A stretch of DNA of 64,000 bases from Phycisphaerae bacterium (GTDB lineage Bacteria; Planctomycetota; Phycisphaerae; UBA1845). Made by a program: the position numbers and the translations under genes. The stretch spans positions 271,116-335,115 of the forward strand of contig JAGFJJ010000069.1 in assembly GCA_024102815.1 (NCBI GenBank), in the 5' to 3' direction. Numbering within the stretch: position 1 is the stretch's first letter; the number at the start of each line of letters is the position of its first letter. The notes under the pieces were generated by a model. That model ran no database searches. It was not told where the DNA came from and saw nothing but the letters and a program-made list of their open reading frames with translations. Positions 1 through 64,000 of the stretch are shown here, piece after piece.

Positions 1-1253
1 TCCTCCTGGTCGCGTTCGTTGACCTGGCCGGTTTCGGACTGATCATCCCGCTCCAGGGTGTGTATGCCGAACGGCTCGGGGCCAGTGGCACGACGCTCGG
101 TCTCCTCGTCGGCATTTACGCCCTGATGCAACTGGTATTCACGCCCTTGCTGGGGCGCTGGTCGGATCACGTCGGCCGGCGTCGCGTCCTGCTGATCAGC
201 GTGGGCGGCAGCGTCTGCGCGCACGTGCTTTTGGGCGTGGCTGATCTCGCCCACTCCCTTCCCCTTCTTTTTGTAGCGCGAACATTGGACGGGATCACCG
301 GCGCAAACATCTCGACGGCACAGGCCTACATCGGTGATGTAACTTCGGCACAGGATCGGGCCAAGGGCATGGGCCTATTCGGAGCCGCCTTCGGCGTTGG
401 ATTTGTCATCGGACCGGCGATGGGAGCCATTTTAGCCTCCCTCGGTAGTTCTGCGATGGGCGAAGCGGGAACGAGTTGGCCGGCATTCGGTGCCGCAGCG
501 TTGTCACTGGGGTCGTTGTTCCTTGTCTGGCGCCTGCTTCCCGAGTCAAGGCCGGCAGCCGCACCTGCCGACCCCGACAGGCCCGTCGCCCGCCACGCCG
601 TGCGCGTCCGCCACTTCCGAAAAGTCTTTGGTGAGCCGCGCCTTCGTGAACTGCTGATGTTGCTGTTCAGCGCCACGTTCGCCTTCGTTCTGCTGGAACT
701 GGCATTCATCCTGCTTTGTACGAAACGCTTCGATCTCGACTTCCTCGGAACCGGACTCGTATTCACGTACTTCGGTATTCTGATGGTGATTATTCAAGGA
801 GGACTCGTGGGGCGTCTCGCCAAGCGATATGGAGAGAGTCGCCTGATTGCCACGGGTCCGTTCATTACGACATTCGGATTCCTGATGCTCTCCGGAGCGG
901 CGGTGATTTCCAATCCCACGACGGGCTGGGTTCTGCTTATTGTGGGGTCGCTCCCGATTGCTTTCGGGCAAGGAATCACGGGACCAAATCTTAATGCCAT
1001 GCTCTCTCGTCACGCGGGACGCTACCATCAGGGCGGCGTCCTGGGTGTGTCGCAAAGCATCGTTGCCCTGGCCCGTGCGATCGCGCCCCTTCTGGCTGGA
1101 AGGCTTTATGATCTGGGACCGGCATGGCCGTTCCGCGTGGGCGCTGTCATATTTGTAGGCGTGGGGCTGGGGGCTTTGGCCGTTCTACCCGCGCAGGAGG
1201 CGGCCTTGCGGCGTTCGGCCGACGTCGGCGTATCGAATGAATCCTCCCACTGA
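1..1253 (+). CDS. MFS transporter, 5' end cut by window edge
   Basis: The frame is open from base 3 (LLVAFVDLAGFGLIIPLQG precedes the listed GTG at 60). Polytopic hydrophobic pattern. MFS motif-A-like GRWSDHVGRRRVLL. The stop overlaps the next start (TGATG at 1251-1255). Confidence 0.85.
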   Translation, partial: LLVAFVDLAGFGLIIPLQGVYAERLGASGTTLGLLVGIYALMQLVFTPLLGRWSDHVGRRRVLLISVGGSVCAHVLLGVADLAHSLPLLFVARTLDGITGANISTAQAYIGDVTSAQDRAKGMGLFGAAFGVGFVIGPAMGAILASLGSSAMGEAGTSWPAFGAAALSLGSLFLVWRLLPESRPAAAPADPDRPVARHAVRVRHFRKVFGEPRLRELLMLLFSATFAFVLLELAFILLCTKRFDLDFLGTGLVFTYFGILMVIIQGGLVGRLAKRYGESRLIATGPFITTFGFLMLSGAAVISNPTTGWVLLIVGSLPIAFGQGITGPNLNAMLSRHAGRYHQGGVLGVSQSIVALARAIAPLLAGRLYDLGPAWPFRVGAVIFVGVGLGALAVLPAQEAALRRSADVGVSNESSH

Positions 1254-2773
1254 TGACAGCAACCGATGCCATTAGGTCTCGTCTGAAATCCCAGCCCGTT
1301 ATAGCGATTTTTGCCCCGCTATCGCTCGCCGTCCTGTCGATCGCCGGTGGTTTTCTGCGATTGCGCGGACTGGGTGCGCCCTCGCTCTGGATCGACGAAT
1401 TGTCCACTTGGCATGTTTCGCAATTGCCGCTGGGCGAGAGTCTGCGCTGGCCTCCTGAGATTACCATTCCACCCCTTTATCAACTCATGGTGCGATTACT
1501 TGACCACGGACCGCACCCGCCCGAATGGCTGCTCAGATTGCCTGCCTTTGTCGCCGGCGTTGCGATCATTCCTGCTGTCTATTGTCTTATGCGCACCGCT
1601 GCTTCCAACTCGACGGCGCTCGCCGCTTCTGCGCTGGTCACATTCCAGCTCGCGCTCCTTCAATACAGCCAGGAGGCCCGTCCGTACACGCTCCTCGTCC
1701 TCGCTGCCGTGCTTTCTACCTGGTTCTGGTTTCAACTGGTGAGAACGAGCCGGACGCGGTATTTGCTCGGATACGTACTTTCGGCCGGAGCAGGGCTCTT
1801 TGCGCATCTGCTCGTCTTGCCCGTGCTGGCTGCGCATTTGACCTGGTGGGTGCTTTCTCACGAAGGCAGGCGTCAGGGAACGCGGCATTGGGCTCCCGCG
1901 ACCGCGTTGGCTCTCATCGCGATGCTGGCCTCGCCGGTTTTCCTGCGTGTGATTTTGTTCGGGACGACGGCGCGGGCGGCAGTCGGTTGGATCCAACCCC
2001 CGACCGTCCCGAAGGCGCTCGCACTCCTCGGCGCTGTCACCTATGGATGGGGCTGGATCGCGCTCGTGTCCTCATCCATCGGCATTTGGATTTTCATGCG
2101 TTTCAGGCAACTGGCGCCGCAACTTCCCGGGAGCGGTGATCGAAACGAAGTATCTGATGCGCGCGACGACCTGGTTCTACTGCTCTTGACATGGCTCGCC
2201 TATTCCTGGATTGGATTGCTGGCCTTCTCGTGGATCGTCCAACCGCTCATGGTGGAGCGCTACCTATTGCCTGCAGCCATTTCGGCCCTGCTGGTACCGA
2301 TCCTCATTGTGGAACGAATGCACAGATTCCTGGCGCCGGCCGTCGCATTGGCTGCTGTCTTGGCGACAGCACCGGCGTGGACAACATTCGGTACGCGTGT
2401 CGAGCCGGGCTTTCGGGAGCTCGTGGAGTTCGTCGAATCGGAACCGGGATCGACCGGTGAGCCCGTTGTTCTTGCTGTGGATCACGCAGATGTCCCCGGA
2501 TGGGACGAAGCACAGCGACTGCCGCTAACGTACTATCCCTTCAGGGATCGGCCGGTGCACTACCTGAAGCTCGACGCGAAACAAAATCCGCCGCCGGATT
2601 CGGTTCTGGAAGATCCACGCCGATTCTTCCTGATTGTCTTCCGATCCGACGCTTTGGAGTTGCTCGCGGAGGCAGGGCGGAAATGGGAACCGTTCGAGAT
2701 CGAGGGCCGGGAGTACCAGCAGTTGCCGTTCGGAACCCATCGCCTGATCCAGGTAGGTCCAAAGGATTATTGA
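1253..2773 (+). CDS. GT-C fold membrane glycosyltransferase, family 39 / ArnT-PMT-like
   Basis: 506-aa polytopic protein. It has an acidic first-loop motif LWIDELSTWHV (DE motif as in ArnT/PMT enzymes). QEARPYTLL is shared with the downstream paralogue. Soluble C-terminal region. Confidence 0.7.
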   Translation: MTATDAIRSRLKSQPVIAIFAPLSLAVLSIAGGFLRLRGLGAPSLWIDELSTWHVSQLPLGESLRWPPEITIPPLYQLMVRLLDHGPHPPEWLLRLPAFVAGVAIIPAVYCLMRTAASNSTALAASALVTFQLALLQYSQEARPYTLLVLAAVLSTWFWFQLVRTSRTRYLLGYVLSAGAGLFAHLLVLPVLAAHLTWWVLSHEGRRQGTRHWAPATALALIAMLASPVFLRVILFGTTARAAVGWIQPPTVPKALALLGAVTYGWGWIALVSSSIGIWIFMRFRQLAPQLPGSGDRNEVSDARDDLVLLLLTWLAYSWIGLLAFSWIVQPLMVERYLLPAAISALLVPILIVERMHRFLAPAVALAAVLATAPAWTTFGTRVEPGFRELVEFVESEPGSTGEPVVLAVDHADVPGWDEAQRLPLTYYPFRDRPVHYLKLDAKQNPPPDSVLEDPRRFFLIVFRSDALELLAEAGRKWEPFEIEGREYQQLPFGTHRLIQVGPKDY

Positions 2774-2786
2774 GTCGACCGGCCCG

Positions 2787-4397
2787 GTGCGCGACAGAGA
2801 CACTTCGAGGATGAGAGACGAAGCCGGAAAATCTCGAGGTGGATCGCGCAAGACACTTGAACGAATCGGCCCCATCCTGCTGATTCTAATGCTCGCCGTG
2901 TCTGCGCTCCTGCGGTTCTACCAGCTCGCCGCCCCAGATTATTGGCTGGACGAAGTCCATTCGCTGGTTGACTCCGCCGGGCGCCGCGCGGCGTTCGAAG
3001 CGCTGCCACACGGCGTAATCCTGCCGGGGATACCGACGTTCGATGCCATCCGCCCTGGGACCGGAACGGGCGAAGTGTGGTCGGGCATGCGCTTCGACAC
3101 GCACCCGCCGTTCTACTTCGTGTTCCTTCATCTTTGGCGCGGAGTGTTCGGCGACAACGAATGGGCCTTACGCTTCCCGTCGATGGTCTTCTCCCTGCTG
3201 ACGATTCTGGTCGTTGCATTGACCGTACGAAAGGTCAGCGACTGGTCTGGGGCGATCGCCGCCGCGGCTGTTCTCGGTCTTTCCTTCGCGTCAATTCGCT
3301 GTGCCCAGGACGCTCGCCCCTATGCACTCGCCATGCTGCTTCTGGCGGTAAGCTACTGGTCGCTATCGGGCATCACGCTGGGGACGAAAAGTCGCGTTTC
3401 CAACCGGGTCGGCCCTTGCGCCGCATATGCACTGAGCAGCCTGCTCGCGGTCCTGACGCATTACTTTTCCGCGCTGATTCTCCTGGGCCAGATACCGTTC
3501 GCCTTCTGTTATGCGCGCGGCCGGCGCCTGGGGTGGTGGCTCGTGTCTGCCGGGGTCGCTGTGCTGCTCTTTGGTCTGCTCTGGCTTCCCAGTCTGCTCG
3601 CACAGCGCGAGATCATCGAGTCATACCGCTGGATCAACGCCGACTCGCAAGGCCATGTACTTCGAACACTCATGCGCCTGACCGATGCGCCGTTGCGTTT
3701 GCTATTTGCTCAGGACCCGTTTCGACTCGCGGTCTGGAAGTCGATCCTGGGTGCATCCCTGGTCGCGGCCTGCGTGGTTCTTTCTTGGCGACGGAGCCGG
3801 ACGGCGACGTTTCTGCTCGGCGGATGGTGTGTCATCCCGCTCATCTGCTTTGCTGCGATCGACATTGCCACCGGCAAGGAGACGCTCAAACACTTGCGAT
3901 ACATTGCGCTGGTCATGCCGGGACTGGCAGCCTTGGCGGGATTCGCCTGGTGTTCGACTCGCCTGTCCGCGCGCACTGCGGCGGGCACCCTGTTCTTGCT
4001 TGTAGTACTCGCGACGATTCGCCTGCCGACTCCGGACAATCCGCAGAATCGGGCCGCTGCCGCATACATCGCTGAGGACCTGGGAACGCGAACGCTGATC
4101 ATATTCGACACGATTGGTTGGCCGCCGTTCTGGGCTGCGCAAACGTACCACAATGTCGCCTACTACCTGCAACAACTTCCGGCCCGTTCGGAGCCCTCGG
4201 TGCTCCTCCTTCGCGACCCACCCGACGAAGCGCTGGCGGACGCCATCGCCGGCTTCAATCGCCTCGTGGTCGTCTCCCCCCGCGTCGATACGGTGCCCAA
4301 TCCGCTCCCGCAGAAGTTTACTGTCGCGAAGCAGAGCCCGTATCTTCATCAAATCGGGTTCGTCTACGAGTTCGTGCGTCGAGGCGGTTCGGAGTGA
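2787..4397 (+). CDS. GT-C fold membrane glycosyltransferase, family 39 / ArnT-PMT-like (tandem paralogue)
   Basis: 536 aa, 13 nt after the previous gene. It has the same landmarks: YWLDEVHSLV, HPPFYFVFLHLW, QDARPYALA. Confidence 0.7.
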   Translation: MRDRDTSRMRDEAGKSRGGSRKTLERIGPILLILMLAVSALLRFYQLAAPDYWLDEVHSLVDSAGRRAAFEALPHGVILPGIPTFDAIRPGTGTGEVWSGMRFDTHPPFYFVFLHLWRGVFGDNEWALRFPSMVFSLLTILVVALTVRKVSDWSGAIAAAAVLGLSFASIRCAQDARPYALAMLLLAVSYWSLSGITLGTKSRVSNRVGPCAAYALSSLLAVLTHYFSALILLGQIPFAFCYARGRRLGWWLVSAGVAVLLFGLLWLPSLLAQREIIESYRWINADSQGHVLRTLMRLTDAPLRLLFAQDPFRLAVWKSILGASLVAACVVLSWRRSRTATFLLGGWCVIPLICFAAIDIATGKETLKHLRYIALVMPGLAALAGFAWCSTRLSARTAAGTLFLLVVLATIRLPTPDNPQNRAAAAYIAEDLGTRTLIIFDTIGWPPFWAAQTYHNVAYYLQQLPARSEPSVLLLRDPPDEALADAIAGFNRLVVVSPRVDTVPNPLPQKFTVAKQSPYLHQIGFVYEFVRRGGSE

Positions 4398-5485
4398 GGA
4401 TCGGTTTCACGCCAGTCCTCCAGCAAGGCGATCAGTCCGACGACGCAGATGCTCTGAACGAGCAGCAGTGATCCGGCCAACCAGTCGACTCGGGCAAGTA
4501 CTATGGACGGCAGGGCCGTCGCGGCCGTGGCGAGATAGATTGTCAATACGGCGGCGCGAATGCTCATCCCCCGCCGCACAAGACGGTGCGAGAAATGGCG
4601 GCGGTCACCGCGCAGTGGGCTGATCCCCAGACGGAGGCGCCGCACGACCACACTGATCACGTCATAAAGTGGAACGGCCAGCACAACCAACGGGACGAGC
4701 ACGCCGAACGGCTGAAGGTCCTGGCGGGGATCGTAGAAGGTCACGAGAATCGTCAGCAGGCTCATCAGAAACCCGAGCACCAGGCTTCCCGCGTCTCCCA
4801 TGAAGATTCTCGCCGGATGGAAATTCCATAGCAGGAAGCCCAGCGACACCGACGCGACCAGCAGGGCCAGTAGCGGCACGAAGAGCTGGCCGGCTGCCAA
4901 CGATGCGACTGCAAAGGTGACAGCGGCGATGGCCGCCACGCCAGCGCTCAACCCATCCATGTTGTCGAGGAAGTTGAAGGCGTTGGTAATCAAGACGATC
5001 CAGATCACCGTCACGACGAATGATACGATGGAAGGAAGGAACTCAAACGCTCGGATGCCGCAAGGCCCGGCGATGACACCCGCAACAAGAAATTCGGCCA
5101 GAAACTTCGGCCCCGGACCCATCGGGGTGCGATCATCGAGCAGGCCGACGACGTGCAGGACAATCACACCTCCGACGATGGCCAGCACTTGCGGAAGCTT
5201 GGAGGCCGCGCCGTATAACTGTTCCCCCAGCGCGTCCGGAACCCAGGTTGGGACCCCCTCCCGGGTCAGCAGCCAGGCCCCCAACACGCCGGCAAGAAGA
5301 GGGAGCAGGACGGAGAGTGCAATGGCAATCCCGCCACCCTGGGCTACGGGAGCGGCATGCTGCTTGTGGGCGCCGGGCCGATCGACGAAATCCACGCGAA
5401 TGGCCCAGGCACGAATGATCCCGGTCATGACAATTGACAGGGTCAGCGCGCCGACGCAGGTCCCGGCAAACAGAGCGAGCAACAT
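4364..5485 (-). CDS. Polyprenyl-phosphate sugar-1-phosphate transferase (MraY/WecA family, GT4)
   Basis: NAFNFLDNMDGLSAG and IFMGDAGSLVLGF motifs, multi-TM. The ORF is open to 5728, but the first TM helix starts at MLLALFAG (ATG 5485). ATG 5629 is an alternative start. The 3' end overlaps the convergent gene by 34 nt. Confidence 0.8.
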   Translation of the reverse strand: MLLALFAGTCVGALTLSIVMTGIIRAWAIRVDFVDRPGAHKQHAAPVAQGGGIAIALSVLLPLLAGVLGAWLLTREGVPTWVPDALGEQLYGAASKLPQVLAIVGGVIVLHVVGLLDDRTPMGPGPKFLAEFLVAGVIAGPCGIRAFEFLPSIVSFVVTVIWIVLITNAFNFLDNMDGLSAGVAAIAAVTFAVASLAAGQLFVPLLALLVASVSLGFLLWNFHPARIFMGDAGSLVLGFLMSLLTILVTFYDPRQDLQPFGVLVPLVVLAVPLYDVISVVVRRLRLGISPLRGDRRHFSHRLVRRGMSIRAAVLTIYLATAATALPSIVLARVDWLAGSLLLVQSICVVGLIALLEDWRETDPHSEPPRRTNS

Positions 5486-5784
5486 GGACACCGAGTCTAC
5501 CGACGCCCGGATCAGGTTGCCACGCGCAGCCGACCATCGGCCGAGCGTTGGGTTTCGCGTCCCATAATCCCGGGCAGGGTGCTGTCCGATCAACAACAGC
5601 ACAACGATGTTGCCGTGCCACCGAGGCATCTTGCGAATCCGGCAAAACTCGCAATGTAGGGTTGTCGATGGGACTTTCGGGATCAGGCGGATTTCGGACG
5701 GCCCCTTTACGCCGTTTCCGAACCGCAAGCAGCAGTTCCGGCTCTTCCGGGACGCCTCGACTCGTCACCCGGGGATGAATACTC

Positions 5785-6843
5785 ATGGGATTCTGGACCT
5801 GGATTACCGATCGCCTGACCGAACGACCTTCCCCGTCACCGCCGACCGGGACCTGCCGGGAACCCGCGCGTGGTGCGTCGGGCACGGCGACGCTGGAACG
5901 GGAGCCGTTGGCAGACTCCCGGCCAGGCACGGATGCTCCCTGGTGGATCGTCCCCGATGCGACGCTCATCGAACCGCAGGAGCCCCAGCGGCCTGAATTC
6001 AGCGCCGAGATTGTCGGACTGGAGAATCTGCTCGTATCCTATTTTGACGGCCACGACCTTTCCCTGCCGCCGCTGATGCGCGGCGCCGAGCGAGCCTTGC
6101 GGCTCCTGAGTTCCAGGGAATCCAGCCTGAGCGAGGTCGCTGAGGCCATCAGCGAAGACCAGGTACTTGCGGCGGCCGTGATCCGCACGGCCAATTCGCC
6201 CTATTACCGGGGTGTCCACCAGTTCACTTCCGTCGCCCCGGCGGTGACCCGCCTTGGGGTCAAGGCCGTCCGAACACTTCTTTTCCATGAATCGATGCGC
6301 GCGGCCACGTTTCACGCCGGCGAGCAAGACCGTCAACTGGCCCGCTGCCTGTGGGAGTGCTCCGTTGCCTCTGCCCACACGATGCGGCGGCTAGCTCCTT
6401 GCGTCGGCATTGACGAAGAAGATGCCTTCCTGATCGGGCTGCTGCACAATATCGGCAGCATCGTCACGCTCCGCGTCATCGCCAATTATCGCAACATCTG
6501 CCGGGAACAGATCACTCCCGAGATCTTTGACTTCCTCTGCTTTGTTTCTCATCAGGAATTCGGCGAATTGCTCGCCACTGAGTGGAAACTCCCCGAGGAC
6601 CTGTCCAGCCTGATTGCCAATCACCACACCGCAGTAGAGACCGATGATCCGCTCCGCAACCAGCGGCTCATGCTTCAGACCACGGAAATGATTACCGCGC
6701 TCATGGGGTATGCGTTGCCACAGCCCTATGATTTGCTCAGCGCCAAACAGGTTCAGGAATTGAATTTGCCGGACCACCCGGGTTGGCCCAGCGTGCTCGA
6801 AGGACTGCCCGAGGAAGTCGAAGAAGCCGTCTCATTCTCTTAG
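5785..6843 (+). CDS. HDOD domain protein
   Basis: HDOD-like core: SLSEVAEAISEDQVLAAAVIRTANSPYYRG, LIGLLHNIGSIV, SHQEFGELLATEWKLPEDL, ANHH. ATG at 5785. About 70 aa of low-complexity N-terminus. Confidence 0.8.
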   Translation: MGFWTWITDRLTERPSPSPPTGTCREPARGASGTATLEREPLADSRPGTDAPWWIVPDATLIEPQEPQRPEFSAEIVGLENLLVSYFDGHDLSLPPLMRGAERALRLLSSRESSLSEVAEAISEDQVLAAAVIRTANSPYYRGVHQFTSVAPAVTRLGVKAVRTLLFHESMRAATFHAGEQDRQLARCLWECSVASAHTMRRLAPCVGIDEEDAFLIGLLHNIGSIVTLRVIANYRNICREQITPEIFDFLCFVSHQEFGELLATEWKLPEDLSSLIANHHTAVETDDPLRNQRLMLQTTEMITALMGYALPQPYDLLSAKQVQELNLPDHPGWPSVLEGLPEEVEEAVSFS

Positions 6844-6966
6844 ATAAGAGCGGTCGTGGAGAGGAGCATTCATTCACGACGAGGGTGCGGCTCCGTCGCT
6901 CCAACAGTCGATCCTCGGACGCGCAAGCGGTCGGCCCGCACCAACTGATCGCTCTGAATGTTCCAA

Positions 6967-7704
6967 TCAGGATGCAATCGTCAACGTGGACCGTTGAGAA
7001 GTGCCGCCGCGCTGACCATCTCCCCGCACACCCGGTTTGATCGGCATGTCCGCCCGCCGCGCGGGCGCAGCTTGGGCCGCGTTGATCGCCCTGCGCCACG
7101 CCGCCTTCTCCGCATCGGTAAGCAATTCCGCCAGGCGCGGGCGCATTCGCTTGGCTTTGGTCCGCTTCCAGGACTGCGGTTCTTTCCCATCTTCGCACAG
7201 TCCGGCGTCCATGAGTCGCGTTAGAATGTCGAACAGAACTTTGCCCATTTCGACAGTCATGCGCTCCAGTCGGATCTCGCGGTAAAGGCGATCCATCGCT
7301 TGCCCGACAGCGCGACGAGAACTCAGCTTTCGAAGATACCCATCGGGGAGGTTGGAAATGTCGTTTCGCTTTCGCGCCGCTTTGGCGGCAAGCTGGCGCT
7401 GACGACGCACCTCGGCCAACTCTGGATCGTGGAAAATGCAGAAGTCGCTGCCTTCGCGAATCGTGCCCCGGCAACGTCGACCGGATCGCGTTTTGGCCAG
7501 GCAGCGGCGATCGTAGGGCAGGCGACACGTCGCCGTCGGCGGTGTCCCCGGTCGAGGGGTCTCCGCTCGCTCAACCCCAGACTCGGTCTGCAATGATTCC
7601 CAGAGGAGCGATGCTGGCCCGCGCGGCTGGTGTGTCTTTTTCACGACCCGGACTCCCCTTCGCAGCGCCCGTCCCCTACCGAACGCCAAGGCTCGGTCCC
7701 CCAT
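6967..7704 (-). CDS. Hypothetical basic protein with Cys/His motif
   Basis: Longest ORF in the region, ATG start. Motif CLAKTRSGRRCRGTIREGSDFCIFH (C-x9-C-x11-C-x2-H). Arg/Lys-rich helical remainder. No family recognised. Confidence 0.5.
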   Translation of the reverse strand: MGDRALAFGRGRALRRGVRVVKKTHQPRGPASLLWESLQTESGVERAETPRPGTPPTATCRLPYDRRCLAKTRSGRRCRGTIREGSDFCIFHDPELAEVRRQRQLAAKAARKRNDISNLPDGYLRKLSSRRAVGQAMDRLYREIRLERMTVEMGKVLFDILTRLMDAGLCEDGKEPQSWKRTKAKRMRPRLAELLTDAEKAAWRRAINAAQAAPARRADMPIKPGVRGDGQRGGTSQRSTLTIAS

Positions 7705-7988
7705 CTCGACGGCTCATCCCGGCCACCGAAACGTGGAGAGAAGCCCTTTCAGCGCCGATGCTCCGATCGGCTCAAATGAGGCAGCTGACGGACCAACGTG
7801 TTCATACTACCTGATTTCCAGGTGTCAGCAAGGACGAACCGGCGTTTTCAATGCTGTGAATTGGATCAATTCACAAGGGAGAAACGCAGGACTGATGGCC
7901 ACCCATCGGGACGAATCCTGCACGTCTTGTACTCTCAGGCTGTCGAAGAGCTTTCCAGTTTCGCGCGATGCAGGGACGCTCGGTAAGA

Positions 7989-8834
7989 TCACTGCCCCAC
8001 GCGGGCCGCCGAGGTCTCTCGCGATAGCTCCTCGATTCGCTTTTCTGCGAATCGCGTATTGGCAAGGTGGGTGGACTCGTTCTCCACGGCGGCATGGTAA
8101 AGCTCGAGGGCCCGTTCACGGTCGTGCAGCCGGTAGTCATAGACGGTGGCCGCTTCAAACCGTGCAGGGTGCGGCGTCTGCGGATCCCATTCCCAGGCGC
8201 GCTCGAACCACTTGGCGGCAAGCTCGTCCTGATCGGGCAGATACTCCTTGTGAATCTCGCCCAGCATGTAGGCCGCGTCATCAATCTTGTCGCTGGAAGG
8301 ATACTGCTCGATCAACTTGCGAAATGTCTGTGCGGCCTCAACCATGACATCTTCGCGATACAGCGCCGGCACTCCGTGTCCGCCGCGGCGCATCTCCTTG
8401 AGTCCCTGCTCGTACAGGGCATCCGCTTCCGGAATGGACTCTGTTGGTCGAAGCTTATCTGAGGCCACCTCGGCCTCCATCAAATACCGGAATGCCTTAA
8501 CGCGTTGCAGGCCCTCCATTTCATAGGCAGCCCAGTTGGCCTTTTGCGCGTCGCCGTGCTCGCGATAATACCGCTCGAGACGTTTCAGGCCCCGGTGGTA
8601 GCCCTGGCGGTGGGCGACCATATCCTCGACGAGATCAGCCTCCGTGGAATCGACCACACGGATGTCCGCCGAGGCGTCATCGGACGCCGTGCGGGTGTCG
8701 TTCCATGTCTCCAGCGGACCCTTGGGGCGCTGCTTGCCCGGGAATGCGTATTGCACGTTGCAGGCGGAAAGGACAAGTGGCGCAACCGACGCCAATAGGA
8801 CGAAGATTGATCGCAGAACTGGTCGCGTGTTCAT
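7989..8834 (-). CDS. TPR-like lipoprotein (BamD/YfiO-like, tentative)
   Basis: Internal ATG 8834 gives MNTRPVLRSIFVLLASVAPLVLSAC (lipobox LSAC); the ORF is open to 8948. Helical TPR-like repeats (AAQTFRKLIEQYPSSDKIDDAAYMLGEIH, AAKWFERAWEWDP). Confidence 0.6.
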   Translation of the reverse strand: MNTRPVLRSIFVLLASVAPLVLSACNVQYAFPGKQRPKGPLETWNDTRTASDDASADIRVVDSTEADLVEDMVAHRQGYHRGLKRLERYYREHGDAQKANWAAYEMEGLQRVKAFRYLMEAEVASDKLRPTESIPEADALYEQGLKEMRRGGHGVPALYREDVMVEAAQTFRKLIEQYPSSDKIDDAAYMLGEIHKEYLPDQDELAAKWFERAWEWDPQTPHPARFEAATVYDYRLHDRERALELYHAAVENESTHLANTRFAEKRIEELSRETSAARVGQ

Positions 8835-8973
8835 AGCGGGCCCTTCGATAAACCAAGAAAGAAACCCCGCACCAAAGCGAGAATGGGCATTACACGACTG
8901 CCGAAACTCCCTGTCAAACCACGATGCCCCTGCGAGGCTCCGTAACACCCGGAAGTCCTTTCGCCTACGCCGG

Positions 8974-9708
8974 TTACCACTGCGCCTCCTCGAATGCCCC
9001 GAGCTTGGCCGCCGGCTTGGAGGGGCGACTCTTGAGGATCGCCGAAGCCAGCGCGAGATCGGCCCGCGTCGTGATCTTCAGGTTCGTCGAATCGGAGATT
9101 ACGGCCGTGACCGGATGCCCGGCCCGCTCGACGAGCTCTGCATCATCCGTGACGTCTTTGTCGGATTCCGTCAGCGCTGCATAGGCCTGGCTGATAATGT
9201 CCTTTCGAAAGACCTGAGGCGTCTGTGCTTCGTAAAGTCCGGCCCGGGGAACCGTGCTCTCCACGAGGTTTGCCGTTCCCACGCGCTTGATCGTCCCCGA
9301 AAGGGGGACGGCAAGAATCGCGGCGCCGCTCTTCGCTGCCGCAGCAAAAACGGCGTCGATATGCTCGGAAGTAACACACGGTCGCGCGGCATCGTGCACG
9401 GCGACGAATTCGGCGTCGTCGGACAGTTCGCCCAGCGCCGCGGCCACCGTATCGCAGCGCCGTGCTCCGCCCGTCACGGTCTTGACACCCATGAACGCCA
9501 GATTCGCGCCATATTGGGTCCTCATCGCCTCGTCGTCCTCGGGAGCGACACCGAGAAGAATCTGGCAGATGTCCTCACGGCGGATGAAATGCTCAACGGT
9601 CCGCAGGAATACAGGCCGCCCGTCCAGCTTGGAAAAGATCTTGTTCTCGCCGCCGCCGAACCTCTCCCCCTTGCCTGCGGCGGGAATGATCACTGCGATC
9701 TTCGGCAT
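8974..9708 (-). CDS. ispD: 2-C-methyl-D-erythritol 4-phosphate cytidylyltransferase
   Basis: N-terminus MPKIAVIIPAAGKGERFG, and an IspD-like pattern throughout (VHDAARPCV, PQVFR). Confidence 0.9.
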   Translation of the reverse strand: MPKIAVIIPAAGKGERFGGGENKIFSKLDGRPVFLRTVEHFIRREDICQILLGVAPEDDEAMRTQYGANLAFMGVKTVTGGARRCDTVAAALGELSDDAEFVAVHDAARPCVTSEHIDAVFAAAAKSGAAILAVPLSGTIKRVGTANLVESTVPRAGLYEAQTPQVFRKDIISQAYAALTESDKDVTDDAELVERAGHPVTAVISDSTNLKITTRADLALASAILKSRPSKPAAKLGAFEEAQW

Positions 9709-9764
9709 GACCGGTTCTCCTTCCAGACGACAAATGGAACGATCGAAACCGACCGGCTATTACG

Positions 9765-10919
9765 TCATGCGGACGTTGAATTCGGTCCTCCCGGACGCGG
9801 GCGCCGACGATCCGGCGGGGCCATGCCGTCCATGCGGCCGAAGATCATCCTTCCCGCCGACGTCTGCAACACGCTCGTGACCACGAGTGTCACGTTCTCG
9901 CCGATATGCTCGCGCGCCCCCTCGGCCACGACCATCGTTCCGTCTTCGAGGTATCCCACCCCCTGTCCGACTTCCTCGCCGGGCTTGACGACTTTGATGA
10001 CCATCGTCTCGCCGGGCAGTACAACGGGGCGCAGAGAGCCCGCCAAATCGTTGATGTTTATGACCGGAACGCCACGCAGCCGCGCGACCTTGTTCAGGTT
10101 GTAGTCGTTGGTGACGATCTTGCCTTCGAGTTGTTTGGCCAGATCAACCAGCATCTCGTCCACGCCAGCGTCGCCCGCACTGCGTTCCGGTTTGACTTCC
10201 AATATGCGGATATCCACGATGTCGGACGATTGCAGCTTGTTGAGCATGTCCAGGCCGCGACGCCCGCGGTTTCGCTTGAGCTTGTCCGAACTGTCTGCAA
10301 TGGTCTGAAGCTCCTGGAGCACGAAGCGAGGAACGACCAGCTCCGAGTCGAAAATGTTCGTGGCGGCGATGTCGGCGATACGGCCGTCCACCACCACGGA
10401 TGTATCCAGCACAAGCGGCCGGCCGCCCTTGCTTTCCCGCGAGAATTCCACGTACGGAATGACGAACCGGATGTCGTCTTTCGTCTGGAGTATGAAGCTC
10501 ACCGCCAGGTAGCAGCACACGACTCCCAGAGCGAGTTTGAGCGCACTGGTGACGGGATCGTCCGATTCCAGCCCGCCGGGGTTGGCCTCCACGACGAGGT
10601 TGAGGATCAGCGACAGGCCGTAGGCCACGACCATCCCCACGACCAAGCCGAAAAAGACGCCGGAAATTGCCCCCAGCGACTTTCGAGGGATAAAGATGTC
10701 CAGTGAAATGACAATCAGCCCGGCGCCGAGGAAGCTGATGACGATCAGATCCCGATGCTGCGCCAAGCGCCCGGTCAGACGCTGCTCGTCCGAAGCCAGC
10801 CCGAACCCCACTCCCATGAGGACCAGCAGGAACGCCAAGCGCAGGCCGATCATCGCCCACGCACTGGTCCGCACGCTGGGAGGAGGTCTCAAGGACGATG
10901 AACCGGATTCCATGGCCAT
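9765..10919 (-). CDS. Membrane PIN-domain / TRAM-domain protein (YacL-like)
   Basis: Four N-terminal TM helices. PIN core LVLDTSVVVDGRI...VPRFVLQELQ...IVTNDYNLNKVA. C-terminal TRAM-like beta domain. Start moved to MAMESG (ATG 10919); the ORF is open to 11045. Confidence 0.8.
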   Translation of the reverse strand: MAMESGSSSLRPPPSVRTSAWAMIGLRLAFLLVLMGVGFGLASDEQRLTGRLAQHRDLIVISFLGAGLIVISLDIFIPRKSLGAISGVFFGLVVGMVVAYGLSLILNLVVEANPGGLESDDPVTSALKLALGVVCCYLAVSFILQTKDDIRFVIPYVEFSRESKGGRPLVLDTSVVVDGRIADIAATNIFDSELVVPRFVLQELQTIADSSDKLKRNRGRRGLDMLNKLQSSDIVDIRILEVKPERSAGDAGVDEMLVDLAKQLEGKIVTNDYNLNKVARLRGVPVININDLAGSLRPVVLPGETMVIKVVKPGEEVGQGVGYLEDGTMVVAEGAREHIGENVTLVVTSVLQTSAGRMIFGRMDGMAPPDRRRPRPGGPNSTSA

Positions 10920-11158
10920 GGGGGTGTTCGCCTCGATGCTGCATGCCGGCGCGGTCAACCAACCGCGGAATCGCCCAAACCGGCAGTATACTCCCCCCGG
11001 CCTGTACTTCCAGCGCTGCGCAAGAGGGGCCGGCGCAATGGTCAAGTGGTTACTGCGGCGCTATATTCCGTTCTTTAAGCGAGCGGGTATTGCGGCGTGA
11101 TGCCCTGGGGTGCCACCGAATCGTCCCACGCATAACCGTTTGTCGAGTCGCATGCGCC

Positions 11159-12574
11159 ATGACCACAGGTACCGCCGTCGCCGATGCTGATTCCCTCTCC
11201 GTGCCAACGGCGGTGGAAGCACGGTCCACGCTCGTAACCGGCTCCGTTCGCCGGAAGCTCTTTGTCCTCGCCATGCCCGTTCTGGCCGAGCAGTTGCTCA
11301 ACACGGCGGTGGGGACATTCGACATTTTTCTCGCCGGCCGGCTCAGCGCCGCCGCGACCTCCGCCGTGGGACTGGCCGCTTACGTTGCGTGGCTTGTTTC
11401 CATGCTCGCCGCCATGATCGGGATCGGCACGACGGCCCTCGTTTCCCGTCACGAAGGCGCGGGCGACCGGCACGAGGCGAACCATGTCGCCAACCAGTCT
11501 CTGACGCTTGCCGTCGCGCTCGCCGTCTTGATAGCCGCACTCATCTACGGCATCGCCCCCGCCATTGCAACGTACTGCCGCATGACCGGCGAGTCCTTCA
11601 CGATCACCGTCGACTACCTGCGCATCGGTGCCCTCGGCCTTGCCTGCACCACGGTCACGCTGGTCGCCTGCGCCGCCCTTCGTGGCATCGGGAACATGCG
11701 CACCCCCATGTTCATTTTCGCGCTGATCAATCTGCTCAACATGAGCGTTTCCTGGGCATTGGTCTATGGACCGGGGCCGATCCCATCTCTCGGTGTGCGG
11801 GGGATCGTCACGGGTACTGTCGTGGCACATGCAGTGGGGCTCGCTCTCACGCTGGTCTTGCTTGCACGGGGGCGCGTCGGGCTGCGGCTCGTTCCGCGGG
11901 AGACGGTTCCTACCTGGGAGCGGACGCGCCGCATTCTGCATGTTGGGGTACCGGCCGGCGCCGACGGTGCAATCATGTGGTCCGGCCACTTCTGCTACCT
12001 GGCGATTCTCTCACGACTCGCGGATCCCCCCCTCGGCACGGCCTATTTTGCAGCACACATGATCGCCGTTCGCACAGAATCCCTTGTCTATCTGCCGGCC
12101 GTGGCCTGGGCGGCCGCTACCGCGACCATGATCGGACAGGCTCTCGGAGCGGGAAACCCGATCCGCGCCAAGCAAGTGGGCCATGAAGGCGTTCGGCAGT
12201 GTGGAATCCTGGCGGTGATCGTCTCCGCGGTTTTGTTCATCGGTGCAAATACCGTCTACGCCGTGATGAGTTCTGACCCGCTCGTGAGGGAGGCCGGCAC
12301 TGCGCCATTCCGGGTGCTCTTTGTCCTTACGCCGGCACTGGTCGTATCGATCGTCTATGTCGGCGGACTACGCGGCGCGGGCGACACGCGCACACCCATG
12401 CTGATCACCATTGTGGGCATTACCTTGCGGCTTGCTGTGGGCTACCTGGGCGGCATCGTCCTGCAGATGGGCCTTCTCGGAGCCTGGATGGGCATGTTCA
12501 CGGATATGATCTGGCGGGCCATTGCATCCAGTGTGCGCTATTTCCGTGGCAAATGGCTGCAGACTCGCGTGTGA
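11159..12574 (+). CDS. MATE family efflux transporter
   Basis: 12-TM pattern, LAMPVLAEQLLNTAVGTFDIFLAGRLS N-terminal MATE signature. Start moved to ATG 11159 (MTTGTAV); the ORF is open from 10898 but that part overlaps the divergent gene. Confidence 0.85.
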   Translation: MTTGTAVADADSLSVPTAVEARSTLVTGSVRRKLFVLAMPVLAEQLLNTAVGTFDIFLAGRLSAAATSAVGLAAYVAWLVSMLAAMIGIGTTALVSRHEGAGDRHEANHVANQSLTLAVALAVLIAALIYGIAPAIATYCRMTGESFTITVDYLRIGALGLACTTVTLVACAALRGIGNMRTPMFIFALINLLNMSVSWALVYGPGPIPSLGVRGIVTGTVVAHAVGLALTLVLLARGRVGLRLVPRETVPTWERTRRILHVGVPAGADGAIMWSGHFCYLAILSRLADPPLGTAYFAAHMIAVRTESLVYLPAVAWAAATATMIGQALGAGNPIRAKQVGHEGVRQCGILAVIVSAVLFIGANTVYAVMSSDPLVREAGTAPFRVLFVLTPALVVSIVYVGGLRGAGDTRTPMLITIVGITLRLAVGYLGGIVLQMGLLGAWMGMFTDMIWRAIASSVRYFRGKWLQTRV

Positions 12575-12652
12575 CGTCGAATTTCGGTGGGATTTGCGCA
12601 GGTAAGAAATCGGTAAGCGGAAGCTGGGATGCTCGCGTCGGGTTGGCACCGG

Positions 12653-13039
12653 TCAGAAGAAATTCAGTTGCAGCTTGGCCGCCTCGGACATGCGCTCGGG
12701 CGTCCACGGGGGATCCCAGACCACCTCTACCTTGGCGTCAGTTACGCCGTCCACCGTGCGGATCTTCTGCTCCACCTCGGGCGGCAGACTGCCGGCCACG
12801 GGACAGGCGGGCGAGGTCAGCGTCATCTTGACCTCGACTTCGCCATTCGGTCCGGCGTCGATATCGTAGATCAGCCCCAGATCGTAGATATTGACAGGTA
12901 TCTCGGGGTCAAAGCAGGTGCGAAGCACTTCGACAACCGCCGATTCGATCGCTTGCGCCTTGATTTGGTCCACCGGAGAACCCGAAACCTCCGCATCGGA
13001 ACCGCCTTCCTTACGCTTTTCAATTCTATCGTCCGTCAC
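12653..13039 (-). CDS. sufT: DUF59 / SufT-type Fe-S cluster assembly protein
   Basis: CFDPEIPVNIYDLGLIYD...LTSPACPV core of the DUF59 (YitW/SufT) family. The GTG start overlaps the upstream stop (GTGA at 13036-13039). Confidence 0.85.
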   Translation of the reverse strand: MTDDRIEKRKEGGSDAEVSGSPVDQIKAQAIESAVVEVLRTCFDPEIPVNIYDLGLIYDIDAGPNGEVEVKMTLTSPACPVAGSLPPEVEQKIRTVDGVTDAKVEVVWDPPWTPERMSEAAKLQLNFF

Positions 13040-14370
13040 GACCCCTCACTCCCTCCATCATTCGAAGCGCCGCCTTCACCGTCTGACCGTCTGGGTCGAC
13101 GGGGCCGTCGACGCCCGCCCCGCCGCCGGCGACGGGAAGGCTCGCCCCGACCCTCGCCCGCCGGGTCCTGCTCAGCGCCAGACAATTCAGATCCTTCTGT
13201 CGACCCGTCGGCATCGGTATCTTCACGTTCTTCGGTGGGCTCTTGGGCATCATTCGTCTCTCGTACGGGACGCCGAGGCCTTGCCGATCGCTGCGGCTGT
13301 CCGGAACGTTGTGATGATCCCCGTTCACGACGTGGACGCCGCGAGGAATCACCGCTTCCCGATTCTGCTGCTCCCGGCGGAGGCGGTTTCACGCCGGTTT
13401 CCAGAATGTCCTCGGCGACAACCGTGACGAACTTGTCCGCGTCCGTTCGAATCTGAACCAACTGCGTCAGAACCTGGCGGTTCACAATCACCCCGTCGCC
13501 GTGACTCGTTCGGATGCGCACGCCGACGCGCGGCAGACGCTTGTCGAGGTCCTCGTAACTCTCGTGTTCGTATCGAAGGCAGCATTTCAGCCGACCGCAT
13601 CGCCCTGATACCTGCGTGGGATCGAGCGTCGCCTTCTGCAACTTGGCCATGCGCATGCTGATGGGCCGAAGTGTCTTCAGAAAGACCTTGCAGCAGACCT
13701 CCCGGCCGCACGTCTCGAAGTCCGCAAGCAGGCGCGCCTCGTCGCGAGCACCCACCTGGCGCATCTCTATTCGCGTTCGGAACTCCTGAGCCAGATCTTT
13801 GACCAACCCGCGGAAATCCACGCGCTCGTCGGAAGTGAAGAAGAAAATGATCCGTTCGCCGCCGAAGAGCGATTCGCATTCCACCACGCGAATAGGGAGG
13901 CGGTGCTCGGCCGCCATGCGTCGAGCGATGTCGCGACGATCGCGATTGTCCTGCTGAATTCGGGCGTGCTCGGTCAGATCGGCGGCCGTCGCCTCACGGA
14001 GAATTCGCCCGGCATCGAAAAAGTATGAGTCGTCCCCGCACGCCGCAACCCATTCTTTCATGTTGTCGCGTGAGACGGATTTGTCGCAGCCGGAACAGGT
14101 CAGCGAGACTTGTTCTCCCAGCTCGATCCCGCGGCGTGTTTGTATGACCACCTTCGCTCCACAGGTAAACTTCATGTCCGGAGCGTGGGAGAACTCCCCG
14201 ATGTAGCGCATGAAGCCGAATCGCACGGCCGTGGTGGGGTAGATCTTTTCCAGACCGTTTCCGCACCGGGCGTCCTCGCCCGTTGCGCTCCCGCACGAAC
14301 CGCAGCCTGCATGTTTCGTCGAGCTGCTCTGCGGCAGGGCAAAGGCTTCCAGATTGGGGGGCGCCTGCAT
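13036..14370 (-). CDS. PSP1 C-terminal domain protein (RicT/YaaT-like) with Arg-rich tail
   Basis: PSP1 core ERIIFFFTSDERVDFRGLVKDLAQEFRTRIEMRQVGARDEA...GRCGRLKCCLRYE. N-terminal Cys cluster (GCGSCGS, CSGCDKS). About 130 aa of R/E/G/S-rich C-terminus. Confidence 0.85.
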   Translation of the reverse strand: MQAPPNLEAFALPQSSSTKHAGCGSCGSATGEDARCGNGLEKIYPTTAVRFGFMRYIGEFSHAPDMKFTCGAKVVIQTRRGIELGEQVSLTCSGCDKSVSRDNMKEWVAACGDDSYFFDAGRILREATAADLTEHARIQQDNRDRRDIARRMAAEHRLPIRVVECESLFGGERIIFFFTSDERVDFRGLVKDLAQEFRTRIEMRQVGARDEARLLADFETCGREVCCKVFLKTLRPISMRMAKLQKATLDPTQVSGRCGRLKCCLRYEHESYEDLDKRLPRVGVRIRTSHGDGVIVNRQVLTQLVQIRTDADKFVTVVAEDILETGVKPPPPGAAESGSGDSSRRPRRERGSSQRSGQPQRSARPRRPVRETNDAQEPTEEREDTDADGSTEGSELSGAEQDPAGEGRGEPSRRRRRGGRRRPRRPRRSDGEGGASNDGGSEGS

Positions 14371-14449
14371 GGCGAAGTCTCCTCACTTCGTCGGCCGGTG
14401 CGCGGTGAACCATTTGACTGCGCCGACGCAACGCATTGTCGGCGCGAGT

Positions 14450-14905
14450 TCACTCCGTGGTGACGACGGGTTCATCCTTGTCTTCGAGAGCTGCCCGAAT
14501 TGTGTGCCAAGCCAGCGTGGCGCACTTTACCCGCGCCGGGTATTGGCAGACATTGGAGAATACCTCGAGCTTTCCAAGTCCGGAGCCCTGGCCGTTCTCC
14601 GCCACCTCCCCCGTCACCAGCCCGTGGAACTTGGCGAAAAGCGCCTTGGCCTCTTCCAGCGTCTTGCCCCGCAGCGATTCGGTCATCAACGAAGCGGATG
14701 CCGTAGAGATGGCGCAGCCCGAGCCCTCAAACGTCACATCCTCAACCACGCCGTCCTTGAGCTTCACGTAAACGGTCACGTGATCGCCACATAGCGGGTT
14801 ATGCCCCTTGGCAACACGATCCGCCCCCTCGATCCGGCCCTTGTTCCGGGGACGGTTGTTGTGATCCAGGATCAACTCTTGATACAGGTCTCGCAAGTCA
14901 GACAT
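14450..14905 (-). CDS. sufU: SUF-type NifU-like Fe-S scaffold / sulfur acceptor
   Basis: LYQELILDHNNRPRN...NPLCGD...GSGCAIS...C motifs of SufU/IscU. The start overlaps the sufS stop (TGATG). Confidence 0.9.
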   Translation of the reverse strand: MSDLRDLYQELILDHNNRPRNKGRIEGADRVAKGHNPLCGDHVTVYVKLKDGVVEDVTFEGSGCAISTASASLMTESLRGKTLEEAKALFAKFHGLVTGEVAENGQGSGLGKLEVFSNVCQYPARVKCATLAWHTIRAALEDKDEPVVTTE

Positions 14906-16176
14906 CAGCCGAACACCTTAAGAACCTCTTCAAGCCCGGCGACCAGGGCGTCCACGTCCGCCCGGGTATTGTACAGCGCGAAGGAGGCTCTTGTCGTGGC
15001 CGGTACGCCGAATCGGTCCATAATCGGCTGGGCACAGTGGTGCCCGGTCCGGACGGCAACGCCCGCCCTGTCCAGGACGGTCCCCACGTCGTGGGCGTGG
15101 ATCCTCGGCAGGACGAAGGAGATGACCGCCGCCTTGTCGGGGGCCGTACCGATGATCCGGAGCGGCTCGATCCTCTTGAGTGACTCCGTTGCGTAGGCGA
15201 GGAGATCGGTCTCGTGGGCCGCGATCCAGTCCATGCCGACCGCCTTGAGGTACTCGATCGCCGCCCCGAGGCCGATGGCTCCCGAAATATTGGGCGTGCC
15301 GGCCTCGAACCGGTACGGAATATCGTTATAGGTCGTTTCCTCGAAGGTCACGGAGCGGATCATCTCCCCGCCACCCTGGTAGGGTTCCATCTGTTCGAGC
15401 AAGGAGCGGCGGCCGTAGAGGGCTCCCACGCCGGTGGGGCCGTAGACCTTGTGCGACGAAAAGACGTAGAAATCGCAATCGAGTCCGGCGACGTCCACGG
15501 CCTGATGGGGAACCGCCTGGGCACCGTCCACCAGCACAACCGCCCCGAAACTGTGAGCCGACCGGATCAGGCTCTGGACTGGGTTGATCGTCCCGAGCGC
15601 ATTGGAAACGTGCGCCAGGGCCACGACCTTCGTCCGAGGGGACAGCATCCGCTCGTATTCATCAACCACCAGCGCTCCGTGGTCGTCGATCGGCGCAACC
15701 CGGAGTACCGCTCCCGTCTGCCGACAGATTATCTGCCACGGGACGATGTTGGAGTGGTGTTCCATCCCTGTAATGAGGATCTCATCTCCCCGCGCGAGGC
15801 GCGGCCTGGCCCACGACTGGGCCACGAGGTTCACCCCTTCCGTGGCCCCGCGGACGAAGACGATTTCCTCCGGCTCGCATGCCCCGAGAAACGCCGAGAT
15901 CGTTCGCCGGGCGGACTCATACAATCTTGTCGCGCGAACGCTCAGCGCGTGGACGCCACGGTGGATATTGGCGTTGTCCTCGGTGTAATAGCGAATAAGG
16001 GCGTCGATCACCGCCTGAGGCTTCTGCGTGGTGGCGGCATTGTCCAGGTAGACCAGCGGCCGACCGTGGACTTGCTGCCGGAGTATCGGAAAGTCCTCTC
16101 GCAGTCGCTCCACGCTGAGACCTTCCCCGTTGCTTCGATTTGAAGAGTACCTCTCGACCATGGTCGAGGGAATCAT
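14905..16176 (-). CDS. sufS: Cysteine desulfurase, SufS type
   Basis: LREDFPIL...VYLDNAATTQKP, SSHKVYGPTGVG (PLP Lys), RTGHHCAQP (active Cys loop). Start moved to ATG 16176, preceded by AAGGAGG; it overlaps the sufD stop (ATGA). Confidence 0.92.
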   Translation of the reverse strand: MIPSTMVERYSSNRSNGEGLSVERLREDFPILRQQVHGRPLVYLDNAATTQKPQAVIDALIRYYTEDNANIHRGVHALSVRATRLYESARRTISAFLGACEPEEIVFVRGATEGVNLVAQSWARPRLARGDEILITGMEHHSNIVPWQIICRQTGAVLRVAPIDDHGALVVDEYERMLSPRTKVVALAHVSNALGTINPVQSLIRSAHSFGAVVLVDGAQAVPHQAVDVAGLDCDFYVFSSHKVYGPTGVGALYGRRSLLEQMEPYQGGGEMIRSVTFEETTYNDIPYRFEAGTPNISGAIGLGAAIEYLKAVGMDWIAAHETDLLAYATESLKRIEPLRIIGTAPDKAAVISFVLPRIHAHDVGTVLDRAGVAVRTGHHCAQPIMDRFGVPATTRASFALYNTRADVDALVAGLEEVLKVFG

Positions 16177-17513
16177 ACGTCCTCCTTCACGAGGGCGGTA
16201 TGGGGCAAACGCTCGGTCAGCAGACCTTCGAGCTTCTGCCGCAGGACCCCGAGCGGAATGTGTTCGAGGCTCTCGCGAGCGAATGCATGGACCAGGATAC
16301 TCACGGCGTCGCGCTCCGAGATGCCCCGCGATCGGAGGTAGAACACAGCGTCGCGATCCACCTGCCCGATGGTCGCCCCGTGGGTGCATTTCACGTCATC
16401 GGCGAAGATTTCCAGTTGAGGCTTGCTGTCCACTTGGGCCTCATCGGAAAGCAACAGGCTCATGTTGCTCTGTTTGGCGTCGGTTTTCTGGGCGACCTGG
16501 GCGACGAAAATCCGCCCGCTGAATACGCCGCGGGACCGCCCGCTGAGTACGCCTTTGAAGAATTCCCGGCTGGAGGCATGCGGCTTGAGATGGTCCACGC
16601 GCAGGTGGTTATCCACAAGCTGTTCGCCGTCGGTCAGATAAAGTCCGTCGATGTGGCTGTCCGCCCCTTCGCCGTCCAGTTGCGACTCAATGTCGTTGCG
16701 TACGATGCGTCCGCCGAGCGTCAGCGTGTACGAATTGACGACGCTGTTCCGCTTCTGGTGCAAGGTTGTCGTGGCCAGATGATAGGCTTCGTCCGACTCG
16801 CGAATGATCTTGTAGTGCCGGGCGACGGCGTTTTCACCCGCAAACACTTCCGTCACCGGATTGTTGAAGTACGAATGTCCGTCCTGCCCGACGTGGGTTT
16901 CCACCACGTCCACCTGGCTGCTTTCGTCGGCTATTACCAGGACGCGACCGTGCAAGGCAATCGGCCCTTGGGCGGCATCCGAAACAAAAACCAGGTGCAC
17001 GGGTGTTGTTGCCGCCTTTCCTTTGGGCACGATCACAACGGCGCCGTCTTCCATCAAGGCTGTGTTCAGTGCTGCAAGGGCGTTCTCCTGATAGTTCGCA
17101 TGCCGCGCAAGATGGCCTTCCAACAGGTTCGACTCACGGTCCATCGCCGCAGCAAGACTCAACACGCGAACGCCCGACGGCAGCGTCAATTCGTCCGAGA
17201 CCCCCTTGGCAAGCCGGCCGTTTACGAACACCAGCCCGGATTCGTCTTCGGAGATACGAACGCTTTCGAGAATTTTCGGATTCACCGCGAGCGCTTGCTG
17301 CCCCGCCTGGTTGAAGGTCCCCCCCGCCACCGGAGCGATATTCGTGAACCGCCATTCTTCATGCCGTGTCGTCGGGAAACCCAGCTCCGCGAACCGCGCC
17401 ATCGCTGCCTTGCGAATGGGCAATAGCCAAGGGTAGCGACCTTTGGCGCCTTCGGATTCGAATCGTTCGAACCGGGCGACATATGCGTCAACATGCTCCA
17501 CCGTCTCGACCAT
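16173..17513 (-). CDS. sufD: Fe-S cluster assembly protein SufD
   Basis: FPTTRHEEWRFTNI, the beta-helix repeat region, and GAKVDxxPQLEI / CTHGATIG-type C-terminus. Start moved to ATG 17513 (MVETVEH), with GAGG upstream. Confidence 0.9.
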   Translation of the reverse strand: MVETVEHVDAYVARFERFESEGAKGRYPWLLPIRKAAMARFAELGFPTTRHEEWRFTNIAPVAGGTFNQAGQQALAVNPKILESVRISEDESGLVFVNGRLAKGVSDELTLPSGVRVLSLAAAMDRESNLLEGHLARHANYQENALAALNTALMEDGAVVIVPKGKAATTPVHLVFVSDAAQGPIALHGRVLVIADESSQVDVVETHVGQDGHSYFNNPVTEVFAGENAVARHYKIIRESDEAYHLATTTLHQKRNSVVNSYTLTLGGRIVRNDIESQLDGEGADSHIDGLYLTDGEQLVDNHLRVDHLKPHASSREFFKGVLSGRSRGVFSGRIFVAQVAQKTDAKQSNMSLLLSDEAQVDSKPQLEIFADDVKCTHGATIGQVDRDAVFYLRSRGISERDAVSILVHAFARESLEHIPLGVLRQKLEGLLTERLPHTALVKEDV

Positions 17514-17532
17514 GTTTGCCTCGCTCCCTCGC

Positions 17533-18297
17533 CTAGGCGCCCGCCCCTGAAGGCTCCAGTTCCTCGACCCAACCATATCCCTTCTCCTCCAGTTCGAGCG
17601 CCAGTTCCTTTCCGCCCGAGCGGATAATGCGCCCGCCACGGAGCACATGGACGTAATCGGGGACAATGTAGTTCAGCAATCGCTGGTAGTGCGTGACGAT
17701 AATAAACGATCGCTTTGAGTCACGGAGGCGATTCACGCCGTCCGCCACGACTTTCAGCGCGTCGATATCCAGTCCCGAATCTGTTTCGTCCAGGATGGCC
17801 ATGCCGGGTTCCAGCACGGAAAGCTGGAAGATCTCGTTCCGTTTCTTCTCGCCACCGGAAAAGCCCTCGTTCAGGGACCGCCCCAGCAACTGCTCGTTGA
17901 GCCCAACGACCTTGGCTTTCTCCTTTACGAGCTGGAGAAATTCCACGGCGTCGAGTTCGGGTTGGCCGTGATACTTGCGCTGCGCATTAAGCGCGGCCTT
18001 GAGAAAATAGCTCGTGTTCACGCCGGGGATTTCGACAGGATACTGGAACGCCATAAAGACGCCCTCGCACGCCCGCTCGTCCGGTTCCAACTCCAACAGG
18101 TTCTTGCCGTTGTACAGTATCTCACCTTGGGTGACCTCGTACGTGTCCCGCCCGGCAAGAACCTGGGCAAGCGTACTCTTTCCGGATCCGTTCGGACCCA
18201 TGATGGAATGGACCTCGCCGGCCCTGACCGTCAGATCAATCCCCTTGAGAATCTCGCGCCCCTCGACCGTGGCATGCAGATTGCGGATTTCCAGCAT
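17533..18297 (-). CDS. sufC: Fe-S cluster assembly ATPase SufC
   Basis: MLEIRNLHATV, Walker A GPNGSGKST, signature SGGEKKR, Walker B ILDETDSGLD. ATG 18297 has GAGG 8 nt upstream. ATG 18315 (MNEVNE-) is an alternative. Confidence 0.92.
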   Translation of the reverse strand: MLEIRNLHATVEGREILKGIDLTVRAGEVHSIMGPNGSGKSTLAQVLAGRDTYEVTQGEILYNGKNLLELEPDERACEGVFMAFQYPVEIPGVNTSYFLKAALNAQRKYHGQPELDAVEFLQLVKEKAKVVGLNEQLLGRSLNEGFSGGEKKRNEIFQLSVLEPGMAILDETDSGLDIDALKVVADGVNRLRDSKRSFIIVTHYQRLLNYIVPDYVHVLRGGRIIRSGGKELALELEEKGYGWVEELEPSGAGA

Positions 18298-18352
18298 TTC
18301 GTTGACCTCGTTCATATACGTGAGTGCCCTTCGGCATCGAACCCACGAAAAA

Positions 18353-18667
18353 TCAATACCTTGCCAGGTGCGGATCGATCTGCGCCGCCCAGGCATCGAT
18401 CCCGCCGCTCAAACTGCGAACATTGGTAAAACCATGTGAAGCGAGAAACGACGCGGCGTCCAGACTGCGGATTCCGTGATGACAATACGTCACGATTGCC
18501 CGATCCTTCGCCCAGGTTTGCAGAATTTCTTCCAGCAGCTCCCGCGTCACCAACCTACCCTCTTTCAGCCGACAGATCTCCGATTCATCCACAGACCGAA
18601 CGTCCAGCAGTGCGACGTCTTCACCTCGGGCGAGCGCATCCTTCAACTCGTGAGGAGAAATCTGCAT
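18353..18667 (-). CDS. Single-domain rhodanese (sulfurtransferase)
   Basis: LLDVR...E...G.., active-site loop YCHHGIRS, GGIDAW. Start moved to ATG 18667 (MQISPHEL). Confidence 0.85.
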   Translation of the reverse strand: MQISPHELKDALARGEDVALLDVRSVDESEICRLKEGRLVTRELLEEILQTWAKDRAIVTYCHHGIRSLDAASFLASHGFTNVRSLSGGIDAWAAQIDPHLARY

Positions 18668-18790
18668 GGCTTTCAATGTTCGTTGCCCGCAGCGATCCGA
18701 TGCGCGGCCGCCGGTCGCTTCGGGAAAGCCCTTCCCCGACCTTTGTTGGGGCCTCACCCGGGCTTCCGGCGGCCGCCGTTTCCCGGGCAA

Positions 18791-20239
18791 TCAGCCCACG
18801 CTGCCTTCCAGACTTACCTCGAGCAATTTCTGGGCTTCGACGGCGAATTCCATGGGCAGTTCGCGGAACACCTCCTTGCAGAAGCCGTTTACAATCATGG
18901 ACACCGCATCCTCCGTGCTGATGCCGCGCTGATTGCAGTAGAAAAGCTGATCCTCGCCGATTTTCGAGGTCGTGGCCTCGTGTTCCATCTGGGCGGTGCT
19001 GTTCTTGACTTCAATGTAGGGAAAGGTATGGGCTCCGCATTGGTCGCCAATGAGCAGGGAGTCACACTGCGTATAGTTCCGGGCCCGCTCCGCGCCCTGA
19101 TTGATCCGAACCCCGCCGCGATAGGTGTTCTGACCCCGCCCGGCGGAAATGCCCTTGGAGACGATCGTGCTCCGGGTGTTTTTCCCCACGTGGATCATCT
19201 TGGTACCCGTATCCGCCTGTTGACGATGATTGGTCATCGCGACGGAGTAGAACTCGCCGACGGAGTTGTCACCCAGCAGGATACAACTCGGATACTTCCA
19301 GGTGATGGCGGAGCCCGTCTCTACTTGTGTCCAGGAGATCCTTGAATTCCGGCCAGCACACTTGCCGCGTTTCGTGACGAAATTGTAGATGCCGCCGCGC
19401 CCTTCTTCATCCCCGGGGTACCAATTCTGGATTGTCGAATACTTGATCGTCGCGTTCTCCAGAGCGACCAATTCCACGACAGCCGCGTGCAGCTGGTTCT
19501 CATCCCGCATCGGGGCCGTGCAGCCCTCCAGGTAACTTACGTAGCTGCCTTCGTCCGCGATGATCAAGGTCCGCTCGAATTGTCCCGTCGACGCGGCGTT
19601 GATGCGGAAATAAGTGGAAAGCTCCATCGGGCAGCGGACGCCCTTGGGAATGTACACGAATGAGCCGTCAGTGAAGACCGCCGAATTCAACGTGGCGAAG
19701 AAGTTGTCCGTGTGGGGAACAACGGAGCCGAGGTATTTCTTCACCAGTTCCGGGTGCTCGCGGACGGCTTCGGAGAATGAGCAGAAGACAATACCTAGTT
19801 CTTTCAGTTTGCCCTGAAACGTCGTCGCAACGGAAACACTGTCGAAAACGGCGTCGACGGCCACGCCCGCCAGAACGGCCTGCTCCTGCAAGGGAATACC
19901 CAGCTTCTGGTAAGTCTCCAAGAGCTTGGGATCAACCTCATCTAGCGACTTCGGTCCGTCCTTCTTCTGTTTCGGGGCCGAGTAGTAAACGATACTCTGA
20001 TAATCGATCGGCGGATAGTTGATGTTCGCCCATGTGGGCTCTTTCATGGTAAGCCAATGGCGATAGGATCGCAGACGCCATTCCGTCATGAAGTCCGGCT
20101 CGCCCTTTTTCTGGGAAATGAATCGGATGATGTCCTCATTCAATCCCGGCGGAGCGCTGTCGGCCTCGATATCCGTTATGAACCCGTACTTGTATTCCTG
20201 CCGGGCCCAACGATCCAGGGTTTTCTGTGTGTCGGTCAT
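18791..20239 (-). CDS. sufB: Fe-S cluster assembly protein SufB
   Basis: [10 protein letters not shown]...[11 protein letters not shown], and the conserved C-terminal half ([12 protein letters not shown]..., [15 protein letters not shown]). ATG 20239 overlaps the Rrf2 stop (ATGA). Confidence 0.95.
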
Positions 20240-20838
20240 TCCGAATGATCTCCGGTTGCCGCAATCTTCTCCTGCGACAACACGTCGGTATGTACGTTTG
20301 AAACGACTCCGTTCCGTTCTCCGTTCCCGCAACATGTACGCCGAACGCCGGCTCCCTCCACCATTCGGCCGTCATGTGTCGGAGCACGGCTCGACTCCCG
20401 CGTTTGCGCAACCAGGCTGATGGTATCCCACGCCAGATCATGCACCGTAACGCGATCGAAGAACTCCCGAATGCCCATGTGCAGCTTCTTAACGGGCGAG
20501 CTGATTTCGCAGCCGGGTTCACGCTGGCAGCGACTGCCCCCACCAGTTTCCTCGCTCTCGCAACAGCGGGCCAACCGGACAGGCCCCTCCATCGCCTCGA
20601 CGATCTCGCGGACGGAAATTTCTTCCGGCAGCCGGGCCAGGCAATAGCCTCCAGCCACGCCACGAACCGAGCTCAGGTAGCCATAACGTGTCAGGCGATT
20701 CAGCACGTTGGTCAAGACGCGAACCGGTATATGCACACGGTCCGAAAGATCGCGTGCACACACTTTGCCCGCACCGTTGCGGGCCATGTGGGCCAACGCC
20801 ACGAGGGCGTAGTCGGTCTTTCGCGTCAATGAAAGCAA
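20236..20838 (-). CDS. Rrf2 family transcriptional regulator (IscR/SufR-like, Cys-ligand cluster)
   Basis: [18 protein letters not shown] wHTH N-terminus, then a CC-x10-C-x5-C cluster ([21 protein letters not shown]). TTG start. First gene of the suf block. Confidence 0.85.
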
Positions 20839-20909
20839 ATTGACAATTCCGTAATCACATCATCGCGACTTGATCGCCGACCAAGGCGATTTTCGCCGCG
20901 GCCGTACCA

Positions 20910-21713
20910 TCATTGCAATACCGGATCGGATTCGAGCACAGCGCGGATCTTGTCCAGAGCACTCTTCTGGATCTGGCGGACGCGCTCCTTGCTCAGGCCC
21001 ATGGCATCGCCGCACTCGCCGAGGGTACGCCCTACGCCCCCGTCCATGGGGAACCGCCAGGAGAGAACCAGTGCCTCGCGCGGGGTCAATTCGCCCACGT
21101 TCTCGCGGAGCGCCTTGTTGACCCGCTCGGCGTGCAGGGCCGATCGGCTCTCTTCCTTCGCCGGACGCTCCAGCCAATCCTCGTGTCCGACCGGTGCGGT
21201 GCTTCGCGCGCGACGAGCCTTGCGAACCGAGTGAATCATCGCTCGCATCACCGCATTGCACGCATATGTGCTGAAACGGAAACCCAGCCAAGGATTGAAA
21301 CCTTCCACCGCACGAACGAGAGAGAAGAGCGCTTCGCTGCGCAACTCGTCGCGATCGACATCCTGCGTCTCGAAGCGGCCGATCATGGAATACACCAGGC
21401 CCAGATTGCGGTGGACCAGGTAATCCCGAATGGTCTTCCAACGCTGGGCCCAAATGCGACGTTCACGCGGACGGTTACCCGCTCGGCGTCGACTGTTGGG
21501 CGAAGCCCGATAGGCGCAAGTTTGGAGCGCCACAAAGGCGTCGTGCTCTTCCAGGTCCGGAATGTCCGCCTGTACGTCCTCGACTTGGCGGGCAATTCGC
21601 GCCGCGGAAGCGGACGCCGACGGCCTGCGTAGACGCCGATCGGGAATGTACCTCTTGCGCGCGTCCTTCCGCTCAAAAAACGCCTCCGGTGCGTTTGTCG
21701 TGTTTGCTACCAT
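20910..21713 (-). CDS. RNA polymerase sigma factor, sigma-70 family
   Basis: Region 2 (YLVHRNLGLVYSMIGRF, ALFSLVRAVEGFNPWLGFRFSTYA) and region 4 HTH (LSKERVRQIQKSALDKIR). Confidence 0.85.
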   Translation of the reverse strand: MVANTTNAPEAFFERKDARKRYIPDRRLRRPSASASAARIARQVEDVQADIPDLEEHDAFVALQTCAYRASPNSRRRAGNRPRERRIWAQRWKTIRDYLVHRNLGLVYSMIGRFETQDVDRDELRSEALFSLVRAVEGFNPWLGFRFSTYACNAVMRAMIHSVRKARRARSTAPVGHEDWLERPAKEESRSALHAERVNKALRENVGELTPREALVLSWRFPMDGGVGRTLGECGDAMGLSKERVRQIQKSALDKIRAVLESDPVLQ

Positions 21714-22002
21714 CTCTGCTGGTCACCTTCCACAAAGAGACCCAACGACCCCCCTCCCGGGACGGGCAGCCTCAGGCGGCCTTCTGGCCCGAAAGGAGCG
21801 GAATCATCACCAATGTGGTGCACATTAAATATATCACCACATGAGGGAGGTATCAACTGGCGAAAGCCCCGTTGGGCCGAGAATCCCCACTCTGGTACGG
21901 CCGTGTTACGGGCTTTGGATGCCGCGGCGGCCGGTGCGCCCGAATGAAGTACATCACAGGGCGGAAGGCTGCGCGTAAAGCAGCAGTGCAATTCTAGTGC
22001 GA

Positions 22003-22569
22003 CTAGACCTGCTGGAGTTCCTTCGACTTGGCGGACATGACGGCGTCGATTTCGTCCTCAAACTTCTTGGTGAGTTTCTGAATGCGGTCCTTGAGGTCCT
22101 TGGCCTCGTCTTCGCTCAGTTTGCTATCCTTCTCCAGCGTTTCCGCGGCCTTATTGGCGTCGCGCCGGGCATTGCGGACGGCGATCTTCTGTGCCTCGCC
22201 CAACTTCTTGACCTGTTGGACGATCTGCTGCCGACGCTCGCCGGAGAGCGGCGGGATGGGCAGGCGTATTGCCTTGCCGTCGTTCATCGGCGTCACACCC
22301 AGGTTCGAAGTTTGCAGGCCGCGCTCGATGTCCTTCAATGTCCCGGGATCAAACGGCTTGACCAGCAACGTCGCCGGATCGGGCACGGCGATCGTGGCCA
22401 GTTCGCGCAATTCGTTCTGCGTTCCGTAGCTGGAAACGTCGATGCGGATGTGCTCGACGAGCCCGGGGTGGGCCGTTCCGGTGCGCAGACCCCGAAGTTC
22501 CTGCTTGAGGTACTCGACGGCTTTGCTCATCTTGCCCGAACAGTCTTTCTCGATGGCGGCGGGGTTCAT
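22003..22569 (-). CDS. frr: Ribosome recycling factor
   Basis: 188 aa with the full-length RRF pattern (LRTGTAHPGLVEHIRID, IRLPIPPLSGERR, RNARRDANK). Confidence 0.95.
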   Translation of the reverse strand: MNPAAIEKDCSGKMSKAVEYLKQELRGLRTGTAHPGLVEHIRIDVSSYGTQNELRELATIAVPDPATLLVKPFDPGTLKDIERGLQTSNLGVTPMNDGKAIRLPIPPLSGERRQQIVQQVKKLGEAQKIAVRNARRDANKAAETLEKDSKLSEDEAKDLKDRIQKLTKKFEDEIDAVMSAKSKELQQV

Positions 22570-22684
22570 GACTGGTCTCCCGAAGTATTGCCACGATTCT
22601 ACACCAGGAAACGATGACGGAAAGTCTTGATGGCGTGGAACCGACGCGGCAAACGGGGCAGGGCAGAATGCTGCCGGTCACCGC

Positions 22685-23410
22685 TCAGGCGTCATCACCG
22701 ATATAGGTACCAATCCCGTTTCCGCAAACCACGTCGCGCATATTTCCGGGGATCCACAAATCGAGCACGACGATGGGAACGTGATTACGCCGACAGAGAT
22801 CGACGGCGCTGACGTCCATGATCTCCAGGCGCATCTCGAGCAGTTGATCGTACGTCATCCGCTCGATGCGCGTGGCACTGGGATCACGGACCGGGTCGGC
22901 GGTGTAAACGCCGTCCACTTTGGTGGCCTTGAGCAGTGCGTCGGCACCGATTTCTGCAGCCCGAAGGGCCGCCCCGCTGTCCGTCGTGACGAAGGGATTA
23001 CCGGTTCCGGCGGCGAGGATGACGACGCGCCCTTTCTCCAAGTGGCGTACCGCGCGGCGGCGGATGAACTTCTCGCAAACGCTCTCCATGGACAGGGCGC
23101 TCATGACCCGCGTCGGAACACCCAGCGATTCGAGCGTATCCTGCACGGCGAGGGCGTTGATCACCGTGGCCAGCATGCCCATGTAATGACCGGTCGATTC
23201 CTCGATCGGTGCCGTGCGGGCGATGGTGCTGCCGCGAACGATGTTCCCGCCGCCCACGGAGACCGAGACCTGCACCCCGAGGTCGACGACCAGCTTGATC
23301 TCGTCCGCAAGCCGGCGCAATTGGTCCCCGTCAATGCCGGTCCTCCCGGCCGAGCAGAGGCCCTCACCGCTGATCTTGAGAATAACGCGATTGAACTTCG
23401 GACTGTTCAT
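22685..23410 (-). CDS. pyrH: UMP kinase
   Basis: RVILKISGEGL, GGGNIVRG, ILAAGTGNPFVTTDSGAALRA. ATG 23410 is preferred over the upstream GTG at 23428. Confidence 0.95.
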   Translation of the reverse strand: MNSPKFNRVILKISGEGLCSAGRTGIDGDQLRRLADEIKLVVDLGVQVSVSVGGGNIVRGSTIARTAPIEESTGHYMGMLATVINALAVQDTLESLGVPTRVMSALSMESVCEKFIRRRAVRHLEKGRVVILAAGTGNPFVTTDSGAALRAAEIGADALLKATKVDGVYTADPVRDPSATRIERMTYDQLLEMRLEIMDVSAVDLCRRNHVPIVVLDLWIPGNMRDVVCGNGIGTYIGDDA

Positions 23411-23471
23411 GCATTCGCATCCAGGCACCCGCGCAAAGAAAACGGGGCCGAAGCCCCGCCGCTCAACAGCG

Positions 23472-24305
23472 CTACCCGCCGACCCGCATGACGACGAGGT
23501 CGGTCACGGCATTGACGCCGGCCTGTTTGAGAATGTCGCCGACCTTGGCCTTGCCGTAGTCGTCCGTCTTCACATGGAGCTGCTCCATGAGTACACGCTC
23601 GCCGAAGAACGCCGCCACCTTGCCTTCGGCGATCTTACCGGCGATCTGCTCCGGCTTGCCTTCCGCCTTGGCCATACGCAGGGCATCCGCCCGAACGGCG
23701 TCCACCTCGGACGCCGGTACACCGGTTCGGTCGACCGCCAGCGGATTCGTAAACAACGAGTGCATGCACAGGTCGGCAGCCACATTCTTGTCCGACTTGG
23801 GCTCGGCGTCCAAGGCGAGCAGAACACCGCTCTTGCCGTCATGGTGCACGTAGGAGGCCAAGCAAGCTCCCTCCACGCGCCGGCACTGCCTGAGATTCAT
23901 GGTCTCGCGCAGCCGGCCGAACACGTCCGTGAAGCGGGCATCCACTTCGGAATCGCCGCGGATCGATGCCGGATCAGGAGTTTTCTGCGTTCCTTCCGCC
24001 ACGCGCTTGGCGATAAAGTTGGCCAACTGGATGAATTGCTCGTTTTTGCCGACCGGGGCCGTCTCGCATTGCAGCTCGATGATGCCGCCGCTTCGACGAT
24101 CCGGAGCGATATAGACGCCGATGCGCCCTTCGCCGGTGGCACGATCGGCGCGCTCCGCCAGTTTGCCCTTGTGCTTGTTGCGCAGCCATTCGACCGCAGC
24201 TTCCATGTCGCCCTTGGCCTCGGTCAGGGCTTGCTTGCATTCCATCATGGGGAGGTCGGTCTTGGCCCGAAGCTCCTTGACCATTTGCGGCGTGATGTCA
24301 GCCAT
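23472..24305 (-). CDS. tsf: Translation elongation factor Ts
   Basis: MADITPQMVKELRAKTDLPMMECKQAL UBA-like N-terminus. ATG 24305 has AAGGTGA upstream (the track starts at a GTG 9 nt earlier). Confidence 0.95.
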   Translation of the reverse strand: MADITPQMVKELRAKTDLPMMECKQALTEAKGDMEAAVEWLRNKHKGKLAERADRATGEGRIGVYIAPDRRSGGIIELQCETAPVGKNEQFIQLANFIAKRVAEGTQKTPDPASIRGDSEVDARFTDVFGRLRETMNLRQCRRVEGACLASYVHHDGKSGVLLALDAEPKSDKNVAADLCMHSLFTNPLAVDRTGVPASEVDAVRADALRMAKAEGKPEQIAGKIAEGKVAAFFGERVLMEQLHVKTDDYGKAKVGDILKQAGVNAVTDLVVMRVGG

Positions 24306-24485
24306 GAAACTCACCTTCTCATTAACGATCGCGCGTCGCTTTCTCGGCGACCTTGCGAATCAAGAAAACCCTATCGGGCGGGAGAAAAACCACCACGCGG
24401 TCAATTCAGTCGGGGGCAGCGACCCCCTGCCGGTACATAGCGCCGGCCTCCCGACCCGGAACCAATTGGGATTTGAAGCGTCTCG

Positions 24486-25337
24486 CTACGATGTCTGGCC
24501 TTGCTCGACGGCATCTGCGGCCATGTTCGACGACTCGGTGGATTCCGCTCCCTTTCTCCCGCCGCGCTCGCCGCCCGCAGAAGCACCTCGGGAAGGCTCG
24601 CGACGCGGACGCCGTGGTGAAGGACCCTTCGTCTCGGCGGGCTCGGGAGCGACACGACTCTTCTTGCCCAGCTCCACGGCTTCCGCAAGGTGTGTCAGGA
24701 TCATGTCGATCGAGCGGATGGCGTCATCATTGCCAGGAATCGGTAGATCAGCGAAGTCCGGGTCGGAATCCGTGTCGATCAAACAGACCGTCGGGATGTT
24801 CAGGCGCCGCGCCTCACGCAATGCGTTACGCTCACGGTGAACGTCAATAACAACAACGGCGCCAGGAAGCCGATCCATATTGCGGATGCCGTCCAGATTG
24901 CGCTTGATCTTGCGCAACTCTCGCGTCCGCATGGCAATCATCTTCTTGCTGTATTCCTGGAGCGTACCGTCCGCCTCCTCACGTTCCAGCTCTTCGAGGC
25001 GGGCGAGGCGAGCCCGGATGGTCCGGAAATTGGTCAGGGTTCCGCCCAGCCAGCGCTCGCTGACGAATGGCATCCCGCAGGAGCGAGCGCATTGTTGAAC
25101 GAGGCCTCGCGCCTGCCGCTTTGTCCCAACGAGGAGTATGTCATCGCCTTTGGCGACGACCTGGGCGATGAACTTCTTGGCCCGGACGAGACCCTTGACG
25201 GTTTCACGTATGTCGATGATGTGAATCAGGTTGCGCTTGCCGAAGATGAATGGGGCCATCTTCGGGTTCCACCGGCTCGTACGATGGCCGAAGTGGATTC
25301 CGGAATCGATCAGTTGACGCACTAACTCCGCTGCCAA
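24486..25337 (-). CDS. rpsB: 30S ribosomal protein S2
   Basis: GIHFGHRTSRWNPKMAPFIFG, and a C-terminal basic/acidic extension. The TTG start at 25337 is preceded by GGAGG with 6-nt spacing. Confidence 0.95.
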   Translation of the reverse strand: MAAELVRQLIDSGIHFGHRTSRWNPKMAPFIFGKRNLIHIIDIRETVKGLVRAKKFIAQVVAKGDDILLVGTKRQARGLVQQCARSCGMPFVSERWLGGTLTNFRTIRARLARLEELEREEADGTLQEYSKKMIAMRTRELRKIKRNLDGIRNMDRLPGAVVVIDVHRERNALREARRLNIPTVCLIDTDSDPDFADLPIPGNDDAIRSIDMILTHLAEAVELGKKSRVAPEPAETKGPSPRRPRREPSRGASAGGERGGRKGAESTESSNMAADAVEQGQTS

Positions 25338-25585
25338 TCAACACCTCCGCACAAAAGGTCCTTGTCGCCACCCTGCCGGCTGGTCCCGTTGGGAGCCCCG
25401 CAGTCTAACAGATTCAGAATCGCCTTCAAGCGCGAGCGGCCGACATTTGGCCGGGGTTCATCATTGGGCGGCTTCCAGGGCGCGGCCGCTCTGTCTGAGT
25501 CTTCGCCGGAACCTTCCCAAGTGAGAATTCGCCCAACACACCCCGCTGGGAGCGGGCCAGCAGATTCCGTTGAACCGTGGCGAGT

Positions 25586-25630
25586 GATATAAACTACTAT
25601 TATATATATGGTTATGGATAACTTATCCAT
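25586..25630. promoter_or_regulatory. AT-rich island with perfect palindrome in the rpsB/lpxB divergent intergenic region
   Basis: gatataaactactattatatatatggttATGGATAAcTTATCCAT. The 8-bp arms ATGGATAA/TTATCCAT lie at 25614-25630. It is the only strongly AT-rich stretch for kilobases. Confidence 0.3.
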
Positions 25631-25719
25631 CAGGACCATCTGAAGCAAGGCGATCACCAGCGTGGGAAATTTCAGGGCCCCATTGCGTTGCTGTCCATTC
25701 GGCGGTCAATTCCCCGCCC

Positions 25720-26913
25720 ATGACCCCGCCGACCAAGGTTTTCATTAGTGCGGCCGAGCCCAGTGCCGACCAGCACGCAGCGAGCCTGATCCGGGCGGTG
25801 CATCGCGCCGACCCAGCGGTTCAGTTTGCCGGAGTCGCGGGTCCGAAAATGCGCGATGCCGGATGTGAGACGATATTCGACATCACGGGGCACTCGGCCA
25901 TGCTGCTGGGGGCCGTACGGCTGGTCGGGCGGGCGGTCACATACTATCGACGCTGCCGAGAACGATTCCAATCCGACCCGCCCGACGCCGTGGTTGTGGT
26001 GGATTCGCCAGCCTTGCACCTGCGCCTCGCACGAATGGCCCGGCGTCTTGATCTGCCGGTACTTTACTACATCGCTCCGCAGTTGTGGGCCTGGGGATCT
26101 CGGCGAATCAGCAAGCTGCGCCGGGATGTGGACGAACTGGCCGTCATCCTCCCCTTCGAGGAGGCGTATTTCCGGGAGCGTGGCGTCCGCGCCACGTATG
26201 TCGGTCACCCTCTCGCCGAACAGCACCGGGAACGGTCAGTCGACTCCAGCATCGTCGCTCGACTTCGGAAAGACGCTCGGACCTTCGTTGCCTTGCTACC
26301 CGGATCAAGGCGCCACGTCGTGAAGGAAGTTCTGTCGGGGCAGATTGAAGTGGCGAAGGCCATTTCTCGACAACTACCTGGCGCCTCGTTTGGCGTTTCG
26401 GTCGCCTCCGACGGCCTTGCCGAGATGATCTCGCGCGCCGCTGAAGGGACGGGAATTCGAGTCGTCATGGAGCGAAAGCACTACGCTGAACTCCTCGAAG
26501 CAGCCGATCTCGTGCTGGTCGCTTCCGGGACGGCGTCCCTGGAAGTGGCTATGCGCGGCAAGCCGATGATCGTCATGTACAACGCCTCGCGGATGATGTA
26601 CCACCTGGTTGGCCGTTGGATGGTTCGCACGCCGCACCTTTCCCTGCCGAATATTCTCGCGGGGAGGCGAATCGTTCCCGAGTTCATGCCCTACTACCGG
26701 TCGACGGACCCGATCTCTGCCGCGGCATTGGAATTGCTCACGAACGACGAAGTTCGCAGCAGAACGGTTGAGGACCTCAGGGTCATCACCGAGCCCCTTC
26801 GCGGCACGGATGCTTCATCGCGGACGACGGGAATCCTGATGCAGATGATTGAGCGGAGGCGCAGTCAACAGGCCTGTATGAATTCAGGCCGAGGAAAAGA
26901 GCGGGCGCCGTAA
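25720..26913 (+). CDS. lpxB: Lipid-A-disaccharide synthase
   Basis: KVFISAAEPSADQHAA N-terminus and a GT19-like pattern (YYIAPQLWAWG, VALLPGSR, ASGTASLE). Confidence 0.9.
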   Translation: MTPPTKVFISAAEPSADQHAASLIRAVHRADPAVQFAGVAGPKMRDAGCETIFDITGHSAMLLGAVRLVGRAVTYYRRCRERFQSDPPDAVVVVDSPALHLRLARMARRLDLPVLYYIAPQLWAWGSRRISKLRRDVDELAVILPFEEAYFRERGVRATYVGHPLAEQHRERSVDSSIVARLRKDARTFVALLPGSRRHVVKEVLSGQIEVAKAISRQLPGASFGVSVASDGLAEMISRAAEGTGIRVVMERKHYAELLEAADLVLVASGTASLEVAMRGKPMIVMYNASRMMYHLVGRWMVRTPHLSLPNILAGRRIVPEFMPYYRSTDPISAAALELLTNDEVRSRTVEDLRVITEPLRGTDASSRTTGILMQMIERRRSQQACMNSGRGKERAP

Positions 26914-27443
26914 AACCAGTCCGCCTCCGCAATGCGCGTTACCGACTGGGGCTGCTGCTGGGATCGGCAGTCGGTCAGGAGTTCCGTAATGGTCTGACCC
27001 AGAACCGGATGAACAACCTCCGAGGCGATATCCGTGAGCGGCTCCAGCACGAATCTGCGAAGGTGGAGTCGTGGGTGAGGAACGCGCAGATCCACTTCGT
27101 CGATTACGCGATCGTCGAAGAGGAGCAGATCGAGGTCGAGCGGTCGCGGCGCGTTGGGTTGCCGTCGCTGTCGTCCCCAGGCCTGCTCGATGTCTAGGAG
27201 ATGCTCGAGCAACGCGCGAGGCTCCAATCGCGTTGCAACGCGGACGGCCGAATTGAGAAACACCGGTTGATCGTCGGGCACGTCGACGGGAAACGTCTCG
27301 TACAAGCCGGCGATAGCGCCGGGACCGTCGATCGCCGTGGCGTGTAGATCATCGATTGCTTTGACCGCGCCGCGTAATGCGGCCAAACGGTTGCCGAGGT
27401 TGGAACCAAGCGCGATGAACGCCGTCGAGTCGTGATCTACCAT
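26865..27443 (-). CDS. folK: 2-amino-4-hydroxy-6-hydroxymethyldihydropteridine diphosphokinase
   Basis: IALGSNLGN, PRPLDLDLLLF, VPHPRLHLRRFVLEPL. The 3' end overlaps the lpxB 3' end by 49 nt (convergent). Confidence 0.9.
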   Translation of the reverse strand: MVDHDSTAFIALGSNLGNRLAALRGAVKAIDDLHATAIDGPGAIAGLYETFPVDVPDDQPVFLNSAVRVATRLEPRALLEHLLDIEQAWGRQRRQPNAPRPLDLDLLLFDDRVIDEVDLRVPHPRLHLRRFVLEPLTDIASEVVHPVLGQTITELLTDCRSQQQPQSVTRIAEADWFYGARSFPRPEFIQAC

Positions 27444-28603
27444 TGAATTCCCGAAATGCGCTTGACCGCTTCCCGAATCCGCTCCTCGCTTCTGACGAGC
27501 GAAAAACGCACAAATCCCTCTCCCGTGACACCGAGCCCGGCGCCGGGGATGACGACGATATCCGCCTCATCAAGCAGGCGACGCGCGGCCGACTGGGAAT
27601 CCACCCCCGGAGGAAGCTTCGCCCAGACGTAAATGGTTGCGCGGGGCGTCGTCACCGGCCAGCCTGCTTCCCTCAAACCGGCGACGAGCACGTCACGCCG
27701 TCGAGTGTACATGGCTCGAAGGTCGCGGATCTCAGGCCGATCGAACCCATCCAGTGCAGCCATGGCGGCGACCTGAATCGCCTGAAAAATACCGGAATCC
27801 AGATTGCTCTTGACCCGGGCGAGGGACGCCAGCGCTTCGCGGTTCCCAACGGCGAATGCGATTCGCCACCCGGTCATGTTGAATGTCTTGGAAAGCGAGT
27901 GGAACTCGATGGCGACGTCTTTGGCGCCCGGAATCTGAAGTATGCTCAGCGGGCGATCCTCTCCGAAATAGAGGTCGCAGTACGGCGCGTCCTGCGCCAC
28001 GAGGATGTCATTCTCGCGAGCAAAGGCGACGACCTCCTCCAGGAACGACCGCGGTGCGATCGCGCCCGTCGGGTTGTTGGGGTAGTTGAGCCAAAGGATC
28101 TTTGCCCGCTGGCGAATCTCAGTGGGGACCGCCTTAAGGTCAGGCAGCCAACCGTTCTCTTCAGTGAGCGGCATCGTGTGGCAGCTTCCGCCCGCAAAGA
28201 TCGTCCCATTCACGTACACCGGATATCCAGGCTCGGGAACGAGGGCGAGCTGTCCGGGGTTCAGCACACCGACCGGCAAGTGCCCGATGCCTTCCTTTGA
28301 GCCGAGCAGTCCTACGACTTCCGTGGCGGGATCGAGTCGGACGTCGAATCGCTTGTCGAAGTACCGGGCGGCCGCTTCGCGAAACGCAAGCATGCCGGTG
28401 CCGAAGGAATAGACGTGGTTGGCCGGGTCGCGAATGGCCTCGGCCATGCGGTCGACAATGAACGCGGGCGTAGGCTGATCCGGATCCCCCACGCCGAAGT
28501 CGATGACGTCACGTCCGGCCGCTATGGCATCACGCTTGCGGCGGTCAATTTCGGCGAAGAGATAAGCCGGTAACTGCGACAACCGATCGGATCGGAAGCT
28601 CAT
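27437..28603 (-). CDS. dapL: LL-diaminopimelate aminotransferase-like class I/II aminotransferase
   Basis: LSQLPAYLFAEIDRRKRDAIAAGRDVIDFGVGDPDQPTP N-terminus typical of DapL. NYPNNPTG and SLSKTFNMTGWR (PLP Lys). Confidence 0.75.
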   Translation of the reverse strand: MSFRSDRLSQLPAYLFAEIDRRKRDAIAAGRDVIDFGVGDPDQPTPAFIVDRMAEAIRDPANHVYSFGTGMLAFREAAARYFDKRFDVRLDPATEVVGLLGSKEGIGHLPVGVLNPGQLALVPEPGYPVYVNGTIFAGGSCHTMPLTEENGWLPDLKAVPTEIRQRAKILWLNYPNNPTGAIAPRSFLEEVVAFARENDILVAQDAPYCDLYFGEDRPLSILQIPGAKDVAIEFHSLSKTFNMTGWRIAFAVGNREALASLARVKSNLDSGIFQAIQVAAMAALDGFDRPEIRDLRAMYTRRRDVLVAGLREAGWPVTTPRATIYVWAKLPPGVDSQSAARRLLDEADIVVIPGAGLGVTGEGFVRFSLVRSEERIREAVKRISGIQW

Positions 28604-28625
28604 GGGTATAACTCACGTAGACCTA

Positions 28626-29087
28626 TCAAGCGCCCTCTTCAGCAGTGATTCGTACGCTCCGCGGCTTGGCCGTTTCCGATTTGGGGATGATGACCTCCAG
28701 CACGCCCCCACGGCACCGCGCGGTGAGCTGGTCAGGGTCAATATCCTCAGGCAGATCGAGCGTCCTGCAGAACGAGCCATAACGCCGCTCGGTGCGGACC
28801 GCTTTGCCTCCGGTACCCACGTCGCTGGGACGCAGCTTCTCACCACGAATGCTCAACGTCTTGCCAACGTGCGTGACTTCGACGTGCGCCGGATCGACCC
28901 CGGGCAGCTCCATGAGCAGGCGGAATCGTTCATCCTCTTCGTACAGGTCCAGCGGAGGCCCCCACTCCTGCCCGTCGAAGGGACCGGCGGAGACACCGGA
29001 GTGCATCACGCGATCGAAGAACTTGTTCATCTCTTCCTGTAGGCTTCCCAAAGAAACCTGAACGTCAGAGAAGGGGCGAAAAGGCAT
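28626..29087 (-). CDS. Hsp20/alpha-crystallin small heat-shock protein
   Basis: PPLDLYEEDERFRLLMELPGVD...GVLEVIIPK alpha-crystallin domain. ATG 29087 with AAGGA upstream (the track starts at TTG 29102). Confidence 0.9.
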   Translation of the reverse strand: MPFRPFSDVQVSLGSLQEEMNKFFDRVMHSGVSAGPFDGQEWGPPLDLYEEDERFRLLMELPGVDPAHVEVTHVGKTLSIRGEKLRPSDVGTGGKAVRTERRYGSFCRTLDLPEDIDPDQLTARCRGGVLEVIIPKSETAKPRSVRITAEEGA

Positions 29088-29136
29088 GTTACGTCCTTTC
29101 AAAGTTGTTCGTCTCGGCTCGCGGGAACGAGGGGCA

Positions 29137-29838
29137 TTATACCTCTTCAGGGTCGAAACGGTCGAGTCCGCCCACTTCTTTGCGCAGCTCCTCGATCAAG
29201 CCGGTCAACTGCTCGACCTGAGACTCCAGTGTGGACACTCGATCGAGCAGGGCTTCGACATCGGCGGGACTCGAGCGGTCCACCGACTCGTGGTACGTAT
29301 CCTCTTGAGACGGCGATGGAAGCGCCGCGGGCGAGACGACCTCGGCACCCTCACCAAGCAGGTGTCGGTAACGGTTTGCCGATCTGCCCGGTTCGCGCCT
29401 CAATTCCTCGACGAAAGGCGTTTCGCCCCCCATGAGTCCATTCAGGATCGCGTGAACCCCGTGCATGTCGGGAAAAGCCGTCATGCGGGAGGCGTGGGCG
29501 CGGAGCTCCCCGGCCGTCTGCCTGCCGCGAAGGATCAGCTCCGCCATCAAGGCCTGTTCCCGCGGATCCCAATGAAGCTTCTCCACGACATTGTGCACGA
29601 AACGATTGGCCCGGGCGCCATGTGGGGGCGGCGCCTCCCGAACGAGACCGGCGAGAATCAGCGAATGCAGCGCCCGAGCAACGTCCGCCTCCGAATGGTC
29701 CGTCACTGGATCGCGGTTCTGCTTCTGGTTCGCCCCGACCACGAGGGCGTTGAGCGTCATCGGGTAGCTGCCCGGCGTGGTCATGGCCTTCTCCAGCAGC
29801 ACGCCGAGTACGCGAAGTTCGATTTCGCCGAGTTTCAT
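29137..29838 (-). CDS. YceH/UPF0502 (DUF480) family protein
   Basis: MKLGEIELRVLGVLLEKAMTTPGSYPMTLNAL, and a second wHTH-like repeat (ALMAELILRGRQTAGELR). Confidence 0.85.
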   Translation of the reverse strand: MKLGEIELRVLGVLLEKAMTTPGSYPMTLNALVVGANQKQNRDPVTDHSEADVARALHSLILAGLVREAPPPHGARANRFVHNVVEKLHWDPREQALMAELILRGRQTAGELRAHASRMTAFPDMHGVHAILNGLMGGETPFVEELRREPGRSANRYRHLLGEGAEVVSPAALPSPSQEDTYHESVDRSSPADVEALLDRVSTLESQVEQLTGLIEELRKEVGGLDRFDPEEV

Positions 29839-29901
29839 GCCACATATCCCCAGGGCTCAATCAGCCGAGTCGATGAATCGTTCGAGCGCAATGGGCAGAA
29901 T

Positions 29902-31098
29902 CTACTCCCGGTGCATGACAGGGATCACTTCGCGGCGCAGCTCCTCACGCGATGGAGACTGGGCGTCCCTCAGGAGTCGCCCGCTGTCGTCCCGCCGCTC
30001 AAACAATGAGTTATACGCGAAGATCGCGTAATGTCTCCCGTACGCATGAGCACATTGGAGCTGCTCACGCACAATTCTTCCGGGGCGCTTGTCGAACATG
30101 ATGCCCTGCACGACACGGCCGCGCCCGATGGCCGCCCAATCTCGCGCACGGCGCTCGAACTCCGCGGGCGATGCGTCATAGTTCATGGGAAAGACGGCGT
30201 CGACCAGGCCTTGCGCCAGCCAGCGACGTGAATCCTGGTAGTATGCACGGTAGGAGCGCTCAGGGTCCGCACCGACGGCCGCGCTGAGCATGATTCCCGG
30301 CTTGATCCGCTCCTGCATCGCTCGGATGTCCGCCACGAGCCGAGTGACCTGAGCTGCTCGCCATCGGGTCCAGAGCGCCGGATCGTCGTCGGGACGCTTG
30401 CCAGTCGCGGCTTGATACGATGCCAGCGTCCGGCGGTCGCGCGGGTAGTCAGGGACCGCCTGACCAGGTGCATAGGCCGGGCTCGGATCGACGGGCAGCC
30501 GAATATAATCCAAGTGAAGGCCATCGATCGGATAGCGAGCGACGATCTCCCGCATGACGTCCGTCAGATAGCGGCGGACTTCCGGATATGTGGGATTCAG
30601 GCTGCAATACCACCCGAGTGGCTGGCGCTGTCCGTTTTCGTCCCGGAGAAACCACTCAGGTCGTGCATTGTAGAGTTGACGCGGATTCCCGGGCGGCTTC
30701 TTCCCGTACCATGCGGGCATGACGTTGGCCCAGGCGTGAAGGCGCACCCCCCGCTTGTGCGCTTCGCGGCAGGCAACGCTCAAGGGATCAAACCCCGGGT
30801 CATGCCCTCCGAGTTCATCCGCCCAAGGCTCGAGACGCGACCGGTAGAAGGCGGCGCCGGCGCCACGCACCTGAAACAGGACATCCGTAAAGCCAGCTCG
30901 ACGGCAATTCTCCATGACCGCCGCGATATCCGAGGGCGTTCGATAGTCCCATCTCGTAACCCACACGGCGCGGACCGGTCGGCTCGCCGATAGCTCGGTC
31001 GTCCGGTTGAGACCGTGACATCCGGAAACCGCGGCCAGGGCAACCGGCAATACGCAATACAGGAACAAGATACGCCGAGAGCGAATCCAACCAGGCAT
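29902..31098 (-). CDS. GHL10 (DUF187/YngK-like) glycoside-hydrolase-like lipoprotein
   Basis: ATG 31098 with AAGGAG upstream gives MPGWIRSRRILFLYCVLPVALAAVSGC (lipobox). VRAVWVTRWDY, FTDVLFQVRG, HAWANVMPAW TIM-barrel-like pattern. Confidence 0.65.
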   Translation of the reverse strand: MPGWIRSRRILFLYCVLPVALAAVSGCHGLNRTTELSASRPVRAVWVTRWDYRTPSDIAAVMENCRRAGFTDVLFQVRGAGAAFYRSRLEPWADELGGHDPGFDPLSVACREAHKRGVRLHAWANVMPAWYGKKPPGNPRQLYNARPEWFLRDENGQRQPLGWYCSLNPTYPEVRRYLTDVMREIVARYPIDGLHLDYIRLPVDPSPAYAPGQAVPDYPRDRRTLASYQAATGKRPDDDPALWTRWRAAQVTRLVADIRAMQERIKPGIMLSAAVGADPERSYRAYYQDSRRWLAQGLVDAVFPMNYDASPAEFERRARDWAAIGRGRVVQGIMFDKRPGRIVREQLQCAHAYGRHYAIFAYNSLFERRDDSGRLLRDAQSPSREELRREVIPVMHRE

Positions 31099-31301
31099 GG
31101 GACTCCTTTCCTTGTGGACTTCCTTGCCGCTTGCCGGGGTGTCTTCATTCTCCGCTACCCCGGTCCGGCGGGCAATGGACGGCCAGTCCGCTCCACGGAG
31201 CAACGGCCTCTCTCTACCTTCGCTGCGTCGAGCGCTCGAACTTTAGCGAATCCCTGCAAGGGACTGTTGTCAGGGGAGCGACCGATTCCCCGGGTGCACC
31301 A

Positions 31302-33014
31302 TCAAGGTACGGGCGATGCAACCGCCTCGCGGACGGCCGTTTCGAGTATCGGGGGCAGGCCTCCGAGGGAATCCGACTCGGAGACTCCGCCCTGCCCGGA
31401 GATTGCGCTTCCGTTGTTCAGCGACTCGACGGTTTCTTTGATACGCCGTTCGATTGATCGGCGATCACGAGTCACGACCTGTCGGAGGGCAAGAACCGCC
31501 CGCGGGTCGAATTGCGTGCCGCTATGGGCGTCCAGCTCGTCCAGCGCCGCATTGATCGGACGGCGCGCCCGATAGGCACAATCCGTGGTCATGGCGTCGA
31601 AGGCATCGGCCACGAGCAGGATTCGGGCGCCGATGGGTATGTTTGTCCCCTCAAGCCCTTCCGGAGAGCCGCTGCCGTCGTAGCGTTCCCGCTGGTGCCG
31701 GATGATCTGCATTTCCGCATCGAGGACGCGCAGGTGGCTGACGATACGGGTGCTGATATCTGGAACGCGGGCCAGGATGCGCCTTTCAAACATGGAGAGC
31801 GGCGAACGCTTCATGAGGATCCGGCCGGGAACTCCGATCTTGCCCACATCATGAAGAAGGCTCGCGTTCTGGATTGCCTTGAGAACACCCCGACTGCAAC
31901 CCATCTGCGCGGCGATACATCGCGAATAAAAGGCCACGTTGACCGCGTGCCGCGCCGTGCTGGGGGCTGATTCGTGGAGGGCCTGGAGCAGGGCCGTCAC
32001 GCTCTGGAAGTACATGTCGCGCGTGCGGACGTTTTGTGCGGCAATCTCCCTCCGGAGGCGATCAGCCTCGCCGACCTCCATGCGCACTTCCAACTCCGTG
32101 CGATCATCCAGTTCCACGGCGGCGACAATCTGATCCCGCCCTCGGCGTTTCGCGACGTACAGGGCACGGTCTGCGAGATCGGTCAGATCCGATGCACCGT
32201 TTACTCGAGGATCGTCGGTATCGGCCAACCCGAACGAGGCGGTCACTCGGTGCCCTCGCAGCGCGGGTAGGTTGATTTCTTCAGCAAGGGCCCTGCGGAT
32301 CCGATCCGCGACATGGATGATGTCACCGCAGGTGGCTTCCGGCACGATAATGGCGAACTCCTCGCCGCCAAAGCGTGCCACCGTATCCACTTCGCGCACA
32401 CTGCGGCACAGCACCTCCGCAACGGCCTCAAGCGTCGCGTTCCCGACGAGGTGACCGAAGTTGTCATTGATCGCTTTGAAGTAGTCGAGATCGATCATCA
32501 CCAGGGCCAGAGGATGCCCGAAACGGCGAGATCGATTCACTTCCGCGTCCAGAAGTCGATTGAAATGGTCGTGATTGAAAAGTCCGGTCAGCCCGTCGGT
32601 TACCGCAGCGCGTCGGAGTTTTTCGTGCATGGCCCGGAAACGCAACCCGACGCGGACTCGGGCGACGACTTCGTCCCATCCCGCGAGCTTGCTGACGCAG
32701 TCGTCGGCTCCGCAGTCGAGCAGATCCCGAGTCGTAGCACCAAGAGCGCTGGCATGAAAAACGATGAAGTGCGCTCCATCCAGCTTGGATACTTGCCGCA
32801 CGACGGCGCATAAGTCTACGCTGGACCCGTCCGGCAATTCGTAGGCAGAAACGATGATGGTCGGCCGGCAATTGCGAAGTTGGTCTCGCGCCTGGCCAAT
32901 TGTCCCTGCCTCGATACAACCCAATCCCGCGCGCACCAGCATCCGACCTAACAGACGACGCTGGTCAGGATCACTTTCTACGATCAGGACATCGACTGTT
33001 TGGTCGTCGTGCAA
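31302..33014 (-). CDS. Response regulator receiver - GGDEF - HD-GYP hybrid
   Basis: REC (VLIVESDPDQ...SAYELPDGSS). GGDEF (TGLFNHDHF, RFGGEEFAII). HD domain (HAVNVA, LLHDVGKIGVP, HQRERYDGSGSPEGL). Confidence 0.9.
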   Translation of the reverse strand: MHDDQTVDVLIVESDPDQRRLLGRMLVRAGLGCIEAGTIGQARDQLRNCRPTIIVSAYELPDGSSVDLCAVVRQVSKLDGAHFIVFHASALGATTRDLLDCGADDCVSKLAGWDEVVARVRVGLRFRAMHEKLRRAAVTDGLTGLFNHDHFNRLLDAEVNRSRRFGHPLALVMIDLDYFKAINDNFGHLVGNATLEAVAEVLCRSVREVDTVARFGGEEFAIIVPEATCGDIIHVADRIRRALAEEINLPALRGHRVTASFGLADTDDPRVNGASDLTDLADRALYVAKRRGRDQIVAAVELDDRTELEVRMEVGEADRLRREIAAQNVRTRDMYFQSVTALLQALHESAPSTARHAVNVAFYSRCIAAQMGCSRGVLKAIQNASLLHDVGKIGVPGRILMKRSPLSMFERRILARVPDISTRIVSHLRVLDAEMQIIRHQRERYDGSGSPEGLEGTNIPIGARILLVADAFDAMTTDCAYRARRPINAALDELDAHSGTQFDPRAVLALRQVVTRDRRSIERRIKETVESLNNGSAISGQGGVSESDSLGGLPPILETAVREAVASPVP

Positions 33015-33277
33015 GCGGCACTCCCGACTCGGGCGACGTAAAGAAAGGGACCTGAGAATAACCCGCCGAACCCGTCAGCGTCCGGTAACGACCCTGCCCG
33101 TCATGATGATGCTTCGCTTGTTACATCGGACGCCCCGCGCTCCGCCTGCATCAGGCTGGTGGTGACGTATTTCCCGTGAGGGAAAGCATCCCTGCCGGGC
33201 GTGGAGCGCTCGTGCGATGTCTCGGATAGCTGAAACCCGGGGGGACCGGGGCCGGATTCAGGTTGGGAGGCGCCCGA

Positions 33278-33925
33278 TCAATGCAGTTCTACGTCCCAGT
33301 AGGCGTTGTTCAGAAACTGTTTCCAGGATGAATATCGCTGATCGGACAGCTTGATCGTCACGACGGGATTGCGCCGCGGACGTACCGGCTCCCGAACCAG
33401 AGCCAGGCGGGCCTGATCCGGCGTGCGTCCGCCTTTGCGAACGTTGCAACGCACGCAGGCGCAGACGATGTTCTCCCAGCAGGAGGCCCCGCCCTGCGAA
33501 CGCGGAACGACATGGTCGAGACTTAATTCCGACGTCGGGAAGCGCCGGCCGCAATACTGGCACGTATTGTTATCACGCGCGAAGATGTTGCGGCGGTTGA
33601 ACTTGACTTCTCGCTGCGGCATCCGCGCGAAGCTGAACACGCGCACGATCCGCGGCACAGCAATGTGGAAATGAACGGTTCGAATCCAGTCGTGCTTGGC
33701 GGGCTCGAATTCGTGCCGAAACCGGCTGATTTCGGCCCAATCCTCGAAATCGTACGAGACGTACCGACCGTCCTCGATCGCCACAACTTCTGCGACTGGA
33801 AACGAACTCCGATCTCGTTTGCAAAGAAGGGAAAAAGCACGGCGCGCGTTGATCACCCGCAGCGCCATGTAATGAGCGTTTAGCAGGAGCACGCTGGAAT
33901 CCAGCGCGCTGGCCGGATTGGACAC
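33278..33925 (-). CDS. HNH endonuclease family protein
   Basis: CQYCGRRF...LDHVVPRSQGG...WENIVCACVRCNVRKG HNH motif in the C-terminal half. About 110-aa N-terminal domain of unknown type. Confidence 0.85.
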   Translation of the reverse strand: MSNPASALDSSVLLLNAHYMALRVINARRAFSLLCKRDRSSFPVAEVVAIEDGRYVSYDFEDWAEISRFRHEFEPAKHDWIRTVHFHIAVPRIVRVFSFARMPQREVKFNRRNIFARDNNTCQYCGRRFPTSELSLDHVVPRSQGGASCWENIVCACVRCNVRKGGRTPDQARLALVREPVRPRRNPVVTIKLSDQRYSSWKQFLNNAYWDVELH

Positions 33926-34129
33926 ACTCGATGCTGCGAAGGCGTACCCTCCTCAATGGTGCCGGAACCGATCCGGCGACACAGGGCTGAATTTCGACAT
34001 GTGGGAAGTACTTCCGTAGAACTTCCCCTACCAGTCATTGTACACCCGTTTCCCGCAAGCCTCAATAGAGCGTGCGTCAACGATCGGTTAATTCCGACGC
34101 AAGCTCAGAGAATACCTAGCCAAACGGGC

Positions 34130-34924
34130 TCAAGGCATGATGTCGCCGTGTTTCCCCCCACGCGTGGACGTCGGCCGGGACCTCGGATTCCGAGGTCTTT
34201 CGTGCCCTTCCGGCGCCGCTACCTCACGGGCACGCCGCTGGGTTCTCCGCTTGGAGCTGGCATGCCGCCTGGAAATGAGGCTGACGGCCTCGTCGACGTC
34301 GTCCGTGATATGGAAAAGTTCCAGGTCGGTCGGTCCCACGAACTTGTTGTCGCGCAACTGCTGTTTCATCCAGGAGACGAGCGGATTCCAGAATGCCTCT
34401 CCGAGGAGCACGACAGGAAACGGCTCCACCCGCTCGGTCTGGATCAGGGTCATCGACTCGAAGAACTCGTCCATCGTACCGAATCCGCCCGGGAAGCACA
34501 CGAACGCCACCGCATACTTCACGAACATCACTTTCCGAACGAAGAAGTAGCGGAAGTCCAGGGCAAGATTCTGATACTGGTTAGGCAACTGCTCGTGGGG
34601 CAGTTCGATATTCAGCCCCACGCTCACGCCTCCGGCCTCGGCGGCACCGCGATTGGCGGCCTCCATGATGCCCGGACCGCCCCCGGTGATTACGGAGAAG
34701 TTCTTCCGCGCCAACGCCCGCCCGAGGTCCGCCGCTCGCAGATAATGCACACTGTCCGGCGTCGCTCGAGCCGAACCGAATATCGAGACGCCGGGCGGCA
34801 CCCGTGACATGGTCTCGAATCCCTCGACAAACTCCGACATGATGCGGAATACGCGCCACGTCTCGTCCGCGTAACCCCGCTCGGGAAGCAACTTGCTGGG
34901 CACCGGCGACCCCACCTTTCTCAA
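34130..34924 (-). CDS. LOG family (TIGR00730) nucleotide phosphoribohydrolase
   Basis: WRVFRIMSEFVEGF, IFGSAR, GGGPGIMEAANRGA, PGGFGTMDEFFE. TTG start at 34924; the exact start is uncertain. Confidence 0.9.
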   Translation of the reverse strand: MRKVGSPVPSKLLPERGYADETWRVFRIMSEFVEGFETMSRVPPGVSIFGSARATPDSVHYLRAADLGRALARKNFSVITGGGPGIMEAANRGAAEAGGVSVGLNIELPHEQLPNQYQNLALDFRYFFVRKVMFVKYAVAFVCFPGGFGTMDEFFESMTLIQTERVEPFPVVLLGEAFWNPLVSWMKQQLRDNKFVGPTDLELFHITDDVDEAVSLISRRHASSKRRTQRRAREVAAPEGHERPRNPRSRPTSTRGGKHGDIMP

Positions 34925-35015
34925 AAGACAGAAAACGACACACGCTCGTAGCCCCGAGAGTATACTGAATTCGATAACCGCCGCTCAGTTTGGCACGAGC
35001 GACCCGGTAAAATCG

Positions 35016-35045
35016 TTGACACCGGCGACTCGAACGGCGTACGAT
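35016..35045 (+). promoter_or_regulatory. Candidate sigma70-type promoter of the protease gene
   Basis: TTGACA (35016-35021), 18-nt spacer, TACGAT (35040-35045), about 180 nt upstream of ATG 35226. Confidence 0.3.
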
Positions 35046-35225
35046 CAAGTTGGGTTCGATCGGCGAGCATGCGCGCCGAGTGCATCTCTCGGCAGCCGGC
35101 CGGTCATTCCGATACCTATTCAGCCCCGAGTCTTGTCCCTGGCACGGAATGCCAGGGAATAGTGAGTAATTCAAAGAGGCCCAATCGGATAAGACTTGGC
35201 CATTCGCTGCCACACGGAGAGTATC

Positions 35226-37577
35226 ATGATTTCGTCCGCAACATCCCCCCTTACCATCGCCCGTGGCCAGAAAGGAATTCTGCCCGGCGTCCTGCTCGCC
35301 CTGCTGGCGGCGGCGCCGGTTCTGGCCCAGACCACCACCATGAAGCCCGAGGTCGAGGATCGCGTCAAACGTGCGTCGATCATGATCTTTATGGCCGTTT
35401 CCGAGCGCGAAAAAGGTGACACGCCTCTGGGCTCCGGATCGGGGTTCTTCATCAATGGAACCGGCTTGGCGATAACCAACAACCACGTCGTAGACCCGAC
35501 GCACATGAAAAGCCCGGCCGAGAAACAGAACTTCCATTATCGCGCCGGTCGATTGACCTGGACGGCGATCGTCAACTCCGGCGTGGACGGTGAGGAGAAG
35601 AAGTACGACGCCATGGTCATCTATCAGAATGAGACGGCGGACCAGGCCCTTCTCCAAGTCTATGCCGATGACCAGGGCACGCTGCTGAAGACACCGAATT
35701 ATCTGCGGCTGCTCCCGGAATCCCGTCTGGAGGAGCGCATGCCCGTGTGGGCCTTTGGGTTTCCGGGCGGCCCATCGCAGCGGATCGAGAACAACCTCAA
35801 TCCGAAAGTCTCTATTACCGCCGGAAATGTGCTCCAGTACCCCCGCACGCCCGGCGGACGGATCCGCATGATCTACACGGATGTGATCGCCCGCCCGGGC
35901 AACAGCGGCGGGGCGATGGTCAATGCAGATGGTTATGTCCTTGGCGCGGTCACGCTCATGAAGGCGCCCGAGGGCCGGGAGGATACCGGCGGGGCGAAGT
36001 ACTCGTCTCTGTCACCCGCATCGATTTCGAAAGAGCTCTTGCACAACGCCTTCGTGCTCGGGAAGGTGCCCGCGCACACGGACGTCACGCCGTTCATGAG
36101 CGCCCTGCCCCGCGTCCGCGGGCGGCTTAACGTACCGGAGTACGAGCGCCTCAACGACAAGGATGTGCTCTACTTCAATGATGGTGACCGGATTCACGGG
36201 GCCATCGCAAGCTCCACCATTACCTGGCCGACTTCAGTCGGAACACTGGAGGTCCCGGTCAGTGCCGTGGCCTACATCATCAATAACGATGAAGGATCGC
36301 ATCTGTTTCTGGAGGGCGGCAACTACCTCGCAGCGACGTCGAATGTCAAAGCCACGATCAAGTTCCAGCCCCAAGGCGGTGAACCGACCGATGTGGACGT
36401 GAAGAACGTCGCCGTCATCGGGTTCAAGACAGAGGACCGCGAAATCTCTCCGGTGGAGGGTGACGTCTTCGTGCTCGACTCCGACGCAGGTCATCTTGTC
36501 GTCAAGGGTGTATCCGGCTCGGCCTCCTTTGCCGGACGAATCGGTGCCATTCAGGTCAAGCTCCCCAATCTCATCCGCGCCTCGCGTCAACCCGACGGGT
36601 CCACGGTTGTGTTGATGCAGGACGGCCGGCGGATGACCGGACGGTTCGACGCCGGGAAGTTCGAGGCGACCATCGCCGCGACGGGAACGCCGATCGCCAT
36701 CGACCTCTCCGGCATCAACTGGATGACCGTTCGCGAAGAGCACCAGCAGGCGGGTATTACGGCGGGTTCGACGCTGCTTGACGTTCTCACTGGCGCGGAT
36801 GACCAGGTCCTTCAGACGGCTCGGGACCTCCAGGGCGGCGATCTTGCGAAAGCACGGGAGACGGTGAATCAGCTTACCGACTCCAGCACCATGAAGAAAT
36901 TCACCGACGCGAAGAAAGACCAGGTACGCTTACTCGAAGCGGTGCTGCTGCTTCGTGAAGGCAGATACGATGAGTCCACCCGTGCCTTTCGGCGCGTGGC
37001 CCGAGCCGATGACAACAACCTGGCTGCTTTTGCGTCCGGCTACGGCATGGTCCTGAAGGAAAACGAGCGGACCGGTTACGAATTCGACGGCAAACCCTTC
37101 AGCGATCGGCAGGCTTTCCAGCGAGCCGGGCTAGAGACGGCACGGCGCGTCGTCGCGGAAGCCCGCAGCGCAATCAAAGACGCCCGCGGGCGCGAAGGCA
37201 AGAATCGTGGCGAATACGCCCGCACAATCGGCGATGTGAAGAAGTACGAGGATGTCCTGACCGGAGCTGCCGTGTTCATCGGAACCGATGCCGAAGATGT
37301 ACTGGTTCGCTTGTGGAAAGTCGCCATCGACACCGGATACAGAGAGCTGGATCGCTTGGAGAAGGTCGAGCAGGAACAGCAAGAGGACGCGCGGGGCGGC
37401 AGTCGAAAGGGACGCGGATCAAACCTCCTTGCCCAGCGTGAAATGGACGAGATCAAGCGCCTCCGTGAAGACACTGAAGAGACCCTGCGGACCTATTACT
37501 TCAAGCGCTTCGACTACGGATTTCGAATTGAGGATCCGGACATCCAGGCACTCAAGGAGAAGAAGGCCGACGTGTAG
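35226..37577 (+). CDS. Secreted trypsin-like (S1) serine protease with long C-terminal extension
   Basis: ATG 35226 (GGAGA upstream) gives a signal peptide ending ...AAAPVLAQ. Triad contexts ITNNHVV (His), DQALLQV (Asp), RPGNSGGAMV (Ser). About 550 aa of beta-rich then helical extension. Confidence 0.8.
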   Translation: MISSATSPLTIARGQKGILPGVLLALLAAAPVLAQTTTMKPEVEDRVKRASIMIFMAVSEREKGDTPLGSGSGFFINGTGLAITNNHVVDPTHMKSPAEKQNFHYRAGRLTWTAIVNSGVDGEEKKYDAMVIYQNETADQALLQVYADDQGTLLKTPNYLRLLPESRLEERMPVWAFGFPGGPSQRIENNLNPKVSITAGNVLQYPRTPGGRIRMIYTDVIARPGNSGGAMVNADGYVLGAVTLMKAPEGREDTGGAKYSSLSPASISKELLHNAFVLGKVPAHTDVTPFMSALPRVRGRLNVPEYERLNDKDVLYFNDGDRIHGAIASSTITWPTSVGTLEVPVSAVAYIINNDEGSHLFLEGGNYLAATSNVKATIKFQPQGGEPTDVDVKNVAVIGFKTEDREISPVEGDVFVLDSDAGHLVVKGVSGSASFAGRIGAIQVKLPNLIRASRQPDGSTVVLMQDGRRMTGRFDAGKFEATIAATGTPIAIDLSGINWMTVREEHQQAGITAGSTLLDVLTGADDQVLQTARDLQGGDLAKARETVNQLTDSSTMKKFTDAKKDQVRLLEAVLLLREGRYDESTRAFRRVARADDNNLAAFASGYGMVLKENERTGYEFDGKPFSDRQAFQRAGLETARRVVAEARSAIKDARGREGKNRGEYARTIGDVKKYEDVLTGAAVFIGTDAEDVLVRLWKVAIDTGYRELDRLEKVEQEQQEDARGGSRKGRGSNLLAQREMDEIKRLREDTEETLRTYYFKRFDYGFRIEDPDIQALKEKKADV

Positions 37578-37605
37578 GCCTTGCGAAAACGGCAACAACC
37601 ACCTG

Positions 37606-37637
37606 CCCGGGCGAAAACCACCTTCGCCCGGGTTTTT
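37606..37637 (+). terminator. Rho-independent terminator after the protease gene
   Basis: CCCGGGCGAA (37606-37615), loop aaccacc, TTCGCCCGGG (37623-37632), then TTTTT. It lies 29 nt after the TAG at 37575-37577. Confidence 0.75.
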
Positions 37638-37841
37638 CATTCATACTGAATAGTGCGCGACGGGGCGCTGCCCTCGTCTTGAGGCGTTCCCTGCCAAGAT
37701 AGTCGCTTTTCAGTGTTGCGAGAGGCAATTTCGGCGGAGCTTCCGGAATCGCTCCGCGCCGGGACAGGCTCCGGCCGATAAGTGCTTCCGTCGGATTCGG
37801 ATCAGACGATCAGTCATCGCTTTCCAGCCACGGAGCCTGCC

Positions 37842-38240
37842 ATGTCTCGACGTGCAAATCGTGATCGGAGCGGGAAGGCCCGGCGAGCTCGCACGCGCCA
37901 ACGAGCGGCCCTTGTGCTTGCCCGCCAGAGCATCGAGGAGTACCTGGATTCGGACAGCCCGCAGGGTGCAAGCCGCAATGGCCCAGAGCCCGTCGTCGGT
38001 CGGTACCAATTTCATCCGACCGCTTCCTTCGTCGAAAGGTCGGACCTCCGCAAGCCTGACCAGTTCGAATTCGCCTACGAAGCGACATCCGCGACCAGAG
38101 CCGTGTCCTGCCCAAGTGCCGCGCGCGGAAAGGGAAGGATCCGAAGCCGGTTCTCCATGGCGAGGTTTCTTTTCGGACTGCTCATTGGAGGAGCCGCCGC
38201 GTCGGTCATCCTCCTGCTGGTACAGTGGGGCGCCGGGTAG
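37842..38240 (+). CDS. Hypothetical small protein, Arg-rich N-terminus and C-terminal TM helix
   Basis: ATG 37842 (MSRRANRDRSGKARRARTRQR...) ending FLFGLLIGGAAASVILLLVQWGAG. It competes with a 277-aa antisense ORF, and by-eye GC3 does not discriminate between them. Confidence 0.35.
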   Translation: MSRRANRDRSGKARRARTRQRAALVLARQSIEEYLDSDSPQGASRNGPEPVVGRYQFHPTASFVERSDLRKPDQFEFAYEATSATRAVSCPSAARGKGRIRSRFSMARFLFGLLIGGAAASVILLLVQWGAG

Positions 38241-38574
38241 CCCGAGCACTGACCAGTTGCCATCTCCAAGCCTTACGAGGGTACGCGGGGATTGTCGCAA
38301 GCCGTTCCGGTTCGGCGCGCGAGGCGCCCCACAAGAGGCCCCAGAACGCCTCCGCCTCTGCCCGCTCTGCATCACCGATTCCCAGCCGACTTCGCCCTGC
38401 ATGCCTCGCTGCACCCTCCGGGTTATCGGCCTGAGGCAAAGGCCGCGGACCAAGACAAGCGTCTGTGCCGCGATGGTGACACTCTCATAACCTGTTACCG
38501 GACTTCCAAGCCAGCACGTCCAATAATCACACAATGCCAGCATGTGGCACTGTTATCAGACTGTACCATTTTCA

Positions 38575-38604
38575 TTGACTTGCTTTTCGGCCGTTTCATA
38601 CAAT
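38575..38604 (+). promoter_or_regulatory. Candidate near-consensus sigma70-type promoter for the 38806-44377 gene string
   Basis: TTGACT (38575-38580), 18-nt spacer, TACAAT (38599-38604), inside a locally AT-enriched patch. This implies a roughly 195-nt leader. Confidence 0.4.
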
Positions 38605-38805
38605 GAGACGGCGCCGTGTTATGGGCATCAGTGCGCTTCTCGTGAATGCCACTTACGTGACACTCATCAGGGAAACTGCGAGGAGCGTCGTTGTCCGGCA
38701 ACGTCGCAGCCGACCGTGCCGCCACCGAGGGGCAAAGGGCCATTCGTGAACTGAGGCGGGTCACGGTCAGAGGACGTACCGCATCGGAGAGGGAGAAGCA
38801 GAATA

Positions 38806-40134
38806 ATGGAGGGGACCCCCACCACCACGCGCGGCCTCGCTGCCGCCAACCACCGTGCCCCGATAGTGGCGAAGAAGGCCCTCTTGCGTGCCAACGTTTC
38901 GATGGCATGCCTGGTCGCATGTGCATTGAGTGCCGCATTGGCGGCGTCGAACGCGCGAGCCGTGGATGGCCGTGCCGTCGCCGAACAGAAGGGCAGCATG
39001 CTTATCTTCCCGTCCATTGAGATCCGATGGGATGATAGCGGAGCACTTCTCCAAGATACGTTCATCGAACTCACCAATGATCACACGGAGGATGTTTTTG
39101 TCCAGATGTATTTCGTGAATGGAGATCCTCCGCTGGAGGCAGATTACAATCCTGGGGGAATGCTGCGCGAACGGGCTCATGCGGGTTGGAACAACATCGG
39201 CGTGCAGATTCTCCTGACAGGAAATGAGCCCACATACTGGTCGGCGCACACCGGACTGCCGATCGGTGTGGCACCGTGGGAACTGCTGGATCCGGGTGAC
39301 CCACCCGGCAGACCAAACCTCTATTATGAGAACGAGCGGACGGTTCGCGGATTCCTGGTCGCATGGGCGGTCGACGCCCAGGGGCGCGAAATCCGATGGA
39401 ACCATCTCTCGGGGACCGCGGTAGCCATCGACTACGAACAGATCGCCGCATGGGAATATAAACCCTATGCCTTCCAGTCTCGTGGCAGCTCGAACGGAAT
39501 GCAGCCCACGAGCTGCGAGGTCCTGAGTGCGGAGAGCGGACAGTGCCTTGACGCCCGCATTGTTCCTGGGCGTCTGGATCTGGACGGATTTGAGTACGAT
39601 TCGTGCCCCAGTGCACTTATGTTCGAATTCATCGCGGCAGGTGCCGGTGTCCCCGGCCGGCCCGACGCAACCGCAGTTGTTCCCGTGGAGACGATGCTCA
39701 CGCTGATGCCCTGTGCGGTTGACCTCCGCCAGGAGACGGACGGGCCCGTAACGACGAAAGCCAACTTCGACATCTGGAACGCCAATGAGGTGCGCTTCTC
39801 CGGAACGGAGCGTTGTGTGACCTGCTGGGATTCGACCCCGCTTGATGTGTACACCTATCTCGGCGCGGCCAATCACTTCCTGGTTTACAACCTCCAGACG
39901 GACCGGGGGAAGGCCCGCGTCCGGGGACTGGCCAGCCAGCGTTGTGACGCGCCGGGCGTGGTCAGCGAGGCCTCCGCATTGCTCGGCGTGTCCCGCAAGG
40001 CGCTCTACTTCAGCGAGAGAACGGCCTATGCAGGCTCACCTCTGTCCATACAGGGGCTACTCGGCGGCCGGATTCAATACGACGTCATCCAGCCGACCAG
40101 TGAGCGGCTACCCAAACGGGAGGGTCAACCGTAA
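38806..40134 (+). CDS. Orphan secreted protein, no family recognised
   Basis: GGAGAGGGAG precedes ATG 38806. Signal-like KKALLRANVSMACLVACALSAALAASNARA. Beta-rich sequence with 7 Cys. It is followed after 24 nt by the next gene. Confidence 0.7.
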   Translation: MEGTPTTTRGLAAANHRAPIVAKKALLRANVSMACLVACALSAALAASNARAVDGRAVAEQKGSMLIFPSIEIRWDDSGALLQDTFIELTNDHTEDVFVQMYFVNGDPPLEADYNPGGMLRERAHAGWNNIGVQILLTGNEPTYWSAHTGLPIGVAPWELLDPGDPPGRPNLYYENERTVRGFLVAWAVDAQGREIRWNHLSGTAVAIDYEQIAAWEYKPYAFQSRGSSNGMQPTSCEVLSAESGQCLDARIVPGRLDLDGFEYDSCPSALMFEFIAAGAGVPGRPDATAVVPVETMLTLMPCAVDLRQETDGPVTTKANFDIWNANEVRFSGTERCVTCWDSTPLDVYTYLGAANHFLVYNLQTDRGKARVRGLASQRCDAPGVVSEASALLGVSRKALYFSERTAYAGSPLSIQGLLGGRIQYDVIQPTSERLPKREGQP

Positions 40135-40158
40135 GCGAAGACCCTCGTTGAGAACCAG

Positions 40159-42012
40159 TTGGAGTGCTATGTCGGAAAGCAAAACATCGTGAACGCAACT
40201 CGCTCCATTCTCCGACGCGCGACACTCTTTCTGGCGCTGGCTGTGATGGCCGCGCCGGCGCTTGCGCAGACTTCGATCCTCACGCTGGGCCCGGGAAGGG
40301 CGTATCAGCGCGCCGACCTGTTTAACCTCACGTTGGCCGGGGAGAGCATGAGCACCGCGCGGCAAGCGCTGGTCAACGACGGATTCGTCATCGACACCAG
40401 TGAGTCGTTCACCGTCCCAAGTCTTTCCGGGTACGACATTGTCGCGCTCGGGCTGTTTGCGCCTGGCAGCGGCTTGGAAGTTCCCGAACAGCTCGCCATC
40501 GAGAGCTTCGTTCGCGCCGGCGGGGCGCTCGTCTACTTCGGAGACAACGACGGGTTCGCCGCGGCCAACGAAAGCGTCGCGGGCCTGTTTGGCGTTGTGT
40601 TCTCCAACGATCCGATCTCAAATGCCGCACGAAACGTTCTCGCACCCAACCACCCCCTCCTGTCCGGACCAGGTGGGGCCGTTACGGAATATGACGGCAG
40701 CGGAAACCTCACCAACTATTTCGGCGGGATACTGAACCTGGGACCCTATGCTCAAGCGGTACTTCGTACGCCGAATCGAACGGTTGTGGCGGTGATCGAG
40801 CGGAACGCCCTTCAGCCTGGAAGCGGTCCCGTCGTGTTCCTTTCCGACATCAACGGCTTTCTCGATGCCGGCATTGGCACAATTCACCTCGGCAACAATC
40901 TCGCATTGCTGCGCAACATCTTCGCGTTTGCCAGGGGCTCCTGTACAAGTGATGCCCAGTGCGACGATGGCGCTTTCTGCAACGGCGCGGAGCGCTGCAA
41001 TGCCGGAACGTGCGTAGCGGGAGTACCACCGTGTGTCGCCAGCGGAAAGCCCTGCAACGAACTGGTCGACGCCTGTGCGGCATGCGTGGCCGATACTGAA
41101 TGCGATGACGGCGTGTTCTGCAATGGCATGGAAGTGTGCGGGACGAGCGGTGTGTGCGAGTCGGGTCCGCCCCCATGCGGAGACTCGTGCGAGTCCTGCA
41201 ACGAATCCAACGAGACCTGCACCTGGTGTATTTTCGATCTGGATAGCGACGGCGTTATCGCAACTGAGGACGCCAATCTGCTCAGCGAGTGCATGGGCGC
41301 CTGCTACGCATCAGGCAGTCCCTGTGCAGCCGCCAACTTCGACAACGACCCGGCCAACTGCGTGGGCTCGGCGGATTTCGCCGCGTTCAGCGCCTGCTAC
41401 GGACTGGTTTGCGCGGAATGCCCCGGGTGCTCCGGGCCGCCTTCTCAGGCTCGTCCCATTGCTAGTGCGCCGAAGTTCGCCGATCGGCTCCGCCTCGCGG
41501 TCACTACAACCACGAATCCATCTCCAAGCGACGCCGTCGATCGACTGCCACCCTCACGTATGGACTGGCTCCGCGGGCAGACCTTCTACGTCGAGGTCTG
41601 GGTCTCGGCGGTCGCCGCGCCATCCGCCGGTGTCGCCGCCGCCTATCTGGATGTGCAGTGGAATGAAAATCAACTCGATCTGCTGAGCAGCCGGGTCAGC
41701 GATTCACTGGGTGCGCTGGCACAGCCGGGAAGACCTGGTGCGGGCGCTCTTCGCGGCGTGGGCGGATGCACGACGCCGGGACACCTGAGCACGGGAAGGG
41801 TCGGCCAGTGGTTGCGTGTCGCGACGTTGCGGATGCGCGCATCGTCCGGCGGCACCGGAGAAGTGACGGTCGGACTTCCCGGCGGTCCGCTCGGCGTAAG
41901 TCTCTTGGGTGAGTACCGCGATGTTCTACCGGGAGAGACGAGCACGATCGCCGCACCCGTAAGGACCGGTGATCCTCGAAACGATGTAAGCGTCGGGGCA
42001 ATCGAACACTGA
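40159..42012 (+). CDS. Secreted multidomain protein: alpha/beta N-domain, 2 Cys-rich modules, dockerin-like pair, cohesin-like C-domain
   Basis: Signal [19 protein letters not shown] (TTG 40159, or GTG 40189). The N-domain SGYDIVALG...[14 protein letters not shown] is reminiscent of ThuA/DUF4159-type folds (tentative). CDDG[AV]FCNG modules. [17 protein letters not shown] and [18 protein letters not shown] segments. Confidence 0.8.
40941..41229 (+). repeat. Two ~42-aa Cys-rich modules (C-x4-C-DDG-x-FCNG-x-E-x-C...)
   Basis: [27 protein letters not shown]... and [28 protein letters not shown].... The same module occurs in the next gene. Confidence 0.8.
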
Positions 42013-42076
42013 GGGACATTGGTACGCTGACCGCGGCGGGTTTCGGACCCGCCGACCATCGCTGAGACGCGCAACC

Positions 42077-44377
42077 ATGCAACACGTTCAACGTTACAAT
42101 CTCGCCTGGCTCTTTCTTGCATTGGTCACAATCGCACTCGTAAGTGCCGACCATGCCGCAGCACAGCCGGTGGTAAGCGCCCGCCTCCTGGCCGTGAAAT
42201 CCGCAGGCCTACTGGACGCCGTAACCGCATTGCCTCCGTCACAGACCGCCTATGAGGAGGGAGAGAGCTTCTTCCTGGAACTCTGGGTAACCACGAGCCA
42301 TCCGCAAGGACTGGCTTCCGTTTACGTGGATGTCGGTCTGTCTGCGCCGCTGATTACACTTCAGGATCCCAACGCCGGCCAACTTTTCACGTTCTTCACG
42401 AGTGGATTGTCTTCGCCGACGGGAATTGATGATATCGGCGGCTCCCATCTGGGCACCGCTTTCTGTGCCGACCAACTGGGCCTGACACCGCGCTGGGCTC
42501 GCCTGGCGATTGTTTCGGCACAGGCCACGACCAATGGGATGTGCACGCTGCAACTCGGCCCTTCGATGTCCCCTGCATTGGGGATCAGTATCTGCGGCAT
42601 GTTCGGAGACGTTCCGGTCGCGTCCGTGGATTACGGCCCGCCACTGAACATCGAGGTCATCGCTGTTCAGCGGTGCACGGCTAACGCCGATTGTGACGAC
42701 GGCGTCTTCTGTAATGGTTCGGAAGTCTGTGCCGAAGGTGTCTGCGCGCCCGGAGCGTTTCCGTGCGAGACGGGTCAGGGATGCGATGAAGCCAGCGAGA
42801 CGTGCGGTTCGTGCTTTGCCGACGGCGAATGCGACGATGGCGTGTTCTGTAATGGCGAGGAGACCTGTGACGTCTCTACAGGCGAGTGTGTTCCTGGGGC
42901 GTTCCCCTGCGGCGAGCTCGAAGGTTGCTTCGAGTCCATCGGAACATGCGGCGCCTGCACGGCCGACGCCCAGTGCCAGGATGGCCTATTCTGCAACGGC
43001 TCGGACTCGTGCGATCTGATCACCGGTATCTGTCTTCACAGTGGTTTCCCGTGTGGCGGAGCCGAAGGGTGTCTGGAGGACGTCGACGCGTGCGGACCGT
43101 GCAATGTCGATGATCAGTGCGACGATGGCCTGTTCTGTACGGGCGTGGAAACCTGCGACGTCGGTTCAGGCATTTGCATGGTTGGCGAGCTGCCATGCGG
43201 CGGCGAAGGCGTCTGTATCGAGTCAACCGAAAGCTGCGGAGACTGCGCAAGCGACGCCGATTGTGATGATGGTCTGTTCTGCAACGGCTCGGAGACCTGT
43301 GACCTCGCCAGCGGCACCTGCGTGACAGGAATCGCGCCTTGCCCCGGAGATTGTTACGAAGAAATCGACTCCTGCACGCCTCCGCCCCCCACGGGCGGTG
43401 GGGGTGGTGGAGGAAGTGGCGTTCCGGCTGACAACGACGGCGACGGCGTGCCCAATACCGAAGATAATTGCTTCGCAGTGGCGAACCCCGACCAGGCCGA
43501 TCTGGACAACGACGGCATCGGCGATGCCTGTGAAACGGATACAGACGGCGACTCGATTCCCAACGCACTGGACAATTGCCTGACGGTCCCGAATCCGAAT
43601 CAGCTTGATTCAGACGGAGACGGCTTCGGAAATGCGTGCGACGGATGCCCCAACGATCCCTCCAAGGTGATCCCCGGAGCTGACGGCTGCGCCAATGATG
43701 GCGGTGAGCCTCCGGGACCGCCCCCGAACAACGGGGATGACATCGACGGCGATGGCTGGGACAACGGCGAGGACAATTGTCCCGCGCTGAGCAACCCCGA
43801 CCAGATGGATGCCGACGGCGACGGTCTGGGCAACGCCTGCGACAATTGTCCGGGCATCGAAAACCTGACCCAGGAAGATGATGACGACGATGGTGTCGGA
43901 AATGCTTGCGATCATTGCCCCAATACGACCGATAACGTGGACGTCAATGCGTTCGGGTGTAGCGCGGAGCAGGACCCCGACGGCGATGGCATGCCCGATA
44001 ACAACGACGATACGCCGGGCAATCCGGTACCGACCGATAATTGTCCCGGTTTCTTCAACCCTGACCAGAATGATCGCGACAACGATGGCGTGGGAGACGC
44101 CTGTGACAACTGCCCCGACATCGCAAACACCAACCAGGACGACTTTGACGGCGATCGCTGGGGCGATGTCTGCGATAATTGTCTGATAACTCCCAATCCC
44201 GACCAGGAAGATGCCGACGCCGACGGTGTCGGCGACCAATGTGAGGACCTCGATCCGGGAACTTATGATCCACCTCGGCAACTCTGTGGCGCGTGCGGAT
44301 TAGGCACTCCCATGGCATTCTGGTTCTGCGCTTTGTTTTTAGCGGCCGTTCCGTGTAAGATGCGTCGTAGTCGGTGA
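42077..44377 (+). CDS. Exported scaffold-like protein: cohesin-like N-domain, 5 Cys-rich modules, Gly linker, TSP type-3 repeats, C-terminal sorting-signal-like tail
   Basis: Signal LAWLFLALVTIALVSADHAAAQ. Domain order is read directly from the translation. The tail is CGACGLGTPMAFWFCALFLAAVPCKMRRSR. Confidence 0.85.
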   Translation: MQHVQRYNLAWLFLALVTIALVSADHAAAQPVVSARLLAVKSAGLLDAVTALPPSQTAYEEGESFFLELWVTTSHPQGLASVYVDVGLSAPLITLQDPNAGQLFTFFTSGLSSPTGIDDIGGSHLGTAFCADQLGLTPRWARLAIVSAQATTNGMCTLQLGPSMSPALGISICGMFGDVPVASVDYGPPLNIEVIAVQRCTANADCDDGVFCNGSEVCAEGVCAPGAFPCETGQGCDEASETCGSCFADGECDDGVFCNGEETCDVSTGECVPGAFPCGELEGCFESIGTCGACTADAQCQDGLFCNGSDSCDLITGICLHSGFPCGGAEGCLEDVDACGPCNVDDQCDDGLFCTGVETCDVGSGICMVGELPCGGEGVCIESTESCGDCASDADCDDGLFCNGSETCDLASGTCVTGIAPCPGDCYEEIDSCTPPPPTGGGGGGGSGVPADNDGDGVPNTEDNCFAVANPDQADLDNDGIGDACETDTDGDSIPNALDNCLTVPNPNQLDSDGDGFGNACDGCPNDPSKVIPGADGCANDGGEPPGPPPNNGDDIDGDGWDNGEDNCPALSNPDQMDADGDGLGNACDNCPGIENLTQEDDDDDGVGNACDHCPNTTDNVDVNAFGCSAEQDPDGDGMPDNNDDTPGNPVPTDNCPGFFNPDQNDRDNDGVGDACDNCPDIANTNQDDFDGDRWGDVCDNCLITPNPDQEDADADGVGDQCEDLDPGTYDPPRQLCGACGLGTPMAFWFCALFLAAVPCKMRRSR
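42674..43375 (+). repeat. Five tandem ~42-aa Cys-rich modules
   Basis: [19 protein letters not shown]..., [19 protein letters not shown]..., CTADAQCQDGLFCNGSDSC..., CNVDDQCDDGLFCTGVETC..., CASDADCDDGLFCNGSETC.... Confidence 0.85.
43427..44249 (+). repeat. Thrombospondin type-3-like Ca2+-binding repeats
   Basis: Reiterated D-x-D-x-DG-x-x-D-x-x-DNC-x-x-x-x-NP-x-Q-x-D (for example DNDGDGVPNTEDNCFAVANPDQADLDNDGIGDACE; DRDNDGVGDACDNCPDIANTNQDD). Confidence 0.85.
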
Positions 44378-44632
44378 GCCGATTCGGGGGAACGGACTTC
44401 ACCCGCCGACGGTGAATGCGGAAACATCGAGGGGGAACGGACACACCCGGTGCGCGGGCCGCCAGGCGCGGCGTCACGATCGATTCGTGATTCACGACCA
44501 AGAGCGAACAGCCTCGGAAGCAGCGTGCGATAACTACGTCGCCGCCCCGCCATGACGGGCGAGTCGTTCGCTTTTTCGTGAGTGTCGCCGGCATGACACC
44601 CGCCGCCAGAGGAGAAGCCAAGGAATTCAGCG

Positions 44633-46000
44633 ATGCGGAAAAGAAGCGTAATAATCGGGGCGGGGATCTGGCTGATTATCGGAGGACTCTCCGGTACAGC
44701 GGCATTCGGACAGTGTGCATGGGATCCGGCTTTTGGAAACCCGGGCGTGAGCGGCGGGACTTTCCCAGCAGTCAATGCCCTAGCGGTCTACGACGACGGC
44801 GGCGGACCGGCCCTCTACATCGGCGGGTCGTTCAGCCAGGTGGGCGGCGTTCTCGCAAACAACATTGCCAAATGGAACGGCTCCTCCTGGAGCGCCCTGT
44901 CCTTCGGCGTCGACGCGCCTGTGTTTGCCATGACGGTGTACAACGACGGGACCGGCCCGGCCCTGTACGTCGGCGGGATGTTTACAACCGCCGGTCTCGT
45001 CACCGCGAATCGGGTCGCCAAGTGGAATGGCACGAGCTTCTCCGCCGTGGGTGGCGGAACCAGCAGCGTGGTTTATGCTCTGACCACATTCAATGACGGA
45101 ACGGGAACGGCCCTGTACGTGGGTGGCTCCTTTGCGACGGTCGGTCCCGGCAGCGGCTTGCTGGTCAACAATATCGCCAAATGGAACGGGACCTCCTGGA
45201 GCAAGCTTGGGACGCAGGGTGCCGGTTCCGTGGTCAACAGCCTGACGACATGGAATTCGGGGACCGGAAACGCGCTGTATGTCGCTGGGCTCTTTACCAG
45301 CGTCTCGGGAATCCCGGCCAACCGCGTCGCCATGTGGAATGGAATCGGATGGTCCGGACTGACGAGTGGTCTGAACAACGACGCAAACGTCGTCCTGGGA
45401 TCCAACGGCGGCCCGATCGGTACGTACCTTTACACCGGTGGCCTGTTTTCCACTGCAGGCGGGCCGTTGAGCCCTGCATCCAACATTGCCCGCTGGACCG
45501 GGACGTTCTGGACCAGCGTCGGCGCCGGGCTCAACGGCAAGGTGCTCGATTTGGCGATCCTGGATGAAGGATCCGGGCCGGTACTCATGGCTGGCGGAGA
45601 GTTTGATGCCGCCAACGGAACTGCGGTCAATCAAGTCGCGCGGTGGAACGGCACAGGCTGGTCGTCGGTGGGCGCGGGAACGAACGACACCGTTCGCGCC
45701 CTACTGTCCACGGATGAGACCAACGCCATCGGCCGCGCGCTCTACGTCGGCGGTCAATTCACGCAGGCAAACAATACGACGGCCAACCGCATCGCCCGCT
45801 GGGTCTGCTCGGTGACAATAGACGACTGCACGGGCGACGGCCGATTCGACCTCGACGACTTCGCGCGATGGGACGATTGTGACAACGGTCCCAACGGCGG
45901 ATTCGGGTCGTCGAACTGTGACTGCCTCGACCGGGACGAGGACGGCGACCTCGACCTGAGGGACTATGCCACGTTCCAGCGGATCTTTGCCGGGCCATGA
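44633..46000 (+). CDS. Secreted 7-blade beta-propeller-like repeat protein with dockerin-like C-terminus
   Basis: Signal VIIGAGIWLIIGGLSGTAAFGQ. Seven ~50-aa repeats. C-terminal DCTGDGRFDLDDFARW and DRDEDGDLDLRDYATFQRIF. Confidence 0.85.
   Translation: MRKRSVIIGAGIWLIIGGLSGTAAFGQCAWDPAFGNPGVSGGTFPAVNALAVYDDGGGPALYIGGSFSQVGGVLANNIAKWNGSSWSALSFGVDAPVFAMTVYNDGTGPALYVGGMFTTAGLVTANRVAKWNGTSFSAVGGGTSSVVYALTTFNDGTGTALYVGGSFATVGPGSGLLVNNIAKWNGTSWSKLGTQGAGSVVNSLTTWNSGTGNALYVAGLFTSVSGIPANRVAMWNGIGWSGLTSGLNNDANVVLGSNGGPIGTYLYTGGLFSTAGGPLSPASNIARWTGTFWTSVGAGLNGKVLDLAILDEGSGPVLMAGGEFDAANGTAVNQVARWNGTGWSSVGAGTNDTVRALLSTDETNAIGRALYVGGQFTQANNTTANRIARWVCSVTIDDCTGDGRFDLDDFARWDDCDNGPNGGFGSSNCDCLDRDEDGDLDLRDYATFQRIFAGP
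44761..45810 (+). repeat. Seven ~50-aa repeats (V-x-A-L-x-x-[FY]-NDGTG-x-ALYVGG-x-F-...-AN-x-IAKWNG-x-x-WS)
   Basis: For example VFAMTVYNDGTGPALYVGGMFTTAGLVTANRVAKWNGTSFSAVGGG and VVYALTTFNDGTGTALYVGGSFATVG...VNNIAKWNGTSWSKLG. Confidence 0.8.
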
Positions 46001-46222
46001 TGGACTGGCGGCGGTGGCGGTTTCCTGATGCCGGCAGGCCTCAGTTGCCTGCTACTCCAACAATCCAATCCTGGATTCAGGCGTGCGAGGAAACGGCGTG
46101 GCCTTGTCGTCAGTTCGCGCAAGAACCCCTCTCGCACCGATGAAAAGGGGTGATCGTAATCCCGCGGATTTCGCGCTTTGCCGACTTGTCGCTCCGGCAA
46201 TTGCCCGCCACCAGAGGGTCAG

Positions 46223-47557
46223 CTATTTCGAACCAGAATTGGGGCTGGAGCACCAGACGAGCATCCGCTCCGGGACGATCGGTTCAGATCGCCCGGTTCC
46301 GGTCTCGACAATCAGACCGCTGGCCAGGGCAATGTCGGGCACCCCGTCCTGATTGACATCGCCGATGGTCACGCCCGTTGACGCTGCCAATCCGGTGGAC
46401 GGCAACCCGCTGTTCTCCCAAAACCGGAAGCCACCCTTGCCATCCCCCAGCAGTGCAAAGATCCCGCGAACGAAGCCGCCCTCCGTCGTCAGACGGCCGG
46501 AAACTACGAGGTCCAGGTGTCCATCCTGATTGAGATCGTCGGTATCCAACCCGACGGCGCCGCCCTGCATATCCGGGAAAACGTCCGGCATCTTCCGCCA
46601 GGAGCCATCCGCCTGCTGCAGGTACACTTCAGGACCGTCCACCCAGTTTGCCACGGCGATGTCGACGCGGCCGTCCTCATTGAAATCACCCGTGGAGAGG
46701 CCGCCATAAAGGCCCTCGATCATCGGCGAAGGCAGCCCATCGGAAGCCGCGGTCCACCCGCCCTTGCCGTCACTCAACCAGACACGCGGCCCCACGGAAT
46801 GTGAAGCCAGAAGGTCCTTGATTCCGTCGCCGTTTACGTCAGCCAGCTCGACACGCACCGTCCAACGTGACGCCGGCAGACTCGTTTGGTCCTGCCTCTT
46901 CCAATTGTCTCCGGTGCCGTTCCCCAGATAGACGTTAATGCCGCCTTCGTCGGCCGCTCCCGATACGATGTCCGGAAATCCGTCTCCGTTGACGTCCCCG
47001 AGAACAAGGTCCTCGGCCCCTTGGAACATCTGCCGTTTCTGTGCCCCCGGCAACAGGTCCTCGGGGAACAATCCCTGCGCGATCGGTATCCAGCCTCCCT
47101 GTCCGTCACCCAGATACACGAATATTCCGTTGCAGTGATCGGCCACGGCCATGTCCAGGTGGCCATCGCCATTGATGTCGCCGAAGTCGAAACCGCCACC
47201 ACAGGAAGTCTGCGTCGCTGACAGTTTCCAGGAATTCTCCTTCCAACGACCTTCGCCATCGCCGAACCAGATGTGCGGTCCGATGCCCAATCGGGGCAAC
47301 GCCGCAAGATCGATGTACCCGTCGCCGTTAACGTCCAGAAGCATGGGGTCACACTTCCACATGCCGCTGGTGGGCAATCCAGTAGAACACAACTGATAGG
47401 GACCATCGGGAAGAGCCGGTTTTTTCGGCGTAGTCGCGGGAGGACTGTCTTGATCCACGGAGACCCTCGGCTTCGCCGATGAGCCGTTGCACCCTGCCAG
47501 CCACAAGATACCAGCGACGCCTGCAAGAACCGCGAAAGTGCACTTCGAACTTGTCAT
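46223..47557 (-). CDS. FG-GAP/VCBS repeat lipoprotein (7 repeats, integrin-alpha-like propeller)
   Basis: ATG 47557 with AAGGA upstream gives MTSSKCTFAVLAGVAGILWLAGC (lipobox). Loops: DVNGDGYID, DINGDGHLD, DVNGDGFPD, DVNGDGIKD, DFNEDGRVD, DLNQDGHLD, DVNQDGVPD. Confidence 0.85.
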   Translation of the reverse strand: MTSSKCTFAVLAGVAGILWLAGCNGSSAKPRVSVDQDSPPATTPKKPALPDGPYQLCSTGLPTSGMWKCDPMLLDVNGDGYIDLAALPRLGIGPHIWFGDGEGRWKENSWKLSATQTSCGGGFDFGDINGDGHLDMAVADHCNGIFVYLGDGQGGWIPIAQGLFPEDLLPGAQKRQMFQGAEDLVLGDVNGDGFPDIVSGAADEGGINVYLGNGTGDNWKRQDQTSLPASRWTVRVELADVNGDGIKDLLASHSVGPRVWLSDGKGGWTAASDGLPSPMIEGLYGGLSTGDFNEDGRVDIAVANWVDGPEVYLQQADGSWRKMPDVFPDMQGGAVGLDTDDLNQDGHLDLVVSGRLTTEGGFVRGIFALLGDGKGGFRFWENSGLPSTGLAASTGVTIGDVNQDGVPDIALASGLIVETGTGRSEPIVPERMLVWCSSPNSGSK

Positions 47558-47639
47558 TCCGATTTCCTTTGTGAAGCCCGAACTCGCGGCCGCGCGCCGC
47601 AGGATGAAGCACGAATTCATCAAGCGGGTACGATCCAGC

Positions 47640-48449
47640 TCACTTGACGACGTCCAGATACCACGTGCCGTCGATCAAGACCCAGTCTTCGTTAACCACC
47701 AGATTGCGCGGAGTCATCTTCGTCAAGCTGGGGTCGTTAAAGCGGTGCTTGTAGTCCACTCGAACTACTCCCGCCGAGCCGACGACCTGTACCCATTCCA
47801 CGTCCGCGTCCAGAAACTTGATCTTGTTCTGCACCAGGGCAAAAGATGCCTCATCGGTCTGGGCGCGATCCTGCGGTTCGATCATCTGAAACAGGGCCTT
47901 CCAGTCGGCTGACTTCCGCGCCTTCCATGCCTCCGCGAACCGCGTTCGCAACGCCGCCTCCGCATCCGCGTCCCGCCGGGACGGCGCGACGGGGTACTGG
48001 TCGTCCGCTCCTCGAGGAATGGGATACCACGTACCATCCAGGCGGTGCCACGTCTCCCAGCGCTGTATATCGCGAATGGGAGCCGTCGGGAAGCGCCTCA
48101 CGCCCATCTTCGTATCCAGTTCGGCCCACCCCAGATCGCCCTGCTGTTCCACGCCGAGAACGGAATACGAAACCACCTTGAAGGGCTCATTCTCGCTCGA
48201 CCAGGATTCGAATTCCTCGGGGGTCGACGCAGCCTGAAGTTCCGGATCCTCGAACGTGAACACCGTCCGCCAGTCTTCGGCCTGACGCGCCGACCACAGC
48301 TTCTCCACGCGCTCCCGCAAACCTGCGGATCGCGCCCGATGATCCACCGCGGACATTCCGACCTTCGCCGAATTCGCGGTGCAGCCGGCAATGAGCAGAA
48401 TCAGAATAATGGCCGGAGTTTCGATTCGATTGTACATAGTGCGTTTCAT
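47640..48449 (-). CDS. Lipoprotein with two tandem NTF2/SnoaL-like halves (tentative fold call)
   Basis: ATG 48449 gives MKRTMYNRIETPAIILILLIAGC (lipobox). Internal duplication: LRERVEKLWSARQAEDWRTVFTFEDP... versus LRTRFAEAWKARKSADWKALFQMIEP.... Confidence 0.7.
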   Translation of the reverse strand: MKRTMYNRIETPAIILILLIAGCTANSAKVGMSAVDHRARSAGLRERVEKLWSARQAEDWRTVFTFEDPELQAASTPEEFESWSSENEPFKVVSYSVLGVEQQGDLGWAELDTKMGVRRFPTAPIRDIQRWETWHRLDGTWYPIPRGADDQYPVAPSRRDADAEAALRTRFAEAWKARKSADWKALFQMIEPQDRAQTDEASFALVQNKIKFLDADVEWVQVVGSAGVVRVDYKHRFNDPSLTKMTPRNLVVNEDWVLIDGTWYLDVVK

Positions 48450-48887
48450 GATACTTCCGCGTGTGGAGATACCGGTTGTTCCGGCGTGTAACATTCCGGT
48501 TGTCCGCATGATCGCTTTCGTGCGCCGGCGCGGAGTATAGGTCGTCGCGCATGAACCGCAAGCGTCGCCCGGTGTCTTACTCCTATCGGAAGAAGACCCG
48601 TCCTTTTCCTGAGTCGAACATAGACTTCGCTATAGCACTTTTCTCGGCAATCGATCCTGTCGCTGAGAGGATTATCGGACAGAAAATCCGATATTCGTCC
48701 GAGAAACTCGAAGCGCCGAAGCCGCTCATCCATTGACTATCGGTCCGCCTGTTGAGACAATGGTTCATCAATACCAAGGGGTCGAGTCTCGCTCGAATGG
48801 GGGATCGGGGGCGCGGCTCAAGAAAACCGCCGATAACCCGCTTTGCCTGATCGCCGGCTATCGTTTCCGCCTTCCCGGTTTGTGCCC

Positions 48888-51800
48888 ATGTTTTGGTTTC
48901 GTCGGTTACTCCTGGGGATGGTTGCGATCACGTCCGTCACGGCCGGTGAGCACGACCGCTTGGCCGGACGATACCTGCCGGCCCATGAGGGACCCTCGAC
49001 CGATCCCTTGCGGACAACGGATACGGAAGGCGCTTCATCGCCGTCCCGCGGACCATTGGCAAGCACCTGGATTCGCGGCCGCTATGTCAGTGTCCAGGTC
49101 AATGTCGACGCCAACGGCGCCAACATCGTCGGAGACGCCGCCAACGAGCCCTCCCTCGCCATCGACCCCACCAACCCCCTGCGGATGGTTATCGGGTGGC
49201 GGCAGTTCGATTCCGTAACTTCGGATTTTCGCCAGGCCGGCTGGGCATACAGCCACGACAGCGGACGCCACTGGACCTTTCCCGGCGTCATCGAACCCGG
49301 CGTCCGGCGGAGCGATCCGGTTCTTTTCAGCGACGCCGGCGGTAGTTTCTTTTATTTGAGCCTCGGGCGCAGCGGAGAGCTCTTCACGACTCAGCTCTTT
49401 CGCTCGACGGACGGCGGGCTTTCCTGGTCCAGAATCGGACCGACCGACTTTGGCGGGGACAAGCCCTGGGCAGCCGTCGATCCAACCGGCGGAATCGGCG
49501 GCGGAAACATCTACGTCTCCTGGGGATCAATCGGATGCTGCGACAACCGCATCTTCATGCGCTCCGTTGACGGGGGCATGACCTTCGACACGCCAGTAAC
49601 GATTCCGCAGCAGCCCATCTGGGGCACCATTTCGGCCGGGCCCGACGGCACGGTCTACGTCGCGGGAAAGCGCCCCCTTTTTGACAACGAGTTCATCATC
49701 GCCCGCTCATCAACCATCAAGGACCCGGCCAATCCTCTCGAATTCGACTTCGGTGCGGAAGTCGACATGGGGGGCCGATTTCTTGCCAACCCCGGAACAG
49801 GGCCCAATCCGGACGGACTCTACGGGCAAGTCTGGGTCGCCACGGACCATTCCGATCGCCCCACCCGCGGCAACGTATACATGCTTTGCTCCGTCACGCC
49901 GTTCGATCCTTTCAACTTCGATCCCCTCGACGTCCACTTTGTTGCCAGCACGAACGGCGGTCTCAATTGGAGCGCCCCGGTTCGCATCAACGACGACCCC
50001 GTGGGGAATTTCGCTTGGCAGTGGTTCGGCACGATGTCGGTTGCTCCCAACGGCCGCATCGACGTCATCTGGAACGACACCCGCAACGACATCACGCAAA
50101 CGTATTCCGAGCTCTACTACGCCTATTCTCTTGACGGCGGAATCACCTGGTCCGAGAACGAGCCGGTAAGCCCGCCGTTTGCCCATGCCGTCGGCTACCC
50201 CAACCAGGAGAAGCTCGGTGACTACTACCACATGATCTCCGACAATGCCGGCGCTCACGTGGCCTACGCCGCTACCTTTAATGGAGAGCAGGACGTCTAC
50301 TATCTCCGCATCCTCGCCCGCGATTGCAACGAGAACGGCATTCCCGACGAGGAGGACGTCGCGAACGGGACAAGTCCCGATTGCAACGGGAATGACGTTC
50401 CCGACGAGTGCGAACTTACTGGAAACGACTGCAACGGCAATCAGGTACCGGACGTCTGCGATGTGGATGCTGGAACGAGTTCCGACTGCCAGGACGACGG
50501 CATCCCCGACGAGTGCCAGCTTGCCGATCAGGATTGCAACGACTCGGGCGTTCCCGATACGTGCGAGTTGCCCGGTAACGACTGCGACGGAAACGGCGTC
50601 CTTGACTCCTGCGAGCTGAGCGGCCGCGACTGCAACGCCAACGGACGAATCGACGCATGTGATACGGCCGGTGGATTCAGTCTCGACTGTCAGGGTGACC
50701 AGATTCCCGACGAATGCCAACTCGCGGACAATGACTGCGACGGAAGCGGCATCCCCGATGCGTGCGAACTCGCTACGCGCGACTGCAACGGCAATGGTGT
50801 GCTCGACTCGTGCGACGTGTCGGCAGGTGCGAGCCTTGATTGTCAGGGAAACGGCCAGCCGGATGAGTGCGAACTCCAGCAGAACGACTGCAATTTCAAC
50901 AACATTCCCGACGACTGCGAACTGGTCGGCAACGACTGCAACCTCACGGGGATTCCCGATGAGTGCGAGCTCAGCGGCAACGACTGCAACGCGACCGGCA
51001 TCCCCGACGAATGCGAACTGATCGGTAACGACTGCAATCACAATATGCAGCCGGACTCCTGTGACATCGCATCAGGCACGAGCGCCGACTGCCAGCTCAA
51101 TGGCGTTCCGGACGAATGTGAACTCGCCGGCAACGACTGCGACGGCAGCGGCGTTCCCGACGAGTGCGAGCTTTCCGGACGAGACTGCAATGGCAACCTC
51201 CGGCTGGATTCGTGTGACATTGCTGCGGGGAGCAGCCCGGATTGCCAGCTCAACGGCACTCCGGACGAGTGTGAACTCATCGGCAACGACTGCAACGCCA
51301 CCGGCGTCCCGGATGAATGCGAGCTGGCCGGCAATGACTGCGACGGCAGCGGCGTTCCCGACGAATGCGAACTTCCCGGAAACGATTGCAATGGAAATCA
51401 ACGGCTCGATTCTTGCGACTTGGCGTCCGGCTCCAGCCGGGATTGTCAATCCAACGCCGTTCCCGACGAGTGCGAGCTTGCCGGCAACGACTGCAACCTG
51501 ACGGGGATTCCCGATGAGTGCGAGCTCGCCGGCAACGACTGCAATGCAAACGGTCGGCCGGACACGTGCGACATTGTCTCCGGTGCGAGTAAGGATTGCC
51601 AGGTCAACGGCATCCCCGACGAATGCGAACTTGCCGGCAACGACTGCGACGGCAACAGCATCCCCGACCAGTGTGAATTGTCCGGTCGGGACTGCGACGG
51701 AAACCACGTGCTGGACTCCTGCGAGCTCTCCGGGCGGGATTGTGACAGTAACGCCAAATTGGACGTCTGCGAACTTTCCGGCCGGGATTGCGACGGCAAT

Positions 51801-53654
51801 CACGTACTCGATAGCTGCGAACTCGCCGGGCGCGACTGCAACAACAACGGCGTGCTCGACCCGTGCGACCTTGCCCGTGGGACAAGCCAGGACTGCCAGT
51901 CCAATGGCATCCCCGACGAGTGCGAACTCGCAGGCGATGACTGCAACGGCGACGGTGTTCCCGACACCTGCCAGATCACCACGCGAGACTGTAATCGAAA
52001 TGACAGGCTCGATTCATGCGACATCGCCGCCGGCACGAGTGCGGATTGTCAGAGCGACGGCCGTCCCGACGAGTGCCAGCTTCTTGGCAACGACTGCAAT
52101 CAGAATGGCGAGCCCGACGAATGTGATCTGATCGCAGGGACTTCCGAGGACGCCAACAACAACGGGCTCCTCGATGAGTGCGAACCGCAGCCATGCGATC
52201 TGGTCAACGTTGCCCGAATCCTGCCCGTTGGCGGCGGGCTCGGCGATACCTTTGGATCGGCCGTTGATATCGACGGCGAGTGGATGCTTGTTGGTGCACA
52301 GAGCTTCGACACGTCATTCGACCGCGCCGGCGCGTCGTGGTTCTACCGTATTCAAGGCAACGACATCCTGCCGGGCACGCGGGTCCTGGCGAATGATGGT
52401 GACCGCGACGACCGCTTTGGTTGGTCCGTGTCGCTCGACGGCAATATCGCCGCGATTTCCGCCATCTACGACGACGATGTCACATCCAACTCGGGATCGG
52501 TCTACGTCTATCGACTGATCGGCCAGACATGGACGTTCGAGGCCAAGCTGAGTGCTTCGGATCCCGGTTCCGGAGATGCCTTCGGTCACAGCGTTTCGGT
52601 TGGCGGCGACCGGATTCTTATCGGCGCCCGCTACGACGATGACCGCGGAAGCAACAGCGGTTCCGCTTACGTCTTCCGATGGACGGGTTCATTGTGGGTA
52701 CAGGAAGCCAAGCTGCTCGCCGCCGACGGCCAGCCCTCCGATTTCTTCGGTTCCGCCGTCGCGCTGTCGGGGACTGTGGCGGTCGTCGGTGCCTTTGGCG
52801 AGGACGAGCGCGGCGGGACCGCGGGCGCGGCCTACGTTTATGAAAGGACCGGGACGCTTTGGACTCAGAAGGCCAAGTTGCTGGCGCTGGATGGCAAGAC
52901 CGATGACTGGTTCGGCGCGGCCGTCGCCACCGACGGAGACCGAATACTCGTCGGTGCCCGCTACACCGATGAACAGGGCTCCGGGTCCGGTTCGGCCTAT
53001 TTCTTCCAGAAAGTAGCCGGAATCTGGCAACCCGCGGGCAAGATCCTGCCCGCTGATGGCGCCGCCGGCGACGGATTCGGCGTTGCCGTGGATCTTGACG
53101 GGTCCTTCGCCATCGTTGGTGCGGACGGTGGCGATGATGGCGCCACGAATGCCGGAGCAGCCTACATCTTTGCCTGGGATGGTGTCAGTTGGGCTCAGCA
53201 GGCGAAGATTCTTCCGTCCGTTCGAAACTCGGGCGCGCAATTTGGCATAGCCGTCGGCCTCTCCGGTTCGAATGGAGTCGCAGGCGCTCAATATGCGAAT
53301 AACTTGTCCGGCGTCAGCACCGGCGCCGCGAGTTTGTTTACCGGAATTGACGACTGCAATCGAAACCTCGGGCTCGATGCTTGTGATCTTGTTAACGGGC
53401 TTAGCTCCGACAGTGATGGAAACGGCCGTCCCGATGAGTGCGACTTGACCGTGCCGGGGGACTACGACCTGGACGGGGATGTTGACCTTGCGGATTACGC
53501 TGGATTCCTTGGCTGCGCTGCCGGTCCAGCGTCGGTACTCAGCGCTTCGAGCGGAAACACGCTCCGGTGCCTTGGGGCCTTCGATTCTGACGGCGACGAG
53601 GACATTGATCTGTTCGATTTCGCTCGATTCCAGGCGATTCTGCAAACCCCCTGA
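48888..53654 (+). CDS. Giant (1588 aa) secreted protein: BNR/sialidase-like propeller, 37 Cys-flanked acidic-loop repeats, 7 FG-GAP repeats, dockerin-like tail
   Basis: ATG 48888 gives MFWFRRLLLGMVAITSVTAG. Asp-boxes SHDSGRHW, STDGGLSW, SVDGGMTF, STNGGLNW, SLDGGITW. The repeat arrays are listed separately. The tail is GDYDLDGDVDLADYAGFL...FDSDGDEDIDLFDFARFQAIL. Confidence 0.9.
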   Translation: MFWFRRLLLGMVAITSVTAGEHDRLAGRYLPAHEGPSTDPLRTTDTEGASSPSRGPLASTWIRGRYVSVQVNVDANGANIVGDAANEPSLAIDPTNPLRMVIGWRQFDSVTSDFRQAGWAYSHDSGRHWTFPGVIEPGVRRSDPVLFSDAGGSFFYLSLGRSGELFTTQLFRSTDGGLSWSRIGPTDFGGDKPWAAVDPTGGIGGGNIYVSWGSIGCCDNRIFMRSVDGGMTFDTPVTIPQQPIWGTISAGPDGTVYVAGKRPLFDNEFIIARSSTIKDPANPLEFDFGAEVDMGGRFLANPGTGPNPDGLYGQVWVATDHSDRPTRGNVYMLCSVTPFDPFNFDPLDVHFVASTNGGLNWSAPVRINDDPVGNFAWQWFGTMSVAPNGRIDVIWNDTRNDITQTYSELYYAYSLDGGITWSENEPVSPPFAHAVGYPNQEKLGDYYHMISDNAGAHVAYAATFNGEQDVYYLRILARDCNENGIPDEEDVANGTSPDCNGNDVPDECELTGNDCNGNQVPDVCDVDAGTSSDCQDDGIPDECQLADQDCNDSGVPDTCELPGNDCDGNGVLDSCELSGRDCNANGRIDACDTAGGFSLDCQGDQIPDECQLADNDCDGSGIPDACELATRDCNGNGVLDSCDVSAGASLDCQGNGQPDECELQQNDCNFNNIPDDCELVGNDCNLTGIPDECELSGNDCNATGIPDECELIGNDCNHNMQPDSCDIASGTSADCQLNGVPDECELAGNDCDGSGVPDECELSGRDCNGNLRLDSCDIAAGSSPDCQLNGTPDECELIGNDCNATGVPDECELAGNDCDGSGVPDECELPGNDCNGNQRLDSCDLASGSSRDCQSNAVPDECELAGNDCNLTGIPDECELAGNDCNANGRPDTCDIVSGASKDCQVNGIPDECELAGNDCDGNSIPDQCELSGRDCDGNHVLDSCELSGRDCDSNAKLDVCELSGRDCDGNHVLDSCELAGRDCNNNGVLDPCDLARGTSQDCQSNGIPDECELAGDDCNGDGVPDTCQITTRDCNRNDRLDSCDIAAGTSADCQSDGRPDECQLLGNDCNQNGEPDECDLIAGTSEDANNNGLLDECEPQPCDLVNVARILPVGGGLGDTFGSAVDIDGEWMLVGAQSFDTSFDRAGASWFYRIQGNDILPGTRVLANDGDRDDRFGWSVSLDGNIAAISAIYDDDVTSNSGSVYVYRLIGQTWTFEAKLSASDPGSGDAFGHSVSVGGDRILIGARYDDDRGSNSGSAYVFRWTGSLWVQEAKLLAADGQPSDFFGSAVALSGTVAVVGAFGEDERGGTAGAAYVYERTGTLWTQKAKLLALDGKTDDWFGAAVATDGDRILVGARYTDEQGSGSGSAYFFQKVAGIWQPAGKILPADGAAGDGFGVAVDLDGSFAIVGADGGDDGATNAGAAYIFAWDGVSWAQQAKILPSVRNSGAQFGIAVGLSGSNGVAGAQYANNLSGVSTGAASLFTGIDDCNRNLGLDACDLVNGLSSDSDGNGRPDECDLTVPGDYDLDGDVDLADYAGFLGCAAGPASVLSASSGNTLRCLGAFDSDGDEDIDLFDFARFQAILQTP
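50322..52184 (+). repeat. 37 tandem 16-aa/19-aa coding repeats (DC-N-x-N-G-x-PDEC-E-L-x-G-x)
   Basis: Units were counted directly from the translation. Short units: DCDGSGVPDECELSGR, DCNATGIPDECELIGN. Long units: DCNGNLRLDSCDIAAGSSP, DCNHNMQPDSCDIASGTSA. Confidence 0.9.
52240..53340 (+). repeat. Seven FG-GAP-type repeats
   Basis: GDTFGSAVDIDGEWMLVGA, DDRFGWSVSLDGNIAAISA...SGSVYVY, GDAFGHSVSVGGDRILIGA...SGSAYVF, SDFFGSAVALSGTVAVVGA...AGAAYVY, DDWFGAAVATDGDRILVGA...SGSAYFF, GDGFGVAVDLDGSFAIVGA...AGAAYIF, GAQFGIAVGLSGSNGVAGA. Confidence 0.85.
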
Positions 53655-53963
53655 ACCAATGCGCCGCGCCGGTGTCGTCGGGGCGGATCCTGTCGCCGGC
53701 TGACCCGCAGCATCGGATTCCTTGTTATCGGGCCCAAGCGATTCGCCCCCGTCCTTTTCAGCGTCGAAGAGACGGATAGAATAGAAAGTCCACTACGTGG
53801 TTCGGGTTCCAACTGCGAGCGCAGGCCGGCGGACGACCTTTCTTTCAAGGGGCCGGTCGTGCCTCCGCCTTTCCGTTGACCCGATTGGCGGAGTCATTCG
53901 GAGCCGACTGGTTCAAGGAAGCGCCCGCCTGCCGATAATCTGGAGGGAACGGAAGCTGGTTCT

Positions 53964-55370
53964 ATGGGAATTGCGCTCATGCTCCAACCAACAATGGGCA
54001 TTATCGTCGGCGGCGGGCCCGCCCCGGGCATCAACGGCGTCATCGGTGCCGCCGCCATCGAGGCTGTCAACAATGGCTTGAAAGTCGTCGGCTTCTACGA
54101 CGGGTTCAGCTACCTCGCCGGCGAGGAGTTCGATCCCGACCAGCATTCCGTCGACTTGAGCATCCGAGACGTCGGGCGAATCCACTTCGACGGTGGCTCG
54201 ATTCTCCGCACTGCTCGAACGAGCCTGCTCGATATCGAGGCGCTGAAGTCCTCCACAGTAGCCAGGCCCGACATGCCCCGCGTCGTTCGCGTTTACGAAC
54301 GCCTTCGGCAGCGCGGCGTCACCCACCTGCTCACCATCGGCGGCGACGATACCGCGCTGAGCGCCCGCTTCGTGGCCGACCACTCCGGCGGGCGCATTCG
54401 CGTCGTTCACGTTCCCAAGACCATCGACAACGACCTCCCCCTTCCGGGTGATACACCAACGTTCGGATTCACCACAGCACGCCACTTGGGCTCGACGATC
54501 ATCGCCAACCTCATGGAAGACTCCCGAACGACGAAGCGTTGGTACATCGTCGTCACCATGGGTCGCAACGCAGGCCACCTGGCGCTGGGAATCGGCAAGG
54601 CTGCTGGGGCCACCATGACCCTTATTCCGGAGGAATTCGGGGAATCCACGAGCATTCGCGCCATCGCCGATCACATCGAGGGCGCCATCCTCAAGCGCCG
54701 CACAATGGGCCGTCAGGATGGTGTTGCTGTACTGGCCGAAGGGCTTGCCTACAAGCTGGGGGATCGCGAAGAACTTTCCCGGATTCTCGGGCGGGAGGTT
54801 CCCGTTGACGCCGCCGGACATCCCCGGCTTTCGGAGGTTCCCCTGGCCAGGATCATTACCGACGAGCTCCAGCGCCGCTTCCGGGAGCGCGGGGACAAGC
54901 TGACCCTCGTCGCCCACACCCTGGGCTATGAGCTCCGCTGTGCCCGTCCGACGACTTTTGATATGGGCTACACACGCGACCTGGGCCACGGCGGGGTGCG
55001 CCTCCTCCTGGACTCCACGCGCGATCTGCCGCCGGGCGTCATGGTTGCGCTCAAGGAGGGTAATCTGCAGCCCGTGGCCTTCGAGGACATGGTGGACCCC
55101 CATTCCAACCGCACGCGCGTCCGCTATGTCGATTTGACGAGCTACAGCTACAGTGTTGCCCGCGCCTACATGATCCGCCTCGAGAGAAATGACTTCGAGT
55201 CGCCGACCATGCTCGCCGCCATCGCCGCTGAGGCGGGACTGACCCCCCACCAATTCCGCCAGCGCTACGCCCACGTCGTGGAGGCCAGAACGCTGACGGT
55301 CAGCGACCGCGGTGGCCGCGCTCGCGACGTCGTCGCCCCGTGCGGACCCATTCCCAACCAAGCATCGTAG
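53964..55370 (+). CDS. pfp: 6-phosphofructokinase, pyrophosphate-dependent signature
   Basis: GGGPAPGINGVI, LLTIGGDDTA, VVHVPKTIDNDL, TFGFTTA, VTMGRNAGHLALG. GGDD plus PKTIDND is the Asp/Lys pair associated with PPi use. Confidence 0.88.
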   Translation: MGIALMLQPTMGIIVGGGPAPGINGVIGAAAIEAVNNGLKVVGFYDGFSYLAGEEFDPDQHSVDLSIRDVGRIHFDGGSILRTARTSLLDIEALKSSTVARPDMPRVVRVYERLRQRGVTHLLTIGGDDTALSARFVADHSGGRIRVVHVPKTIDNDLPLPGDTPTFGFTTARHLGSTIIANLMEDSRTTKRWYIVVTMGRNAGHLALGIGKAAGATMTLIPEEFGESTSIRAIADHIEGAILKRRTMGRQDGVAVLAEGLAYKLGDREELSRILGREVPVDAAGHPRLSEVPLARIITDELQRRFRERGDKLTLVAHTLGYELRCARPTTFDMGYTRDLGHGGVRLLLDSTRDLPPGVMVALKEGNLQPVAFEDMVDPHSNRTRVRYVDLTSYSYSVARAYMIRLERNDFESPTMLAAIAAEAGLTPHQFRQRYAHVVEARTLTVSDRGGRARDVVAPCGPIPNQAS

Positions 55371-55612
55371 CTTCGGCCGAAATTCTCCCAGCTACGCACT
55401 TCATGACTTGGGCAAGCTGGCCTACCCGAAGTTCATTTGCGCTGCCGCTGTTTTCCAGGCCCTTATCAGATTTCCCCGATTTGCTTCCCGCAGAATAAAG
55501 TGCCGATGTCTCCCCTCCGGCAAATCTCAGGGAAACCCCCCATAGATCCTTCTTTCATTTCTGCCGAAATTACCCGTGGTCGGGGGCATAACTTGGCTCA
55601 GTGAGTTAAAGT

Positions 55613-56353
55613 ATGACTGCACCCGTTCTCCATGTCATCTCGGGCTGCCCTGGTTTTCAGCGGACGCTGACGGAACTTGCAGAGGACCGTGCCGCAGAGC
55701 TCCTGCTTTACGCCGATCCCGACGCCTTCGGCGCAGGCCACGACGCTCATGTCGAACCCGAGTGCCTGGTTCTGGATGTGGGCGACCCTTCGTTCGAGAG
55801 CAGCAGAGCCGCGGGGCGATTGCCGGAATCGCTCCGAAACGCCCCCCCGCTCATCTTGGCGGTACCGTTTTGTGGAGGGTGCTGTTTACTCGTCGCGGAC
55901 GCGCTGCGTTGCGGTGCCGAACTCCTGGCCAAACCGCTGAACGCGACGGCGCTTTCCGACATGGTCACGCGGGCGTGGAATGTGGACCGGCGCCGCAAGA
56001 CATTCCGCACCAAGCGCGACGAGATCGCGCGGCGGCTTGGAACGCTGACGCATCGTGAACGCCAGGTCCTCGACCTCGTGGCGTGCGGCTACCCCAACAA
56101 ATGCATCGCCGCGGAACTTGAGTTGAGCCAGAAGACGGTCGAGGCTCACCGTTCCAAAGTCATGCACAAGATGCAGGCCCGGTCCCTCGCAAAGTTGATT
56201 CACATGCTGTACATGCTCGAGCCGGGTAGCATGGATCAGGAACTCATCATCGGATCAGCCGAACAACCGCGGGAGGCGATTCCGCCCCTCGATATGCGCC
56301 GGTGGGCTCCAGCGAACCCCTTGTTGGTTCACGCCGCCGCGGCCAACTCCTGA
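55613..56353 (+). CDS. LuxR/FixJ-family regulator with degenerate receiver domain
   Basis: C-terminal LTHRERQVLDLVACGYPNKCIAAELELSQKTVEAHRSKVMHKM HTH. The N-terminal REC-like fold lacks the acidic pair (HVISGCPG) but keeps LVLDV and AKPL. Confidence 0.85.
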   Translation: MTAPVLHVISGCPGFQRTLTELAEDRAAELLLYADPDAFGAGHDAHVEPECLVLDVGDPSFESSRAAGRLPESLRNAPPLILAVPFCGGCCLLVADALRCGAELLAKPLNATALSDMVTRAWNVDRRRKTFRTKRDEIARRLGTLTHRERQVLDLVACGYPNKCIAAELELSQKTVEAHRSKVMHKMQARSLAKLIHMLYMLEPGSMDQELIIGSAEQPREAIPPLDMRRWAPANPLLVHAAAANS

Positions 56354-56447
56354 GGCAGACGGCAAGCGCACACCCTTCGGGAATTAGCCTGACGCTACCA
56401 TCACGAATAGGCCTGAATGCGCGCCGGCCTGACCGCCGATTGACGGC

Positions 56448-56738
56448 TCAGGGGCAGAGATTTCGTTGCGTGCCGAGCGGCGGATCGGTCTGATCGCAGC
56501 CTCCCGGCACAGTGCAAATCGGGTCGATGCAGTAGTCGCCGATAGACGCCGCATTCGTTTGAAAGCTTCCCGGCGTACAGTTGGCGAAGATGGTACCGCA
56601 GGGATCAAAGATCTGGCTCAGCTCCACGAGACGGCTGTCGCACGAGCCGATGAATCCGAATTGCATGAGCGTGGCTGCGCTGAACAGCGCTATCCCTGCC
56701 AGAAGCTTCCGTCCTGAGTTCTTTGAGTGAATGGTCAT
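56448..56738 (-). CDS. Small secreted Cys-rich protein (96 aa), paralogue A
   Basis: ATG 56738: MTIHSKNSGRKLLAGIALFSAATLMQFGFIGSC..., 7 Cys, ends NLCP. The ORF is open to 56924, but only the short form has a signal peptide. Confidence 0.55.
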   Translation of the reverse strand: MTIHSKNSGRKLLAGIALFSAATLMQFGFIGSCDSRLVELSQIFDPCGTIFANCTPGSFQTNAASIGDYCIDPICTVPGGCDQTDPPLGTQRNLCP

Positions 56739-56823
56739 CGTGTTTGTCGCTCCGCGGGGCAGCGTCCGGTGCCCCCAGTGTGCTCGAGAAACAGAACCGC
56801 GCGCAGGTCGTGACGCATCCGCA

Positions 56824-57078
56824 TTATTGCGTCGGGCAATCCCGGAACAGCGAGTTCGCGTCGCCGCTCTCAATCGTCGAATTGCCGCTCCCGATACCGC
56901 TGCACGGATCGACCGTGCCGCCAAAGAATCCGTTCTGGCAATCGAAGATGAAACAGAAGTTCGTGGAGGTCAGCATGGATTCGCCGACGAAACTCGTGCA
57001 CGAGGAACTTGCCGCGTATAACAGTCCACCGCCGAGCAATATGCTGGCGGCCATAAACGAGCGACGACGACCACGCAT
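56824..57078 (-). CDS. Small secreted Cys-rich protein (84 aa), paralogue B
   Basis: ATG 57078 with AGGAG 7 nt upstream: MRGRRRSFMAASILLGGGLLYAASSSC..., 5 Cys, ends RDCPTQ. Shares IFD(P)C and the terminal CP with paralogue A. Confidence 0.55.
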   Translation of the reverse strand: MRGRRRSFMAASILLGGGLLYAASSSCTSFVGESMLTSTNFCFIFDCQNGFFGGTVDPCSGIGSGNSTIESGDANSLFRDCPTQ

Positions 57079-57350
57079 GGAAAGTCTCCTGAAGAAACAA
57101 ACAGACCATCAGCGTGCGCCACGGGCCGAGGTTTCGCGCCATGCATCGGCCGGCAGCGACACGCGCCCGGAATACCAGCCCCAGGAGGCCGGTCTGTAAC
57201 CGGGCGCACCGTCCTTGAATCGGCATATTATCACGGCTGGCGGCTGTCCGGGCAACCCCCACCCGTCAAGCCGAGGTGAAAAGCCGTCAATCGGCGTTTT
57301 CCCAGTCATCGGAACCGGACCTCAAGTTGCCTTGCCGGAGGCCGGGGCCT

Positions 57351-57884
57351 TCAGGATTCATCCATGGCATTGTCGTGGCGCGTCCCGCGTTTTCGCAGGC
57401 GTTCTTCGAGCCGCCGGGCAACATCCAGCGGTACAAGCCGGGCGAGGTGCTCCGGATCGTAACTCCCGATCTCCACGATCTGCTTGATGAGCGTGCTCGA
57501 CGTGAGCACGTGCTGCCCGCTGGTCATCAGGAACACCGTCTCGATGTCCCCGATGATTCGGTTGGTCATGGCGATCTCCAGTTCGGCGTGGAGATCAACC
57601 GTGTCCCGAATGCCGCGCAGGATCACTCCCGCGTCCATCTGCTTCGCAAACTCCACCGTCAGCCCAAGAAACGTACGGACCTCGACGTTGGCCAGGTCGC
57701 CCGCGTGCTTGGCCACCATTTCCCGTCGTTCCTCCTGCGAAAAGACTGCGGTCTTGGTGGGGTTGTCGCCAATCGCCACGATAAGGTGCGGGTAGAGCCG
57801 GGACGCGCGGCGGATGATGTCCAGGTGGCCGTGGGTCACCGGGTCAAACATGCCGGGAAAGATTGCTCGTTCACGAGAGGGCAT
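57351..57884 (-). CDS. coaD: Phosphopantetheine adenylyltransferase
   Basis: AIFPGMFDPVTHGHLDIIRRA, and the RGIRD / SSTLIKQI pattern. ATG 57884 is preferred (the ORF is open to 57938). Confidence 0.92.
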   Translation of the reverse strand: MPSRERAIFPGMFDPVTHGHLDIIRRASRLYPHLIVAIGDNPTKTAVFSQEERREMVAKHAGDLANVEVRTFLGLTVEFAKQMDAGVILRGIRDTVDLHAELEIAMTNRIIGDIETVFLMTSGQHVLTSSTLIKQIVEIGSYDPEHLARLVPLDVARRLEERLRKRGTRHDNAMDES

Positions 57885-58021
57885 AGGAAAAGCCTGATTC
57901 CGGGCGGCAGCGGCCGCGTACTGAATCCGAGAAGCCATTCTAGGTTAGCGAGCCCCTTCGTCCAATCGCACAAACTTCGGCGGCTTGACAGTCGCGAGAG
58001 GGGCTACGATCGTGACCGCTC

Positions 58022-58969
58022 ATGAACCCGAAGAGACCATCAGGTTCCGGGATCGACTTGTCCGTTGATCTTGCCGGCGTGCGTTTGCCCAATCCCGTGA
58101 TGACGGCGTCGGGCACAAGCGGCTACGGAGCCGAGTACGCACGTTTCGCCAACACCGATCAACTCGGTGCCTTCGTCACCAAGGCCGTCTCGCCGGAACC
58201 CCGGCGCGGCAATCCGCCGGAACGCACCGTCGAGACCCGGGGAGGCATGCTCAACGCCATCGGCCTGGCCAACGTCGGACTCGACGAGTTCATTCGCGAG
58301 AAGCTGCCCTTCTGGGAGGGCAACTCCACGCCAGTCATCGTAAACGTCGTCGGCCACACCGTGGAGGACTACCAGGCGGTCTGCCGACGCCTTGACCCAA
58401 TCGAGCGTATCGCCGGCCTGGAACTGAATGTCTCCTGCCCGAATGTCGTTGATGGACTGGAATTCGGGACCGATCCCGCTCGCCTGGAGAAATTCGTGCG
58501 AGCCGTCAGGCCGACCGTCCAGCGGGCCAAACTCATCGTCAAGCTCTCGCCCAACGTAACGGACATCGCCGCTTGCGCGGCCGCGGCGATTTCCGGCGGC
58601 GCCGAGGTTCTTTCGGTCATCAATACGCTCACGGGCATGGCCATTAACGTGGAGACGAAGCGTCCCATGCTGGCGAACCGAACCGGAGGCCTGTCCGGCC
58701 CCGCGATCAAACCTGTCGCCCTCTTCATGGTTCATCGCGTATTCAGCAAGGTCGCCAAGGATGCGGGCGTCCCCATCATCGGGATGGGTGGAATCATGGA
58801 CTGGCGGGACGCGGCGGAATTCCTGCTGGCCGGCGCCAGTGCCGTGGCCGTGGGGACCGCACTGTTCATCCACCCCGATACGCCGGCGCGAATCTGCGAA
58901 GGACTCTCCGATTACTTGCGCCGTCACGGGCACGTTCGCCTGGGCGATATCGTCGGCGGCGTCCTCTGA
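58022..58969 (+). CDS. pyrD: Dihydroorotate dehydrogenase, class 1 (Cys active-site base)
   Basis: LAGVRLPNPVMTASGTSGYG, ELNVSCPNV, LSPNVTDI, GGLSGPAIKP, IGMGGI. Confidence 0.92.
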   Translation: MNPKRPSGSGIDLSVDLAGVRLPNPVMTASGTSGYGAEYARFANTDQLGAFVTKAVSPEPRRGNPPERTVETRGGMLNAIGLANVGLDEFIREKLPFWEGNSTPVIVNVVGHTVEDYQAVCRRLDPIERIAGLELNVSCPNVVDGLEFGTDPARLEKFVRAVRPTVQRAKLIVKLSPNVTDIAACAAAAISGGAEVLSVINTLTGMAINVETKRPMLANRTGGLSGPAIKPVALFMVHRVFSKVAKDAGVPIIGMGGIMDWRDAAEFLLAGASAVAVGTALFIHPDTPARICEGLSDYLRRHGHVRLGDIVGGVL

Positions 58970-59001
58970 ACCTGCTTCGGGCGACGCCTTTCCCCATTGC
59001 G

Positions 59002-60048
59002 CTAAGACGACTGCTGCTTGGCCTGCCGGTATTCGTTCCATCGCGCAGCCCACAGGCCGATCTCGAACAGGGCATACATGGGCACGGCGAGCATCATCTG
59101 GCTCATGACATCGGGTGGAGTGAGAATCGCGGCCAAAACGACGATACCCAACAGAACGTATCGCCGCGCCGAGGCCAGCGTCTGACGCCGCACCAACCCG
59201 CTCCAGGACAAGAAGAACACGACGATGGGCGTTTCGAACGTCAGCCCGAACGCCAGGGCGAGCGTCAGTACGAAGGCGATGTACTCGTCGAGGGCAAACT
59301 GGCTGTGAATGCTGGTCAGCCTCGGTGGAAGAAGCGGCTCCGTGGACAACAGGCCGGAAGGTGCCTGCACCATCAGCCGGCGCGTCGTGCCGTTGAACCA
59401 AATGGAACCGGATTGCGGGTTCTGCGGATCATCGCGCAGTATGGGAACAACGACCGGCGCTGCCTCCGCCTCGCCCGGCGGCGCCTCCTGTTCGGTATCG
59501 AACAGGAGGCGGGCGAGCGGTCCGCTGTGAAGGTCAGGAAGGTCGAATCCGCGGTTAAACTGGATGAAGAACTGCAGCAGCATTGGCAGAACGATGAAGT
59601 AGAGGAACGCCACACCCACTACGAAGAGCCCGACGGACGCCGGCATCAGCAGTTTTACGAAGCGCCGCTCGTGGCGGTAAAGCCCGGCCGAAATGAACTG
59701 CCAGAGCTGATAAAGAACCCAGGGCATGGCCAGGATCAGTCCGGTGAGAATACTGATTCGCAGGTATGCGCTGAAGGCGCTCGTGGGCGAGAGCACCTGG
59801 AGACCGGGGGCCATGCCGTTTTCATATTGGACGACGAGCAGCGGACGGAGAATGATGACCAGGATTTCCCTGCCGAATAGCAGTGCGAGGCCCGCTCCGG
59901 CCCCGATTCCCAGCAGTGACAGTATCAGTCGGGTGCGGAGCTCCTCAAGGTGATCCCCGATGGACATGCGCAGGCCGAAATCGTCCTCATTGCCGTGGCC
60001 GACTTGTTCTTGGCTGGCAGGGTCCGGTCCACGAGACATGGGGAGCAA
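59002..60048 (-). CDS. tatC: Twin-arginine translocase subunit TatC
   Basis: GDHLEELRTRLILSL, six TM helices, PPDVMSQ near the C-terminus, with an insertion in the periplasmic loop. Confidence 0.92.
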   Translation of the reverse strand: MLPMSRGPDPASQEQVGHGNEDDFGLRMSIGDHLEELRTRLILSLLGIGAGAGLALLFGREILVIILRPLLVVQYENGMAPGLQVLSPTSAFSAYLRISILTGLILAMPWVLYQLWQFISAGLYRHERRFVKLLMPASVGLFVVGVAFLYFIVLPMLLQFFIQFNRGFDLPDLHSGPLARLLFDTEQEAPPGEAEAAPVVVPILRDDPQNPQSGSIWFNGTTRRLMVQAPSGLLSTEPLLPPRLTSIHSQFALDEYIAFVLTLALAFGLTFETPIVVFFLSWSGLVRRQTLASARRYVLLGIVVLAAILTPPDVMSQMMLAVPMYALFEIGLWAARWNEYRQAKQQSS

Positions 60049-60080
60049 TCCTCAAACGGGAGTGTCGTGTGGACGCGTGG

Positions 60081-61403
60081 CTAACGTGCGCCCTCAGATC
60101 GCGCGCCCCGCGGAGCGATTAAACGGTTACTTATGTGCTGCGTGGTCAGAACGCGCCGCAGTTGAGCACTACGCTGCGGTGCGGGGGCAATCGAGCCGTT
60201 CTCGTCCCCCATTTGCGGAACCGGATCGAGGGGCGGATTCCAGTATCGGAATGCCAATGACCATTGCTCGCCGTCAACGTCGGCCCCAGCCTGCTGCAAC
60301 CGCATCAGTACATCACGGAGGGGCACGCGCAGGATCTCGAGCGTCTGGCCCGGTGGGATCTCGCGAAGCTCCGGTTTCTGCTTCCCCGTTCTTGCCGATG
60401 GGGAGAGCTGTGCAATGTCCTTGAACTCCTCCCCTCGGGAATACACCCACGTTCCACGCGCCAGGGATGAGTCGGCACCGAAATCGGTTCCCACCCAGAG
60501 CGGAACATCTTTCCGGTTGCGGATGGCTACGACCAGGTCTCCGTCGGACTGCTCGACGCTCAAGCCGGCGGCCACACCGGCGCGCGACACGGAATCGGGC
60601 GCGGACTCGGTGACTTTGATCGTCGCTACATTACTGACGACCCGCCCCACATGATTCTCGAGAAGGACGGGATCGGACCAGGGCGGATCATAATCCAGCC
60701 GAACGCTGTACCGACCGGCGTCGAGCATGCGAAACCGCCCCCACCCACGATTGAATTCTTCAAGCTTGAGTTCGCGCCGCTCGCCCGGACCGAGCACGCT
60801 CACGGGCGGGTCATCAAGCCGGTCCTCGACAACGCGGGCCAGCGATGAATGGGGTGCATAGTCGTCGGTGTAGAGTTCGATCTTCGAACCGTCCGGCCCT
60901 TCGACGTAAAGCCAGTCGGCGACGTCCAAGAGCAGGCCCAACTGCCCCGCCTCCGCCTCAGTCTCGGCCGGAGCGGAATCAAACGGGATTCGCGCCGGCC
61001 AAGGCGTGGCATTGTGCAAGCGGATGAAAAGCGCTACCGGTTCGTTCCAGGCAATGCTCGCCCGGGAGAAAGCCAGTTCGACCTGAACGCCGCTGAAAAG
61101 CAGTCGATCCAGCGTCCGCAACAATACCCCCGCCCGAAGCGCGGCCTCTGCATTGCCGCTTCGAGCCACCTCCTCAAGCGGTTGATAAGCCTGCATCCCA
61201 ATAGCGCAGAGGTTGCGCGTGGCCTCGGTACGCTTCTCGTATGATGAATTGCCCAGATCGGCGATGAGCCGATCCAACTCCTCCGGCGAGACGGGACCCT
61301 TGGTCAGGCCGGTCGATCCTTCACCCTGAAGTCCGCCCGCGCAGACGGCCGCTGCCAGTAAGCCGATCGCCAGCACCCAGGTTCGCATCGACAGTGTTTT
61401 CAC
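60081..61403 (-). CDS. Hypothetical secreted protein (HEAT-like N-terminal segment, beta-rich remainder)
   Basis: Signal MRTWVLAIGLLAAAVCAGG. LIADLGNSSYEKRTEATRNLCAIG...ARSGNAEAALRAGVLL. No family recognised. Confidence 0.7.
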   Translation of the reverse strand: MKTLSMRTWVLAIGLLAAAVCAGGLQGEGSTGLTKGPVSPEELDRLIADLGNSSYEKRTEATRNLCAIGMQAYQPLEEVARSGNAEAALRAGVLLRTLDRLLFSGVQVELAFSRASIAWNEPVALFIRLHNATPWPARIPFDSAPAETEAEAGQLGLLLDVADWLYVEGPDGSKIELYTDDYAPHSSLARVVEDRLDDPPVSVLGPGERRELKLEEFNRGWGRFRMLDAGRYSVRLDYDPPWSDPVLLENHVGRVVSNVATIKVTESAPDSVSRAGVAAGLSVEQSDGDLVVAIRNRKDVPLWVGTDFGADSSLARGTWVYSRGEEFKDIAQLSPSARTGKQKPELREIPPGQTLEILRVPLRDVLMRLQQAGADVDGEQWSLAFRYWNPPLDPVPQMGDENGSIAPAPQRSAQLRRVLTTQHISNRLIAPRGARSEGAR

Positions 61404-61638
61404 GGGCGAGCGCTCGCTTTATCGGTCTCTATTCCCTTGAGTTACTTCGACGCCTGAGGAGACAGAATTGACAAAGCGTGGCACGCCCTTCCCCAGACCG
61501 CGATTTCAGTACTGCTCTTGCATACCTTACGCATGCTGACCCGCTCGGTCGGACCAACCCGCGGATTCAACACCGTGCGCAAGCCGGGTAGTATAGAATG
61601 GCTGCGGAAGGTCGCAATCGCGCGCAATAGCCGCCTGC

Positions 61639-63789
61639 ATGGACGATTCCTTAATGTACGAACAGCATGAGACGAATGCAGCGCGCTCCAGAGCGAGCGC
61701 AACCTACGGCGCAAAATCGAACGGAGAGGAACACTCTCACGTTCGGGCTGCGCCGGAACGCCAATCCGGTTGGCTGCGCACCATCCCGCCGATCGTCGTC
61801 GCATTCTGTACGGGCGCCGTATTCCTACCGGTGCTCCTGGCAGGTTTCGTGTTCTGGGATGACTACGCACTTCTGGTTGCGAACACGCGCTATCAGCACC
61901 TATCGCAGGGTGGTCTGGCCTGGATGTTCACGACGTCCTTTGCCGGTCACTGGCAGCCGCTGACCTGGCTGAGCTTCTGGTTGGACTACCAGATCGCGGG
62001 CGTCAGCGCTCTCATGTTTCACTTATCCAACCTGGTTCTCCATATTGTCAACGCAGTACTCTTCTACTTTGTAGCGGAGAGGCTTCTCAACTGGGGCAAA
62101 CTGCATGATCGGCAGAATCCCGCTTATCCGCGTCTGCTTGCGGGCTGCTTCGCGGCGCTTTTCTTCTCACTTCATCCCTTGCGTGTGGAGTCTGTTGCCT
62201 GGATAGCTGAACGGCGCGACGTACTCAGCGGAGCGTTTTTCCTCCTGGCAATATTGGCGTGGCTTCAATTTGTCGAAGCGACCGGCCAATCCCGCGCCCA
62301 CCATACAAATGGCACTTCGGCATCGGAACGGTCGACATCGAACACAACTCGTTCGTCGAGCGCCTCGTCGCTCGTATTCTGGTACGGCTTAGGCCTGGCG
62401 TCGTTTGCCCTCTCACTGGGGGCCAAGGCGTCCGGCGCCATGCTGCCTGTCGTATTGCTCGTGATGGACATCTGGCCGTTCAGGCGGACAACGTGTACGG
62501 GCAAGACTCGAATGGGCTGCTGGAGCCGCCTTCTCCTGGAAAAACTCCCGTTCTTCGGTCTCGGCATCGCGGCCGGATGGCGAGCATTGATCGCTCAGGA
62601 CCGAGGAGGTGCCCTCTACGATCTGTCCCATCACGGCGTGCTGGATCGTGTCGCCCAAGCCATCCACGGGCTTGCGTTCTACCTGAACAAGACCGTGGCA
62701 CCCTTCGGTCTGGGACCGCTTTACGAAATCCCGGCGGACAGCGGACTCTTCGGAGGCGATTTGATTGCCACCTTGGTTGTCCTCGCCTTTGTCGTCATCG
62801 CCGTCGCGTTTCTCTCTCGGCGACGGCCGGCCATTGGCATTGCATTTCTCTGTTACGTTGTGCTGATTGGCCCTGTGCTGGGGTTCTTCCAGAGCGGCCC
62901 GCAATTCGTGGCCGACCGATACAGCTACCTCGCCACCATGCCGCTGGCACTCTTGGCGGGAGGCGGTCTCCTGCAATTCATGCGGACCCGCTCATGGCAA
63001 GGGTCGAGTCGCACACGAGCCATTGTATCCCTGATCATGGTCGCGATCCTGGTGGGATTGGGCCATCTCAGCATGGCGCAGACGGCCTACTGGGATAACG
63101 CACTTGCTCTCTGGAGCCGGGGCGTGGCGGTTTCTCCCGAGAGCCCCGTTGTGCATACCAACCTGGCCGATGCGTACGCCCGCTTTGGACAGGAGGGGAT
63201 CGAGCCAGCGATTCGACATTACGAAATCGCACTGAGCCTCAATCCCAAGGACGTTGTCGCCCTTGATCATCTGGGTCGAGTGCTGGAACGACAGGGACGA
63301 TCTGTTGACGCCGCTCAACTGTATGCCAGGGCTCTTTCGATCGACCCCACGCGAGAGCAGGCAGCGCTGGCGTTGGGGCAGATTCTGGCAGCGTCCGGGC
63401 GCGGAGCTCAGGCGGCCGAGGTGTGGAGGGAGGGGCTGCAGCATCATCCCGATTCTCTTGAACTGATGGACGCTCTTGCAGACCTCCTGGCGACCTACCC
63501 GGATCAGAACATTCGAAACGGTGCGGAAGCCGTCCGGCTGGCTGAGATTGCCAGCGCCGCCAGGGGGGATCAAGATCCTTTTGCACTGGTCCGTCTCGCG
63601 ACCGCCTGGGCGCAGCTTGGCAAATTTGACATGGCAGTCCGGGTGGCGGAGAAGGCCATGACACTTGGACCTGCCGACGACGCCGGGTTTCGGCGTGAAG
63701 TTCGGTACCGAATCGGGCTTTTCACGGCTGGCAAGCACTATGTCGCACCGGGGGGCACCGAACCGGTCCCTCGCCAGGGCCTTCCGTAG
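61639..63789 (+). CDS. TPR-tailed GT-C membrane glycosyltransferase (TMTC/DUF1736-like)
   Basis: FVFWDDYALLV acidic loop motif, HWQPLTWLSFWLDY, FHLSNLVLHIVNAVLFYF, HPLRVESVAWIAERRDVL. C-terminal TPR repeats (HYEIALSLNPKDVVALDHLGRVLERQGRSVDAAQLYARALSIDP...). Confidence 0.8.
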   Translation: MDDSLMYEQHETNAARSRASATYGAKSNGEEHSHVRAAPERQSGWLRTIPPIVVAFCTGAVFLPVLLAGFVFWDDYALLVANTRYQHLSQGGLAWMFTTSFAGHWQPLTWLSFWLDYQIAGVSALMFHLSNLVLHIVNAVLFYFVAERLLNWGKLHDRQNPAYPRLLAGCFAALFFSLHPLRVESVAWIAERRDVLSGAFFLLAILAWLQFVEATGQSRAHHTNGTSASERSTSNTTRSSSASSLVFWYGLGLASFALSLGAKASGAMLPVVLLVMDIWPFRRTTCTGKTRMGCWSRLLLEKLPFFGLGIAAGWRALIAQDRGGALYDLSHHGVLDRVAQAIHGLAFYLNKTVAPFGLGPLYEIPADSGLFGGDLIATLVVLAFVVIAVAFLSRRRPAIGIAFLCYVVLIGPVLGFFQSGPQFVADRYSYLATMPLALLAGGGLLQFMRTRSWQGSSRTRAIVSLIMVAILVGLGHLSMAQTAYWDNALALWSRGVAVSPESPVVHTNLADAYARFGQEGIEPAIRHYEIALSLNPKDVVALDHLGRVLERQGRSVDAAQLYARALSIDPTREQAALALGQILAASGRGAQAAEVWREGLQHHPDSLELMDALADLLATYPDQNIRNGAEAVRLAEIASAARGDQDPFALVRLATAWAQLGKFDMAVRVAEKAMTLGPADDAGFRREVRYRIGLFTAGKHYVAPGGTEPVPRQGLP

Positions 63790-64000
63790 TGCCGAGCCGC
63801 CAAGTACCCGGCGGGTTGACCACCCCAACCTCCCGAATTAACATGGAATGGGCCGTCGGCGTTTCGCATCGAGTTGCGTCTCAGGCAATGATGGTCCGGT
63901 TCGGACGGCGTTTCACAACGAGTAGCTGAAGAGGACAAGGCCAAACCAGAACGCCCGGGCTCACAAGGCCTACCGGCAATCGCTCCTCAACCTGCCCTTG

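Follow-up and report, generated by a model that had tools for sequence, protein, structure and literature searches.

The question raised by this locus is whether two neighbouring genes of a Phycisphaerae bacterium, here called A and B, carry related cohesin-like domains, and what such a pair might build. Cohesin-dockerin pairs serve as the textbook case of modular protein assembly with high affinity, and biotechnology makes wide use of them. To our knowledge, almost no roles of cohesin-dockerin pairs outside cellulosomes are known. The whole stretch of DNA analysed (64,000 nucleotides; GCA_024102815.1, JAGFJJ010000069.1:271116-335115) is referred to as the window. The overall reading, to which a probability of about 0.6 was assigned, is that A and B contain ancient paralogous, divergent cohesin-like domains, with B as an anchored scaffold, A as an adaptor and dockerin-like modules as plugs.

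Relationship of the domains in genes A and B

The following features were assigned.

38806..40134, + strand: conserved upstream gene, 442 aa, signal-peptide-like N-terminus; first gene of the unit upstream gene-A-B
40159..42012, + strand: gene A, putative adaptor (ORF)
40453..40851, + strand: gene A, N-terminal domain, weakly ThuA/DUF4350-like (Pfam DUF4350, E=0.004-0.03, sub-threshold)
40936..41220, + strand: gene A, two Cys-rich CDDGxFCNG modules (motif scan and BLASTP against the gene B modules, E=2e-25)
41215..41445, + strand: gene A, Cys-rich dockerin-like module, aa 353-429 (79 bits, module HMM)
41500..41949, + strand: gene A, cohesin-like domain, C-terminal subtype (95 bits, family HMM)
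42077..44377, + strand: gene B, putative surface-anchored scaffold (ORF; Pfam TSP_3, 3e-23)
42185..42640, + strand: gene B, cohesin-like domain, N-terminal subtype, without adjoining dockerin-like module (122 bits, family HMM)
42674..43381, + strand: gene B, five Cys-rich CDDGxFCNG modules (motif scan, BLASTP)
43421..44281, + strand: gene B, thrombospondin type 3 (Ca-binding) repeats (Pfam TSP_3, seven stretches, 3.1e-23)
44273..44374, + strand: gene B, C-terminal tail with CGACG, hydrophobic stretch and KMRRSR, putative membrane anchor or sorting signal (sequence reading)
44633..46000, + strand: beta-propeller protein, candidate cargo (Pfam Rax2/DUF5122; dockerin-like C-terminus at 45803-45994)
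48843..53654, + strand: 1603-aa BNR/Cys-repeat/FG-GAP protein, candidate cargo (Pfam FG-GAP_2, 7e-95; dockerin-like C-terminus at 53439-53648)

Gene A encodes, in this order, a signal peptide, the ThuA/DUF4350-like domain, the two Cys-rich modules, the dockerin-like module and, after a gap of 18 aa, the cohesin-like domain. Its product is identical to MCO6438896.1 (hypothetical protein, Phycisphaerae bacterium MAG), the annotated start of which is the ATG at 40189 (607 aa). In gene B, the signal peptide is followed by the cohesin-like domain, five Cys-rich modules, a Gly-rich linker, the thrombospondin type 3 repeats and a tail of the CGxCG/hydrophobic/Arg-rich type. Signal peptides of both genes and the anchor of B were assigned by eye. 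NCBIfam MtsC-like repeats matched the thrombospondin type 3 region below cut-off, and no NCBIfam sorting-signal model matched the tail of B. The same type of tail is present in the orthologues of gene B (P0003, P0035, P0038 and the L001 gene).

The initial annotation had proposed that the C-terminal domain of A and the N-terminal domain of B are paralogous, and had quoted two alignment blocks, both of which are present in the sequence. Pairwise alignment by BLASTP of aa 458-589 of A with aa 47-179 of B was significant (28% identity over 140 aa, 48-52 bits, E=6e-12). The real score of 48.9 bits compares with 13.8±2.7 bits and a maximum of 23.1 bits for 200 shuffles of the B segment. The CDDGxFCNG modules are likewise common to both genes, as had been noticed: the motif was located by motif scan at 40960 and 41101 in A and at 42692, 42830, 42974, 43118 and 43262 in B, and the best BLASTP segment is the one with the E-value listed above. 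A search of the 64 kb window with the family HMM detected no third copy of the cohesin-like domain.

The further claim that A and B are a duplicated and permuted pair went beyond what the sequences support. The two genes are neighbours on the same strand, separated by 64 bp, and have two module types in common in opposite order, as expected if a recent duplication with domain permutation had produced them. Against this, each domain is closer to its counterparts in other organisms than to its neighbour: the A domain is 34-46% identical to counterparts elsewhere (L013 orthologue, 83 bits, 34%; B domain, 48 bits), and the B domain 40-65% (L013 orthologue, 110 bits, 41%; P0003, 65%). The nearest relatives of the A domain are C-terminal domains in other proteins. 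The A domain scored best with the subfamily HMM cl8 (115 bits), all 21 members of which are located within 60 aa of a C-terminus, 12 of the 21 with a dockerin-like module directly upstream. The B domain scored 160 bits with the HMM of subfamily cl15; this subtype is N-terminal, and in 44 of its 46 members no dockerin-like module adjoins the domain. Thus, the domains differ in subfamily, position and partners, and the remaining parts of the proteins are unlike each other (ThuA-like and dockerin-like in A, thrombospondin type 3 repeats and anchor tail in B). The A-B pair is already found in lineages L001, L013 and L017, and since the arrangement is kept there, the paralogy must be old. A recent origin of the pair is therefore considered highly improbable; judged from the sequences, the two domains are ancient paralogues.

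A family of cohesin-like domains

An exhaustive HMMER search yielded 436 family representatives, defined as clusters at 50% identity, at E<=1e-3, and 180 at E<=1e-10. The domain comprises about 150 residues, is all-beta and occurs in one to five copies per protein. All members that were looked up and had a named source organism belong to the Planctomycetota. Invariant motifs of the family are E-x-W, G-G-S and W-x-R. Other Pfam domains in family proteins include Laminin_G_3, FG-GAP, Ig-like, Kelch and cadherin domains, and ThuA was found in 2 of 71 proteins. Some small proteins consist of a signal peptide and a single cohesin-like domain alone (the 235-aa gene of L016, P0047).

A relationship to cohesin was assessed by structure and by profiles. 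The AF2 monomer model of the B domain (pLDDT 96.7, pTM 0.91) has the flattened beta-sandwich (jelly-roll) fold typical of cohesins. Foldseek had been proposed in the initial annotation as a check on whether the fold is of this type; its best PDB match was the ScaC cohesin of R. flavefaciens (5lxv, E=3.6e-4, TM 0.51), and cohesins of type I, II or III made up 31 of the 50 best matches. TM-scores were low (about 0.45-0.51), and other beta-sandwiches (YcnI, CLIPPER, AgI/II, pilins) were mixed in among the cohesins. In a PDB profile search 5lxv was again the best cohesin at a non-significant E-value of 0.25, and hhalign comparison with the CipA cohesins of C. thermocellum was weak (probability <3%).

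The A and B domains themselves had no Pfam or NCBIfam match, even at E<=10, and did not reach the gathering score of Pfam Cohesin (PF00963, 24.1 bits). The family consensus exceeded this threshold with 28.8 bits, spanning only positions 8-56 of the 139 in the profile; one subfamily consensus (25.8 bits) and the relative P0006 (25.3 bits) did so as well, and the three matches together cover only profile positions 3-72. Cohesin was the top or sole Pfam match for five of eight consensuses (the family and four of seven subfamilies), was matched by 4 of 49 family members, and was the only Pfam family matched recurrently among these members and consensuses. The cohesin-like beta-sandwich suggested at the outset is thus supported by the best PDB matches of a high-confidence model and by the family consensus. 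As one joint claim with the surface-complex reading of B as scaffold and A as adaptor, covered by the probability given above, the domain is probably a highly divergent cohesin relative for which no model exists yet.

CARDB-type sandwiches, named beside cohesins in the initial annotation, were not recovered. CARDB (PF07705) was matched in Pfam by none of the window copies, the 49 members and the eight consensuses, and was absent from the Foldseek top 50.

Dockerin-like modules and gene neighbourhood

The dockerin-like segment of A is a conserved partner module of the cohesin-like family, a link missed in the initial annotation. Two putative loop-helix segments of EF-hand-like type can be read from its sequence, [16 protein letters not shown] and, with a degenerate loop, [18 protein letters not shown]. 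Modules of the A type contain up to 11-14 cysteines. The A module alone had no match to Pfam Dockerin_1 (PF00404) at E<=10 and did not attain its gathering score of 22.9 bits; its best PDB match was a dockerin (2y3n_B), aligned over both repeats at a non-significant E-value of 0.05. When a module family was built from the A segment, its consensus scored 24.3 bits against Dockerin_1 (threshold 22.9), covering positions 2-50 of 57.

With the module HMM, the module was detected in 93 of 150 family representatives, adjoining cohesin-like domains; 44 of the 150 have the domain without any dockerin-like module. The module follows one cohesin-like domain at a median distance of 3 aa and precedes the next at 32 aa, and is located within 60 aa of the domain in 86 of 88 cases (after a copy) and 96 of 109 cases (before the next). 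The architectures counted were CdC (34), CdCd (15) and dC (13), where C denotes the cohesin-like domain and d the dockerin-like module. Dockerin_1 was also the Pfam family that co-occurred most often (7 of 71 family proteins), and in the window as well as in L001, L016 and L017 neighbouring proteins have dockerin-like C-termini. Co-occurrence with dockerin-bearing proteins, as expected of cohesins, was thus found.

The unit upstream gene-A-B is kept in three other lineages (L001, L013, L017), and L017 has six genes in common with the window in the same order. In L013 (46% identity), L017 (55%) and L001, an orthologue of the upstream gene directly precedes that of A; searches of the window copy against Pfam, NCBIfam and PDB gave no match. 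In the A orthologue of L001 the order is reversed, cohesin-like then dockerin-like, so that adjacency seems to count for more than order.

Three proteins of the window were matched by the module HMM: A, the 1603-aa BNR/FG-GAP protein (22.2 bits, iE 1.6e-5; its BNR matches are below curated cut-offs) and, weakly and non-significantly, the beta-propeller protein (8.9 bits, iE 0.22). The C-terminal module is significant in the beta-propeller orthologues of L001 (1.7e-6) and L017 (8.3e-10). The trypsin-like peptidase at 35196-37577 had no module HMM match; no module-bearing protein of the window is a peptidase, and no catalytic cargo with a dockerin-like tail was found in the window. In the related locus L016, an S8 peptidase with P-domain ends in a dockerin-like module and adjoins cohesin-like proteins.

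A putative surface complex and comparison with known systems

Because the cohesin-like domain sits among dockerin-like modules, A and B probably build a non-cellulosomal surface complex. The results above establish the paralogy, the family, the fold, the remote profile matches to Cohesin and Dockerin_1, the fixed neighbourhood of the two modules and the synteny; for binding, partners, anchoring and biological role, we infer the following. The upstream gene, A and B would form a conserved unit coding for secreted modular proteins. Since the tail of B is hydrophobic and Arg-rich, B would be the scaffold anchored to the cell, with its Cys-rich modules and thrombospondin type 3 repeats as a stalk and the N-terminal cohesin-like domain at the distal tip. 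A, in which a dockerin-like module is directly followed by a cohesin-like domain of the second subtype, would be the adaptor. Together they may recruit proteins with dockerin-like tails, with calcium-loaded dockerin-like modules plugging into cohesin-like domains; besides the module of A itself, the candidate plugs are those at the C-termini of the beta-propeller and of the 1603-aa BNR/FG-GAP protein. Assembly of this kind would give a "planctosome"-type surface complex that is not a cellulosome.

Two other functions of the domain were weighed. The beta-sandwich could be an X-module-like structural helper that stabilises the adjoining dockerin-like module, or one half of an intramolecular cohesin-dockerin clasp, with the true partner elsewhere. 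The tight spacing of module and domain throughout the family, the short gap in A and the reversed order in L001 agree with such a role, but the domain is exposed at the mature N-terminus in the B subtype, nearly always without an adjoining module, and does without any dockerin-like module in the 44 representatives mentioned above. Small proteins with only a signal peptide and one domain also speak against it, and the best structure and profile matches were cohesins rather than X-modules; a helper or clasp is thus unlikely. Somewhat less probable still is a ligand-binding adhesin or carbohydrate-binding sandwich (for polysaccharide, metal, or host or prey surfaces) that shares only the fold with cohesin. 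Foldseek matches to CLIPPER (9ifr), AgI/II, RrgB and YcnI, that is, adhesin, pilin and copper-binding proteins, had E-values near those of cohesins, the accompanying Pfam domains listed above are typical of adhesins, and the sequence likeness to Cohesin is confined to the first third of the profile. However, cohesins provided the top match and the majority of the Foldseek top 50, Cohesin was the sole recurrent Pfam match, and family-wide tight coupling with a dockerin-like module is unexpected for a generic adhesin domain.

The scaffold and adaptor reading is therefore preferred. A wider proposal is put forward tentatively, at somewhat less than even odds: the family may represent a distinct cohesin-dockerin lineage, so far found in Planctomycetota only (at least 436 clusters at 50% identity), with partners habitually fused as Coh-Doc-Coh(-Doc). 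Such proteins could self-assemble head to tail into surface scaffolds or fibres, the operon could provide the cell-attached base, and proteases, propellers and giant adhesin-like proteins could plug in via dockerin-like tails. Existing profile libraries miss a whole family of 436 clusters, the proteins of which are annotated as hypothetical; a model built for the family would allow hundreds of large planctomycete surface proteins to be annotated, and the family could yield new orthogonal binding pairs. The locus is a compact test case for the planctosome idea, as it comprises a putatively anchored protein that exposes a single cohesin-like domain, a putative adaptor and two or three candidate partners.

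The planctosome was put forward as a hypothetical non-cellulosomal cohesin-dockerin system of freshwater Phycisphaerae (Andrei et al., ISME J 2019, PMC6461901). Its anchor combines thrombospondin type 3 repeats with one cohesin, and its adaptor a signal peptide, a dockerin and a cohesin (PMC6461901). Compared by architecture, not by sequence, B (TSP_3 and cohesin-like) and A (dockerin-like and cohesin-like) resemble these two proteins, and the S8/P-domain peptidase of L016 with its dockerin-like end resembles the cargo. The planctosome anchor has lamin-tail (LTD) and proprotein-convertase P-domains, whereas B carries Cys-rich modules and ends in a hydrophobic tail; the planctosome adaptor has an HYR domain where A has the ThuA-like domain. 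Planctosome cargo consists of dockerin-bearing peptidases, in contrast to the beta-propeller and BNR/FG-GAP protein that are the candidates in the window.

Cellulosomal cohesins (PF00963; ScaC 5lxv, C. thermocellum CipA 1anu, 1ohz) are similar in size (about 150 aa) and all-beta sandwich fold, in the N-terminal pattern G-x-x-[FV]-x-V-x-V ... G-[IL]-x-x ... [YV]-D with the family consensus above the Pfam threshold, and in the occurrence of multiple copies in secreted scaffold-like proteins with dockerin-like modules. They differ in that the window copies are missed by PF00963, the profile aligning with the consensus over its first third only, and in that the planctomycete family has invariant motifs of its own. 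Moreover, the host belongs to the Planctomycetota and is of Gram-negative type, no cellulases are encoded near the locus, and the dockerin-like modules are mostly fused beside the domain rather than carried by separate enzymes. Adaptor scaffoldins and X-module-dockerin dyads (Acetivibrio cellulolyticus ScaA, 3ghp, 4u3s) also combine cohesin and dockerin in one polypeptide, and in the dyads a beta-sandwich directly adjoins the dockerin; type II cohesins of such complex cellulosomes were among the Foldseek matches. The arrangement Coh-Doc-Coh(-Doc) is the rule and no exception in the planctomycete family, in which the A-type dockerin-like module is in addition stabilised by its numerous cysteines.

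Organization of the three-gene unit

The unit comprises a gene of unknown function, gene A (putative adaptor) and gene B (putative surface-anchored scaffold) in a window with a G+C content of about 61%. The following features were assigned, with cohesin-like domains delimited by family HMM boundaries:

38806-40134, unknown gene, ending 24 bp upstream of gene A
40159-42012, + strand, gene A, identical in sequence to MCO6438896.1 ('hypothetical protein', Phycisphaerae bacterium MAG)
40936-41220, CDDGxFCNG modules of A
41500-41949, cohesin-like domain of A
42077-44377, + strand, gene B, 64 bp downstream of A
42185-42640, cohesin-like domain of B
42674-43381, CDDGxFCNG modules of B
44273-44374, C-terminal tail of B

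Two candidate starts were found for gene A, TTG at 40159 (longest ORF, 617 aa; also present in Logan assemblies) and ATG at 40189 (607 aa, NCBI annotation); the signal peptide is intact from either. A promoter-like sequence (38575-38604) and a terminator-like sequence (44556-44570) bracket the unit and were given no weight, since their match counts were not above shuffle expectation. A trypsin-like peptidase of 793 aa with TPR-like repeats is encoded on the same strand 1.2 kb upstream of the cluster (35196-37577). It carries no dockerin-like module and is therefore not an obvious cargo.

The 442-aa product of 38806-40134 is secreted-looking and gave no match in Pfam, NCBIfam or PDB. Its orthologues always lie immediately 5' of the A orthologue at the related loci L013 and L017 (46-55% identity) and L001. 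From this constant position, the protein probably works together with A and B.

The CDDGxFCNG modules (about 47 aa, Cys-rich) of A and B had no Pfam match. By tblastn they were detected in MAGs labelled Deltaproteobacteria, Myxococcota, Polyangia, Thermoanaerobaculia and Pseudomonadota, and relatives matched DUF4215, Dicty_CTDC and Disintegrin; they appear to represent a widespread stalk module for which no model exists. The tail of B consists of CG[AST]CG, a hydrophobic stretch of about 20 residues that includes more Cys, and an Arg-rich end (e.g. CGACGLGTPMAFWFCALFLAAVPCKMRRSR), and is kept in the B orthologues P0003, P0035, P0038 and that of L001 (~12340-12444). No NCBIfam model, including those for sorting signals, matched it at E<=10. 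It looks like a putative sorting or anchor signal of the MYXO-CTERM/PEP-CTERM kind.

Paralogous domains of A and B

BLASTP aligned the C-terminal domain of A (aa 458-589) with the N-terminal domain of B (aa 47-179) over 140 aa, with 28% identity, 48-52 bits and a pairwise E of 6e-12. The domain score of 48.9 bits was compared with 200 shuffles (13.8±2.7, maximum 23.1), which ruled out chance or compositional similarity. The alignment includes both blocks on which the initial annotation had based the paralogy of these domains, and the observation is thus confirmed. The CDDGxFCNG modules reported there as common to both proteins were recovered as well, two in A and five in B (E=2e-25). No third cohesin-like copy was found in the window with the family HMM.

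The genes had also been taken for a duplicated and permuted pair. This reading was abandoned because both domains resemble counterparts in other organisms more than they resemble each other: the domain of A scored 83 bits against its L013 orthologue versus 48 bits against B, and that of B reached 110 bits against its L013 orthologue and shares 65% identity with P0003. A recent duplication was rejected on these scores.

The two domains belong to different subtypes. The N-terminal subfamily of B counts 47 members, B's own copy among them, of which 33 lie directly after the signal peptide; 44 of its 46 library members lack an adjacent dockerin-like module. In the C-terminal clade of A (cl8), none of the 21 domains lies more than 60 aa from the C-terminus; 12 of the 21 are immediately preceded by a dockerin-like module. 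Both subtypes are combined in single chains in P0005, P0011, P0014 and P0015, in the order N-terminal cohesin-like domain, Cys modules, dockerin-like module, C-terminal cohesin-like domain.

Domain family and probable relation to cohesin

Neither domain gave a Pfam match even at E<=10 or has an NCBIfam model. A word-index protein search with the domain alone returned nothing, and with the 49-sequence alignment one protein only. Exhaustive HMMER searching with a two-sequence profile against representatives of 50%-identity clusters yielded 436 representatives at E<=1e-3, of which 180 also passed E<=1e-10. Each protein contains 1-5 copies of the domain, a separate unit about 146 aa long. All nine looked-up members with an organism name came from Planctomycetota (Phycisphaerae, Thermoguttaceae). 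Where members were named, they were called 'hypothetical' or after another domain, never cohesin.

Structure prediction for the B domain with AlphaFold gave an unusable model from the single sequence (pLDDT 31) and an all-beta model with the 49-sequence alignment (pLDDT 96.7, pTM 0.91). The best Foldseek match in PDB was the ScaC cohesin of R. flavefaciens (5lxv; E=3.6e-4, probability 1.00, TM 0.51). Cohesins of types I, II and III made up 31 of the best 50 matches, and the remainder were other sandwiches (YcnI, CLIPPER, AgI/II, pilins, AP2 mu).

At the sequence level, Pfam Cohesin was matched by 4 of 49 family members, by the relative P0006 with 25.3 bits (threshold 24.1), and by the family consensus with 28.8 bits (E=1.6e-6). 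Cohesin was the top or sole match for five of eight consensus sequences (the family consensus and four of seven subfamily consensuses), the aligned part being limited to positions 8-76 of a profile 139 positions long. When the family alignment was searched as a profile against PDB, 5lxv was again the best cohesin, but with E=0.25, not significant alone. Comparison with CipA cohesins by hhalign was weak (probability 2.6-2.9%, E about 0.017) and confined to the N-terminal third; the cohesin profile used came from a CipA Coh2 search that gave close relatives only, not a diverse set. The CipA sequences were checked against 1anu and 1ohz.

The assignment as a very divergent cohesin-like domain is well supported at the level of the predicted fold, and homology to cohesin is likely, based on the N-terminal third and on context. 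The earlier cohesin guess was right at these two levels. The CARDB-type fold named beside it was rejected, no support being found in Pfam searches of the window copies, 49 family members and eight consensus sequences or among the best 50 Foldseek matches.

Dockerin-like modules, gene context and proposed assembly

In A, aa 346-432 contain two EF-hand-like loop-helix segments within a Cys-rich frame, with the module itself placed at aa 353-429. PAN_1 scored 20.8 bits on this segment, under threshold, and was taken as a cysteine-pattern artefact; no NCBIfam model was found for the module, and single window modules had no significant match in Pfam or PDB. The module consensus matched Pfam Dockerin_1 with 24.3 bits (threshold 22.9), the commonest Pfam family among 71 full-length members. 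By iterated search, the module was present in 93 of the 150 family proteins listed. Architectures among these 150 (C, cohesin-like; d, dockerin-like) were C (44), CdC (34), CdCd (15), dC (13), CC (12), CCdCd (9) and rarer forms. The TSP3 repeats of B were not matched by the module HMM.

Two further proteins of the window are candidate cargo. In the 1603-aa BNR/FG-GAP protein (48843-53654), the module HMM matched the C-terminus (53439-53648) with 22 bits (iE 1.6e-5). In the beta-propeller protein (44633-46000) the C-terminal match (45803-45994) was weak (8.9 bits), and the orthologues of this protein matched significantly (1.7e-6 in L001, 8.3e-10 in L017). The 1603-aa protein has an N-terminal BNR/sialidase-like region under Pfam cut-offs, then dozens of Cys repeats in tandem, each about 18 aa long (C-E-L-x-G-N-D-C-N-x-N-G-x-P-D-x), FG-GAP_2 repeats and the dockerin-like C-terminus. 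The short repeats also occur in the B orthologue of L001, replacing the CDDGxFCNG modules.

The unit was found again at three loci: L001 (Phycisphaeraceae MAG), L013 (46%, 41% and 36% identity for the three genes) and L017 (six genes in synteny with the window). The A orthologue of L001 has about seven Cys modules versus two in the window, and at 9579-10265 its cohesin-like domain precedes the dockerin-like one, the reverse of the window order; module order is thus shuffled even between orthologues. The clearest enzyme-plus-scaffold arrangement observed was in L016 (4219-13758, Phycisphaerae MAG), with four consecutive genes of interest. The first of them encodes an S8 peptidase with P-domain that ends in a Cys-rich dockerin-like module (6e-23). 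It adjoins P0005 (cohesin-like, Cys modules, dockerin-like, cohesin-like); a 235-aa protein with little besides one cohesin-like domain and, on the opposite strand, a protein of 1225 aa that has a dockerin-like tail complete the group.

The dockerin-like module nearly always adjoins a cohesin-like domain, with median gaps of 3 aa to the preceding copy and 32 aa to the following one. Such tight adjacency would suit a less likely alternative, in which the sandwich is an X-module-like stabiliser of the neighbouring dockerin-like module; in another, it may serve as an adhesin or ligand-binding domain of a general kind. In the favoured reading, the locus is a putative non-cellulosomal cohesin-dockerin system. 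B would be a cell-anchored stalk presenting one free cohesin-like domain, A an adaptor bearing both plug and socket, and the two would recruit proteins that carry dockerin-like tails.

No experimental follow-up of the 'planctosome' proposal for Phycisphaerae (PMC6461901) was found in the literature. The mechanism outlined for A and B is essentially that proposal, which assigns TSP3 repeats plus cohesin to the anchor and signal peptide, dockerin plus cohesin to the adaptor (PMC6461901). The putative system described here is marked by a divergent domain family lacking a model and by the habitual fusion of cohesin-like and dockerin-like modules.

Follow-up and report, generated by a model that had tools for sequence, protein, structure and literature searches.

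A protein of 766 amino acids that is encoded in the window (the whole 64,000-nucleotide stretch of Phycisphaerae DNA analysed here) ends in an unusual tail, and the question is whether this tail constitutes a sorting signal that is cut off by a dedicated protease or simply an anchor that keeps the protein in the membrane. The final 30 residues of this secreted scaffold protein (coding sequence 42077..44377, + strand, from the open reading frame list and the sequence) consist of a Cys-Gly motif, a membrane helix and an arginine cluster. C-terminal sorting signals decide which proteins a bacterium shows on its surface, and every new signal so far has led to a new processing enzyme. With moderate confidence we take the tail to be a Planctomycetota (Phycisphaerae) variant of the Cys-class of sorting signals, of which MYXO-CTERM is the type example, cleaved by a protease that is encoded elsewhere; as the enzyme was not found, cleavage is something that we infer. 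If true, Phycisphaerae would have a Cys-type signal that is related to MYXO-CTERM yet distinct from it, which would bring the class to a phylum whose cell envelope is unusual and much debated; the tail profile combined with phylogenetic profiling would offer a handle on the responsible enzyme, and the anchoring component of an apparent cohesin/dockerin-type surface assembly of uncultured planctomycetes would be identified. If the tail is a membrane anchor only, the finding is a routine one.

The 766-aa protein is composed, in this order, of a signal peptide, a cohesin-like domain, Cys-rich repeats, a Pro/Gly linker, TSP3 repeats and the putative sorting tail. The N-terminus is predicted, as judged by eye, to be a Sec-type signal peptide (aa 1-29, MQHVQRYNLAWLFLALVTIALVSADHAAA / QP; 42077..42163, +) with a basic n-region, a hydrophobic h-region and an AAA-Q site. 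The domain that follows (aa about 30-198; 42164..42670, +) is a cohesin-like beta-sandwich, since nearly all matches of its AlphaFold2 model (pLDDT 76.7) in a Foldseek search of the PDB are cohesin modules (5lxv_C with E 1.9e-5; 4ums, 4dh2 and 6kgf; TM 0.45-0.6), and it shares 28 % identity with the C-terminal domain of the neighbouring 617-aa protein. Six Cys-rich repeats (aa about 199-426; 42671..43354, +), recognised in the translation and conserved in the orthologue alignment, show the pattern C-x2-D-x2-C-D-D-G-x-F-C-N-G-x-E-x-C; related proteins match Pfam Dicty_CTDC or DUF4215. The thrombospondin type 3 (calcium-binding) repeat region (aa about 452-722; 43430..44242, +) is matched by Pfam TSP_3 in 5 stretches (3.1e-23) and partly by the TSP3 portion of the NCBIfam model of MtsC, a MYXO-CTERM protein (2.4e-54, below the cut-off). 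An antisense open reading frame with seven 'hydrophobic segments' (43610..44281, -) results from reading the Asp-rich TSP3 repeats on the opposite strand, and we do not consider it a gene. The identical 766-aa protein was also found on two Logan metagenome contigs.

Read in codon register, the protein ends with ...DPPRQLCGACGLGTPMAFWFCALFLAAVPCKMRRSR-stop, exactly as the first-pass annotation had written it, and the tripartite layout described there is present as well. In detail, the signature C737-G-A-C740-G-L-G743 (CGACGLG; 44285..44305, +), invariant in three orthologues, leads into a hydrophobic, predicted membrane-spanning segment of 19 residues from L742 to C760 (44300..44356, +; hydropathy scan, Kyte-Doolittle mean about 1.9-2.1), which is followed by the basic cluster K761-M-R-R-S-R766 (44357..44374, +), predicted to be cytoplasmic by the positive-inside rule, and by the stop codon (44375..44377, +). 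The start that had been assigned to the tail, 44283, lies inside the codon of L736. Within the signature, C740-G741 represents the core Cys-Gly of the family described below and C737-G738 the frequent second Cys; the helix contains P745, C751, P759 and C760, and 21 residues lead from C740 to the first basic residue. No other open reading frame of the window with a length of 150 aa or more has a hydrophobic stretch and then a basic cluster at its C-terminus, in agreement with the claim that no other protein of the island has such a tail. A terminator scan 3' of the gene gave nothing above expectation.

Two full-length orthologues, P0001 (65 % identity, tail CGACGTGISMAFWFCAL...KMRRIR) and P0002 (39 %, tail CGTCGQGLPLGLLLCGLCW...RGRAR), are located in the same 442/617/766/455-aa gene cluster. 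At 39-65 % identity, the three proteins have C737, G738, C740, G741, G743, C751, L753, R763, R764 and R766 in common without exception. The tail is also present on paralogous TSP3 proteins at L009 (CGACGVGAPTGLM...) and L037 (CGLCGLGTPASLA...). The layout of the family is an optional C-G-x(1-5), then C-G, about 17 hydrophobic residues and an Arg cluster, with the Cys invariant and the Gly nearly invariant across 20-22 aligned tails. A motif with two Cys is found in 17 of 22 tails, the second Cys lying 2-6 residues upstream of the invariant one; in 16 of the 22 the distance from the invariant Cys to the first basic residue is exactly 19 residues, and 13 have a Pro within 20 residues after the Cys.

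When 1.84 billion representative proteins were searched with the tail profile, 21 hits at E <= 1e-3 were obtained, 13 of which were not among the seed sequences, and in 11 of these 13 the match ends no more than 15 residues from the C-terminus. The carriers include unrelated secreted proteins with Big_1/Ig-like domains (P0129), InlB B-repeats (P0127), a subtilase with P-domain (P0138), FG-GAP_2 (P0069) or an InhA-like MAM domain with TSP3 (P0013), and further proteins with Dicty_CTDC (P0137, P0015), so that the tail sits on at least six different domain architectures in Planctomycetota metagenomes. Most members in which the N-terminus is present begin with what by eye, rather than by a predictor, resembles a signal peptide, and all carriers with a named taxon belong to Planctomycetota or Phycisphaerae. 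The grouping of the tails follows their source and not the protein family. The unrelated proteins P0069 and P0138, which share the tail subtype CGACGxxG[LI][VI]SW, come from the same metagenome, have GC contents of 60.3 and 60.9 % and a tetranucleotide correlation of r 0.97, and probably derive from one population; P0135 and P0137 have an identical locus-tag prefix and therefore belong to the same MAG. The Phycisphaerae loci, 690 kb in total, contained only 3 tails, all of them on TSP3 proteins.

The family is clearly separated from its background. A local tail profile scores its members with at least 28.8 bits and all other open reading frames in 926 kb with at most 11 bits, the best non-member (11 bits) being a PEP-CTERM tail; the profile thus separates the tails cleanly from the PEP-CTERM and IPTL-CTERM tails of the same lineages. 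A leave-out profile built from the tails of other proteins only still finds the tail of the 766-aa protein, with 17.1 bits in the open reading frame (E 7e-4) and 24.9 bits on the tail alone, compared to a best background score of 9.9 bits among 5379 open reading frames. With the profile of the other tails, recognition of the subgroup to which this tail belongs is only moderate, P0002 scoring 3.9 bits. A profile-profile comparison gave a probability of 30 % with MYXO-CTERM-positive tails and of 58 % with a PEP-CTERM control, and is uninformative because only the helix and the Arg part were aligned. A word-indexed search of 5.8 billion proteins with a 10-tail alignment, too short for the index, returned 57 candidates, none of which scored.

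The genes around the 766-aa gene form a conserved cluster. The two upstream genes (38806..42012, +) encode a beta-rich, secreted protein of 442 aa and a 617-aa protein with a DUF4350/ThuA-like N-terminus, Cys-rich repeats and a cohesin-like C-terminus, and both are found in the same order and with 47-56 % identity in L003/L008 (an uncultured Phycisphaeraceae MAG) and in L004. The downstream gene (44633..46000, +) encodes a 455-aa Rax2-like beta-propeller (Pfam Rax2, 5.6e-8), the position of which is conserved in L004 and L003. The C-terminus of this protein shows loops that by eye appear dockerin-like, a neighbour of 1603 aa has a putative dockerin-like C-terminus as well, and no significant dockerin match was obtained for the C-termini of the neighbours with Pfam (Dockerin_1) or NCBIfam.

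Two proteins of this region were considered as partners of the tail and rejected. For the 442-aa protein, considered as a dedicated processing enzyme, the model is all-beta and confident, it has neither a convincing fold match nor a catalytic signature, and a tail-bearing neighbour is absent at most of the 44 paralogous loci of this protein. The 793-aa Trypsin_2 protease encoded upstream (35196..37577) is not conserved at the orthologous locus L003.

The statement that the window encodes no sorting protease agrees with the outcome for those of its polytopic and single-pass membrane open reading frames that were scanned, none of which showed a CPBP, exosortase, rhomboid or sortase domain. In the survey of Haft, which covered more than 14000 RefSeq representative proteomes, all members of the myxosortase core model NF040914 came from Myxococcota and Bradymonadales, so that one would not expect a canonical myxosortase in cultured Planctomycetota. 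On the contigs inspected, none of more than 12 tail-bearing genes has PF02517 or a similar neighbour within 10 kb, and no open reading frame in about 0.9 Mb of related DNA qualifies as a plausible CPBP protein (EExxxR-type motif plus at least 3 hydrophobic segments). RefSeq representative proteomes, to our knowledge, exclude MAGs, and the uncultured lineages that carry the tail thus probably fell outside the survey.

How, then, should the tail be read? The main rival, which we regard as rather unlikely, is a permanent tail anchor, meaning that the helix is never removed and the 766-aa protein is a type I protein of the cytoplasmic membrane with a periplasmic ectodomain. The CxxC-like C-G-x-C-G would then have another role at the membrane surface, for example in disulfide formation, metal binding or oligomerisation, and C-G-A-C is formally a CxxC motif. 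With 19 hydrophobic residues and a positive-inside cluster, the tail indeed has everything that a stop-transfer sequence needs, no sorting enzyme was found in the window or in the related loci examined, and the subgroup of the 766-aa protein keeps extra Cys and Pro residues in the helix that a disposable signal would not obviously need. Plain anchors, however, normally conserve hydrophobicity rather than a sequence motif. The first-pass annotation had offered both a variant sorting signal and a plain tail anchor, and the comparative evidence favours the former, because the motif, an invariant Cys with Gly, is conserved, is found on unrelated exported proteins and always at the C-terminus, and keeps a fixed distance of 19 residues to the Arg cluster. 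In addition, processing is the rule for all known tripartite tails that carry a conserved motif beside the helix, and a cohesin/TSP3 stalk of 700 aa would presumably be of more use at the cell surface than inside the periplasm. That a low-complexity C-terminus merely looks tripartite by chance is highly improbable: although the tail is short and profile-profile comparison cannot distinguish it from any other tail with a helix and Arg residues, the motif residues have stayed invariant in orthologues of only 39-65 % identity, independent and nearly always C-terminal hits reached significance among the 1.84 billion proteins, and the family is cleanly separated from the background; together, these results already contradict this explanation.

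It is also conceivable, but in our view unlikely, that the tail is a real sorting signal served by an enzyme other than a CPBP/myxosortase protein, candidates being a paralogue of exosortase or rhombosortase or an undescribed Planctomycetota-specific enzyme, in which case the chemistry of attachment could differ from Cys lipidation. The apparent confinement of NF040914-type myxosortases to Myxococcota and Bradymonadales points in this direction, even if the survey behind it probably did not cover the uncultured tail-carrying lineages. PEP-CTERM and IPTL-CTERM systems clearly operate in the same lineages, and the Cys lies directly at the helix with a fixed spacing, as opposed to the variable 19-31 residues in the MYXO-CTERM-positive tails examined; against such a relationship, the PEP-CTERM and GlyGly-CTERM profiles recognise only the shared helix and Arg part.

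Under the preferred reading, a Cys-class sorting signal, the 766-aa precursor would be exported by the Sec pathway via its N-terminal signal peptide, and the C-terminal helix would hold it transiently in the cytoplasmic membrane, with K761-R766 in the cytoplasm and C-G-x-C-G at the periplasmic face. By analogy with MYXO-CTERM, the invariant C740 would be modified, probably by lipidation, and a membrane-embedded endopeptidase encoded elsewhere in the genome, most likely a CPBP/Rce1-type, myxosortase-like protein, would then cut off the helix and the Arg cluster. The mature protein might be carried to the cell surface and attached there by its new C-terminus, where it would display the TSP3/Cys-rich stalk and the distal cohesin-like module as an anchoring scaffold. 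More tentatively, and as a possibility that we would not count as probable, Phycisphaerae may own a Cys-based sorting system, with C-G-x-C-G, a helix of fixed length and an undescribed non-canonical enzyme, which among other tasks would support a cellulosome-like assembly on the surface of a diderm planctomycete. The cohesin scaffolds would in this case be fixed to the outer surface by a C-terminal lipid or another Cys-linked anchor, and the dockerin-like proteins encoded next door would assemble on them.

Of the known systems, MYXO-CTERM had been named as the closest in spirit, and this assignment stands insofar as the Cys feature is shared and two members just reach the cut-offs of the respective models, a P0122-type tail with 20.1 bits on TIGR03901.2 (cut-off 20) and the P0073 tail with 16.2 bits on TIGR03382 (cut-off 15.85). 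The tail of the 766-aa protein itself matches none of the NCBIfam and Pfam sorting-domain models even at E <= 10, in a scan that does recognise true MYXO-CTERM and IPTL-CTERM tails (positive controls 22.8-26.3 bits). According to the published description, MYXO-CTERM has an invariant Cys and frequently another one nearby but not adjacent, is found in Myxococcota and Bradymonadales with 6-43 substrates per genome, including TSP3, Ig-like and protease proteins in M. xanthus, and is handled by the CPBP/Rce1-type myxosortases MrtX, MrtC and MrtP of these groups. The system was confirmed experimentally only in 2025, and both the model of the mechanism and the demonstration of tail removal come from the MrtX/TraA experiments (PMC11980579). 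Neither the MYXO-CTERM signal nor its processing enzyme is described so far for Planctomycetota.

The present family thus shares with MYXO-CTERM (TIGR03901 / TIGR03382 'GC_trans_RRR') the tripartite tail with an Arg-rich end on predicted Sec-exported surface proteins, the invariant Cys within a motif rich in Gly, in many cases accompanied by another Cys nearby, the TSP3-repeat, Ig-like and protease substrates and the absence of an enzyme gene beside the substrates. It differs in its motif, which is C-G-x(1-5)-C-G instead of GCGC, in a Cys that directly adjoins the helix and whose distance to the first Arg is nearly constant at 19 residues (compared to 19-31 in those MYXO-CTERM-positive tails that were examined), in the Pro, and in the subgroup of the 766-aa protein also Cys, inside the helix, and in its carriers from Planctomycetota, class Phycisphaerae, the tail of the 766-aa protein having no HMM match. 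In other phyla, the homologous TSP3 proteins terminate with true MYXO-CTERM, IPTL-CTERM or T9SS tails, suggesting that these tails are interchangeable anchors.

Further parallels exist among the other Cys-containing signals. In CGP-CTERM, which is processed by the archaeomyxosortase MrtA in Thermococcales, the Cys-Gly signature likewise adjoins the helix without a spacer, but this is an archaeal system with a single Cys ahead of Gly-Pro and with Thr/Ser-rich substrates; its model TIGR04288 matched none of the tails tested, and the tail of the 766-aa protein had no NCBIfam match at all. JDVT-CTERM and Synerg-CTERM are also Cys-containing tripartite signals for which cutting by CPBP-type enzymes is predicted, the former differing as a dedicated one-substrate system with a DP motif that lies beside its enzyme, none being found adjacent here, and the latter in a Ser/Gly cluster that ends in a single Cys. 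When their models were applied to the family tails, the sole match was Synerg-CTERM on P0073 with 6.3 bits (cut-off 22.5).

PEP-CTERM/exosortase and IPTL-CTERM follow the same tripartite logic and occur in the same Phycisphaerae lineages (PEP-CTERM tails in L007, L035, L043 and L046; IPTL-CTERM tails in L029, L049 and P0087), whereas their signatures, P-E-P or I-P-T-L-x-x-W-G, are without Cys. The tail of the 766-aa protein has no PEP motif and no TIGR02595 match, its relatives reach at most 11.4 bits with this model, and the GlyGly-CTERM model TIGR03501 matched neither this tail nor 10 related ones. Finally, the cohesin scaffoldin ScaE of the Gram-positive Ruminococcus flavefaciens is attached to peptidoglycan by LPXTG and sortase. 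The 766-aa protein would resemble ScaE as a cohesin-bearing anchoring protein with a putative C-terminal sorting signal, here in a diderm cell and with a signal of the Cys type.

The 766-aa scaffold-like protein (42077..44377, plus strand) ends in ...DPPRQLCGACGLGTPMAFWFCALFLAAVPCKMRRSR-stop. In codon register, its tail consists of a Cys/Gly motif, C737-G-A-C740-G-L-G743 (44285..44305), a hydrophobic stretch from L742 to C760 (44300..44356) and a basic cluster from K761 to R766 (44357..44374), all on the plus strand. Among ORFs of 150 aa or longer in the window, no second one has a C-terminus with a hydrophobic stretch and a basic end, and none of the ORFs scanned for domains has one of the CPBP, exosortase, rhomboid or sortase type. 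Since anatomy, ORF scan and domain scan agree, the first-pass annotation was correct in describing a tripartite tail resembling a sorting signal, which is lacking in the other island proteins and has no sorting protease in the window. The polytopic membrane ORFs encode an MFS transporter, two PMT_2 glycosyltransferases, GT4, PIN-TRAM, MatE, TatC and a TPR protein, while HDOD, SufB/D, GHL10, Trypsin_2 and HNH proteins are among the single-pass or unassigned ones. An antisense ORF within the TSP3 region (43610..44281, minus strand, 223 aa, seven hydrophobic segments) is most likely not a gene, being the reverse reading of Asp-codon-rich repeats.

The tail is a recurring element. C737, G738, C740, G741, G743, C751, L753, R763, R764 and R766 are invariant in three orthologues, and two paralogous TSP3 proteins from other Phycisphaerae MAGs end in PCGACGVGAPTGLMLTSLCWMGLRMSRRQRWS (locus L009) and PCGLCGLGTPASLAMCLFGWAGLRFHLRRKLR (locus L037). 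About ten more proteins among the best 120 whole-protein homologues show C-G-x(1-5)-C-G or a lone C-G, followed by a helix and an Arg cluster. Ten tails were combined into a profile, whose search of 1.84 billion representative proteins (E <= 1e-3) gave 21 matches, 13 of them non-seed, and 11 of these 13 lay no more than 15 residues from the C-terminus. The carriers are mutually unrelated, including Big_1 (P0129), InlB B-repeat (P0127), subtilase with P-domain (P0138), FG-GAP_2 (P0069), InhA-like MAM with TSP3 (P0013) and Dicty_CTDC (P0137, P0015). Most members with an N-terminus have a signal-peptide-like start, as judged by eye, and all those with a taxon name belong to Planctomycetota or Phycisphaerae.

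An alignment of 22 tails shows one invariant Cys followed by a nearly invariant Gly, with a second Cys-Gly 2–6 residues upstream in 17 tails. Counted from the invariant Cys, the first basic residue comes 19 residues later in 16 of the 22 and 21 later in the query; in six MYXO-CTERM-positive tails this interval spans 19–31. On a local tail profile members scored at least 28.8 bits and the rest of 5379 ORFs (926 kb) at most 11 bits, the best non-member being a PEP-CTERM tail. Similarity between tails follows the source, not the protein family: P0069 and P0138, from one metagenome (contig GC 60.3/60.9 %, tetranucleotide r 0.97), have the subtype CGACGxxG[LI][VI]SW in common, and P0135 and P0137 come from one MAG, their mutual similarity reaching past the tail.

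The tail subgroup of the query is a divergent branch of this family. A profile built without it scored the query at 17.1 bits within the ORF (E 7e-4; background maximum 9.9) and at 24.9 bits as an isolated tail, the L037 paralogue at 23.3, the orthologue P0001 at 20.0, the L009 paralogue at 17.2 and the orthologue P0002 at just 3.9 bits. In this subgroup (window 44285..44374, P0001, P0002, L009, L037) a Cys lies within the membrane helix (C751, unchanged across the three orthologues), often with a Trp two to three residues further on (LCW, FGW), and a Pro stands at the helix start; these features are absent from the other tails. In the 22 tails the invariant Cys is followed by Gly at +1, a small or aliphatic residue at +2 and Gly, Leu or Phe at +3. 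It is pure speculation that these residues resemble the lipobox of lipoproteins (L-[AS]-[GA]-C) in reverse; Lgt has been proposed to lipidate MYXO-CTERM in inverted topology (PMC11980579).

We slightly favour reading the tail as a variant, found in Planctomycetota, of the MYXO-CTERM-like sorting signals of Cys type. The protein would be cut by an enzyme encoded elsewhere, and the tail would thereby tether a cohesin/TSP3 scaffold to the cell surface. No processing enzyme lies closer than 10 kb to any of more than 12 genes with such tails, and a motif search of about 0.9 Mb of related DNA gave no plausible CPBP. Such an absence is compatible with the MYXO-CTERM system, whose enzyme is encoded away from its substrates. 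Cleavage of the tail is putative, and a permanent membrane anchor is an unlikely but serious alternative.

The four published Cys-type signals are each paired with CPBP/Rce1-type endopeptidases, and MrtX cleaves TraA in a Cys-dependent manner (PMC11980579). Among more than 14000 representative proteomes, Haft's core model NF040914 detected members in Myxococcota and Bradymonadales only. The enzyme of Phycisphaerae is then a divergent CPBP or a member of a different family, unless that survey did not cover the relevant uncultured lineages. A genuine signal processed by a non-CPBP enzyme is accordingly worth considering, if a little less probable than the permanent anchor. Chance resemblance is highly improbable.

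The query itself consists of a signal-peptide-like start (by eye), a cohesin-like domain, six Cys-rich repeats, a Pro/Gly linker, TSP3 repeats (Pfam 3.1e-23) and the tail. The predicted structure of residues ~30-198 (pLDDT 76.7) matched almost exclusively cohesin modules in PDB (E down to 1.9e-5, TM 0.45-0.6). This domain (42164..42670) shares 28 % identity with a C-terminal one in the adjacent 617-aa protein (41440..42009); neither has a Pfam match. The 455-aa beta-propeller protein (45818..45997, ...DRDEDGDLDLRDYATFQRIFAGP) and the 1603-aa FG-GAP/BNR protein (53418..53651, ...DSDGDEDIDLFDFARFQAILQTP) carry dockerin-like duplicated C-terminal segments, D-x-D-x-D-G-x-[IVL]-D-x-x-D-[FY], for which Pfam Dockerin_1 was not significant (E 1.8) and NCBIfam gave nothing. 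Together, these domains suggest a cohesin-dockerin type assembly. Confirmation of such a surface assembly, or of a dedicated, undescribed enzyme, would raise the value of the finding.

The cluster of 442-aa, 617-aa, tail-bearing 766-aa and 455-aa proteins is conserved. Two Logan metagenome contigs, one of 68 kb and a shorter one, encode the identical query protein, and the order is kept in L004 (P0001, 65 % identity) and in L003/L008 of an uncultured Phycisphaeraceae MAG (P0002 39 %, neighbours 47-56 %). The first gene (442 aa, 38806..40134) has no Pfam or NCBIfam match; its confident all-beta model (pLDDT 86.6) found no convincing PDB fold match, a single sub-domain resembling TM1070 (1nc7). 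Its family numbers 324 proteins (E <= 1e-10) and was seen at 44 loci of GTDB representative genomes, several of these genomes being multi-copy (up to six per MAG); named loci are all Phycisphaerae or Planctomycetota, two records being "bacterium" only. This distribution assigns the window to a member of the Phycisphaerae. Directly upstream lies a secreted 793-aa Trypsin_2-domain protease (35196..37577), present on both Logan contigs, which is probably no functional partner of the tail because the orthologous locus L003 is devoid of it.

Related Phycisphaerae loci contain PEP-CTERM-type tails (..PEP.., helix, RRRR; L007 19352..20089, L035 4978..5823, L043 16277..17002 and 11478..12926, L046 16015..16788 and 11486..12685) and IPTL-CTERM-type tails (..IPT[VT]S.WGL..; L029 16523..18886, L049 16492..21159), indicating that two or more further C-terminal sorting systems operate in these organisms; the Cys-type tail is thus a separate, third kind there. 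TSP3 homologues from other phyla bear a T9SS Por_Secre_tail (P0012, P0021, P0031, P0036), MYXO-CTERM (P0029, P0115, P0079, P0130) or IPTL-CTERM (P0087); as the sorting domain differs by lineage, TSP3 proteins act as "choice-of-anchor" surface proteins across bacteria.

Even at E <= 10, the query tail matched none of the sorting-domain models in NCBIfam or Pfam. The negative is genuine, since the same scan recovered true MYXO-CTERM tails of homologous TSP3 proteins (TIGR03901 22.8-26.3 bits; TIGR03382 23.3 bits) and one IPTL-CTERM tail (24.4 bits). Among the family members, the P0122-type tail reached 20.1 bits on TIGR03901.2 (cut-off 20) and that of P0073 16.2 bits on TIGR03382 (cut-off 15.85), with weaker MYXO-CTERM-related matches for P0023 and P0129. 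The top partial NCBIfam match of the query is to the TSP3 part of MtsC, a MYXO-CTERM protein, the tail lying outside it. MYXO-CTERM as published has an invariant Cys, frequently accompanied by another Cys near but non-adjacent (GCGC), followed by a helix free of Pro and charge and then an Arg cluster, and is reported from Myxococcota and Bradymonadales only; its working model runs from Sec export through Cys lipidation and cleavage to T2SS-dependent transfer to the surface (PMC11980579). The query tail agrees with the published definition in motif logic, but departs in helix composition, HMM score and taxonomy and should therefore not be classed as MYXO-CTERM proper, although it most likely works like it.

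Follow-up and report, generated by a model that had tools for sequence, protein, structure and literature searches.

We propose that 37 miniature Ca2+ loops, laced together by staggered disulfides, form a stiff spacer within the protein described here, which would be secreted or displayed at the cell surface. We give this reading a probability of about 0.6. The protein is encoded within the window, by which we mean the whole 64,000-nucleotide stretch of Phycisphaerae DNA that was analysed.

In the ORF listing of the window, the reading frame that holds the array lies at 48843..53654 (+), begins with TTG and is open throughout its 1,603 codons. The sequence is an exact match to NCBI MCO6438901.1, a 'hypothetical protein [Phycisphaerae bacterium]' from a MAG, on a 401-kb contig, and a 1,578-aa version of the protein was found in Logan assemblies. 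The domains follow one another in the order signal peptide, BNR-like propeller, array, FG-GAP propeller, two more units and dockerin-like tail. The N-terminus, MFWFRRLLLGMVAITSVTAGE, runs from basic residues through a hydrophobic stretch to small residues; the protein is probably secreted or displayed at the cell surface.

The initial annotation had set the array between a sialidase-like and an FG-GAP propeller, and both flanks are as it described them. Pfam matched the N-terminal propeller weakly (BNR_2 E 6e-6, BNR Asp-box 1.7e-5, BNR_4 6e-4, all under the curated cut-offs) and the second propeller strongly (FG-GAP_2, E 7e-95). The N-terminal propeller has 374 relatives among the genome contigs searched, the best at 63% identity. 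It also contains three cysteines (C232, C233 and C349), and with this odd count a full pairing of the cysteines across the whole protein fails. Two more units had been noticed near 53350-53450, and these are placed in Table 1; DCNRNLGLDACD has both C2 and C11, and DSDGNGRPDECD has C11 only. The C-terminal module has a conserved Cys pair (C1558/C1576), and this cassette is seen again at the C-termini of many relatives. It was modelled by AF2 with a pLDDT of 80.9. When the model was compared with the PDB by Foldseek, dockerins made up 10 of the 12 matches (best E 0.21, probability 0.97; TMt up to 0.69), and Pfam Dockerin_1 gave only E 1.7. The module would be classed as dockerin-like by fold ranking only, the Pfam cut-off not being reached.

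Table 1. Features of the array protein, in window coordinates
Feature	Position	Strand	Remarks
Whole-protein CDS	48888..53654	+	1,588 aa from NCBI's ATG
Probable signal peptide	48888..48950	+	read by eye from translation
N-terminal BNR/sialidase-like beta-propeller	49065..50321	+	weak Pfam matches
Cys-unit array, 37 units	50322..52196 (aa 494-1118)	+	16/19-aa spacing, motif D-C-[NDQ]-x-[NDST]-G-[VI]-[PL]-D-x-C-[EDQ]
Super-repeat within array	50896..51667	+	TRF period 354 nt
Seven-bladed FG-GAP beta-propeller	52197..53351	+	Pfam FG-GAP_2 E 6.9e-95, 7 stretches
Two extra Cys units past FG-GAP propeller	53352..53447	+	DCNRNLGLDACD, DSDGNGRPDECD
C-terminal dockerin-like module	53457..53651	+	two DxDxDG loops, helix after each

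The pattern D-C-x8-C occurs 35 times in the frame of the array, between aa 513 and 1095 and at spacings of 16 or 19 aa only, and one further copy lies at aa 1504. Each of the other five frames holds 0-2 matches over the whole 64 kb. The array consists of these 35 complete units and a degenerate half-unit at each end, which gives the 37 tandem units first counted, 26 of them short and 11 long. The first unit, at aa 494 (DCNENGIPDEED), is without C11; the last, at aa 1103 (DANNNGLLDECE), is without C2, and the array closes with a trailing cap cysteine, C1118. The start proposed for the array, 50322, stands, and its end moves from 52184 to 52196 once the trailing Cys is counted. D1 and D9 are present in all 37 units, and C2 and C11, which had been called essentially invariant, in 36 each. 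G6 is found in 24/37, and position 8 is Pro in 26 units and Leu in 10. Position 3 is Asn, Gln (nine units) or Asp, position 5 is Asn, Asp, Ser or Thr, and position 12 is Glu, Asp or Gln.

A higher-order super-repeat had also been suspected, and TRF recovered periods of 48, 96, 153, 201 and 354 nt in the array. The 354-nt super-repeat (118 aa) is present in 2.2 copies with 74% matches and divides into sub-periods of 153 and 201 nt; it reads as DCQ-short-long followed by DCQ-short-short-long, and a 'DCQ' unit comes after every long unit. The units are well diverged from one another, with a mean unit-to-unit identity of 60% in nucleotides and 53% in amino acids. Where two units have the same residue the codon differs in 46% of pairs, and the longest exact DNA repeat in the array is 29 nt. 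This synonymous divergence is what the initial annotation had described, and it rules out recent slippage. To judge from the codons, the array is old and has been kept at the peptide level. Antisense ORFs over the array (e.g. 49710..51041) were set aside as by-products of GC-rich repeats in a conserved coding frame.

As the source is a MAG and tandem repeats are liable to collapse or expansion, the length or sequence of the array could come from a fault of assembly or annotation in a repetitive GC-rich region. However, the unit divergence just described speaks against this, a frame of 1,603 codons is kept from one conserved domain to another, and an identical protein is encoded by two Logan contigs as well as by the MAG contig at NCBI. 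Close relatives of the same architecture have arrays of comparable length, with 30 complete units in L001 and a long array in the partial protein P0001. We consider an artefact extremely unlikely.

The disulfide pattern was read from the presence and absence of cysteines in neighbouring units. In 2,363 unit pairs from 121 proteins (cases in 77 proteins), the presence of C2 in one unit was strongly associated with that of C11 in the next (phi 0.878, p 2.5e-230), and a second set, of 132 further cluster representatives, replicated this (phi 0.85, p 1e-296). Inside one unit, C2 and C11 gave a phi of -0.04, and of 0.04-0.06 in the replication set. First units had C2 only in 57 cases and C11 only in 6, whereas last units had C11 only in 53 and C2 only in 3. 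Two-unit arrays (L015, L016, L028, L049, L067, L070) contain exactly two cysteines, C2 of the first unit and C11 of the second, and this holds in three- and four-unit arrays too, where C2 stands in units 1 to n-1 and C11 in units 2 to n. On the covariation, the array ends and the minimal arrays, the disulfides would join neighbouring loops. These sequence patterns strongly point to a staggered ladder, C2(i)-C11(i+1), as in thrombospondin type-3 repeats. In the window array, 36 of the 36 predicted pairs are Cys-Cys, and under the staggered scheme every cysteine from 495 onward is paired, in 39 bonds. By elimination, C1505 would probably pair with C1533, and C1514 with C1118 across the propeller.

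The initial annotation had instead clamped each loop by its own C2-C11 bond, so that closed 12-residue Ca2+ sites would follow one another like beads on a string. C2 and C11 do occur together in 35/37 units with a fixed 9-residue gap, and tandem 17-aa disulfide-closed loops occur in Blastomyces BAD-1 (PMC3708853). However, such closure predicts a covariation within units that is absent, it leaves the first C2 and the last C11 unpaired some 600 residues apart, and it does not fit two-unit arrays that have only C2(1) and C11(2). With phi at -0.04 within units and 0.88 between neighbours, this part of the earlier interpretation finds no support, and we regard it as very improbable. It could also be that a conserved tail/head junction cassette with a local C11(i)-C2(i+1) bond inflates the covariation, which the ends of arrays and the shortest arrays make less probable.

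The repeat belongs to a large family, with 11,903 cluster representatives. Conservation was measured on 5,253 units from relatives, delimited by Cys spacing alone. In this set an oxygen-donor residue stands at positions 1, 3, 5, 9 and 12 in 98-99% of units, which bears out the EF-hand/dockerin-type ligand pattern first read from the window. By residue, D1 is found in 97%, N/D3 in 93%, N/D5 in 94%, G6 in 68%, V/I7 in 71%, P8 in 71%, D9 in 97% and D/E12 in 89%. Position 5 is Asn in 83% of units, and Ser and Thr together account for only about 3%. As only 5 units of the window array contain the sequon, general N-glycosylation at D-x-N-x-[ST] was rejected. The least conserved positions are 4, 10, 14 and 15, which are surface-exposed. 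Family-wide, units are 13-19 aa long and the commonest spacing is 19 aa, not 16 aa.

A model of several units, also called for earlier, was obtained with AF2 for aa 749-917. The 10 units were predicted confidently (pLDDT 91.8, pTM 0.73), and DSSP placed a helix from position 9, with none before the loop; it is 4 residues long in the short units and 7 residues long in the others. The PROSITE PS00018 pattern matched 7 window units exactly and 19 when Pro was allowed at position 8. The strict motif Dx[DN]xDG is found in 1/37 units (DCNGDG, aa 1033). The unit fits a Ca2+ loop of the EF-hand/TSP3 type, and on its residue pattern would bind Ca2+. Because positions 3 and 5 are mostly Asn, Gln also occurs at position 3, and the strict motif is met once in 37 units, the affinity or occupancy of some units may be low.

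These same features would suit a metal-free spacer held by disulfides alone, in which Asp and Asn would keep the chain soluble and hydrated, cap helices or hold it extended by charge repulsion. Asn prevails at positions 3 and 5 with Gln also at 3, the strict motif is seldom satisfied, and the window array scores with no curated Ca-binding model. However, solubility alone hardly explains why precisely the five canonical ligand positions are conserved at 97-99%, with Gly6 in addition. The 625-aa array contains 151 acidic and 19 basic residues and 2 aromatics, so that counter-ions and cross-links would be needed for folding; a net charge of about -130 without a core calls for counter-ions in particular. 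Furthermore, EF-hand_5 scored above its cut-off on units of the relative P0026 (35.8 bits vs 25.9). We consider the metal-free alternative rather improbable.

Based on these results, we propose a model for the array as a Ca2+-loaded, disulfide-laced spacer. The first part of our model concerns the unit, which would consist of an 8-residue loop and a helix of one or two turns from D9, without an entering helix or a hydrophobic core. The ligands would come from side-chain oxygens at positions 1, 3, 5, 9 and 12 and from the backbone at position 7, as in EF-hand, dockerin and TSP3 loops, at roughly one Ca2+ per unit. The second part of the model explains how the units are joined. Each C2(i)-C11(i+1) bond would span 25 or 28 residues, so that each unit is stapled to both of its neighbours by a total of 36 bonds, and the leftover C1118 and C1514 probably close off the FG-GAP propeller as an insertion within the array. 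Metal ions and the disulfide ladder would then stand in for a hydrophobic core.

The final part of our model involves the function of the array. Copy number would set the length of the resulting spacer, which would be extended, resist proteases and keep the BNR-like propeller apart from the FG-GAP propeller and the dockerin-like anchoring module. Among relatives, 0 to 30 copies follow the same propeller, and up to 64 are found elsewhere. The repeat joins domains as different as FG-GAP, PKD, LamG, FGE-sulfatase, metallophosphoesterase, peptidase P-domain and beta-helix. Because one repeat links very different domains, with variable copy number, the most likely role is that of a spacer which Ca2+ and disulfides stabilise and whose length can be tuned; its rigidity and rod shape we infer along with this role.

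The array might itself be a functional surface, either as a multivalent cation-dependent binder of anionic polysaccharides, mineral surfaces or other metals, or as a dockerin-like string that recruits cohesin-type partners to a complex of the 'planctosome' kind. Dockerin_1 covers two Cys units and one true dockerin loop in the relative P0116 (E 4e-6), the sole weak PDB sequence match to the array is the double dockerin 8x39 (E 0.07-0.6), and the adjoining propellers are typical ligand binders. A 'planctosome' of cohesins and dockerins with TSP3-type repeats has also been hypothesised for freshwater Phycisphaerae (PMC6461901). However, the units are without the 10-12-residue helices that form the cohesin-binding face of dockerins. 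A specific binding face would be expected to show the reverse of the free variation in copy number and the poor conservation of exposed positions that are seen here. We regard a binding role as unlikely.

The initial annotation could name no described family for the unit, and in this protein no curated family of Pfam or NCBIfam covers the array. No significant match to it came from Pfam or NCBIfam, whether the query was the whole protein, the array or parts of the array, and EF-hand models gave no match to the window protein or array fragments at E up to 10. Dockerin_1 did not match the array units, and neither TSP_3 nor TSP3_bac (PF18884) matched the window protein, although TSP3_bac does match Cys units of the relative P0062 (E 1.9e-14). 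DUF7151 (PF23657) reached 26.1 bits on aa 934-1016 against a cut-off of 27.2, with 12/46 profile positions matched. PDB sequence searches, whether with the array itself or with profiles of one unit (16 columns) or ten units (183 columns), returned nothing significant. Foldseek found no fold match in the PDB for the array model, the only hits being at E 5-9, to calmodulin and to thrombospondin-1 (1UX6, E 6). A literature search for the strings DCNGNG, CNGNGIPD and DCNANG and for DUF7151/PF23657 found no papers, and a keyword search found only general thrombospondin, dockerin and 'planctosome' papers. In sum, the repeat family is very large and is without a curated model or solved structure.

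Several known systems resemble the array. EF-hands (EF-hand_1/EF-hand_5, PS00018) have a like 12-residue loop, with oxygen ligands at 1, 3, 5, 9 and 12, Gly6 and a helix that begins near position 9-10. Unlike them, the array has no entering helix, an exiting helix of 4-7 residues rather than about 10, and no paired-hand hydrophobic core; it has Pro8 in about 70% of units and Cys at positions 2 and 11 throughout. Type I dockerins (PF00404) have duplicated D-x-[ND]-x-[ND]-G Ca2+ loops in secreted bacterial proteins, and the dockerin-like module of this protein comes right after two Cys units. However, dockerins have 22-aa segments with 10-12-residue cohesin-binding helices and no Cys pair. Dx[DN]xDG is a short linear Ca2+-binding motif of many unrelated scaffolds, thrombospondin included (Rigden et al., 2011; PMC3123361). 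The array has this principle in common with the class, but the strict Asp5 is found in a single window unit, and the array repeat is absent from PMC3123361.

The nearest known parallel is the thrombospondin type-3 repeat (PF02412) rather than the EF-hand or dockerin. In the calcium 'wire' of TSP-1/2 and COMP (1UX6, 1YO8, 3FBY), as in the array, Asp/Asn-rich 12-residue loops follow one another without a core, the sub-motifs 'DG[VI]PD' and 'GDxC[DQ]' occur, and the proteins are extracellular and multi-domain. In the wire, the position-11 Cys is bonded to a Cys of the preceding motif, an arrangement that would correspond to C2(i)-C11(i+1) in the array. In thrombospondin-1 (1UX6), this cysteine of the D-x-D-x-D-x-x-x-D-x-C-D loop is linked to one that lies 20 residues before it, C856-C876 (PMC6526912). 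The two differ in that TSP3 units are 36 aa long and alternate C-type and N-type loops, whereas array units are 13-19 aa long with a single loop type. The upstream Cys lies in a 'DNCP' spacer in TSP3 but at loop position 2 in the array, the N-x-x-Q spacer is present only in TSP3, and positions 3 and 5 are Asp in TSP3 and Asn in the array. When unit pairs were aligned with TSP3 repeats, hhalign gave a probability of 16.5%, too weak for a claim of homology.

More tentatively, and with a little less than even confidence, we suggest that the array belongs to an undescribed repeat. This would be a continuous, helix-less chain of mini EF-loops in which every 13-19 residues hold about one Ca2+ and which C2(i)-C11(i+1) bonds zip into a core-less nanorod of 2 to more than 60 units. 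It would be a signature of the Phycisphaerae/Planctomycetota surface proteome, in at least 11,900 clusters, and either independent of the metazoan TSP3 wire or far diverged from it. If our spacer model is right, the array would give bacteria an equivalent of the thrombospondin calcium wire, with a second way to lace Ca2+ loops. It could also offer a minimal design scaffold for rods and metal-binding materials, a 16-residue repeat with one ion and one disulfide per unit. Thousands of planctomycete surface proteins now called 'hypothetical' would then have a module that can be interpreted, a spacer stabilised by metal and disulfides, which would set the reach of enzymes and binding domains from the cell. 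A Pfam/InterPro family could be built straight from the alignments of this analysis. The covariation in presence and absence of cysteines in neighbouring repeats is, in addition, a simple readout of disulfide topology that needs nothing but sequences.

One side observation concerns the surroundings of the array gene. The neighbouring gene at 42077-44377 matches Pfam TSP_3 with an E of 3e-23.

The array lies in an uninterrupted ORF (48843..53654, + strand), for which NCBI places the start at the ATG at 48888, giving a 1,588-aa protein that is annotated as 'hypothetical protein J5J06_17545 [Phycisphaerae bacterium]' (MCO6438901.1) and comes from a 401-kb MAG contig. Two Logan contigs, including one from SRR13799155, carry an identical protein. 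As the initial annotation had proposed, the array is flanked by a sialidase-like and an FG-GAP propeller, and two further units lie beyond it. The N-terminal propeller has 374 relatives in GTDB genomes. It contains three Cys, at aa 232, 233 and 349 (49536-49541, 49887-49889), including a vicinal CC pair, so either one or more of them is unpaired or the vicinal pair forms a disulfide.

Features of the protein that carries the array
Feature	Position	Strand	Basis or content
Signal-like N-terminus	MFWFRRLLLGMVAITSVTAG	+	read from translation
BNR/sialidase-like propeller	N-terminal, before array	+	weak Pfam matches, below cut-off
Cys-unit array	aa 494-1118 (50322..52196)	+	37 units
FG-GAP propeller, seven blades	after array	+	Pfam E 7e-95
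Two more Cys units	aa 1504-1535	+	after FG-GAP propeller
C-terminal module	cassette 53352-53651, including the two Cys units	+	two DxDxDG loops and helices

The Cys-unit repeat is real. In the frame of this ORF, the motif D-C-x8-C is found 35 times from aa 513 to 1095, with every spacing either 16 or 19 residues, and again at aa 1504; each of the other five frames of the 64-kb window has 0-2 matches. Together with one degenerate unit at each end (DCNENGIPDEED at aa 494, which lacks the Cys at loop position 11, C11, and DANNNGLLDECE at aa 1103, which lacks that at position 2, C2), these 35 make up the 37 units counted previously, of which 26 are short and 11 long. D1 and D9 are present in every unit, and C2 and C11, as described, in nearly all (36/37 each). 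The other positions vary more: N20/Q9/D8 at position 3, N25/D4/S4/T4 at position 5, Gly at position 6 in 24/37, P26/L10/I1 at position 8 and E22/D11/Q4 at position 12. All 19-aa units end in [IVL]-x-x-G-x-S-x, and the next unit is always 'DCQ'. The suspected super-repeat is genuine, because TRF gives, besides the 48-nt period, longer ones of 153, 201 and 354 nt.

Units are 60% identical in DNA and 53% in protein, the codons differ in 46% of the pairs that encode the same residue, and the longest exact DNA repeat is 29 nt. The array is thus old, maintained at the peptide level (as had been claimed) and easy to assemble; the chance that it is an artefact is very small. Five units (aa 564, 698, 714, 816 and 883; for example DCNLT, 50934-50948) contain D-x-N-x-[ST], the extended bacterial N-glycosylation sequon, which is probably coincidental because Ser and Thr together account for ~3% of position 5 family-wide. 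Long antisense and off-frame ORFs over the array (49710-51041 (-), 51072-51803 (-) and others) showed no sign of being genes, and are expected by-products because the coding region is repetitive and 61% GC.

Because the first unit lacks C11 and the last lacks C2, we scored each Cys as present or absent along successive units, with phi as the correlation between two positions. In 121 proteins (2,363 unit pairs), C2 of one unit was strongly correlated with C11 of the next (phi 0.878, p 2.5e-230), and this was replicated on 132 other representatives (phi 0.85, p 1e-296). The reverse combination, C11(i) with C2(i+1), gave -0.10 and 0.02. There were 195 'double-loss' junctions, spread across 77 proteins of diverse sequence. 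Arrays started with a C2-only unit in 57 cases versus 6 C11-only, and ended with a C11-only unit in 53 versus 3 C2-only. Minimal two-unit arrays with exactly two Cys occur straight after the BNR-like propeller in several relatives (L015, L016, L028 with DCNNNGIHDSDD-IASSTSQ-DLNNNLIPDECE, L049, L067 and L070), and three- and four-unit arrays (L012, L037, L054, L065, L045) follow the rule 'C2 in units 1..n-1, C11 in units 2..n'. C2(i)-C11(i+1) is the only pairing that fits the covariation, the end rules and the minimal arrays for any n. Thus, the disulfides are very probably staggered and link neighbouring units. The initial annotation had each loop clamped by its own C2-C11 bond; both Cys are present in almost every unit of this array, but the within-unit phi is -0.04 in both sets, and we regard that arrangement as highly improbable.

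The minimal modules lie just past the FNGEQDVYY motif of this propeller. Bin-derived labels provisionally place L015 in Latescibacterota, L028 in Thermodesulfobacteriota, L067 in Armatimonadota, and L016 and L049 in Planctomycetota, with L070 an unclassified bacterium (HR15). In other non-planctomycete versions of the propeller protein a T9SS-like C-terminal tail (…YLYRL…RKMLLLR) replaces the dockerin-like one.

The staggered ladder predicts 36 bonds, from 495-523 and 514-539 to 1085-1113, each spanning 25 or 28 residues. Two Cys are left over, C1118 immediately ahead of the FG-GAP propeller and C1514, the C11 of the first unit past it; by elimination only, these two can pair across the propeller. 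With 1505-1533 and 1558-1576 as the predicted remaining pairs, all Cys from 495 onward would be paired.

In EF-hand, dockerin and TSP3 loops, the ligands sit at positions 1, 3, 5, 9 and 12, and Gly at position 6. The ligand pattern noted previously was borne out in 5,253 family units delimited by Cys spacing alone: O-donor residues occupy these five positions in 98-99% (D97 at 1; N72/D21 at 3; N83/D11 at 5; D97 at 9; D54/E35/Q7 at 12), with Gly6 in 68%, V/I7 in 71% and Pro8 in 71%. The PROSITE PS00018 pattern matches 7 array units, or 19 if Pro is permitted at position 8. Curated models match unit variants in relatives: EF-hand_5 in P0026 (35.8 bits, cut-off 25.9) and TSP3_bac in P0062; a Dockerin_1 alignment spans two units in P0116. 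The 625-aa array has 151 acidic versus 19 basic residues and only two aromatics; it lacks a hydrophobic core and requires counter-ions. Taken together, these features make Ca2+ binding well motivated, and the units probably bind it. A spacer stabilised by disulfides but free of metal, with no ligand role for the O-donors, is unlikely.

AlphaFold2 modelling of 10 units (aa 749-917, 52-row in-register alignment; mean pLDDT 91.8, pTM 0.73) gave for each unit an 8-residue loop that leads into a helix; this helix starts at position 9 and is 4 residues long in short units, 7 in long ones. An EF-hand identity was rejected, as the array lacks helix-loop-helix and core. So was a dockerin identity, since its Pfam model does not match and longer helices would be expected. 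The array resembles instead the thrombospondin type-3 calcium wire, in which core-less Ca loops are laced by inter-motif disulfides. In thrombospondin-1 (1UX6), the C856-C876 bond joins a position-11 Cys, in a D-x-D-x-D-x-x-x-D-x-C-D loop, to a Cys 20 residues upstream (PMC6526912), the same pairing logic as in our proposed ladder. COMP and TSP-2 contain two loop types, 'DxDxDG[VI]PDxxD' and 'DxDxDGxGDxC[DQ]', and by sequence the array unit looks like a hybrid of them. The strict Dx[DN]xDG motif described by Rigden et al. (PMC3123361) fits only 1/37 units, so the repeat does not belong to that class. Membership of Pfam TSP_3 was rejected: the array has no match, whereas a neighbouring gene (42077-44377) scores E 3e-23, and hhalign against TSP3 gave 16.5% probability. 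In a paper on freshwater Phycisphaerae, 'thrombospondin type 3 repeats' are drawn between P-domains of a hypothetical 'planctosome' (PMC6461901). P0026 has the same layout, a P-domain between Cys arrays; thus, such repeats may already carry a loose TSP3 label.

The unit falls outside the curated families searched, in line with the initial annotation, which could name no described family for it. Pfam and NCBIfam gave no match to the array except a sub-threshold DUF7151 score (26.1 bits, cut-off 27.2; aa 934-1016, 51642-51890; 12/46 profile positions matched) over a stretch of Leu8-type units such as DCDGNHVLDSCELSGR; a literature search found no publication on DUF7151. PDB sequence searches with the array, the unit profile and a 10-unit profile returned only a double dockerin (E 0.07-0.6). 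In the literature searched, the motif strings did not occur and no description of the unit or its disulfide pattern was found. A word-indexed search found >6,660 proteins at E < 1e-5, the named matches among those listed being Planctomycetota, mostly Phycisphaerae MAGs. When 1.84 billion cluster representatives were searched exhaustively with a profile, 11,903 matched at E <= 1e-3, and 2,447 of these reached E <= 1e-30; one 3,867-aa protein has up to 64 complete units. Across the family, spacing is most often 19 aa, then 13 and 16. The unit is a bacterial counterpart of TSP3-type repeats: compact, single-loop and Asn-rich, and, although very abundant, uncurated and structurally unsolved. A large family with no model or structure and a sequence-derived disulfide ladder is a worthwhile target, although the underlying principle is already known.

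The number of units that follow this N-terminal propeller differs among relatives, from none to 30; L001, the nearest at 63% identity, has 30. Family-wide, the repeats accompany FG-GAP, PKD, LamG, FGE-sulfatase, metallophosphoesterase, proprotein-convertase P-domain, beta-helix and peptidase domains. We propose, with a probability of roughly 0.6, that the array is a spacer of tunable length, stabilised by Ca2+ and disulfides, in a secreted, probably surface-anchored protein with two propellers. That its role is passive is somewhat favoured; the array itself being a binding or recruiting surface is unlikely, if slightly less so than a metal-free spacer.

Many relatives also end in the C-terminal cassette, a possible module for anchoring or sorting. 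Carriers include P0140, P0001, P0239, P0212, P0116, P0123 and P0155; in these, two Cys units precede a dockerin-like part made up of a DxDxDG loop pair, helices and two conserved Cys. Foldseek with the cassette model (pLDDT 80.9) gave no statistically significant match, 10/12 matches being dockerins (best E 0.21, prob 0.97; 2y3n_B TMt 0.69), and Pfam Dockerin_1 reached only E 1.7 on the target C-terminus.

The TSP_3-matching gene (+) encodes a 766-aa secreted protein with five classical type-3 repeats, Cys-rich 'C.DG.FCNG.E.C' repeats upstream of them and a hydrophobic-plus-basic C-terminal tail. True TSP3 repeats and compact Cys units therefore coexist in one genome, and the Pfam model separates them. 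Two propeller-type genes, 44633-46000 (+) and 46223-47623 (-), adjoin the target gene in a local cluster of secreted repeat proteins; one product has weak Rax2/DUF5122 matches, the other FG-GAP_3 at E 3.5e-51. Downstream lie genes for PFK (53964-55370) and a LuxR/GerE-type regulator (55613-56353).
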